Origin: Candidatus Iainarchaeum sp.
GTDB lineage: Archaea > Iainarchaeota > Iainarchaeia > Iainarchaeales > GCA-2688035
Assembly (NCBI GenBank): GCA_017610175.1
Contig: JAFCCO010000013.1
Location: 1 to 34,389, forward strand
Reading direction: 5' to 3'
DNA: 34,389 nt
Position numbers and translations under genes: made by a program. Shown here in pieces: positions 1 through 34,389 of the stretch (positions are counted from its first letter, which is position 1; each line of letters begins with the position of its first letter). The notes below the pieces were generated by a model. The model had not been told where the DNA came from. It worked only from the letters and a program-made list of their open reading frames with translations, and ran no database searches.

Positions 1-100
1 GCCACCCGAAAAAGGCCTTAAGCAAAGCCAGTTTTTGTTGGATTAGGAAGAATTAAGGGGTATAATGGATATTCCTGAACTTTGGCATTAGATAAAAATG

Positions 101-115
101 GCGCAGGGGACGAGA
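101..115. repeat. att core copy (displaced tRNA-Ser 3' end)
   Basis: gcgcaggggacgaga is identical to 7341-7355; on the minus strand it continues as ...CCCCTGCG-CCA then TTTTT. Confidence 0.93.
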
Positions 116-126
116 GTTCCCTGTCT

Positions 127-142
127 TTTCTTACGCACTGAC
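127..142. repeat. 16-bp inverted repeat, left copy (candidate recombinase binding site)
   Basis: tttcttacgcactgac is the exact reverse complement of gtcagtgcgtaagaaa at 7316-7331. Confidence 0.85.
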
Positions 143-210
143 TGACATACTAAGTGTGTTCCCCCCTTAAAAGCCTTCTGTTTAAAAAGAATTGTTCACA
201 ATATTTGGGT

Positions 211-417
211 ATGTCTGTAGGTAAAAAAAAAGCAATGGCAATTATTGGAGTAGGTAAGCCTCTTAGCTTGGCAATAGTAGCGGGGTTTGTTGTTGCTATT
301 GCGTGGGAATGGACTCCTGAATCGAAACTGCTTTACTTCTTAGTTATCGCTGCCTGCTTTGTTGCTTTGACAATAATTGAATACGGGACACAAAACTGGG
401 GGTTGTTTGGTGAATAA
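211..417 (+). CDS. small two-TM membrane protein
   Basis: Two hydrophobic segments; ATG at 211 preferred over GTG at 154. Confidence 0.6.
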   Translation: MSVGKKKAMAIIGVGKPLSLAIVAGFVVAIAWEWTPESKLLYFLVIAACFVALTIIEYGTQNWGLFGE

Positions 418-583
418 ATTTAAAGCAGAGTCAACTGTCACAGCTCACCATGAGGGAACGTATTTCAGAACAGCAATTCCTCGCGACATAGCCCTCAACA
501 TTTTAGGGCTTAAAACAGACCTCAAAAAACAGCGCCTCGTTTGGACAGTTGAAAAAGGAAAAGTGGTTGTGGAGAAGAAATGA
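410..583 (+). CDS. AbrB/MazE/SpoVT-like DNA-binding protein
   Basis: GTYFRTAIPRDIALNILGLK...LVWTVEKGKVVVEK fits the swapped-hairpin pattern; ATGA overlap with the next gene; GTG start assumed. Confidence 0.65.
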   Translation: MNKFKAESTVTAHHEGTYFRTAIPRDIALNILGLKTDLKKQRLVWTVEKGKVVVEKK

Positions 584-1359
584 GTGCTGAAGAAAATATT
601 CCAATTTCTACTAAATGGCTGTTTGATTCTGTTGGAGATACAGGACGGAATGTAATTGAACAAATGTTTATGATTGTGTCTTTAGGTAAAAAAGGAAGTG
701 GTTTTCTTTACAAAGACCTAGGAATTATTACAAATGAGCATGTGGTAAGAGATTGCAATTTGAATGATATCTTTGCAATAGACAGCAAAGGAAACAAAAT
801 ATCTTTTGTCGATATTGTTGTTGACCAAAATAAAGACTTGGCTTTTTTAAAACCTAAAATAGCATTAAAAGGCGGGCTTGAAATTGACACTAAAATAGAA
901 CCAAAACCAGGCGTGCAAATTTCAATCTGGGGGTATCCTCTAGCTTACAATGGACCCGCCCCCCTTCTTTCTATAGGTTACATTTCAGGATTCAAAGAAC
1001 ACAAAGAAACTAAGGATTCACAATCAGTTAAACATTTTGTTGTTAATGGCGCTTTCAATCCAGGTAATTCAGGCGGACCCATATTTATTACAGGTCAAGA
1101 TAAAGTAATTGGGGTAGTGGTTAACAAACATGCGCCAATCTCACAATTTTTGCTTTCAGCAATTGAGGTATTGGCTAAAAACAAAAGCGGACTTATTTAT
1201 ACTGCTAAAGATAGTAAAGGGATTGAAACAAAATTTGCCGAATCTCAAATTGTTGCACAACTGTTGAATCACCTTAGAACACTTACCCAAGTTATGATTG
1301 GAGAAGCAATTGAATCTTCAGAATTAATTCAATTCATTGAGGAGAATGATATCGAATAA
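580..1359 (+). CDS. trypsin-like serine protease (S1), no signal peptide or PDZ
   Basis: GSGF, ITNEHVV (His), DLAFL (Asp), FNPGNSGGP (Ser) triad motifs. Confidence 0.92.
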   Translation: MSAEENIPISTKWLFDSVGDTGRNVIEQMFMIVSLGKKGSGFLYKDLGIITNEHVVRDCNLNDIFAIDSKGNKISFVDIVVDQNKDLAFLKPKIALKGGLEIDTKIEPKPGVQISIWGYPLAYNGPAPLLSIGYISGFKEHKETKDSQSVKHFVVNGAFNPGNSGGPIFITGQDKVIGVVVNKHAPISQFLLSAIEVLAKNKSGLIYTAKDSKGIETKFAESQIVAQLLNHLRTLTQVMIGEAIESSELIQFIEENDIE

Positions 1360-1428
1360 TGGCAGACAGAACAACCACTGTCAAAATAATTTTCATCTTC
1401 AAAACAAAACTTGGAAAGTGATGTAAAA

Positions 1429-1986
1429 ATGAAAACAGGAACAATTATCTTAGCAGTTCTTACACTCATTTTGTTAAGCGGATGCACTCAAAGAGAATAC
1501 GTCTGTGCCGATGGGCAAGTTGTCAGCAATCCAAACCAATGCAACGCACCCAACATCCCTATGGAAACTCCTATCGAGCCACCCATTGAATCTCCTGTTG
1601 AGCCTCCTGTTGAGCCACCTGTAAATCCTCAATTCCTTGATTGCGGTTCAGACATTGATTGTTTTTCAGAGCGGTTGAAATACTGCGAGCCAGCAATAGT
1701 AACAATTCCTGATGGAAACAAAATCACAGAAGTAGATACCTACTCATACTTTGCCACCGCAAACACAACAGGAGAAATAGCAGACTATCTTGGAGTTTTT
1801 GACATATGCCATGTTAAATACACCAACGTCCTCCAATCTAAAAAAGCGCCTTTCTCAGAGAGAGTAACAAAAGAAACATTCGACCTCGTAACCTGTAACT
1901 ACAACGCGAACGAACCATTCTCTAAAATAGTTCGAGGCTACCCTGCTCGCATCGAACGCTGCTCAGGGGAAAACTTCAGGAGCTGA
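1429..1986 (+). CDS. predicted lipoprotein with Pro-rich linker and Cys-rich domain
   Basis: Hydrophobic leader, lipobox LLSGC, PIEP/PVEP repeats, DCGSDIDCF motif. Confidence 0.85.
   Translation: MKTGTIILAVLTLILLSGCTQREYVCADGQVVSNPNQCNAPNIPMETPIEPPIESPVEPPVEPPVNPQFLDCGSDIDCFSERLKYCEPAIVTIPDGNKITEVDTYSYFATANTTGEIADYLGVFDICHVKYTNVLQSKKAPFSERVTKETFDLVTCNYNANEPFSKIVRGYPARIERCSGENFRS
1570..1629 (+). repeat. imperfect 12-bp coding tandem repeat (PIEP PIES PVEP PVEP PVNP)
   Basis: cctgttgagc-type units within the lipoprotein gene. Confidence 0.7.
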
Positions 1987-1992
1987 AAGAAA

Positions 1993-2478
1993 ATGGGTGA
2001 AACACTTGGGGAAAAGCTAAGAAGGGAAGCTAAAGCAAGCGGGGCTGAATGGGATGCCCGTTTGAAAAAATTAGGTCTTTCCCCCCTCGCAGATAGTCCT
2101 ATCAACACAATTAGGGTGGACACAACCAGCGATACAATTCGTGCATCTCAAAGCAGTAACAAACTTATTTACAAACTCGCTTTGTTTGCAGCAGTCTTTG
2201 CAATACTTTCAGGAATGGCGGGGGCTGTTTTCAACAAGATATTTGAGTGGTATGCTTGGCTTGTTTGGATAGGTTTGGGCGCGGTTTTTATAGTGACGCT
2301 GGTGCTGGGGTGGGTATTTGAAGAACACGAATCAACACTGACAGATTTCAAAAAAGCAATCTATATCGTCCTCATTGCATGTGCTTTTTTTGCAATGATT
2401 TGGTTTATGCTCAGTAGCTGGACAGCAATCATTGCATCAATCCAAAACGCGGGGGCTCAACGCACGCACGCGTGGTAA
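1993..2478 (+). CDS. membrane protein, three TM helices
   Basis: Soluble N-terminus then three hydrophobic stretches; 6 nt after the lipoprotein gene. Confidence 0.75.
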   Translation: MGETLGEKLRREAKASGAEWDARLKKLGLSPLADSPINTIRVDTTSDTIRASQSSNKLIYKLALFAAVFAILSGMAGAVFNKIFEWYAWLVWIGLGAVFIVTLVLGWVFEEHESTLTDFKKAIYIVLIACAFFAMIWFMLSSWTAIIASIQNAGAQRTHAW

Positions 2479-2562
2479 CTAATACTAAACTTACCCAGAA
2501 AAGCAAAAAATTAAGAAAAAGCGATTTTCCCTATTAGTATAGTTTAACTTATAGAGTAAACT

Positions 2563-2823
2563 CTATTCCTTTTCTCCCCCGACAGCCTCCTGCAAAATTT
2601 TCTGAACCAACCCACTCCGCTTTCCAAAAAGCTCTCGCCAGTGAACCTCACCAATGAAAATTTGTTTCCGATGACAAGCAACACCACCCTTCAGAGGAGT
2701 CAACACAAGGCATCGGCTATTGCTTCCCATTTGCCCAACCTGAACCTCAAAGGAGAACGCGCCCTTCGGGTCAGTCTGATACTTTCCGTGCAACACCTTC
2801 CACTGCTTAACTTCTTTCTTCAC
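2563..2823 (-). CDS. hypothetical small basic protein, last gene of the ATPase operon
   Basis: GTGA overlap with the ATPase stop. Confidence 0.65.
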   Translation of the reverse strand: MKKEVKQWKVLHGKYQTDPKGAFSFEVQVGQMGSNSRCLVLTPLKGGVACHRKQIFIGEVHWRELFGKRSGLVQKILQEAVGGEKE

Positions 2824-4223
2824 AAGAACTCACCTTCCTCTTCTTCTTCCTTTTCCTCAGATCCCACAGACACATCCCCTGACTTCTTGATGACAACCCT
2901 CAAGCTGTCGTTCAATGTGTCAGTGTATGTCACCGACTCAACAAAGGCTTGAGCGTTAATCCAATCAAACACTGACTCCCCTGCCTTCCGATGCCTGCCC
3001 TGACAGGGCGCACCGAAAAACGGATAAAGAAAATTCTGTGCTCCAATCCTCTGAACGAAAAACACTCCCGCCTGCAAGCTCGGAAGCTTAGCCCGAACAT
3101 TCAAGGGAATGAAATTGAAATTGTCAGACAGCCACGCAGCATCCTTTGCATGAAGCCCGCCACTCACAACCCAGCCAATGTTTGACAAAACGGTGGCGTC
3201 CAAATCCGCAGGACGCTGTGAATCCAAAGCAAGCGTGACGCCCAACAAACGGGACTCTCTTGAAATTGTTCTGAGAACCGTCAGCGAACTGAATCCAGAC
3301 GATGCAGCATCAGGGGAAATGCTTGCCTTAGAAGGACAAAAGTTTGCTGCCTCTGGAATCGCCAGAAACATGGACGGGTATTTCTTTGTCAACCTCAACT
3401 CCAAAATCTTTCTCACGACCACGCAAAAAATCAAAAAGGCATAAGACTGCTCGCACCGACTCAAGTCAATTGTTGTAATTGTTCCAGAGTCTTGGAGAAC
3501 CTCATCAAGGTTTATGCGGAACTGGTTGTCGTCATCACAAAGCAAGCCCGACCGTTGCAGTCCCGACACGAGCCTCAGCATCCCGCCGAAGATTTCCTTT
3601 CGCCCAATCGCAGCCGAGCCGTCCTTCGATTCAATGGACAGCTTGTAATTCTTGTCATCCACCAGTTGCACGAGTACCGTGATGAACTCTTCAATTGATT
3701 TGAATTCCCGAAGCTTGAACAGTGTGTCCAAAGAAATCTGTGCAGAAACGGTTGCGTTCCGCATCAAAACCAACAAGTCATCCGCTCTCAAATCACTGAA
3801 CGCAATTTTGAAAGGTTTCATGTCCAACCAGCCAAAATCACGTCCCTCGCCAGCCATTTTCTCTTGAAATTCCACAAACTTGTCAGTATGGCGCGGTAGG
3901 GTCACGGACATTTTGTTTCCCTCTATTTGAAACCTGTTTCGCACAAATGGAACAAGCACCTCAGTCGGGAAAGGGCGGGGTCGCTTATTGTGGTCATACC
4001 TCAACGCCCTAACCAGCACAGGGTCGTCCTCAGCAAAGCCAAGAGTGATGGCTTCCGATTTCAACGTGAAAATAATCACTTTTTGCCCAGCAGATCATTT
4101 GTTGCAAGCAATGGATTCCAAGAGGCAAGTTTTTCCTCTCCCCGTCACCCCGAACAGAGCGACGTGTCGAACGTCATCGAAAATCTTTTCGTGCCCAATA
4201 ATCTTCACGCGCTCAGACTTCAT
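2820..4223 (-). pseudogene. HerA/FtsK/VirB4-like P-loop ATPase interrupted by one in-frame TGA
   Basis: ATG 4223 (GGTGA upstream) reads MKSERVK...ALFGVTGRGKT (Walker A), hits TGA at 4095-4097, then runs in frame into the 419-aa ORF with RESRLLGVTLALDSQRPADLD; Walker B is atypical (FLAIPE). Confidence 0.85.
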
Positions 4224-4905
4224 CTTCACCCTCTTCCTTTTTCTCAGCTTGTTGCACAATCAACTGAACAGGTTGCTGGGCTGGAGCTTCTTCCTTTCCG
4301 CGAGGCACAAGAGCAGGGTTTTTTTTGGGAAGTCGGTAACCCAAAGTTTCGTCCTCAAGACCCGTTCCCTTCAGAATTTCCTGCGCCGAACTTAGCACAA
4401 AAATATCCAACTCAAGCAAACGCATTATTGACTCGTCCACTGCAAGCTTTCCAGAAAGTAACGCCTGCTTCAGTAACCTTTTTCGCTTTGCTCCAATGAA
4501 CTTTGCCTTCGCAGCAGTTTCATCTTTATTAAGTTCAGAATAACCACTGTGACTCAATGTAGGGCTGTAAACACTGAGCACTGGTTTGACGGTTGCATAC
4601 TTTTGCGCAGCTGCATAATATCTCTTTGCGAGAACAAAGTTCTGCAAGCTAATCACCTTCTTCGAATTGAAAATAATCGGGGCAGCAATTTCAACAAACA
4701 AAATTGCGGCATGAATTGCAAGCTCGTCATCCCCATTCAAAGTGTGTGCTTCAAGCTCGCCGAACTTCAGGCTCAGAAATTCAGAATAAGCCGAGCCCTT
4801 CGAAGTCAAACGCTTTCCGCGAACTTCAAACATCCGCTCCCACTTACTCGTCTGGAAATTCATGTCCTGCATGTATGTGCCAACCTCCAATTCACGCTGA
4901 GTCAT
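4213..4905 (-). CDS. hypothetical protein, coupled to the ATPase
   Basis: 230-aa ORF overlapping both neighbours' start/stop. Confidence 0.75.
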   Translation of the reverse strand: MTQRELEVGTYMQDMNFQTSKWERMFEVRGKRLTSKGSAYSEFLSLKFGELEAHTLNGDDELAIHAAILFVEIAAPIIFNSKKVISLQNFVLAKRYYAAAQKYATVKPVLSVYSPTLSHSGYSELNKDETAAKAKFIGAKRKRLLKQALLSGKLAVDESIMRLLELDIFVLSSAQEILKGTGLEDETLGYRLPKKNPALVPRGKEEAPAQQPVQLIVQQAEKKEEGEDEV

Positions 4906-5189
4906 TTTCTCACCCTCTTCTCAGCTTTGCGTTTCTTTCGCTTCAGCATTTTCTTCTCGTCTTTGTCAACCCAAAACATCATAACACTCGCAAGCTGTTT
5001 CTTCTGAGCAGGCAACGATTTCTTATCCCAAAGGTTGAACCCTTCAATGTCATAAAAATCAATATTGCCAACGTCGTATCTGCAAAACTTGTTTGCGTCC
5101 CGCACCTCATTCGACCAAATCCTGAATGAGATGGGGTTCATTTTGTTGTGGTAAATTTGTTCCTCGCACCATTCAATAATTTCGTTCAA
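4902..5189 (-). CDS. hypothetical protein with basic C-terminus (start uncertain, possibly 5'-disrupted)
   Basis: ATGA overlap with the downstream gene; an in-frame ATG at 5270 is separated from it by TGA at 5223-5225. Confidence 0.55.
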   Translation of the reverse strand: MNEIIEWCEEQIYHNKMNPISFRIWSNEVRDANKFCRYDVGNIDFYDIEGFNLWDKKSLPAQKKQLASVMMFWVDKDEKKMLKRKKRKAEKRVRK

Positions 5190-5204
5190 ATCAATTTTGT
5201 CAAA

Positions 5205-6044
5205 ATGTTTGTGAACCTGCTCTCAGGGAAAAAGCAGCCCAGCAAACTTGCCAAGTTGCCTGAAGAACATAACGGGATTTTAAAAAAGTGTTATCTTGAT
5301 GACATCAAAAGAGCAAAGGAGGAAATCAGGGGGTTGAAAGGGCGGGATAGTGAGCGAGCCAAAACAAGAATCGAAACACTCATAAAACAAATAATTGTTT
5401 TGGAGAAAAAGTTTATCAGAAATTCAAAAGGTGGAATCAGTCTTAAACCACAACCTTCTTCCAACCCTCAAGAGCTCAGGCAAATATTGTTTGAGAAAAT
5501 CCCTAATGATATGGGTGATGAGTTAATCGAAAAGCAGGATGGTTTTGGCAAGACTAAATTTTACGGTATCATTCCCGAATATTTTCTCGTTCTTGGCATG
5601 GACAAAAGAATGTGCAATATAATAGAGTATATGGTTGACACTATTGGAGAAAATGACATTAACCATGTTTGGGATGGAGCAATTCAAGATGATTTACAGT
5701 TAGCCATTCGTTCAACATTCAAAGTCAATGATGGGCTTTCCAATCGCAACGCGGAGAAATTGCTTGGCGACAGGCGCGAGAAAATTAAGAATGAGGACGA
5801 TTTTTGGAACGCTCTGTTTGAAGTGCTTTTGGATTCAGAGAAATTTTTGTTTTTTATTGAATCTGTTCAAAACCAATATTTCTACATTGTCAACGAAGCA
5901 TATAACAAAATTTACAGGCGTTTCGTTAAAGGTGACACAAGGTCTGTTTTGGATGGCATTATTTCAAATGACGCGCCGAAAAAAAGCAAAAAGGAAATTA
6001 TAGACGAACAATTGGCACGTGAATTTTCTATTAAATTGGTTTGA
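5205..6044 (+). CDS. hypothetical protein of element 1
   Basis: Long open frame, charged and helical, convergent with the integrase; start uncertain. Confidence 0.75.
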   Translation: MFVNLLSGKKQPSKLAKLPEEHNGILKKCYLDDIKRAKEEIRGLKGRDSERAKTRIETLIKQIIVLEKKFIRNSKGGISLKPQPSSNPQELRQILFEKIPNDMGDELIEKQDGFGKTKFYGIIPEYFLVLGMDKRMCNIIEYMVDTIGENDINHVWDGAIQDDLQLAIRSTFKVNDGLSNRNAEKLLGDRREKIKNEDDFWNALFEVLLDSEKFLFFIESVQNQYFYIVNEAYNKIYRRFVKGDTRSVLDGIISNDAPKKSKKEIIDEQLAREFSIKLV

Positions 6045-6070
6045 AAAATAGAAGGTGAGCGGTTTCCCGC

Positions 6071-7277
6071 TCAGATGATTCCTTTTTCTGTTGCCCATTG
6101 GTCGAGTATCTGTTTGAACAGTTGCGCGTTCTCATTGCTGAGGAAATTCCCCTTCATCTTCTGCTGCTCGTCCCTCACAGTTTGTTCACAGTGCCTGCCA
6201 CATTTGGGGCAGAAACTTTGGTCTGGTGCAAAGCTTTGTTCGCACTGTGGGCAGAATTGCATTTCCAGCTCTTGTGGCTTGTATCGCTGTTCACGTTTGC
6301 CGTGCATTGCGTCCTCGTAGTCGTGCAAGTCCTTGAATTTGGCGTGTGTGTATTTCTTTGCCATGCGCGAACCATGAACATGACCAAAGCGAAGGTCAAT
6401 CAGTGTTTGTGGAACGCCTTTGACTTGGCAGTCGGTGTAAACCAAGTGACGACCGGAGTATGGATTCAATCGCTTCTCAATGCCTGCTCGTTCGCCCAGT
6501 GCCCTGAGTTTTTTGTAGAACCCACCGTATGACAAATGCTTTGCCCTTGAGTTCAAAAGCAAAGGTGCGTCAGGGTCTGCCCGAAAAGGATGCTGGTTGA
6601 GATAGTTTCTGAGGGCTGAAGTGAACGGCTCGTAGAGTTTGATTTGCCTGTATCCAGTTTTGTTTTGTTCGCCAACATGGAAGAGCACGCAGTCCTTTTC
6701 CTCAGACAGAAATTGCCAGTTTTTTATACGGCTGTTACCAAATTCAGCAGTTCGCGAACCGATTTTCAGATAGGCATAGGCAATCAGAATTTCCAACAAG
6801 GTTTGGGCTGCTTGCACAAGCCTTTTGCGTTCTTCAGTGTCAAGAAAATCGTCTGGATTGTATACAGGAACTGCTTTTTCCTGCCTTTGTGTTGCACAGT
6901 TTCCTGATGTCCTTGTAGCGTTTGCCTTCTTCGTCATCTAACCAGCGAAAATACTGCTTTACCATCGTCTTATAATCTTTAATGGTGCTGGTCTTGCGTT
7001 TTTCCTTCCTCAACTGAAGCAAGAGAATCTCGATGTCCGCTTTCTCAAGCTTGTCAAGCTTCTTTCCTTTGAGTCGTCTGCATATTTGCTTCAGGGTATT
7101 CAGCACCTTTAGCTGTCTTGCGTTGCTGTTGCCATTCAAAATGCAGTTCTTTTCGTGGAATTCAAAAATTAGTTTCTGGTTGTGGGCAGAAAGCTCTGCC
7201 TTAATGTTTGATGTTTCCTTTCTGAGCTTGCCTTCGTATCCATGAATGTCGAGCTCAGTTTCTTTCCATTTACTCAT
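6071..7277 (-). pseudogene. tyrosine recombinase/integrase with C-terminal double Zn ribbon, split by a frameshift
   Basis: N-terminal binding domain (6840-7277) overlaps the catalytic ORF (6071-6937: GSRTAE, KTG, PYSGRH, FGH, KKYTH, CPQC/CPKC); deleting one A of the A5 run at 6875-6879 fuses them; GGAGG upstream. Confidence 0.9.
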
Positions 7278-7315
7278 ACACACTTCGCCTCCTAACGTCC
7301 CTTTTAAGACTATGC

Positions 7316-7331
7316 GTCAGTGCGTAAGAAA
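7316..7331. repeat. 16-bp inverted repeat, right copy
   Basis: Reverse complement of 127-142. Confidence 0.85.
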
Positions 7332-7340
7332 TAACTAAAA

Positions 7341-7355
7341 GCGCAGGGGACGAGA
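7341..7355. repeat. att core copy overlapping the tRNA-Ser 3' end
   Basis: Identical to 101-115. Confidence 0.93.
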
Positions 7356-7424
7356 TTCGAACTCGCGCGCCCCGAAGGACTCAAGCTTAGCAGGCTTGCG
7401 CGTTAACCGCTCCGCCACCCCTGC
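7342..7424 (-). tRNA. tRNA-Ser(GCT)
   Basis: Acceptor GCAGGGG/CCCCTGC, anticodon arm CAAGC-CTGCTAA-GCTTG, long variable arm, TTCGAAT loop. Confidence 0.97.
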
Positions 7425-7496
7425 ATTTAATCAAAATGTGTGGGCAAAGACTTTAAAATGAAACCATTAAAAGCCGCAAAAGCGTAATAGTTTTGA

Positions 7497-8276
7497 ATGC
7501 TTTTGAATAAAAAACGCAGGGAAAAGCTTGCTTTTGCGCTCCTTTTTCCGGTTCTGCTTGCGATTGGATACCTTTTGGTTACGGGGCTGAATTTCTTCAC
7601 CCCAAAACCGACTCTTCTTGCGCTGGGGGCAAACTTCTTCAAATTTCAAAACGTGCTGATTTACTATTTGGTTCACTCATGGTATCACCACCTTTTCTTC
7701 AACGCCGCGGTTTTGTTTGCGTTTGGCTACGTGATTTACGAAGTTCTTGGAAAAAAGCACTTTATCTCGCTGTTCTTTGTTTCAACCGTTGGTTCCGCAC
7801 TTGCTGCGGTCCTTATTTTTCCGGGCTATTCGTTTGTCGGGGCAAGTGCCGCCTCGAGCGCGTGGGTTGCTGTGGCCTTTGCGTCGCGTCCCAAGCAGGC
7901 GATTGCCGCACTCATTGCCTCATCAGTTCTTGTTTCAATTCTTCTTTCGCCGATTGCGGCACTAAGCTATGCGGCCTCGCTTGAATCCCTTTCGCAGGAA
8001 AGGGAAACGCTTGAGCTGGACTACAATGCCGCAATAATTGCAGGGGATGTGAACCGGGCACGGGCGGTCTATATAATGATTGAGAGAACCGAGCAGGTGA
8101 TTGAGAAAACAGTTGAGGAAGAGAAGAGCGCAAAGGGACTGGACATAAGCCACTTCATGCACGCAATTGGAGCGGTAATTGGCCTTGGCTATCTCCTTGT
8201 TTTCAGGAAGGCAGAGCTGATTAAGGGAATTGAGTCAGTGCACAACGTACTTGTGTTTATTGGAATAAAGCGGTGA
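7497..8276 (+). CDS. rhomboid family intramembrane serine protease
   Basis: HxxxxHLFFN, VGASA (Ser), HAIGAVIG (His); soluble insertion before the last TM. Confidence 0.88.
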   Translation: MLLNKKRREKLAFALLFPVLLAIGYLLVTGLNFFTPKPTLLALGANFFKFQNVLIYYLVHSWYHHLFFNAAVLFAFGYVIYEVLGKKHFISLFFVSTVGSALAAVLIFPGYSFVGASAASSAWVAVAFASRPKQAIAALIASSVLVSILLSPIAALSYAASLESLSQERETLELDYNAAIIAGDVNRARAVYIMIERTEQVIEKTVEEEKSAKGLDISHFMHAIGAVIGLGYLLVFRKAELIKGIESVHNVLVFIGIKR

Positions 8277-8277
8277 A

Positions 8278-8961
8278 TCACTTCAGCATGTCTGCCGTGC
8301 CTGCCCCTATGTTTGCAAACAAGCCAACGAACAGCACAAGCCTTAGCGCCCAGCCTAAGCTGGTTACCTGCCCGCCGATTACCCCAAAAATGAACAGAAT
8401 CAATGCCGCTGTGGAGTATGAAACAATAATCAGTGAAAGGAGCCTGGTTGGGACAATGTTGAATATTTTTTGTGACTCAACTTCCTGGTATTTGGTGAAG
8501 TAAATAAGCAGTATGTCGAAAGTAAGTGTGATTGCAAGTATTACAATAACGCGGTATATGTCAAGGGCAAAGGCAAGCATCCAAACCTCTTCGGTTACGG
8601 CAAGCGGTGCGCTCAGGATTAGTGCCCCAACAATTTGCTGCGCAAGGTCGTCGAAAGCAAACTTGTCCGGGACAATTTTTGCCCTAACCTTTGCGAGAAT
8701 TGACTCCTGGCCCTTCTGAATCTTGTCAAGGTCTTCCTTAATGTCGTCAACGTCCTCTTTGATGTCGTCAACGTCTTCCTTTATTTCGTCAAAGTCTTTT
8801 CCGGCGTCAATAACCTGTTCCTTTATTTCGTCAACGTCCTTTCCCGAGTCAAGAACCTGCTCTTCAATCAGCTCAAGCTTGTCTCCACTCTCTTCAACCT
8901 CTTTGGAGATGTCCTCAACAATCTCGTCAATCTTCTTGGCTTTAAGTGTTTTCTTGGGCAT
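8278..8961 (-). CDS. DUF2391-like membrane protein with acidic coiled-coil N-terminus
   Basis: DDLAQQIVGA...PLAVTEEVW motif, four TMs; ATG 8961 with GGTGAG upstream. Confidence 0.8.
   Translation of the reverse strand: MPKKTLKAKKIDEIVEDISKEVEESGDKLELIEEQVLDSGKDVDEIKEQVIDAGKDFDEIKEDVDDIKEDVDDIKEDLDKIQKGQESILAKVRAKIVPDKFAFDDLAQQIVGALILSAPLAVTEEVWMLAFALDIYRVIVILAITLTFDILLIYFTKYQEVESQKIFNIVPTRLLSLIIVSYSTAALILFIFGVIGGQVTSLGWALRLVLFVGLFANIGAGTADMLK
8741..8880 (-). repeat. imperfect 21/42-bp coding repeats (DVDDIKE heptads)
   Basis: atgtcgtcaacgtc units at 21-bp spacing. Confidence 0.75.
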
Positions 8962-9038
8962 TTGGCTCACCACTGCTGAATTAGCTGTTCTATTATTGTA
9001 CAAAAACCATTAAATTGGTTTGGAAGCCCAATCATTGC

Positions 9039-10661
9039 ATGAAACTGGCTATTGCGCAAATTGATACCGTTGCCGGTGCTTTGCAGGAAAACGGTAAAAA
9101 AATAGGGGAATTCATAGGCAAAGCCAAAAAGCAGGGCTGCAGCCTTGTAGTGTTTCCTGAAATGGTTTTGACTGGCTACCCAATCTGCGATTTGGTGTAC
9201 GAGCTTGATTTTCTTCGCGCAAACAAAAAGGAACTGGAGAGAATTGCTTCGGCCACAAAAGGAATTTCCGTGGTACTCGGTTTTATTGATTTTAATGAAA
9301 AAGAAAAGAGTGCGGACGGCAGCATAAAAAAATTCAATTCGGCTGCAATTATTTCCGATGGAAAAGTTGTTGGTACACAGGTAAAGTCACTGCTTCCGAC
9401 ATATGATGTGTTTGATGAGGCGCGCTTTTTTACCCCCGCAACCGAATGCGGTGTTTTTGAGGTTGAGGGCAAGAAAATTGGCCTTACAATCTGCGAGGAC
9501 ATTTGGGACGAGAATTACTCTGAGAAACCTGTTGACAAATTAATTAAGCAGGGCGCAGAAATTATTGTGAATATTTCAGCTTCCCCTTTCCACTTGGGCA
9601 AGTTTGCGGAGCGAAAAGCGCTTGCTGAAAGGCATTCATCCAAAGGGGTTTTGTTCATTTTTGCAAACAAGGTTGGTTCGCAGGACAATGGGAATGATAT
9701 TCTTGTGTTTGACGGAAACAGCATTGCCGCAAACGAAAAGGGAGAAGTCATTGCTGTCGGAAAGCAGTTTGCAGAAGACCTTGTTGTGTTTGACTTGAAT
9801 GACAAGCCTGCTGAACTTCCGGCATTTGATGAATCAAGGGAAATATTCGAGGCAATTGTTTTTGGGCTAAAGGGTTATGCCGCGAAATGTGGTTTTAAGA
9901 AAGCTGTTCTTGGGCTGAGCGGGGGAATTGATTCAGCCGTTGTTGCATGCATCGCCGCAAAGGCACTTGGGCCAGAGAATGTTCTTGGGGTTACCATGCC
10001 ATCAAAGTTCAGCAGTTCAGGAAGTGTTGATGACAGCAGAAAGCTTGCTGAAAATCTGGGGGTTGAATTCAAGGAGTGGCCGATTGAGGAAATTGTTAAA
10101 ATCAACCGCGAGAATTATGAGAAAACCTTTGGGGCAAACTTGGAGGGAACAGCTTCAGAGAATCCGCAGGCAAGGCTTCGCGGAAACACTTTGATGACAA
10201 TTTCAAACGCACAGGGAAGGCTATTGCTTAGCACCGGAAACAAGACCGAGCTTGCGCTTGGTTACTGCACACTGTACGGGGATATGGCCGGTGGGGTTGG
10301 GGTAATTGGGGATTTGAACAAAATGCAGGTTTACAAGATTGCAAACTACATTAACAAGGCAATGGGCAAGGCAGTTCCCGCAAGCACCATTGAAAAGGTT
10401 CCATCCGCGGAGCTTGCGCCAGGGCAGGAGGACCCGTTTGACTACGAAAAAGTCAGTCCCCTTGTTGACATGATTATTGAGGCAAAGTCGAAGGAAGAAA
10501 TTTTAAAGGCCGGCTTTGAAGAGGAACTTGTTGTGAAGTTAAAAAGGCTTGTTGACCTTTCGCAGTACAAGAGAAAGCAGGCCCCGCCGGTAATTCGCGT
10601 AACCAGAAAAGCGTTTGGTTCAGGCAGGGTTTGCCCGATTATCAATAAGTGGAAATGGTAA
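9039..10661 (+). CDS. nadE: glutamine-dependent NAD+ synthetase
   Basis: Nitrilase domain (FPEM, KSLLPTYDVFDE, ICEDIW) plus LSGGIDS, ENPQARLRG, GYCTLYGD, PSAEL. Confidence 0.96.
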   Translation: MKLAIAQIDTVAGALQENGKKIGEFIGKAKKQGCSLVVFPEMVLTGYPICDLVYELDFLRANKKELERIASATKGISVVLGFIDFNEKEKSADGSIKKFNSAAIISDGKVVGTQVKSLLPTYDVFDEARFFTPATECGVFEVEGKKIGLTICEDIWDENYSEKPVDKLIKQGAEIIVNISASPFHLGKFAERKALAERHSSKGVLFIFANKVGSQDNGNDILVFDGNSIAANEKGEVIAVGKQFAEDLVVFDLNDKPAELPAFDESREIFEAIVFGLKGYAAKCGFKKAVLGLSGGIDSAVVACIAAKALGPENVLGVTMPSKFSSSGSVDDSRKLAENLGVEFKEWPIEEIVKINRENYEKTFGANLEGTASENPQARLRGNTLMTISNAQGRLLLSTGNKTELALGYCTLYGDMAGGVGVIGDLNKMQVYKIANYINKAMGKAVPASTIEKVPSAELAPGQEDPFDYEKVSPLVDMIIEAKSKEEILKAGFEEELVVKLKRLVDLSQYKRKQAPPVIRVTRKAFGSGRVCPIINKWKW

Positions 10662-11086
10662 TTTGCCAGGTGGTTTTGATTGTGATTGAGGCTTTGATGT
10701 TTACAATGTCCTGGGGTATAAAGATATTGCTTTACATCTCGATTTTAATCCTTTTTACCAAGCGAAAGAGTGACGTGGAAAAACTGAAGTTTATTGCACT
10801 GATTGCGCTGATTCACGTGATTTTATTTTTCCCGGTTGTTCCTGCCATACTAATTGACCCGTTGATTTTGATTGCACTGCTGCTTTTTCAGATTCCTCTT
10901 TGGATAAGCAGGGAAACGGCAATATTTATCTTGTTGGTAATCATTTTTTTGCCGGTCCAGCAGTTTTTCTGGATTTTTATGCTTACGCAGGTAATATATG
11001 TAATCATAATTGGCGGCCTCATATATGCCACGCTTTTTGAAAAAATACCTAAAAAAGAAGAAAGCGAAAAACCAGAAACTAATTGA
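10655..11086 (+). CDS. hypothetical membrane protein
   Basis: Very hydrophobic ORF overlapping the nadE stop; start uncertain. Confidence 0.65.
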   Translation: MVICQVVLIVIEALMFTMSWGIKILLYISILILFTKRKSDVEKLKFIALIALIHVILFFPVVPAILIDPLILIALLLFQIPLWISRETAIFILLVIIFLPVQQFFWIFMLTQVIYVIIIGGLIYATLFEKIPKKEESEKPETN

Positions 11087-11093
11087 TTCAAAA

Positions 11094-11110
11094 GCGCCCC
11101 CTGGGGGCTT
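11094..11110. repeat. degenerate att core copy of the tRNA-Asn 3' end
   Basis: gcgccccctgggggctt vs gcgcccccgggaggatt at 18258-18274 (14/17). Confidence 0.7.
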
Positions 11111-11250
11111 ATTACTTTAAATCAGATGCCCCGGGCTTTTTTTGGCTGAATTCTTTCTACTGAAATAGTATAGTGCAAGGTTGTTAATTCGGTTCGCTGT
11201 TTGGTAATTTTGGGAAAAATAGCTTTGATTTTATTGCAGTGGGGTGTTGG

Positions 11251-12210
11251 CTATTTGATGTATTTTAGGTATCCTTCGAAGAATTTTTTGTAGGTGTCTT
11301 TGTATTTTTTTAGGAATAGTCTTTCGAGGTTTTTTGTGTATCCCCTGTGAAAGTCTTGAAGGCATTTTATATATGAGTCTCTTTGTGTTTTTCTGATGAT
11401 AAATGGGGGGTAATTCTGGTTGATTAGTATTGTGTTTGATATGAATCTTCCCACCCTGCCGTTTCCGTCTTCAAATGGGTGTATTTTTTCAAACTTTCCG
11501 TGGAACAATGCAGAAACCTGTATAGGGTGCATGTTTTCAGCGTTTTTTTCATGCCATTTAATTAGCGCGGCCATCTCTTCCTCCACTTTTTCAGGGGGGG
11601 TTAGCTTAACATCGCTACCGGCAATATAATTTGGTATTTGTTTGTATCCTGTTCTTTCATCCATGTCTTTCATGAGAATTTTGTGCATTTTAATAATGTC
11701 TTTTTCATTTACGTCAAATTTTTTCTTTACAAGAGAATCCATGACCTTTCTGCTGTTTCTTGTTTCGTAAATTTCCCTGAGGTCCTTTCCCTCAATTGTG
11801 CGTTTTTCAAACATTACTATTGCAACGTCCTTGAGGGTAAGGGAATTGCCCTCTATAGCGTTGGATTCATAAGTAAAGTTTGCTATGAACCTGTCGAAAA
11901 CATCTTTAAGCTGTGGCTTGCTAAACCCCTTCAATGCTTTCCTGTAGTCAACCTTTATTTCTTCAACCTTGCGAATTTCTTCTTTACTGAAAATGGAGTC
12001 TGTCTTGTATTTTTTTAGAGCATATTCTGTAAAAGCCATTTTTTTCTTTGAATCAAAAAAATCAGCATATTTCTTTTTAAGCTTCTTTAAAGGTTCTTTC
12101 TTTTTGATAATCTTTTCAACAGAATTTACCTTTCCGTTGGGCAATCTAAAAGATTCTGCCAAGTAATAGTATTTCCTCTTTTTGATGGTCTTTTCTTTGA
12201 TGTAAACCAT
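11251..12210 (-). CDS. Fic family protein (AMPylase) with built-in inhibitory motif
   Basis: Canonical HPFEDGNGRVGR; upstream SNAIEGN inhibitory motif. Confidence 0.95.
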   Translation of the reverse strand: MVYIKEKTIKKRKYYYLAESFRLPNGKVNSVEKIIKKKEPLKKLKKKYADFFDSKKKMAFTEYALKKYKTDSIFSKEEIRKVEEIKVDYRKALKGFSKPQLKDVFDRFIANFTYESNAIEGNSLTLKDVAIVMFEKRTIEGKDLREIYETRNSRKVMDSLVKKKFDVNEKDIIKMHKILMKDMDERTGYKQIPNYIAGSDVKLTPPEKVEEEMAALIKWHEKNAENMHPIQVSALFHGKFEKIHPFEDGNGRVGRFISNTILINQNYPPFIIRKTQRDSYIKCLQDFHRGYTKNLERLFLKKYKDTYKKFFEGYLKYIK

Positions 12211-12399
12211 ACAATAATATTATCCCTACAAATATATAAACATATGTTTATTGTAAGTATAATTCGCCCCTGGAAGAAAACCTCTAAAACAAGCCCCAAT
12301 GCCTTGTGATAATTACGGTTTAGAAAAATATAAACCCGCCTATAGCCTGAAAACTTGTTTATGGAAACCTTTTTACATGTTTTTTGCGGTGTTACTATA

Positions 12400-13080
12400 A
12401 TGAACTGCCCGAAGTGTGGTAACAAAATTATAACGTCGTTCAATTGCAAGTTTTGTCATAATGACTTTTGTTCTAATTCTTGTCGTTTTCCAGAGAATCA
12501 CAAATGTTGGGAGGCTGAAATGTTTAGGGTCTTTAGTTCTCTTGCAGTTAAACATAATTTGGGCACCTTGCGTGGGCCCCGTGAAGAAACAATACAAAAA
12601 TATTACCGTCCTTGGCTTGATCAATTGCGAGGTACAAAAAATTTATCAAAAGAACAATTAGAAAAAGCTTTTGTAAAACTCATCAGCGCAAATGAACAAC
12701 AAGAAGTTATTATTATTAAAAAAGAGCCAGAAAAAACAGTGTTGATGCCAGATGTGTTCTCAAACCAATTAATAGAAGAAAAAAAGAAAAGATTCACACG
12801 GATTGTTAGATTAGCGGCGGAAGTAAAAAAAGTTTCAATGCCTGAAGTCATATTCAATGAAACATTTTGCCCAAACCACAAAAATGAAATCGCACATATT
12901 CACTTGGAAGGTAAAGGAAAAATCTGTGTTCCAAAAAGAAGCTTACATATGATGAATTACTTGGATGTAGAAGACACTGCAGTTCATGAAGTCTGCCACC
13001 TTTTTGTAGAAAAACATGGATTGGAATTCAACAAAACAATGTCAGAAATAAAACAAGCAATTTGGAATAAATTACATTAA
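12400..13080 (+). CDS. AN1-type Zn finger fused to a zincin-like (YgjP/SprT/WLM-like) HEXXH domain
   Basis: CPKC...CKFC...FC...RFPENHKC at the N-terminus; AVHEVCHL...HGLEF at the C-terminus. Confidence 0.8.
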   Translation: MNCPKCGNKIITSFNCKFCHNDFCSNSCRFPENHKCWEAEMFRVFSSLAVKHNLGTLRGPREETIQKYYRPWLDQLRGTKNLSKEQLEKAFVKLISANEQQEVIIIKKEPEKTVLMPDVFSNQLIEEKKKRFTRIVRLAAEVKKVSMPEVIFNETFCPNHKNEIAHIHLEGKGKICVPKRSLHMMNYLDVEDTAVHEVCHLFVEKHGLEFNKTMSEIKQAIWNKLH

Positions 13081-13146
13081 CTGACAAACTAACTTTTCGA
13101 AACCTTTTTACATAGTTTTTTTAATGAAAAAGCACATACTGCTATA

Positions 13147-13230
13147 ATGTCTTATTGCACAAAATGCGACAAAGAAATTGAAAAGAAAGTGGGTGAACAA
13201 AAAGAAATACAGGAATTAAGCAGTAATTAG
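13147..13230 (+). pseudogene. 27-aa CxxC ORF, probable truncated Zn-finger gene
   Basis: MSYCTKCDKEIEKK...; upstream sequence repeats that of the 12400 gene. Confidence 0.4.
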
Positions 13231-13254
13231 TAGTGATGGTTGAATGGTTTTGTT

Positions 13255-13665
13255 ATGAGTTTTTTTGATAGAAAATGGGATTGTTCTATTCTTTATTTTG
13301 AATTCAAACACAAAGTCCCCTATCAAGAGTTTAAACACAAAGTTAGGGCAGTGGCGAACATTCCAATAGAAACAGGATTTTGTAAAAAAACTTATATGCT
13401 GAACTTACAAACGCCTGATAAAAAACAAATTGGTGCAATTGAAATTTGCTGTTTTGATGTCCAATTTTCGAAAAGAATAGGTTTTTTAGGGGATTTCACA
13501 AAAGCAATGGAAATGGGTATAACTACTTTTGGAAGAATTAGGGAAACTTTAGAAACGTTTGGTATAGAAGCAAGTTACACCCAAGAAAAAAGTTCAAACT
13601 TTAGAGCAAACGAAAAAGAATTTTCAATTATGTGCCTATCCCCATTTAAAAAAGATGAAGACTGA
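13255..13665 (+). CDS. hypothetical protein
   Basis: Open frame in a co-oriented run. Confidence 0.65.
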   Translation: MSFFDRKWDCSILYFEFKHKVPYQEFKHKVRAVANIPIETGFCKKTYMLNLQTPDKKQIGAIEICCFDVQFSKRIGFLGDFTKAMEMGITTFGRIRETLETFGIEASYTQEKSSNFRANEKEFSIMCLSPFKKDED

Positions 13666-13729
13666 ATACTTACACATTACTCACGATGCGGAAGTTTAAG
13701 AATTGAAAATAACTGAGGGGTGATTTGAA

Positions 13730-13930
13730 ATGGTTGAGTATGAGTATCTTGTGAAAGGAACAGTGCAGGCAGGTATATTGAATCCATGGCCAGTCAATAA
13801 TGAAGGGGTTTTTGAGAAATTGACAGATGAGCTTAACAAATTAAGCACAGAGGGGTGGAAACTTATTGCAGTAATTCCTTCTGGAAACAATGATAGGGAA
13901 ATTTGTTATCTCAGAAGAGAAAAAAAGTGA
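13730..13930 (+). CDS. DUF4177-like small protein
   Basis: YEY...LNKLSTEGWKLIAV...YLRR pattern; GGTGA upstream. Confidence 0.75.
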   Translation: MVEYEYLVKGTVQAGILNPWPVNNEGVFEKLTDELNKLSTEGWKLIAVIPSGNNDREICYLRREKK

Positions 13931-13937
13931 TGATGGG

Positions 13938-14120
13938 ATGGAAATAAAGAAACAGGATATAATAATTCCTGCAGTTCTTGCAGGACTATCTCTCATAAGA
14001 AGCCCATATGGGATGTTGTCTCTTTCAGGTATTGTTGGTGCAATAGTCACATTTGTGGTGGTGTTCGGGGCTTTAAAACTTTGGGATTATGCATCCGAAA
14101 AAATGAAGAAAAAGAAGTGA
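13938..14120 (+). CDS. small membrane protein
   Basis: Two hydrophobic segments and a basic tail. Confidence 0.65.
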   Translation: MEIKKQDIIIPAVLAGLSLIRSPYGMLSLSGIVGAIVTFVVVFGALKLWDYASEKMKKKK

Positions 14121-14126
14121 TTTGAA

Positions 14127-15707
14127 ATGGGTTCACGTAGACATTCGGGTGGAAGATATGATTTTGTTGATGACCCTGATGAAAGGGAAAAGAGGCTGTT
14201 GAATAAAAAGTTTGGAAAAAGCGCAAGGATTAGCAGTGGTTCCGGGACTAAAAAAAGGAGTGCTTCAAAACCAATTTACATTTCCCCTGAAGATAATTAT
14301 GAAGATATTTCAAGAAATGCTCAAATAGAAGAAAAAAGACAGGAAGCAAGAAGACAAGGCAAGCCTGATTATTGGGTTGAAAAAGCTCCACCAAAAAGAA
14401 AAATTACAGGTATAACACAAAAAGCCAGGAAAGCATTTAGGCAACTTAAGTGGTGGCTTGGAAGCAATACTAGTAACTATCGTTTCAGAACCTACTCTGC
14501 ATTAAAGAATCTCATCGGTTTTGTAGCACTATTGATTCTGACTTTAACTGTTTATGCAAATGTTGAAAGTTTGAATGAAAAACCATTTCTATTTTTAAGA
14601 ATTGGAAGTATTGCACTGGTTGCTCTTACAATCGGAAGCATCATCTTACTAAAAAGATTTTATGTCAATCTTAAATATGGCTACAAAGGCAGCAGAAATG
14701 CCATCAAACTATTGCTATTTTTGGCGCTGTTTATGTTAGCAATAGGAGTTTACGCCAATCAAGATACAGTCTTCCCAACACTGAAAGAGAAATACGAGAA
14801 TATCAATTTGGGCAAATTCAATCCGCTTATTTTTACTTACAAAACAGTTAGTGGAAAAGCAGAAGAAGTAACAGGGGGGGCACTTGGAAAAATTGAAAAT
14901 ATTCTAAATTGCCCGGAAGGATATGAATTAGTTGATGAAGATTGCATATCCTTATACATAACAAACCCTGTCGAAAAAGAGTTTGAGTATGTTGTCGATG
15001 GAAAATTAGATAAAATAAATTTTGAGTTATATGGTGGAATTAATGATTACTTGGCTGGAAAGCCTAAGTTTTACTATTGCCCCCCAGACTGTTCTCAAGA
15101 GGATTTTGAACTAAAAGTGATTAGTGAACCACAACAAAGTGAACAACTAGATAAACTAGTTGAATTAATTCAAAGTAAAGAAAGTGAGAGTGATGAACAA
15201 GCCAGAATTGCAATAAGTTTAGTTCAGAAAATAGATTATGATTGGGGTGCACTTGAAACTGGAACTTTAACTGGGCGATACCCTTATGAAGTTTTGTTTG
15301 ATGAACGAGGAGTTTGTGGAGAAAAAGCAAAACTTCTTGCATATCTGTTAAAAGAAATTGGTTACGGGGTTGTCCTTTTCAATTATTCTGATCACCAAGC
15401 AGTAGGAGTCAAATGTCCAAAACAATACAGCTTAAATGGCAGTGGATACTGCTTTATTGAAACAACAAGACCAACAATTCCAACAAATGATAAAGAAAAT
15501 TATGTTCTGTCTGGGCCATTGGGTAATCCAACTTCAATAACTCTTGTAAATGAGGGGGACTCCTTTGAGAGTATAAAAAAAGAATATGAAGATGCTAAAG
15601 AATGGAATAAAATTCGGGAGATGGGGTTCGTTCTTTCACAAACACAATACAATCGTTGGACATCTTTGGTTAACAAATATGGTATAGAAATTGATAAAGT
15701 GATTTGA
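14127..15707 (+). CDS. membrane-anchored transglutaminase-like cysteine protease
   Basis: Three TMs, then YPYEVLFDERGVCGEKAKLL (Cys), DHQAVGV (His), FIETT. Confidence 0.88.
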   Translation: MGSRRHSGGRYDFVDDPDEREKRLLNKKFGKSARISSGSGTKKRSASKPIYISPEDNYEDISRNAQIEEKRQEARRQGKPDYWVEKAPPKRKITGITQKARKAFRQLKWWLGSNTSNYRFRTYSALKNLIGFVALLILTLTVYANVESLNEKPFLFLRIGSIALVALTIGSIILLKRFYVNLKYGYKGSRNAIKLLLFLALFMLAIGVYANQDTVFPTLKEKYENINLGKFNPLIFTYKTVSGKAEEVTGGALGKIENILNCPEGYELVDEDCISLYITNPVEKEFEYVVDGKLDKINFELYGGINDYLAGKPKFYYCPPDCSQEDFELKVISEPQQSEQLDKLVELIQSKESESDEQARIAISLVQKIDYDWGALETGTLTGRYPYEVLFDERGVCGEKAKLLAYLLKEIGYGVVLFNYSDHQAVGVKCPKQYSLNGSGYCFIETTRPTIPTNDKENYVLSGPLGNPTSITLVNEGDSFESIKKEYEDAKEWNKIREMGFVLSQTQYNRWTSLVNKYGIEIDKVI

Positions 15708-15708
15708 A

Positions 15709-15846
15709 ATGAAAACAGGATTGATTATCTTAGGAGTCATCGCACTGGTTTTGCTAAGCGGATGCACTCAAAGAGAATATATCTGTCCGGACGGGACAAT
15801 TGTTAGCACTCCGTGTGAAAAAATCATCCACAAAAAAGTTGTGTAG
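15709..15846 (+). pseudogene. truncated paralogue of the element-1 lipoprotein (leader plus first motif only)
   Basis: MKTGLIILGVIALVLLSGCTQREYICPDGTIVSTP vs MKTGTIILAVLTLILLSGCTQREYVCADGQVVSNP; similarity ends where the convergent CAP gene ends. Confidence 0.85.
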
Positions 15847-16303
15847 CATAAAACTTGTTACCCGTCTGTTTAACTCCAATCCCAATTTTATCAAAATTAC
15901 TATTTAGAATGTTTGCCCTGTACCCCTTACTATTCATCCAATTTTTATGCAAAGCACGAGCTATGTCTTGTTCTGTTTTAATAGGATGTTTAAATCCAAG
16001 GATTTGGCCTTTACACATCATGGCGACATTCTCACCTGAAATAGTAATATAGTTCATGGAAATTGTACCCTCCAGAAAAAACCATATTTTCTGCCAGAAA
16101 GTCTTTGGTTTAATTTCAAAACTTTTTATAGCCTTGTGTACTCCAGAACCATGCCAAATGCGTCTCTTTTTAGCCATCTTTGCACTATGTTTGCGCGCGA
16201 TAGATGTAAGCCTACCATACTTCTTAAATTTTGCGAGATTTTTTTTCTCCCGAACCCTGTTCACTCTAGTAAAAATTCGGTTTTCAATATGGGTAGTACT
16301 CAT
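15824..16303 (-). CDS. CAP (SCP/PR-1) domain protein
   Basis: VNRVR, ARKHSAKMA, GENVA, WMNSKGYRANIL, IGIGV, YATQLF. Confidence 0.92.
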   Translation of the reverse strand: MSTTHIENRIFTRVNRVREKKNLAKFKKYGRLTSIARKHSAKMAKKRRIWHGSGVHKAIKSFEIKPKTFWQKIWFFLEGTISMNYITISGENVAMMCKGQILGFKHPIKTEQDIARALHKNWMNSKGYRANILNSNFDKIGIGVKQTGNKFYATQLFCG

Positions 16304-16555
16304 TATTACATATCAGGGGTGAGTACTATAAAAATTTTTCTGATACAAAATCCATGCAAAACAATTTTTTTGCCAAATGTTTAAACAAACCAACCTGTTA
16401 AAAAAATCGTTGACCTGAATGCAGTCAGGCGCATTACGCACAAAAGAAGGCTTAAGCAAATTAACCAAAGAAACCTTGGAATTGAACACGAGTTCAATTA
16501 CTCAACTCAAGAAGTATAAAAGCAAGAGGTGAAGGGGTTATGCATAAAAACTAGC

Positions 16556-17455
16556 TTAGTTCTTTTCGTTTAAGTTTATTTCAAGCGTGGTTGGTATTTC
16601 AGACTTATGTTCAACTTGTTTTGTAACTTGTCTGGCAAACAGCCCCAACCAGGTGGGTTCAGTAACAATAAGCTCGTAGTTATTATCCCCTAAAAAAACT
16701 GTAAAATCACCGTCAGCGTTTGTAACTCCAGTTATGACTGTATTATTAGCTGGGTACTTCTCATTTTTACTCTTAAGCTCTATTATTGCGTTTTCAATCT
16801 TTTTTATTTTATCAACTACCGATATGTGTAATTCTGAAGTTTCAGTATATTTTTCAGTTACACTCTGTTTTTGTCCCTTTTCATCCACCCAGTAAGCATA
16901 AGAGTACTGTTTGTTTGATTCCAGATTTTTTTCATAATAATCTGGATAATTAAACAAGCCTATAGAGGGGTCAATATGAACCCAAGTTCCATCCAAATAT
17001 ACTTCGTTCCATTGATGGTTTTCCCCATCATTACGAATTTCTCTTACATCTAATCCCACTGCGCGCCCCATATAATTATACAAATTAGATGCCTCACCAC
17101 AGCGTCCCTCTCCCATAAAAAAAAGCCAAGTGGTACCTAAATTAAAAAATCGAAATAACAAAAATTGAATAGAATCTCCATTGAACTTACTTCTGACCCA
17201 ATTGCACAATAAATATGCTTTATTGTAGTCAGTACTTTCCAACTCAAAGGAATGCGGATTTATACAATTTATTCTGAAATCAAAATTCTCTTCCGTAACT
17301 AATTCTCTGGCTTTTGGGGCAAAAAAGAAGTTATTAACAAAACCAATCTCCAGATATGCAAAGATAATAGGTAAGACTACCAAAATAAATATTACCACTG
17401 CAAAGGCAGACATTGTTTGATTATTAGAAATATTTTCCTTTATTTTACTTAACAT
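16556..17455 (-). CDS. membrane-anchored transglutaminase-like protein, PNGase-like core, C-terminal beta-sandwich
   Basis: N-terminal TM; GRCGE (Cys), ENHQWNEVY (His), WVHIDPS (Asp); GVTNADGDFT carboxypeptidase-regulatory-like tail. Confidence 0.88.
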   Translation of the reverse strand: MLSKIKENISNNQTMSAFAVVIFILVVLPIIFAYLEIGFVNNFFFAPKARELVTEENFDFRINCINPHSFELESTDYNKAYLLCNWVRSKFNGDSIQFLLFRFFNLGTTWLFFMGEGRCGEASNLYNYMGRAVGLDVREIRNDGENHQWNEVYLDGTWVHIDPSIGLFNYPDYYEKNLESNKQYSYAYWVDEKGQKQSVTEKYTETSELHISVVDKIKKIENAIIELKSKNEKYPANNTVITGVTNADGDFTVFLGDNNYELIVTEPTWLGLFARQVTKQVEHKSEIPTTLEINLNEKN

Positions 17456-17613
17456 GCTAACACTAAAGTAGAACCCCCTTATAAGAATTAATTTAGCTCG
17501 CTCCTCTTCTTCCTTCTTCTATTTCTTTGAATTTTTGTTTTTTTTTTGTCTGGTTTGTTTGAGTTCTTGTTTGAGTATTGTGCTTTCGATTATTGCGCTT
17601 ATTTTGTTTGATT

Positions 17614-17655
17614 TTTGTAGTTCTTTTGCTATTTGTAGTTCTTTTGCTATTTGTA
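17614..17655. repeat. perfect 18-bp tandem duplication (2.3 copies)
   Basis: tttgtagttcttttgcta x2, inside a 57-aa minus-strand ORF (17519-17692) that may be the integrase tail. Confidence 0.85.
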
Positions 17656-17688
17656 TTACTGCTTTTTTCCATTTTGTGTCAAGGTCTT

Positions 17689-18189
17689 TCATGTTGTTTC
17701 CTCTGCATTGTTTGTGTTTTGTTCGAGACCGTGTGCCTTGTCCCTTTTGTTGGTTACTGCCTTAATTAGTTTTTTGATGTCTTCCTAGTCAAGCAGTTGT
17801 TCGGGCAGAATGTTGTTGCCGGTTTTTTTGAACGAAAACCATTCAACCGACTCGGGGTATTTTCCTTTGTTGAGCTATTTGTGAAAGACCTTCAGGATTT
17901 GGTTGTATGTCCAGATACTTCCGTCTTTGTAGCCCCTGTTCTTCATCCAGCTTAGGGATAGTTTATAGCCCTCCTTTGAGGCCTTTTCAAAGTCCTTGTT
18001 CAGCTGCTTTGCGGTGAGACGAAGAACAGACATCTGCCTGAGCATTCTGGGAATGCTTATTCCCTTTGCAGGGTTGTGCTAGTAAAAACGCATTATTGCG
18101 TCCTTGTTTTCTGTGCAAAGTATTGATTCTTTTACCCTTTCAATTTCTCTTTCGAGATTCCGCCCGTAAGGGTGGATGTACTCTTTCAT
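17689..18189 (-). pseudogene. tyrosine integrase relic (N-terminal domain only; three TAG stops; catalytic domain deleted)
   Basis: Manual translation MKEYIHPY...FY*...TYNQILKVFHK*LNKGKYPESVEW...LPEQLLD*EDIKKLIKAVTNKRDKA parallels the element-1 integrase; TAGs at 18079-81, 17875-77, 17785-87. Confidence 0.88.
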
Positions 18190-18258
18190 GTTGCTACACC
18201 TTCCCCCGCCGAAAACCATTTAAATATGGCAGGCGAGGGAATCTGAAAAGAAGAAGTG

Positions 18259-18331
18259 CGCCCCCGGGAGGATTCGAACCTCCGACCTACCGGTTAACAG
18301 CCGGACGCTCTACCTACTGAGCTACAAGGGC
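18259..18331 (-). tRNA. tRNA-Asn(GTT)
   Basis: GCCCTTG/CGGGGGC acceptor, AGCTCAGTAGGTAGAGC D arm, CCGG-CTGTTAA-CCGG anticodon arm, TTCGAAT. Confidence 0.96.
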
Positions 18332-18726
18332 ATTTTTTTGTTGTTGTATTTAATCTAATTAACCAATGTAAATATTAAAAAACAGGTAGTTTAAAGCTTT
18401 TTTGCCTGTTGGGTGTGGCAAAATTTCAGGGCATTCTATTTTTAAGAGGGCTTAAATTCTAAAGATATAGTCTGAAAACCCAGATAATTGTAAAATAAGC
18501 AATTTAAACACTTTTTGGCTAAAAAGTACAAATGTTAACCCCTTGATTTGCCTTATTTAACCTATAAGGGGTAAAACAAGATTATACATAATTATCGGAG
18601 CGTAAATTGGGCTTCTTTTCGGGTTAAGAATGTTAATATCCGCTTATACATAAAAGTAAAACTATATTAAGGAGTTAAGCTGCAATAGTATCAGATTTGC
18701 TTTTTAATAAAAAGCGGGGTGATATA

Positions 18727-19800
18727 ATGAAGAGTATTGTTGAAAATGCAATGGATAAGACGGCAGTAGTCGAAAACGACCGTCTTGAGGAATTCGGAAC
18801 CCCTAAAATAATGGTTATAGGGACCGGAGGAGCAGGCTGTAACGCAGTTAACAGGCTTGCAAACATGGGTATTTCGGGGGCACAGCTTGTTGCGGTAAAC
18901 ACAGACAAGCAGCACCTTGCACTCATTAACGATGAGCTTACAAAGGTTCTCATCGGAAAGTCCGTTACACGCGGACTTGGAGCTGGCGGCTTTCCTGAAA
19001 TAGGCGCCAAAGCAGCAGAAGTAAGCAGATCAGCGCTCGAGGAAATTCTTGCAGACGTTGATATGCTGTTCATTTCAGCCGGAATGGGTGGAGGAACAGG
19101 AACCGGGGCTGCACCAATAATTGGTGAAATTGCAAAGGAACAGGGCGCAATTGTTATTGCGATTGTATCATACCCTTTTGCTTTGGAAAAGGCAAGGCTG
19201 ATAAAGGCCGAGGAAGGAATTGAGGCATTGAGGCACGTCACAGACACGGTTGTTGTAATTGACAACAACAGGCTTGTTGAATTGGTTCCCAACCTTCCAA
19301 TCCAGGACGCGTTCAAGGTTGCTGACGAAGTAATCGCAAGAACGGTTCGCGGGATAACGGAGACAATCACACAGCCAAGCCTAATCAACCTTGATTATGC
19401 GGACGTGAGATCAATAATGAGCAACCACGGACTAAGCGTAATCGCTGTTGGAGAAAGCAAGAGCGTGGACAAGGTCAACGAAGTTGTCGAGGACACATTA
19501 AAGAACGCGCTTCTCGATGTTGACATCAGCGGAGCAAGCGGTGCATTAATTCACATAACAGGTGGTCCGGAACTAACTTTGGGTGAAGCAAACGCCGTTG
19601 GTGAACTGCTCACAGAAAGGATTGATTCCAAGGCAACCGTTATTTGGGGATCAAGAGTTGACCCAACCTTCGAGAACAAGATAGAAGTAATTGCTATCTT
19701 CACCGGAGTGCACTCACCCTACATTAAGGGGCCAGTAAGCAATAGTGCAAGGGACCCCAGAAGGGACTCAAAAGACCTTGACATAGATTACATAAAGTAA
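18727..19800 (+). CDS. ftsZ: cell division protein FtsZ (FtsZ2-like)
   Basis: GGAGCN, GMGGGTGTG, NTDKQHL, TQPSLINLDYAD. Confidence 0.97.
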   Translation: MKSIVENAMDKTAVVENDRLEEFGTPKIMVIGTGGAGCNAVNRLANMGISGAQLVAVNTDKQHLALINDELTKVLIGKSVTRGLGAGGFPEIGAKAAEVSRSALEEILADVDMLFISAGMGGGTGTGAAPIIGEIAKEQGAIVIAIVSYPFALEKARLIKAEEGIEALRHVTDTVVVIDNNRLVELVPNLPIQDAFKVADEVIARTVRGITETITQPSLINLDYADVRSIMSNHGLSVIAVGESKSVDKVNEVVEDTLKNALLDVDISGASGALIHITGGPELTLGEANAVGELLTERIDSKATVIWGSRVDPTFENKIEVIAIFTGVHSPYIKGPVSNSARDPRRDSKDLDIDYIK

Positions 19801-19847
19801 ATTCAAAAGCGGTGGCGGCTTGTCCGCTGCCCAATTTCTATTTTTTT

Positions 19848-21341
19848 TTAAAGCAAAATTGGCCAAAAATTCAAAAGCAGCAGCCCTGCAATAACCCAAA
19901 GGAAGAGTCTTCCAATAAACTTCTGTGTTTCTTCCTTGTTCATCTGCATGAAACCAAAGTATGGAACAAGCATTATTTTTGCAATCCTTGCACCGTCCAG
20001 TCCGGCAAGAGGCAGGAAGTTGAATACTGCAACGGCAAAGCTCAGCAAAAGAAGCCAGTTGAAGAAGCCCTCAATTGTTTTAACAGAGGTTCCAATAAAG
20101 TAAAACTCGTCAGCGGGCTCTTTTCCCTCAACATATTTGATGCTGTTCCTTGAAATCTGGAAGCCAAGCGCGGTTTTTTCATCTGCAATAAGCTCCCGCT
20201 CAACAATTTCCCCACTGTCTGTTCTAAGCAGAAGAGTTACATTCTTGTCGTCGGAAGCAATAGCTTTCCCAAGCATTTGCAGGTTTGTTAATGCAAACCC
20301 GTTGTATTCAATAATTTCCCATCCTTCCTCAACCTTTCCAAAGGCTGCACTCTCATAGCCGTTTCCGCAGATATCGTATTCCTCTATAACTTTGTTGATG
20401 GTTACAGATTCAATTTCTGCTGCTGTCTGCAGTTCCTCAAGCCTTGGCCCTGCAACGGCTGAGATTGAAGTCGCAATCAGGAGAAATATTACGAGAAATA
20501 CAGGGATTGAGAAAAGATTTGCGGCAGGGCCCATTGCAAAAATTCTCATCTGCTGCCTCTCCAACTTGCTGTTTATTTCTTCATCATTTGGCTCAACAAA
20601 TGCACCGATGGGGAGAATTCCTGCGAGAAGCAATCCAACAGACTTAATCTTTGCGTTCGCACGCCTAATCATTGCGCCGTGCGAAAATTCGTGAATTACG
20701 AGAATCACAAGGAACACACCCCAAACATAGAGCGGCGGAACAAATGGGACGTTTGGAATTTGCACTCCCGGAATTACGGGAGCAACGCCCGGGCAGGGCT
20801 TTTTTCCAATAAATAACTTTGCGAATATGTCGTAAGCCTGCCATACAAGTGCTGCAATTGCAAAGAGCATCATTCCGCCGAATGCAAAAGAAAGCGAAAG
20901 AAAAAGGGAGAGTCCCATTCCGTCAGCCCTGAAAAGCATTAGCCCCCAGATGAACGGGAAGAAAAGCCCGAACAGCAGCAGGAATCCAAAAATGTCCACA
21001 ATCAGTCTTTTAATGCCGGAAAACTTTCTTGCGTAAAGGAAATCAACCGCAATGGTTCCGAATCCAAACACGAGCCCAATGTCCGCAAGCAAATCCCACA
21101 GCCTGAACCTTGAAATCCATGTAATGAATCCAATACAGCGTTTTGTGCGGACAAGGGAAACAAGGTACTGTGTTTCAACGTTTGTAAACAGTTTCAATGC
21201 GTAGGTTGAAAAGAAGAGGAATCCAACAACCACAAATGCCCAGAGCCAGAATGAAATGTCTGCTTCGGTTAAAAATTCAACCGCAAGAAGCAGTGCGCCC
21301 GCGGCAATTAGCCCGGCCAAAAACTTTTCAAGTGATTTCAT
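19848..21341 (-). CDS. site-2 protease (M50) with PDZ-like insert
   Basis: IHEFSHG, GAFVEP, GPAAN, NFLPLAGLDG; many TMs. Confidence 0.93.
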   Translation of the reverse strand: MKSLEKFLAGLIAAGALLLAVEFLTEADISFWLWAFVVVGFLFFSTYALKLFTNVETQYLVSLVRTKRCIGFITWISRFRLWDLLADIGLVFGFGTIAVDFLYARKFSGIKRLIVDIFGFLLLFGLFFPFIWGLMLFRADGMGLSLFLSLSFAFGGMMLFAIAALVWQAYDIFAKLFIGKKPCPGVAPVIPGVQIPNVPFVPPLYVWGVFLVILVIHEFSHGAMIRRANAKIKSVGLLLAGILPIGAFVEPNDEEINSKLERQQMRIFAMGPAANLFSIPVFLVIFLLIATSISAVAGPRLEELQTAAEIESVTINKVIEEYDICGNGYESAAFGKVEEGWEIIEYNGFALTNLQMLGKAIASDDKNVTLLLRTDSGEIVERELIADEKTALGFQISRNSIKYVEGKEPADEFYFIGTSVKTIEGFFNWLLLLSFAVAVFNFLPLAGLDGARIAKIMLVPYFGFMQMNKEETQKFIGRLFLWVIAGLLLLNFWPILL

Positions 21342-21719
21342 TTAATCACCCGTCCCTGTAAGTTTTATTCCAAGCTCGTTCTCGAGCTTTTTCACAAGCT
21401 TTGGGGAAGGCTTTACTGCTTCCGATTCAATGCGGTGCAGAAGCGAGGCCTTTTCAAAAACTTTTTTTCCAAGCTCGTCAAATGTAAGGTCCTTTCTTTG
21501 CCTTGCCTGCATGATAACTTTTCCAAACCCCGGGATAATGTCGCCGCCCATTTCAAAAAGGTTCTGCGGTTTTTGTGCCTGCGCTGAAGTGTACTGCGGC
21601 TGTGGTGTGCGCTCTTCAACCCCGTATGTTGCGCAGCCTTTGCACACAAGCATGTGTGAACCGTCAAGGTTAATTTTCTTAGGCAAGGCTGTTTCGCTGC
21701 CGCAAATTTCGCATTGCAT
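21342..21719 (-). CDS. mbf1: archaeal multiprotein bridging factor aMBF1
   Basis: MQCEICG...VCKGC Zn ribbon plus C-terminal HTH. Confidence 0.92.
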   Translation of the reverse strand: MQCEICGSETALPKKINLDGSHMLVCKGCATYGVEERTPQPQYTSAQAQKPQNLFEMGGDIIPGFGKVIMQARQRKDLTFDELGKKVFEKASLLHRIESEAVKPSPKLVKKLENELGIKLTGTGD

Positions 21720-21792
21720 AGAAGAAAAAAGGCTGTTAGGGTTAATAAAGATATTTGGCAAGCCTTATTCGGTCCAAATAGTAAGCAACGTT

Positions 21793-21915
21793 AAAATAGA
21801 GAAGGACAAGATTTTCGAAACCTTACCTTCTAAGCTAAGAGAGTTGCTTGAACTTAGAGCTAAGAATTGGATAGGCTCACCAGACTAAGTTCAACATAGC
21901 TAAAAATTTAGCTAC
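21793..21915 (-). ncRNA. candidate structured non-coding RNA (three hairpins)
   Basis: Stems at 21897-21914, 21848-21894 and 21800-21831; G-U pairs only on the minus strand; BRE/TATA upstream; no convincing ORF. Confidence 0.45.
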
Positions 21916-21939
21916 AAGTAGTATTTGTAGGCACCATGA

Positions 21940-21956
21940 TATTTAAACCTTTCTTT
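21940..21956 (-). promoter_or_regulatory. BRE/TATA-like archaeal promoter
   Basis: Minus strand AAAGAAAGGTTTAAATA, about 25 nt upstream of the first hairpin. Confidence 0.55.
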
Positions 21957-21987
21957 AACTTAAGTTAGGGACTTTTGATAGCGTATT

Positions 21988-22545
21988 TTATCCTATAATT
22001 TCAAGCAATCTTTTGTGAACTATTGGGTTACCATCCAGCTCTGTGTGGAAGGTAACAACAATAATTTTCCCACTCTCAACCCATACTGGTTTCCCATCAA
22101 GTTGCGCGATAATTTTTACCCCCTGACCCGTGCGCTCGATTGCAGGAGCGCGGATGAACTTTGCATTAAAACTGGCCTCCCCGCGCTTGACCTTTGCCTC
22201 AAAGCTTTCCCTCTGCCTGCCAAAAGCATTTCTTTTTGTTGTGATATCAATTAGCGAGAGGGGCTTTGCCCCTTTTGGTTCAATGATTTCGCTGCTTGCA
22301 ACAATTGCCCCCGCACAGGTTGCAAGAACAGGCATTGCATTCTTCACCCTTTGCTTAATTGCCTTAGCCAACCCTGTTCTTTCAAGCAGGATTGAAAAAG
22401 TCGTTGATTCGCCCCCGGGAATTATAAGTGCATTAACTTTTTTCAAGTCCTCAACACTCTTAACCAGCATTGAATCCGCACCCGCAAGCTTAAGCGTTTG
22501 CTGGTGCTCTAAAAAGTTGCCCTGCAAGCCAAGAATTCCAATCAA
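21988..22545 (-). CDS. pdxT: PLP synthase glutaminase subunit
   Basis: GILGLQG, IIPGGESTT, TCAG, RNAFGRQRESFE, FHTE; TTG start after GGTGAG assumed. Confidence 0.95.
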   Translation of the reverse strand: MIGILGLQGNFLEHQQTLKLAGADSMLVKSVEDLKKVNALIIPGGESTTFSILLERTGLAKAIKQRVKNAMPVLATCAGAIVASSEIIEPKGAKPLSLIDITTKRNAFGRQRESFEAKVKRGEASFNAKFIRAPAIERTGQGVKIIAQLDGKPVWVESGKIIVVTFHTELDGNPIVHKRLLEIIG

Positions 22546-22549
22546 TGGC

Positions 22550-23440
22550 TCACCAGCCCCTTTCCTGCATCCTTGTTTCAAGCTCGTCAACCGGGATTCC
22601 TTTCATTGCGTCACCAAGTCCCTCAGAAACCTTTTCCAGCACGCTTGGATTGTCAAAATTTGTTACAGCTTCAACTATTGCCTTTGCCATCCTCAAAGGC
22701 TTTGAGGATTTGAATATGCCACTTCCTACAAACACGCCGTCGCATCCAAGCTGCATCATAAGCGATGCGTCCGCTGGTGTCGCTATGCCCCCTGCTGCAA
22801 AGTTCACAACAGTGAGCCTTCCGGCCTTCTTTGTTGCCTGTACAAATGAAACAGGGACCCGTTCGTGCTCTGCATAAGACTTGAGTTTTGAGGCACTCAT
22901 TTTTTCCAGGTTCGCAATTTCCAAATTTATAACCTTCATGTGCCTCACTGCCTCAACAACGTTTCCTGTTCCGGCCTCTCCCTTTGTCCTGATCATTGCC
23001 GCACCCTCTGCAATTCGCCTAAGCGCTTCACCCAAATTCCTTGCGCCGCAAACAAACGGAATCTTAAATTGCATTTTGTCAATGTGGTTGAATGGGTCGG
23101 CGGGCGTTAAGACCTCACTTTCGTCAATCATGTCAACCTCAAGTTCTTGGATAATTTGCGCCTCGGCAAAATGCCCAATTCTGACCTTTGCCATAACAGG
23201 AATGCTAACCGCTTTCTGAATCTCCTTTATTATAAGCGGGTCGGACATGCGTGCCACTCCCCCATCTGCCCTAATGTCTGCCGGGACACGCTCCAAAGCC
23301 ATTACAGCGCATGCACCCGCTTTTTCTGCAATTTTTGCATGCTCTGCACGGACAACATCCATAATCACGCCACCCTTAAGCATTTTTGCAAGCCCTGTTT
23401 TGAGCTCAAAGGTTCCTGTTTTTGCCTTTCCACTCACCAT
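22550..23440 (-). CDS. pdxS: PLP synthase lyase subunit
   Basis: [51 protein letters not shown]. Confidence 0.98.
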
Positions 23441-23526
23441 ATTCGTATCTCTAATACCATACTGAATTTAATGCTATGCGAGCCCTACAAAACGAATAAA
23501 AAAACGATTAAGCCTACTAATTGGTT

Positions 23527-24552
23527 ATGGGCACTGCAATTGGCGACATTCTTCTAAAGGAAGAAATTGAGCTTGAATTTTTGGGCGAAAGGCTTGTCGG
23601 AGTTGACTCGTTCAACATTCTTTACCAATTTCTCTCAAGCATTAGGGGCAGGGACGGAACACCCTTAATGGATTCAAAGGGGCGAGTGACCTCACACCTT
23701 ACAGGCCTCTTGTACAGGACAACAAACCTTCTTGTAAAAGGCATTAAGCCTGTTTTTGTTTTTGATGGGAAACCGCACGAACTAAAGGCCAAAACGCGCG
23801 AGAAAAGGCAGGCGATTAGAACCGCTGCGGAAAAGAAATTTAAGGAAGCAAAGGACGCGGGCCTAGAGGCCGAGGCGAAGAAGTACGCAATGCAGTCCAC
23901 AAGGCTTACCGGCGAAATGATTGAGGGGGCAAAAGAGCTTATTGGATACATGGGCCTGCCTGTTGTGCAGGCTCCGAGTGAGGGGGAGGCACAGGTTGCA
24001 ACAATGGTTGCAAAAGGGGACCTGTACGGATGCATTTCACAGGATTTTGATGCATTACTTTTTGGAACCACACTTTTGTTCAGAAACATAACGGTAAGCG
24101 GAAAGAGAAAAGCGCCCGGGCGAAACTTTTACTACGACGTTAAGCCTGAAAAAATTGACCTGCAGAAGAACCTTAACAAGCTTGGAATCACGCGCGAAAA
24201 ACTCATTTGGATGGGCATTCTTGTCGGAACGGATTTTAATAAAAAGTTTCCAAAGGTTGGTGCAAAGACTGCCTTGAAACTCGTGCAGAAACACGACTCG
24301 TTTGAGGAAATAATTAAAAGCACCGGGCACGATCCCGGCTTTGACTACAGGGAAATTGAGAAACTTTTTATGGAGCCCGAAAGCACCTCGGATTACAGCC
24401 TTGAATTCAAGCCGCCAAACAGGGAGAAATTAATTGAGTTTATGGTTGAAAGGCACGACTTTTCAAGGGAAAGGGTTGAGAGCACGCTTGACAAACTAAC
24501 AGCAAAGGCCGAGGAAACGGGAACGCAGTCAAGGCTTGGGCAATGGGGCTAA
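23527..24552 (+). CDS. fen: flap endonuclease 1
   Basis: YQFLSSIR, FVFDG, APSEGEAQ, GTDFN, C-terminal PIP box QSRLGQW. Confidence 0.97.
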   Translation: MGTAIGDILLKEEIELEFLGERLVGVDSFNILYQFLSSIRGRDGTPLMDSKGRVTSHLTGLLYRTTNLLVKGIKPVFVFDGKPHELKAKTREKRQAIRTAAEKKFKEAKDAGLEAEAKKYAMQSTRLTGEMIEGAKELIGYMGLPVVQAPSEGEAQVATMVAKGDLYGCISQDFDALLFGTTLLFRNITVSGKRKAPGRNFYYDVKPEKIDLQKNLNKLGITREKLIWMGILVGTDFNKKFPKVGAKTALKLVQKHDSFEEIIKSTGHDPGFDYREIEKLFMEPESTSDYSLEFKPPNREKLIEFMVERHDFSRERVESTLDKLTAKAEETGTQSRLGQWG

Positions 24553-25475
24553 ATTTCAGATTCTTTTTCCCGCTCTTGAAGCAGTTTTTTAAGATCGCGG
24601 AATTTGCTCAATGTTGTAAGTTCCTCTTCCTCCACAACAGGAACGTCCCCCACAACCCTGAACTTTGTTTTGCTTGCAATAACCATTCCTTTTCCGTCGA
24701 ACACAATTCTTGTCTTATGCAGCTCAAGTGCCTTGCGCTTCACATCCCTCTTTGTTTCACTCCTTGAAATAAGAAGCCGCTCAGACGGGCTGCTTCCCGC
24801 CTTAAACGGGGCGTGCTTGAAAAGCGCAAGCTTCAGGCCCAGATCGTGGACCTTTTCAAGGGCAGGATCAGGCATTACATCATCAAAAATTGTTTCCTGC
24901 AGATGCCCGGTGCTCTCAAACAGGTCAACCTTTTTCACAAGCCCAGCCCCAAGGACTTTTTCAAGCTTTTCCGCGGCCTCAAGCGAGGCAGAGTGCCCTT
25001 TTTCATAGCGGTGCACAGACTCAATGGATGTGTCAATCTTTGATGCAAGCTCGCTAAGGGTTAGGCCAAGTTCCTTTCTCTTCCGTCTCAAAGCATCGGA
25101 GTCAAGCTCCACAATTTCCTTGCCCTTGAACGATTTAACGATTGGAAAGTTTCCCTCAAGCATTCCGGCAAAGGACTGGATTGAAACGGTTGGAATTCCG
25201 TATCTTTCATAAACCACATTTGGCTTCAAAATGAATGCCTTGGTTTTGTTTCCAATCACAACAGCGATTGCATTGAACAGGTTAACAAGCTTTTTGATTT
25301 CGATTGCGTGTTCTTCCCGCAGGGCATCAACATTGTTAAACACCTTGACCAAAACGGTGGTGCTGCCCTTTCTTGCGGCAAGGTCAAAGCAGGTGTTGCT
25401 GTGGAAAAATGGCTCAACAATAAATCCCTTTTGCTCCAGCAGTTTAATCGCATTGAACAGGAGAGTTTCCCTCAT
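24549..25475 (-). CDS. conserved archaeal HTH regulator with endonuclease-like fold (MJ1164-like)
   Basis: CFDLAAR, VKVFNNVDAL, VVYERYGIP, Cro/C1-type HTH. Confidence 0.85.
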   Translation of the reverse strand: MRETLLFNAIKLLEQKGFIVEPFFHSNTCFDLAARKGSTTVLVKVFNNVDALREEHAIEIKKLVNLFNAIAVVIGNKTKAFILKPNVVYERYGIPTVSIQSFAGMLEGNFPIVKSFKGKEIVELDSDALRRKRKELGLTLSELASKIDTSIESVHRYEKGHSASLEAAEKLEKVLGAGLVKKVDLFESTGHLQETIFDDVMPDPALEKVHDLGLKLALFKHAPFKAGSSPSERLLISRSETKRDVKRKALELHKTRIVFDGKGMVIASKTKFRVVGDVPVVEEEELTTLSKFRDLKKLLQEREKESEI

Positions 25476-26296
25476 CAGATTACCCCTGAAAGGAAACTAA
25501 CAAGCGCAACAAACATTGCAATCTTGTAAATTTTTTGGGAGCGGGCAAATTTTGATTTGTATGAGAGTAGCGCGGCATAAACAAATGCAATCGCCGCAAT
25601 TGAGAGAAACACAGCAAAGATTGCCCCTCCAAACCCGTTGAAGAACGGAACAAACCCGAACATAATTGCAAGGGCGGTTGAGGTTAGTGCGGTGTACTTT
25701 GCAGGCCTCACCCCCACAATCATTGGCAGGCTCACTTTGAACCCCTCATCCTGCTTCATGTCCTCAATGTCCTTAACTATTTCGCGGGCAACGTTTGCAA
25801 ACAGCGCCGAACCCGCAAAAAAGAAAACGGTTGAATAGTTCCCAAAAAGGGAAGCGCCGAACACCAGGGTGAATGCGGTTCCAAGCGCAACAACCCAGTT
25901 TCCAAAGTACTTGAAGTTTGGAAGGGCTGCGGCATAGGCAATCAGCAGAATGCTGAACGCAAGCGCAATAATAAATGACTGAACAGGCAGGAAAAGCAAT
26001 GCGACAATGTTTGCCCCCTGGAAAAGGAACAAGGAGTATGCAAGCGCGTTTCGCGAAGTGATTTTCTTGCTTGGAATCGGTTTCTGGGGCTTGAGCTTTG
26101 CGTCAACCAAAGCGTCAAACACATCGTTTATGGCCATGCCTGCGCCGCAGATTGTAAACACAACAGCCATTGCAACCACCAGCTGCATATTAACTGCCAG
26201 GCCTCCGGATGCAATTGCATATCCTATGAACACACCAAATGCCGCCATCACACAGTTTGCGGGGCGCAAAATTTCAAGATAAGTTTTTAAGGTCAT
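25475..26296 (-). CDS. UbiA prenyltransferase, likely digeranylgeranylglyceryl phosphate synthase
   Basis: LRPANC, NDVFDALVD, PIPS, REIVKDIED. Confidence 0.88.
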   Translation of the reverse strand: MTLKTYLEILRPANCVMAAFGVFIGYAIASGGLAVNMQLVVAMAVVFTICGAGMAINDVFDALVDAKLKPQKPIPSKKITSRNALAYSLFLFQGANIVALLFLPVQSFIIALAFSILLIAYAAALPNFKYFGNWVVALGTAFTLVFGASLFGNYSTVFFFAGSALFANVAREIVKDIEDMKQDEGFKVSLPMIVGVRPAKYTALTSTALAIMFGFVPFFNGFGGAIFAVFLSIAAIAFVYAALLSYKSKFARSQKIYKIAMFVALVSFLSGVI

Positions 26297-26359
26297 TTTC
26301 AATTATTAGTTGTTTGTAATAATTTAATAACTATTGTTCCGGGTTTTGGAGGGATTTTT

Positions 26360-27157
26360 TTGTTTTTGAATGGAAAATTGTTGGAAGAAGTAAGAAAAAA
26401 GAAGCCGTTGGTTCACCACATAACCAACTGGGTCACAATTTATGACTGTGCAAATGTAACCCGCGCAATAGGTGCGCTGCCTGTAATGGCCCACGCAATT
26501 GAGGAAGTTGAGGAAATGCAGGCAATTTCAAGCGCGCTTGTTCTCAACATAGGCACTTTAACAACAGAACTTGTTGAATCAATGAAGCTTGCTGCCAAAA
26601 AGGCAAACGCTGAAAGGCACCCTGTTGTGCTGGATGCGGTTGGGGTTGGGGCAACAGCCCTTAGAACCGACAAGGCATTTGAATTGCTGGATTCGGTTCA
26701 CATTGATATTGTGAAAGGAAACCAGAGTGAAATTGCAAAGCTTGCGGGAGCCGATGTTTTAACCCGCGGAGTTGAATCAAGCGATGTTGAGGGCGACATG
26801 CTTACTCTTGCAAAAAAGCTGGCCGAAAAATACGGCTCAACAGTTATTGTAACAGGCAAGCACGACATAGTTGCCTCACCCAAAAAAGCTTTTTTGGTGA
26901 AAAACGGGCACCCCATGCTTGGCGAGTTTGTCGGGACAGGATGCATGGCTGCATCAATTCTTGGATGCTTTGCCGCAGTTGAATCCGACCATACAACCGC
27001 AAGCGCAGCAGCCCTTTCATGCTACGGTGTTGCAGCCGAGCTTGCCGCAAAGGAAGCAAGCGCTCCGGCTGCATTTAAGCTGAAGTTCTTTGACGAAATC
27101 CACGGCCTTGAAGCCGAAACTGTGTCAAAAATGCAGAACGTAGAGGGCTTGCAATGA
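26360..27157 (+). CDS. thiM: hydroxyethylthiazole kinase
   Basis: PLVHHITNWV, LNIGTL, KGNQSEI, GTGC; GGAGG upstream. Confidence 0.96.
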   Translation: MFLNGKLLEEVRKKKPLVHHITNWVTIYDCANVTRAIGALPVMAHAIEEVEEMQAISSALVLNIGTLTTELVESMKLAAKKANAERHPVVLDAVGVGATALRTDKAFELLDSVHIDIVKGNQSEIAKLAGADVLTRGVESSDVEGDMLTLAKKLAEKYGSTVIVTGKHDIVASPKKAFLVKNGHPMLGEFVGTGCMAASILGCFAAVESDHTTASAAALSCYGVAAELAAKEASAPAAFKLKFFDEIHGLEAETVSKMQNVEGLQ

Positions 27158-27774
27158 GAATTGACGGCCTGTACTTTATCACAGACCCCAGCCTGACCAA
27201 ACAGGGCGTCTTCAAAGACACAGAGCAGGTGCTTGAAGCAGGCTGCAGAATCGTTCAGTACAGGGAAAAGCAAAAGCCGCTGGATGAAAAGATTGCGGAA
27301 GCAAAGGAACTGCTTGCGCTCTGCAAAAAACACAACGCACTCTTCATTGTGAACAACGATGTTGAAATTGCAAAGGAAGTTGGTGCAGGCGGGGTGCACT
27401 TAGGGCAGGATGACATGCCAATTGCAGAAGCGAGAAAAATTCTTGGAAACAAAGTGATTGGGCTAACAGCCCACAATGTTGCTGAGGCAGTTGAGGCTGA
27501 GAAAAGCGGGGCACAGTACCTTGGAATTTCACCGATTTTTCACACAGACACAAAAAAGGATGCCGGAGAGCCTGCGGGCGTAAAGCTTTTGCGGGACGTT
27601 AAAGAAAAGGTTGGAATTCCACTTGTCGGAATCGGCGGAATAAACGGGCAAAACCTTGAACAGGTTTTTGAGGCGGGAGCCGACTCTGTTGCAATAATTT
27701 CTGCAATCGTGTGCGCTGAAAATGTTTTTGACGCCGCAGAGAAAATTGTTCAAAAAATTGAGGGACTAAAATGA
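27154..27774 (+). CDS. thiE: thiamine-phosphate synthase
   Basis: LYFITD, VQYREK, GVHLGQDD, IGGIN. Confidence 0.96.
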   Translation: MRIDGLYFITDPSLTKQGVFKDTEQVLEAGCRIVQYREKQKPLDEKIAEAKELLALCKKHNALFIVNNDVEIAKEVGAGGVHLGQDDMPIAEARKILGNKVIGLTAHNVAEAVEAEKSGAQYLGISPIFHTDTKKDAGEPAGVKLLRDVKEKVGIPLVGIGGINGQNLEQVFEAGADSVAIISAIVCAENVFDAAEKIVQKIEGLK

Positions 27775-29006
27775 CCCAGCTTGAGACTGCGAGTGCAGGA
27801 AAGGTTTCAAAGGAAATGAGGCAGGCCGCAAAGCAGGAGCCTGTTAATGCAGAGCAACTGCGCAAGCTAATTAAGAAAGGGCACGCGGTAATTCCGGCAA
27901 ACTCCAGGCACAAGGGCTTAAAGCCGATTGCAATTGGCAGGGGATTGAAAACAAAAATCAACGCGAACCTGGGAACTTCCCCGCTTAAGGCAAGCCTGAA
28001 GCTTGAGCTTAAGAAAATGGAGGTTGCAATAAAGTTTGGGGCCGACACGGTGATGGATTTAAGCATTGGCGGCAACGTTGACGCGATAAGGGCAGAGATT
28101 ATAAAAAAGTCAACGGTTCCTGTTGGGACAGTTCCGCTTTACCAGGCCTTTTTGGGAAAGGAGATTTCCGAGGTTTCAGGCGATGACCTTCTTGGCTCAA
28201 TTGAAAAGCACTGCAAAAGCGGGGTTGATTTTGTCACAGTACACTGCGGGGTCACAAAGAGGGCAATTCCACTTTCGCGCAGCCGGCTTGGAGGTGTTGT
28301 AAGCAGGGGCGGTTCGCTTTTGTTGCGGTGGATTGCATGCAACAAGAAGGAAAGTCCGCTTTACACAAACTATGATTATATTTTGGAAATGGCAAAGGAC
28401 CTTGACGTTACATTAAGCCTTGGGGACGGAATGCGGCCCGGTTGTTTGAAGGACGCAACAGACAAGGTGCAGCTGCATGAACTTCGCATTCTGGGAAAGC
28501 TGGCTGAGCGCGCGAGAAATGCGGGTATTCAGGTAATAATTGAGGGGCCCGGGCATGTTCCTCTGAACCAAATTGAGCGAAATGTAAGGCTTCAGAAAAA
28601 GGCCTGCGGGGGAGCGCCATTCTACGTTCTCGGACCGCTGGTTACAGATATTGCGCCAGGGTATGACCACATAACCAGCGCAATCGGTGGGGCGCTTGCG
28701 GCATTTCACGGAGCCGACTTTCTTTGTTACGTTACCCCGTCCGAACACCTGAGTTTGCCTGATTTGAATGATGTAAAAGAGGGCGTAATTGCCTCAAAAA
28801 TTGCGGCCCATGCGGCAGACATTGCAAAGGGAATTCCCCATGCGCGCGACCAGGATGACAGGATGTCCGCGTGCCGCAGGAACCTGGACTGGAAAGGGAT
28901 GTTTGGGGAGTGCATTGATGCGGATAAGGCAAGGGCCTATCGAAAAAGGTCAAAGATTAAAAGCAAGGAGTGCACTATGTGTGGTAAGCTTTGTGCACTG
29001 AAATGA
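27771..29006 (+). CDS. thiC: phosphomethylpyrimidine synthase
   Basis: KINANLG, GADTVMDLS, SRGGS, EGPGHVP, CTMCGKLC Fe-S motif. Confidence 0.97.
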   Translation: MTQLETASAGKVSKEMRQAAKQEPVNAEQLRKLIKKGHAVIPANSRHKGLKPIAIGRGLKTKINANLGTSPLKASLKLELKKMEVAIKFGADTVMDLSIGGNVDAIRAEIIKKSTVPVGTVPLYQAFLGKEISEVSGDDLLGSIEKHCKSGVDFVTVHCGVTKRAIPLSRSRLGGVVSRGGSLLLRWIACNKKESPLYTNYDYILEMAKDLDVTLSLGDGMRPGCLKDATDKVQLHELRILGKLAERARNAGIQVIIEGPGHVPLNQIERNVRLQKKACGGAPFYVLGPLVTDIAPGYDHITSAIGGALAAFHGADFLCYVTPSEHLSLPDLNDVKEGVIASKIAAHAADIAKGIPHARDQDDRMSACRRNLDWKGMFGECIDADKARAYRKRSKIKSKECTMCGKLCALK

Positions 29007-29950
29007 TTTTTATGGAACTCAAAGAGCTTGGGGAACAGGGCCTGATAAGGCGCATTGCAAGAAAAGCAAAGAACAAAAACGTTCTTGTTGGAATCGGCGA
29101 CGACGGGGCTGTTGTAAGGGTTGGAAAGAAAAAACTTGTTTTTACTGTGGACACGTTGGTTGAAGGCGACCACTTCACCCGCAGTTGGTTTACCCCAAAG
29201 CAGATTGGGATGAAAGCAATTGAGATTAATGTGTCAGATATTGGCGCAATGAATGCCGTTCCGCTTTACGCGCTTGTTTCGCTTTGCCTGCCAAAGAATA
29301 CTACCCTCAAGTTTGTTGACGGGCTTTACAAGGGAATTTATTCTGCCGCGCGAAAGTATTCGCTTGACATTATTGGCGGCAACATGACCCACGGGAAACA
29401 AATTGTTGTGGACATTACCCTTATTGGGGAGCTTAAGGGAAAGGCCGTTCTTAGGAGTGGTGCAAAGCCCGGGCACGTAATTGTTGCAAGCGGAAAGCTT
29501 GGTGCAAGCTGTGCCGGCCTGAATCTTTTCCTGAAAAAGAAGCGCGGTTTTGATGCGGTTAGAAAAAAGTATCTTGAGCCAAAGGCAAACATTGGCAAGG
29601 CCTACACCCTTGCAAAGTATGCAAGTGCAATGGAGGACATAAGTGACGGCCTTGCGTCTGACGTGAGAAACATCTGCAATGCAAGCGGGTGCGGCGCGGT
29701 AATTAATTGGGAAAAGATTCCTGTTTCAGGGGATTGTGAAAAGGCCGCAAGGGCTTTGGGAAAGAATGCAAGAAACTTTGCCCTTTTTGGGGGGGAAGAC
29801 TTTGAGCTTGTTGCAACCGTTCCAAAAAAGCATGCCTCAAAGGTAAAGGGCTTTGTTGTGGGGGAAGTTGTTAAGGGCCGCGGGCTGTGGCTTGCAAAGA
29901 ATGGTGTAAAAAAGAAAATGGAAAATGCAGGCTATGATCATTTTGCCTGA
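29003..29950 (+). CDS. thiL: thiamine-monophosphate kinase
   Basis: GIGDDGAV, NVSDIGAM, DISDGL, GGEDFEL, GYDHF. Confidence 0.96.
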   Translation: MIFMELKELGEQGLIRRIARKAKNKNVLVGIGDDGAVVRVGKKKLVFTVDTLVEGDHFTRSWFTPKQIGMKAIEINVSDIGAMNAVPLYALVSLCLPKNTTLKFVDGLYKGIYSAARKYSLDIIGGNMTHGKQIVVDITLIGELKGKAVLRSGAKPGHVIVASGKLGASCAGLNLFLKKKRGFDAVRKKYLEPKANIGKAYTLAKYASAMEDISDGLASDVRNICNASGCGAVINWEKIPVSGDCEKAARALGKNARNFALFGGEDFELVATVPKKHASKVKGFVVGEVVKGRGLWLAKNGVKKKMENAGYDHFA

Positions 29951-29952
29951 CT

Positions 29953-30114
29953 TTACTTCTTCTTTGATTTGTGCTTTAGCCTAAGGGACTTTGATCCGCA
30001 CTTTCTGCATCTAATCGGCTTGCTGCCTTCAGTGCATCTGTTGTTTGCATTGCATTTCATGCAAATCCAAACATTTTTGAAAATTCTGTTGTCCGCTTCC
30101 TCAAATCTGGGCAA
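29953..30114 (-). CDS. rpl40e: 50S ribosomal protein L40e (below ORF-track cutoff)
   Basis: TTG start; [25 protein letters not shown]...[15 protein letters not shown]. Confidence 0.93.
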
Positions 30115-30200
30115 TTAAACCACCAATAAAATTCGTTTCTAATTAATTGTGCCTTAGTTAAATTTATAAATGATTACAAATTCTATCTATTTATAACTAA

Positions 30201-30222
30201 TTTTAGCAAGAGTTTGCTAAAA
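30201..30222. promoter_or_regulatory. perfect palindrome upstream of tRNA-Glu
   Basis: ttttagcaa-gagt-ttgctaaaa, between a TTTATAA box and the tRNA. Confidence 0.5.
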
Positions 30223-30227
30223 CGAAT

Positions 30228-30300
30228 GCTCCCATAGTGTAACGGTTAAGCATTTCGGCCTTTCAAGCCGAAGATTCGGGTTCGAATCCCGGTGGGAGCA
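30228..30300 (+). tRNA. tRNA-Glu(TTC)
   Basis: GCTCCCA/TGGGAGC acceptor, TCGGC-CTTTCAA-GCCGA anticodon arm, TTCGAAT. Confidence 0.97.
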
Positions 30301-30342
30301 CTTTTTGGGTTTGCCCCAGCCAAACGCAAAAGACTAATTTTT

Positions 30343-31923
30343 TTAATTTTTTACAGGCATTTCCTTGATTGTTTGGTTCTCTATTTTCAGCAGCCTTTGG
30401 GCGATTTTTTTTATGAAGTATCGGTCGTGGGATATCGCAAGAATTGCCCCATCGTAATTGAGGAATGCCGTTTCAATTATTTCGCGCGCGTCAATATCCA
30501 GGTGGTTTGTTGGTTCATCCAAGAGAAGCAAATTCGGCTTGTTGATTAAAAGTTTAAGGAGGTTAAGCCTTGATTTTTCACCCATTGATAATTTTGAAAT
30601 GGGCTTGAACACTTCCGCGTCCGAAGTAAATCCCACCATTGAAAGATGCTGGCGGGTTGTTGCCATGTCTTTTAGCAGGCTGAATATTTCGTCGTAAAGG
30701 GTGGCGTCGCTTGAGAGGTCCTTTAGTTCCTGGTCGGCGTAGCCTATTTTTGCACGGGCATCAAAAACCATTTTTCCCGAGAGCAGTGGCACTCTTCCCT
30801 CAATTGTTTTGAAAAATGTGCTTTTTCCAATCCCGTTTTCTCCTGTTAGAATAATGCGTTCCCCCGGACCTATGTCAAGGTTGATGCCTGAAATCAGTGG
30901 TTTTTCATATCCAACTGAAAGGCCTGTAATTTCCAGAAGTATTTTTGAATTAATTGGGGTTGATTCAAAGTGGGTTTTGAATTGCGATTTGTCCAAGTCC
31001 GGTTTTTCAATTATTTTGCGTTTTTGCAGCAGTTTTTCCCTATATTTTCCCTGGGCAACCTTCAGCGGGCTTTTTCCAATGCGTGCAATTTTGTCTTTTT
31101 CATTTGCAAGGTATTTCTTTTCAAGAGCGAAGGCTGTTTTTTGGGCTTCGAATGTGGCTTCGCGTGTTTTCAGATATGTTGAATAATTGCCGATATATTT
31201 GCCGAGTTTTCCATTCTCTATTTTTATGATTGTGTCGCACACGCGGTCAAGAAAATACCTGTCATGCGTGACCATCAATACTGTTCCCTTGAATGTTTTC
31301 AAATAATTTTCCAGAATATTGAGGCGCTTAAAATCCAAGTGGTTTGTGGGTTCGTCCAATAAAAGAAAGTCGGCGTCGGAGGATAAAATCTGGCTGAGTG
31401 CGATGATTGTGCGTTGCCCTGTGGAAAGCAATCCGACTTTTTGGTCAAGCCAGGATTCAGGTATTTCGAGTTTTTGCAGAACGGACTTGAGTTTGTTTGA
31501 TGGTTTGGACTGGCTGTGCTTTGCTTTTTTTGCAAGCAGGTCCGAGTAACGCTGGGTAAGTTTGGCCAGCGTTGAGTTATCGGCTTCGTAAGTTGCGGGG
31601 TCGGCGAGTTTGCGTTCAACTTCCTGCAGTTCCTTTTCAAACGTTCCCTGCTGGTGGATTGTGGCGCTCGCCCCTATTGTTTCCCGCACGGTTTTGTCCA
31701 TGTTCAGGTCAATATGCTGGGAAAAATAGGCAACCTTGCCGTGGAATTCAATGCTGCCGTTGTAATCAACTTTTCCAAGGATTGCTTTGAGCAGGGTTGT
31801 TTTTCCAACCCCGTTTCTGCCAATCAGCCCGACTTTGGACCCGTCTGAAATTCCGATACTCTCATCATGCAGTATTTCAAGTTTTCCAATGGAAATTGAA
31901 AGTTTTTTTATTGAAAGCGCCAT
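30343..31923 (-). CDS. ABC-F family ATPase
   Basis: Two NBDs (GRNGVGKT, GENGIGKS), two LLLDEPTNHLD, THDRYFL, GNYSTY linker, no TM. Confidence 0.95.
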   Translation of the reverse strand: MALSIKKLSISIGKLEILHDESIGISDGSKVGLIGRNGVGKTTLLKAILGKVDYNGSIEFHGKVAYFSQHIDLNMDKTVRETIGASATIHQQGTFEKELQEVERKLADPATYEADNSTLAKLTQRYSDLLAKKAKHSQSKPSNKLKSVLQKLEIPESWLDQKVGLLSTGQRTIIALSQILSSDADFLLLDEPTNHLDFKRLNILENYLKTFKGTVLMVTHDRYFLDRVCDTIIKIENGKLGKYIGNYSTYLKTREATFEAQKTAFALEKKYLANEKDKIARIGKSPLKVAQGKYREKLLQKRKIIEKPDLDKSQFKTHFESTPINSKILLEITGLSVGYEKPLISGINLDIGPGERIILTGENGIGKSTFFKTIEGRVPLLSGKMVFDARAKIGYADQELKDLSSDATLYDEIFSLLKDMATTRQHLSMVGFTSDAEVFKPISKLSMGEKSRLNLLKLLINKPNLLLLDEPTNHLDIDAREIIETAFLNYDGAILAISHDRYFIKKIAQRLLKIENQTIKEMPVKN

Positions 31924-32079
31924 ACATAAATATTTCAGAGTGGCTTATTTAAAACAGGCAGTGAAGTGCAACCGCTTATTGGTTGGAGCATTATTCAACG
32001 TGTATTCCCTGCGGCAGCAACATCGTTGTGTTTTGCAGGCTGCAAAAGTTATTTATACCTGAAAAGCGTTCTCTGAATA

Positions 32080-32409
32080 ATGGCTTCAATGGGTTTAATT
32101 GTTGCGGTTGTAGTTGATGTAATTGTTCTCTACTACATTGCGGGCTTTTCAAAAGTGGGAAACAACAGGCCTGAGAAAGCCGTGATTGTAACCCTTGCGT
32201 CCCTTGCGTTCGGGCTGGTTGCTGGCCCGCTAATGGTGGCTTTGTTTATTGCGCTGCCCTTGCTGTTTGTTGCGAGCCTGCTGCCTGTTCTTTTGTTCAG
32301 GCTTGTGATGATTAAAATAATTTACCGCACTTCCTTTTCGCAGGCGTTCTTTGTGTGGGTTCTCTCGGCACTGGTTTCAATAGGCGTTTCCATGCTTCTG
32401 CCGGTTTAA
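32080..32409 (+). CDS. small membrane protein
   Basis: Three to four hydrophobic segments. Confidence 0.7.
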   Translation: MASMGLIVAVVVDVIVLYYIAGFSKVGNNRPEKAVIVTLASLAFGLVAGPLMVALFIALPLLFVASLLPVLLFRLVMIKIIYRTSFSQAFFVWVLSALVSIGVSMLLPV

Positions 32410-32439
32410 AAAAAAGAAAGGGTTGCCTGAATTTTGGGT

Positions 32440-32715
32440 TCAGGCTTTTTTTTCTGTCGGGGCCGGAAGTCTTGTTTTTTCAACTGTGATTATTGCGGCC
32501 CAAAACAGCATTGCTCCTGCGGTCATAACAAATCCAAGAAGCAGATCTGAAGCCGAAAAAGCAAGCAGTTCGTCGTTCCAAGCGTGGTCAATTACAAGCA
32601 TCACCGAACTTCCGCCAAGAATAAAGTTCAAAAGCCTTAATGCCTGGCTGTCGTGATTTTTCCTGCCAAAGTACAGGAGAATTGCAGCGGCCAACGGAAC
32701 AGTATAACATCCCAT
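32440..32715 (-). CDS. small membrane protein (MGCYTVPLAAA...)
   Basis: ATG 32715 after GGAGG; three TMs, LVIDHAWN motif. Confidence 0.7.
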   Translation of the reverse strand: MGCYTVPLAAAILLYFGRKNHDSQALRLLNFILGGSSVMLVIDHAWNDELLAFSASDLLLGFVMTAGAMLFWAAIITVEKTRLPAPTEKKA

Positions 32716-32787
32716 AGTAATCCCTCCTTCAATTTCAAAAGAGCAAAAACAATAAAAACAATGCCTGCGTAATTTCATTCGATAACC

Positions 32788-33399
32788 ATGCCAAAAAGAC
32801 CTGAACCAAAGCGAAAAGTTGTTAGGAAAAGCAAGCCCCCTGCCCCTCTTGCCGATGCGGCCTCTGCAAGAAGGCAGGTTAACGGGCTTAAAACGCTTTA
32901 CAAGGACCCTGCCCAAAGGGTTGATGCAATAACTAAACTGCTTAACCGCGCGGCAAGGGAAAAATCCAGTCAGGCAGTGATTGCCCTGATTGAGGATGCA
33001 AGAATGCGGGAAATTAATGCTGTTGCGGGTCAGGTCAGCATAAAGGGCTTCAATTTCAGGCAGAGCTATGAGGGAAAGCACTTGCGCTTTATGGACCAAA
33101 GGATTTGGAATAGCATTAGGCTGGGGGCTTTTCCGTCTGTTGGCGGGCTGATTCTTAGCCTGGTGGCTTTTGCGAGAAAAAGGGGGGCGCACGAATATGT
33201 CGCAGATTACATGGTTAACGGGGTTGCAATGAAGTTGCGTGTCCCTATTTTCAGGGGTGAAAAGCGTGTGAGCCATGGCGCAAAGGACCTTCTTGTCGAT
33301 GCCCTTGACCACGCAATTGCACTTTATCGAGAGGCAGGAAAGGAAACAAAGGCTGACAGGTTGCATAGCTTTCTTCTGGCGGTTGAGCGAAAACTCTGA
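32788..33399 (+). CDS. hypothetical basic protein
   Basis: 203-aa ORF with ATG start; more protein-like than its antisense frame. Confidence 0.7.
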   Translation: MPKRPEPKRKVVRKSKPPAPLADAASARRQVNGLKTLYKDPAQRVDAITKLLNRAAREKSSQAVIALIEDARMREINAVAGQVSIKGFNFRQSYEGKHLRFMDQRIWNSIRLGAFPSVGGLILSLVAFARKRGAHEYVADYMVNGVAMKLRVPIFRGEKRVSHGAKDLLVDALDHAIALYREAGKETKADRLHSFLLAVERKL

Positions 33400-33461
33400 T
33401 TTTATTAACGCTATTTAGTGAAATAGTTAAGTATATAAAGTTCAAATGCACCAATTGTAAT

Positions 33462-33788
33462 ATGAGAAAAGCATTTCTTGCATTGGTGTTGCTTGCGGTA
33501 ATTTCATTTGTTGGAAACGCATCAGCCTACGGTTATTACCAGGGCGGATCATATCCTGCAAACTACTACCCAAACAGCTACTACAACATGAGCTTTACCT
33601 ACTGGGACTATGACGGGCCATATGTAAGGGTTTCATACAGCAACGAAAGCCCTTATCACTACAGTTCAGGCAGTTATTACGGCGCAGACAGCTACTACTC
33701 CCCCTACTATTACCAGCCGTACTACAGGGCCTACAATTATAGGCAGTATTCATACAGTCCTGGCTACAGCTTTGGCTACAATTGGTAG
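33462..33788 (+). CDS. secreted Tyr/Ser/Gly-rich low-complexity protein
   Basis: Signal peptide ending ASA; 29 Tyr in the 86-aa mature part; TATA-like tatataaa upstream. Confidence 0.8.
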   Translation: MRKAFLALVLLAVISFVGNASAYGYYQGGSYPANYYPNSYYNMSFTYWDYDGPYVRVSYSNESPYHYSSGSYYGADSYYSPYYYQPYYRAYNYRQYSYSPGYSFGYNW

Positions 33789-33870
33789 GAAACCAGAGGT
33801 TAGCTTTTAAATCTTTCTTTTTCCTATTATTTAGTTAAACACAACTCTACTTTTTTTGGAGTTTCTTTGA

Positions 33871-34002
33871 ATGAGTGATAGAAGTAAAGACACAAGCCGG
33901 TTCAAGAAGACCAAGGCCAGGCAGCGCTGGAAATGGAAAAAGAAAAAGATGCGCAGAAAGAAGAGAAAGAAGCGCTACCTGAGAAAGAGAGCAAAGAGTT
34001 AA
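33871..34002 (+). CDS. rpl41e: ribosomal protein L41e (eS32)-like, below ORF-track cutoff
   Basis: MSDRSKDTSRFKKTKARQRWKWKKKKMRRKKRKKRYLRKRAKS matches the RWKWxKKxMRR pattern. Confidence 0.75.
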   Translation: MSDRSKDTSRFKKTKARQRWKWKKKKMRRKKRKKRYLRKRAKS

Positions 34003-34070
34003 AATAAAGGCTAATTTTGCTTATGTTATCGGGTTTAGCCTTCGGCAGGCTCTGCAAAAAATTCCGCTTT

Positions 34071-34361
34071 TTAGAGGAAATAAAAGAGTGCAACCATTCC
34101 CGCAATAAACGCAATGTTCTGCAGGTAAACAACCCAGTACATTTTCCTCATATCCATTTTTTCAGGCGCGGTTAACGCGGTCCTGTAAAACGGTGCCCCA
34201 AGCAGCATTACTAATCCGAGGGCAAGAAAAGGCAGGGGGAGGAACCCAATCTTTACAGGGCTGACCCTGTAAATGGAGTTCAGGCAAAGTGCAATGAATG
34301 AAAGGGCTGAAATTGTAATTGCAATGTAGTATGCAAGGCGCAGCTTTTTTTCGCCGAACAC
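34071..34361 (-). CDS. small three-TM membrane protein
   Basis: Hydrophobic ORF; start uncertain near the window edge. Confidence 0.6.
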   Translation of the reverse strand: MFGEKKLRLAYYIAITISALSFIALCLNSIYRVSPVKIGFLPLPFLALGLVMLLGAPFYRTALTAPEKMDMRKMYWVVYLQNIAFIAGMVALFYFL

Positions 34362-34389
34362 AACAACACTGCTTCTGTAGGATTGCGCT

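Follow-up and report, generated by a model that had tools for sequence, protein, structure and literature searches.

The window analysed here is the whole 34,389-nucleotide stretch of the Candidatus Iainarchaeum sp. contig JAFCCO010000013.1. Near its left end it contains a span of 7.2 kb that is bracketed by 15-nt direct repeats. The following features were assigned to this span and to its integration target:

101-115, no strand: attL core, a copy of the tRNA-Ser 3' end (exact repeat, shuffles, copy count in the genome)
127-142, no strand: left arm of a 16-nt inverted repeat, 11 nt inward of attL, 100% complementary
154-417, plus strand: small protein, predicted to have two TM helices; start at GTG 154 (87 aa) or ATG 211 (68 aa)
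377-583, plus strand: 68-aa basic protein (ORF list)
580-1359, plus strand: cytoplasmic trypsin-like serine protease, 259 aa (Pfam Trypsin_2, E 1e-16)
1411-1986, plus strand: Cys-rich secreted or lipoprotein-like protein, 191 aa (N-terminal hydrophobic segment, then Cys)
1993-2478, plus strand: 161-aa membrane protein, predicted to have three TM helices (hydrophobicity)
2563-2823, minus strand: 86-aa ORF of uncertain coding status, in overlap with the ATPase stop (GTGA)
2820-4223, minus strand: HerA/DUF87-type P-loop ATPase, 467 codons with an in-frame TGA (profile and alignment)
4213-4905, minus strand: 230-aa protein with acidic C-terminal tail, overlapping the ATPase start
4902-5189, minus strand: first operon gene, basic C-terminal tail, start at TTG 5189 (95 aa) or ATG 5141 (79 aa)
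5205-6044, plus strand: 279-aa ORFan, pointing away from the operon and towards the integrase
6071-7283, minus strand: tyrosine integrase pseudogene (Pfam, colinearity with relatives)
7316-7331, no strand: right arm of the inverted repeat, 9 nt inward of attR, 100% complementary
7341-7355, no strand: attR core within the tRNA gene, the same exact repeat as attL
7341-7424, minus strand: tRNA-Ser(GCT), the integration target, intact (ARAGORN and Rfam RF00005)

The tRNA-Ser(GCT) gene was found to be intact by ARAGORN and matches Rfam RF00005 with 62.2 bits over model positions 1-71 of 71. The sequence of its 3' end is repeated exactly and in direct orientation at 101-115, and these two copies are the only ones across all 34 contigs of the 1.24-Mb genome. 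Inside both junctions lies the perfect 16-nt inverted repeat. The left flank is supplied by contig C6, which overlaps the first 114 nt of the window and carries the host-like genes purA, IMPDH and a response regulator; host-like genes flank the element on both sides. The assumption of chance repeats among ordinary host genes could appeal to the direct repeat being merely 15 nt long and absent from the 20 largest of the 27 direct-repeat families. This reading is nevertheless barely credible: two matches to the 15-nt sequence were reached in none of 100 shuffles, nor did any of 100 reproduce the inverted repeat, which is symmetric within both ends; the direct repeat coincides with the exact tRNA 3' end next to an integrase; and the ATPase family and the protease encoded in between are missing from relatives. 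The two att copies and the tRNA-integrated, bounded element with integrase and ATPase operon proposed in the first-pass annotation are therefore upheld.

The element entered by site-specific recombination between its 15-bp core and the 3' end of tRNA-Ser(GCT), by which the tRNA was regenerated. This recombination would have been performed by the element's own tyrosine integrase. In the excised circle both 16-nt arms would flank the core, where they probably serve as integrase-binding sites. The element is foreign to the host lineage, as follows from the absence of its ATPase family from 215 genomes of the phylum, the absence of its protease from 22 other genomes of the host family and the lower codon scores of its ORFs (0.03-0.26 as compared to 0.30-0.47 in four host genes). 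The description of the element as complete holds for its borders, but not for its genes, since the integrase is frameshifted and the ATPase contains a nonsense codon.

The integrase consists of two ORFs in different frames, 6840-7283 with the N-terminal SAM-like part and 6071-6937 with the catalytic part and a zinc ribbon. Pfam recognises Phage_integrase (E 1.6e-13) and Phage_int_SAM_4 (E 7.5e-6) in these pieces, which in relatives align in the same order with one uninterrupted ORF of 398-496 aa. Judged from the reading frames, the integrase is split by a frameshift, positioned between about 6856 and 6887 in a stretch containing an A5 run. A tyrosine integrase is thus present as initially annotated, but it is broken across two frames, a lesion that had been overlooked. 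The integrases of the pT26-2 family are of the SSV type and are split by integration, whereas the one described here is split by the frameshift.

The ATPase gene is interrupted as well, which had likewise been overlooked. The ORF 2820-4079 lacks the Walker A motif, and the true gene start is at 4223. The in-frame TGA (4095-4097, codon 43) follows just past Walker A (residues 25-32). When the gene was aligned to its relative P0002, the alignment continued through the stop with X43 opposite Trp, and Trp occupies this position in all five nearest relatives. TGA is the stop codon of 8 of the 12 listed ORFs of the element, the ATPase included. Since TGA is an ordinary stop here, this copy of the element is most likely a cryptic integrated one that was inactivated recently. 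Both the TGG to TGA change and the integrase frameshift look like single recent events. Membership of the protein in the HerA/FtsK superfamily, as proposed in the first-pass annotation, stands despite the interrupted gene: the read-through sequence matches Pfam DUF87 with 33.4 bits at a cut-off of 23.2, as do 11 of the 14 family members, and the family profile matches HerA (8xau) with E 1.5e-18 and the HerA-like YjgR with E 1.8e-5 over the N-terminal P-loop. K31, E291, R325 and Q336 are invariant in the family alignment; the Walker-B-like motif of the window protein reads FLAIPEA.

Errors of assembly or consensus, or minority alleles, could also account for the frameshift and the TGA. In that case the element would be functional and mobile at present, as a small provirus, satellite or integrative plasmid of the kind suggested in the first-pass annotation. 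In favour of this, each lesion is a single event, the affected genes otherwise scoring well for coding, and the frameshift falls in the stretch with the A5 run. In addition, C6 ends and the window starts at a node of the assembly graph that terminates 1 nt before the att core's inner edge, which may reflect heterogeneity in the population at this site. We nonetheless consider a currently mobile element unlikely. At 6 junctions the contigs share exactly 114 nt, which fits a short-read de Bruijn assembly, and in such an assembly neither a substitution that creates a stop nor a single-base error in a run of five is common. Moreover, the 24 larger ORFs in the other 27 kb of the window gave ordinary Pfam domain matches with no sign of a break, and the graph break is off by one base from the simple prediction for an empty site or circle junction.

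The ATPase belongs to a rare family, of which a search of 1.84 billion representatives yielded 12 at E<1e-30. The 215 genomes searched from the host phylum gave no member of it, only partial matches to housekeeping HerA (best non-self E 1.3e-24 versus 3e-186 for self). No match was obtained by tblastn against GenBank phage and virus records, no relative of the ATPase domain in IMG/VR scans with ATPase queries, and the seven tblastn hits in PLSDB are ordinary HerA paralogues only. Searches of the element genes against Pfam, PHROGs, NCBIfam and PADLOC likewise matched no described virus or plasmid family, in agreement with the initial assessment, and neither capsid nor Rep nor relaxase genes were identified in the element. 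The context of the ATPase is visible in two other places, on mobile-element-like contigs rich in membrane proteins: L025/L024 are ORFan-rich and encode a homing endonuclease and a serine resolvase, L036/L041 encode a tyrosine integrase, methylases and a second HerA-like ATPase, and both share a homologous spike-like membrane protein. L041 was binned with a betaproteobacterial MAG. These related elements, with at least 17 kb and 29 kb, are much larger than that of the window, and its gene order was not encountered a second time. The proposed family of compact elements is thus not supported. The ATPase recurs independently of the other operon genes, which in part is the outcome that the first-pass annotation had named as refuting its proposal. 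Only the ATPase, plus perhaps the small protein upstream of it, is found elsewhere.

Overlaps of 4, 11 and 4 nt connect the successive minus-strand genes 4902-5189, 4213-4905, 2820-4223 and 2563-2823, which confirms the four-gene, translationally coupled operon around the ATPase, the core module of the element. By position, the 230-aa protein corresponds to small proteins with acidic tails that are encoded upstream of the ATPase in L025 and L036. Its similarity to the L025 protein (8376-8870) is marginal, with a BLASTP E of 0.001 in a 15-protein database, and that to the other counterpart is undetectable. Neither this protein nor the 279-aa ORFan, the two that were compared with a collection of 5.8 billion proteins, has relatives there, and the best Atlas score of the latter, 0.80, is a level that shuffled proteins reach about one third of the time. 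The AF2 model of the 230-aa protein is unusable (pLDDT 38.6); that of the 279-aa protein has a pLDDT of 41.7. For the 95-aa and 86-aa ORFs no match was found in Pfam, PHROGs, NCBIfam, PADLOC or the two related contigs. The coding score of 2563-2823 is 0.032, compared to 0.082 in one frame of the opposite strand.

The plus-strand genes 154-2478 run toward this operon, and the convergent cargo cassette described earlier is thereby verified. The first gene has the top coding score in its own frame and its product contains hydrophobic segments at 29-47 and 57-75; no family similarity was detected in the libraries scanned. The 68-aa basic protein gave nothing significant in Pfam, PHROG, PADLOC or NCBIfam, and the 191-aa Cys-rich protein no match in family libraries and PDB. 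A truncated paralogue of the N-terminus of the Cys-rich protein lies near 15.7 kb of the window. The gene 1411-1986 of the full-length protein is in frame with 1993-2478, from which it is separated by a TGA and 6 nt, and an AGGAG is located 10 nt 5' of the ATG of 1993-2478. The protease resembles the defence-associated protease domains RT-Protease_XI (E 2.4e-19) and LmuA (E 1.8e-11) in PADLOC. Together with matches of the ATPase to PADLOC HerA models (best E 4e-12; mad8 E 2e-8) and to the NCBIfam anti-phage HerA (E 9.3e-6), this might point to a defence or exclusion island, in which other mobile elements are countered by the ATPase and its small partners, by the protease cassette, or by both, with integrase and att only as the vehicle. 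Such a function appears decidedly improbable, as the ATPase hits are partial, cover its core only and stay far under the cut-offs (24.5 versus 800 bits), and the protease match is to a generic trypsin fold. Furthermore, no Sir2, nuclease or other known effector partner was found, and where relatives of the ATPase occur, they are surrounded by membrane and spike-like genes on ORFan-rich elements rather than lying in defence islands.

Several known systems resemble the element in part. The cryptic integrated elements (CIE) of archaea, as defined for Thaumarchaeota in part of PMC6563490, have att sites with a median length of 17 bp, down to 8 bp, are mostly smaller than 20 kb and likewise combine an integrase and short att repeats with mostly ORFans and no viral or plasmid hallmarks; the element described here differs in host lineage, in its HerA/DUF87-type operon and in its broken integrase and ATPase. 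The pT26-2 family of Thermococcales and Methanococcales, according to sections of PMC6972569, comprises tRNA-integrating archaeal plasmids with a conserved core of many membrane proteins and the HerA/VirB4-like ATPase t26-14p, proposed to move DNA. The layout of L025 and L041 matches this family, but its plasmids have 17-38 kb, and none of the PLSDB hits of the ATPase came from Thermococcales or Methanococcales. Pleolipoviridae, as far as outlined in PMC5867852, have genomes of similar size (7 kb; HRPV-1, FJ685651), some being temperate with an integrase, and a core of membrane protein, spike, small ORFs and a P-loop ATPase, to which the gene order of L036 looks similar. However, hhalign of the ATPase family with VP8 gave a probability of 2.1% over the P-loop only, tblastn found nothing in a collection including HRPV-1, and the element lacks a spike-like protein with signal peptide and C-terminal anchor. 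Finally, the spindle-virus-related circular elements or pSSVx-type satellites of 2.7-9 kb, as portrayed in part of bioRxiv 10.1101/2025.02.15.638363, carry only part of a virus morphogenetic module, an ATPase with or without a small hydrophobic protein, and supposedly depend on helpers. Similarly, the element described here shares merely the ATPase and perhaps one small protein with larger elements. Those ATPases are AAA+ rather than DUF87/HerA proteins and occur with plasmid Rep genes, of which none was found in the element described here, and its 87-aa protein with two TM helices shows no detectable family similarity.

By profile, the ATPase belongs to the same fold family as HerA helicases and the HerA-like YjgR/DUF853 (PDB 8xau, 4d2i, 11kk). 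It differs from them in the N-terminal position of the P-loop without a HAS barrel, in an insert of its own, about 180 residues long, that separates Walker A from Walker B, and in the replacement of the Walker B Asp by Pro in most family members. Its relatives bear C-terminal HTH tails, and its context is a mobile element instead of Mre11-Rad50-NurA. By analogy with other FtsK-HerA ATPases, its most likely role would be that of a ring-shaped pump for dsDNA, by which the excised element is exported or packaged, with the caveat that the window protein has neither the usual Walker B Asp nor a TM segment nor an HTH tail. The HTH of the relatives could recognise the element's own DNA. HerA proteins are helicases, and rather than driving transfer or packaging, the ATPase could be the element's replicative helicase-initiator, with the HTH of the relatives binding an origin; neither the element nor 14 kb of L025 nor L041 contains a recognisable Rep, primase or polymerase. 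This alternative seems very improbable to us: mobile elements are not known to use a HerA-type replicative helicase, no long non-coding stretch is available as origin (the widest gaps measure about 95 and 84 nt), and the neighbours of the gene in relatives encode membrane proteins.

Overall, we lean towards the view that a small, DPANN-like archaeal genome harbours a genuine mobile element in cryptic, integrated form, and that the present copy is probably dead or dying. On larger elements the related ATPases adjoin membrane and spike-like proteins, and the 7.2-kb element, which has no such proteins of its own, may have depended on a helper of this kind.

The insertion at the tRNA-Ser(GCT) gene is site-specific and has regenerated the tRNA; its content is foreign, and two of its core genes are disrupted. 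It is a real, cleanly bounded cryptic integrated element that is probably defunct. The host genome comprises 1.24 Mb in 34 contigs and is 90% complete, and the window corresponds to one entire contig (C1), in which the genes outside the element have archaeal housekeeping functions (FEN1/XPG, FtsZ, a UbiA-family prenyltransferase, thiamine and PLP synthesis, NAD synthase). Since all 215 species representatives of the phylum have genomes of 0.3-1.5 Mb, the label 'DPANN-like' is reasonable. The following features were located.

Features of the element and its target tRNA gene
Plus-strand cassette, +: 87-aa protein with two hydrophobic helices
377-583, +: 68-aa basic protein
Plus-strand cassette, +: trypsin-like protease, 259 aa (Pfam Trypsin_2, E 1e-16)
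1411-1986, +: Cys-rich protein with a lipoprotein-like signal, 191 aa
1993-2478, +: 161-aa protein with three TM segments
Converging on the plus-strand cassette, -: operon of four overlapping genes (95 aa, 230 aa, ATPase, 86 aa)
5205-6044, between operon and integrase, +: 279-aa ORFan
6071-7283, -: tyrosine integrase, adjoining attR, its start 57 nt from attR
7341-7424, -: tRNA-Ser(GCT) (ARAGORN; Rfam complete tRNA model, 62.2 bits)

The 3' end of the tRNA gene (7341-7355, its first 15 nt in plus-strand direction) is present as an exact copy at 101-115. Allowing up to two mismatches, this 15-nt att pattern was matched twice in the window, a number reached in 0 of 100 shuffled sequences, and no further copies were found on any of the 34 contigs. 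Thus, the att copies proposed in the first-pass annotation for both ends are confirmed as an exact repeat with only two genomic copies and an intact tRNA. A perfect 16-nt inverted repeat (127-142 and 7316-7331) is located just inside the att copies, separated from the left core by 11 nt and from the right core by 9 nt, and its arms would therefore flank the core symmetrically in the excised circle.

To the left of the att repeat, the window contains only 100 nt. However, the last 114 nt of the neighbouring host contig C6 (L003 14887-15000) are those of window positions 1-114. As an overlap of 114 nt is also seen at five further contig junctions (six in all), C6 and C1 are adjacent in the assembly graph. 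The C6 end carries genes for adenylosuccinate synthetase, IMP dehydrogenase, a DUF1003 protein, a response regulator and a 257-aa ORFan. Host DNA is thus present on both sides, and the element extends from 116 to 7340. None of the 22 other family genomes contains the left-flank gene. The graph node shared by the two contigs (window 1-114) stops 1 nt short of the inner edge of the att core, while a simple empty site or circle junction predicts a break one base further on; population heterogeneity at the att site may underlie the break.

The coding potential of the element was assessed by a codon-usage score, for which 501 long ORFs of the host genome served as the training set. This score peaks in the annotated frame for all element ORFs except the ambiguous 86-aa ORF, with values of 0.03-0.26 as compared to 0.30-0.47 for four host genes. 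Scans of Pfam, PHROGs, PADLOC and NCBIfam at the thresholds used returned no capsid, Rep, relaxase or T4SS family in the element; none had been recognised from the sequence by eye. The 22 other genomes of the host family lack the protease, and the protease/membrane cassette could represent cargo, e.g. for exclusion or defence. An assignment of ORF 377-583 as AbrB-like found no support in Pfam.

For the 230-aa and 279-aa proteins, homologue searches in a collection of 5.8 billion proteins returned the query alone, and neither these two nor the 191-aa protein matched PDB sequences at E<=1. In the ESM Atlas, the 230-aa protein had no usable match and the 279-aa protein reached a best score of 0.80 against winged-helix clusters, a level that shuffled proteins also reach about one third of the time. 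Single-sequence AF2 models of both proteins are all-helical but unusable (pLDDT 38.6 for the 230-aa and 41.7 for the 279-aa protein). For the divergent genes 4902-5189 and 5205-6044, the annotated starts (TTG and ATG, respectively) are 15 nt apart; a start of the former at ATG 5141, leaving a predicted AT-rich divergent promoter region of 63 nt, seems more plausible.

Although the element had been described as complete in the first-pass annotation, this overlooked a frameshift in the integrase gene and an in-frame TGA in the ATPase gene. The integrase is encoded in two frames, a SAM-like N-terminal part (6840-7283) and a catalytic part with zinc ribbon (6071-6937). Related integrases in the 22 other family genomes have single open frames, and seven extracted ORFs encode 398-496 aa. 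Five of these seven were matched by the N-terminal and all seven by the C-terminal fragment in colinear order; for L028, an integrase-bearing locus of another family genome, residues 13-132 align with 15-133 and residues 28-246 with 136-350. Because both fragments are colinear with intact integrases, the frameshift can be placed between about 6856 and 6887, a stretch that contains an A5 run.

The ATPase ORF as listed (2820-4079) lacks a Walker A motif. Its frame extends upstream to an ATG at 4223 and there encodes GVTGRGKT, being broken by a TGA at 4095-4097. When the ATPase is aligned with its nearest homologue, P0002 (41% identity over 463 residues), the match continues across this stop, and the TGA comes to lie opposite a Trp; the five closest relatives have Trp at this position, and most others have Tyr, Phe or His. 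Recoding of TGA as Trp was rejected as unlikely, because TGA is the stop codon of eight of the 12 listed element ORFs including the ATPase gene itself. A TGG-to-TGA change is the simple reading of the assembled sequence. As integrase and ATPase otherwise look intact and each carries a single event, the assembly suggests that both were recently inactivated. Alternatively, the frameshift and the TGA may be errors or minority alleles.

With the TGA read through, the ATPase matches Pfam DUF87, the central domain of HerA, with 33.4 bits (cut-off 23.2), as do 11 of the 14 aligned family members; the 419-aa ORF without read-through remains below the cut-off with 13.6 bits. A family profile matched the C-terminal core of HerA structures (8xau, E 1.5e-18; 4d2i, E 1.5e-14) and the N-terminal P-loop of the HerA-like YjgR (chain residues 26-72, E 1.8e-5), whereas FtsK, TrwB and STIV B204 (weak, E 9e-4) rank far below HerA. 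Thus, the HerA/FtsK-type ATPase named in the earlier annotation holds for the read-through form. The Walker A motif GxxGxGK[ST] is located at residues 25-32 (GVTGRGKT), upstream of the TGA. Canonical HerA has an N-terminal HAS barrel before the ATPase core; since Walker A begins at residue 25, the window ATPase has none. The Walker B motif deviates from hhhhDE: the window protein reads FLAIPEA, and in 10 of the 14 sequences the Asp position is occupied by Pro (hhhhPE), the Glu being invariant. Between the two Walker motifs lies a family-specific insert of about 180 residues. In the 14-sequence alignment, K31, R325 and Q336 are invariant; Iyer et al. 2004 are said to have described an Arg finger and a Gln after sensor 1 as conserved in the HerA/DUF87 clade of the FtsK-HerA superfamily. 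Many relatives carry a C-terminal HTH (HTH_7, HTH_23/28/29, a Terminase_5-like region), a tail that is missing from the window ATPase.

The family is rare. Among 1.84 billion representative proteins, 114 were found at E<=1e-3, 28 at 1e-10 and 12 at 1e-30, the query included. In the 215 genomes of the phylum, the profile gave only partial matches to housekeeping HerA, the best covering positions ~200-400 with E 1.3e-24 as compared to 3e-186 for the window protein. No match to GenBank phage or virus records was obtained by tblastn, and one examined match of the seven weak ones in PLSDB is the HerA of an Mre11-Rad50-NurA cluster. Short-peptide-pattern scans of IMG/VR recovered relatives of neither the ATPase nor the spike-like membrane protein described below, and one scan matched just 25 residues of an HTH tail; because these scans rely on short peptide patterns, absence from IMG/VR is weak evidence. 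A search of GTDB contigs with a second ATPase alignment (A2) yielded nothing, while the homologue P0006 led to the locus L036.

The genomic context could be inspected for two independent ATPase relatives, L025/L024 and L036/L041. L025 is 14 kb out of a 29-kb metagenome contig, and L024, from a different metagenome record, is 100% identical to it over 10,364 nt; the two are the same element sampled twice. L025 contains a co-directional run of ORFans together with a NUMOD3/DUF559 endonuclease and a serine resolvase. L036/L041, a contig of 17.4 kb with 43% GC, was binned with a betaproteobacterial MAG. It has TrmB-like and PF0610-like HTH matches and furthermore codes for two methyltransferases (one a C5-methylase), a tyrosine integrase, a second, ordinary HerA/DUF853-like ATPase and a spike-like membrane protein. 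L041 (G215:C65) is probably a mis-binned archaeal mobile element.

In L025, L036 and the window alike, the gene ahead of the family ATPase codes for a small soluble protein that ends in a charged, acidic tail. The 230-aa window protein matched its L025 counterpart with E 0.001 in a database of 15 proteins and showed no similarity to that of L036. Further upstream, both L025 and L036 have genes for proteins that begin with a TM helix, for small 2-TM proteins and for a protein of 351-364 aa that combines a signal peptide with a TM anchor (residues 282-300). These anchor-bearing, spike-like proteins are homologous to each other (23.5% identity over 238 residues, E 5e-9 in a small database) and have no homologue in the window element. 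The four-gene operon described in the first-pass annotation does not recur; what recurs, on mobile-element-like DNA in both contexts seen, is the ATPase, perhaps with its upstream partner.

The lipoprotein gene (1411-1986) and the 3-TM gene (1993-2478) of the element are in the same frame, separated by TGA plus 6 nt (window 1984-1995). If joined, they would encode 354 aa with a signal peptide and C-terminal TM helices, the outline of the spike-like proteins of L025 and L036, to which no sequence similarity was found. An AGGAG 10 nt upstream of the ATG of the 3-TM gene speaks for two separate genes. Outside the element, an 80%-identical copy of the lipoprotein gene start (1415-1532) is found at 15696-15812 (+). 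It encodes the signal peptide and about 25 residues before a stop and is a truncated paralogue.

This copy is located in a stretch of low GC content (~11000-18250; 0.32-0.37 as compared to ~0.45 elsewhere) that ends at tRNA-Asn (18258-18331, -) and encodes a Fic protein, a zf-AN1 protein, two transglutaminase-like proteins and a CAP-family protein. No integrase was seen in this stretch, and a second element at tRNA-Asn was rejected, as no repeat of at least 12 nt from this tRNA occurs anywhere in the window. At 8699-8845, five copies of a 21-nt periodic repeat, probably encoding a heptad-like repeat, are found within a gene with a C-terminal DUF2391 domain (8278-9003, -). No CRISPR arrays were detected; a simple repeat scan of the genome returned only C28:2300-2900 on another host contig, which was rejected as an array since it is a tandem protein-coding repeat of ~75 nt.

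In comparison with known systems, the best fit is to the cryptic integrated elements of Thaumarchaeota, which have att sites of similarly short length (PMC6563490). As expected for cryptic integrated elements, the window element has direct att repeats, one of them in the 3' end of an intact tRNA gene, an integrase gene adjoining the att site, though frameshifted, and foreign content without viral or plasmid hallmark genes. The layout of the L025/L036 relatives resembles that of pleolipoviruses (HRPV-1), with membrane protein, spike, small ORFs and ATPase. Membership in this group is not supported: the ATPase family aligned with VP8 at an hhalign probability of 2.1%, and no tblastn match was obtained. 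A VP4-like architecture (signal peptide and C-terminal membrane anchor) is found in no element ORF, whereas L025 and L036 have such a protein. With regard to viruses that pair double or single jelly-roll capsid proteins with a packaging ATPase of A32/B204 type, the profile match to STIV B204 is the weak one mentioned and no capsid family was matched.

The pT26-2 plasmids of 17-38 kb combine a membrane-protein core with a HerA/VirB4-like ATPase (PMC6972569) and share this idea with the relatives; no sequence link was found in the PLSDB search, so that a pT26-2-like ATPase is unsupported. A Rep-Arvir replicon (PF25227/DUF7845; PMC13107129) is not supported, as no element ORF matched DUF7845 at E<=0.1, PF25227 being assumed to be in the library. 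The small satellite-like elements of spindle-shaped viruses offer a functional analogy of a reduced element keeping only an ATPase, although theirs are AAA+ ATPases (bioRxiv 10.1101/2025.02.15.638363). With respect to HerA-based defence, PADLOC and NCBIfam gave partial matches over the ATPase core only, and no Sir2 or nuclease partner was recognised.

As the likely mechanism, the integrase of the element would have recombined at the 15-bp core, the inverted repeats probably serving as its binding sites. The ATPase would have been a ring-shaped DNA pump that transferred or packaged the excised circle, possibly helped by a larger related element. A more far-reaching reading, which we consider rather unlikely, is that the HAS-barrel-less HerA-type ATPase, with its Pro-Glu Walker B and, in the relatives, its HTH tail, marks an undescribed membrane-associated lineage of archaeal mobile elements, either enveloped or pleomorphic viruses or plasmids transferred by vesicles or pores. 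The ATPase would then be a one-protein, sequence-specific motor for DNA export or packaging beside a spike-like type I membrane protein, and the 7.2-kb element an integrated satellite or reduced derivative that carries the motor module only and relies on a helper.

Overall, to our knowledge few mobile elements have been described from small-genome, DPANN-like archaea, and the element presented here is a cleanly bounded example with att sites. It is a single copy, probably inactivated, and the majority of its genes are without assignment. The main point of interest is the rare clade of HerA-type ATPases, which in the contexts seen is found only on mobile-element-like DNA. Should the ATPases of this clade indeed drive transfer or packaging, they would constitute a new archaeal module for DNA movement and also serve as a marker for larger elements such as L025 and L041.
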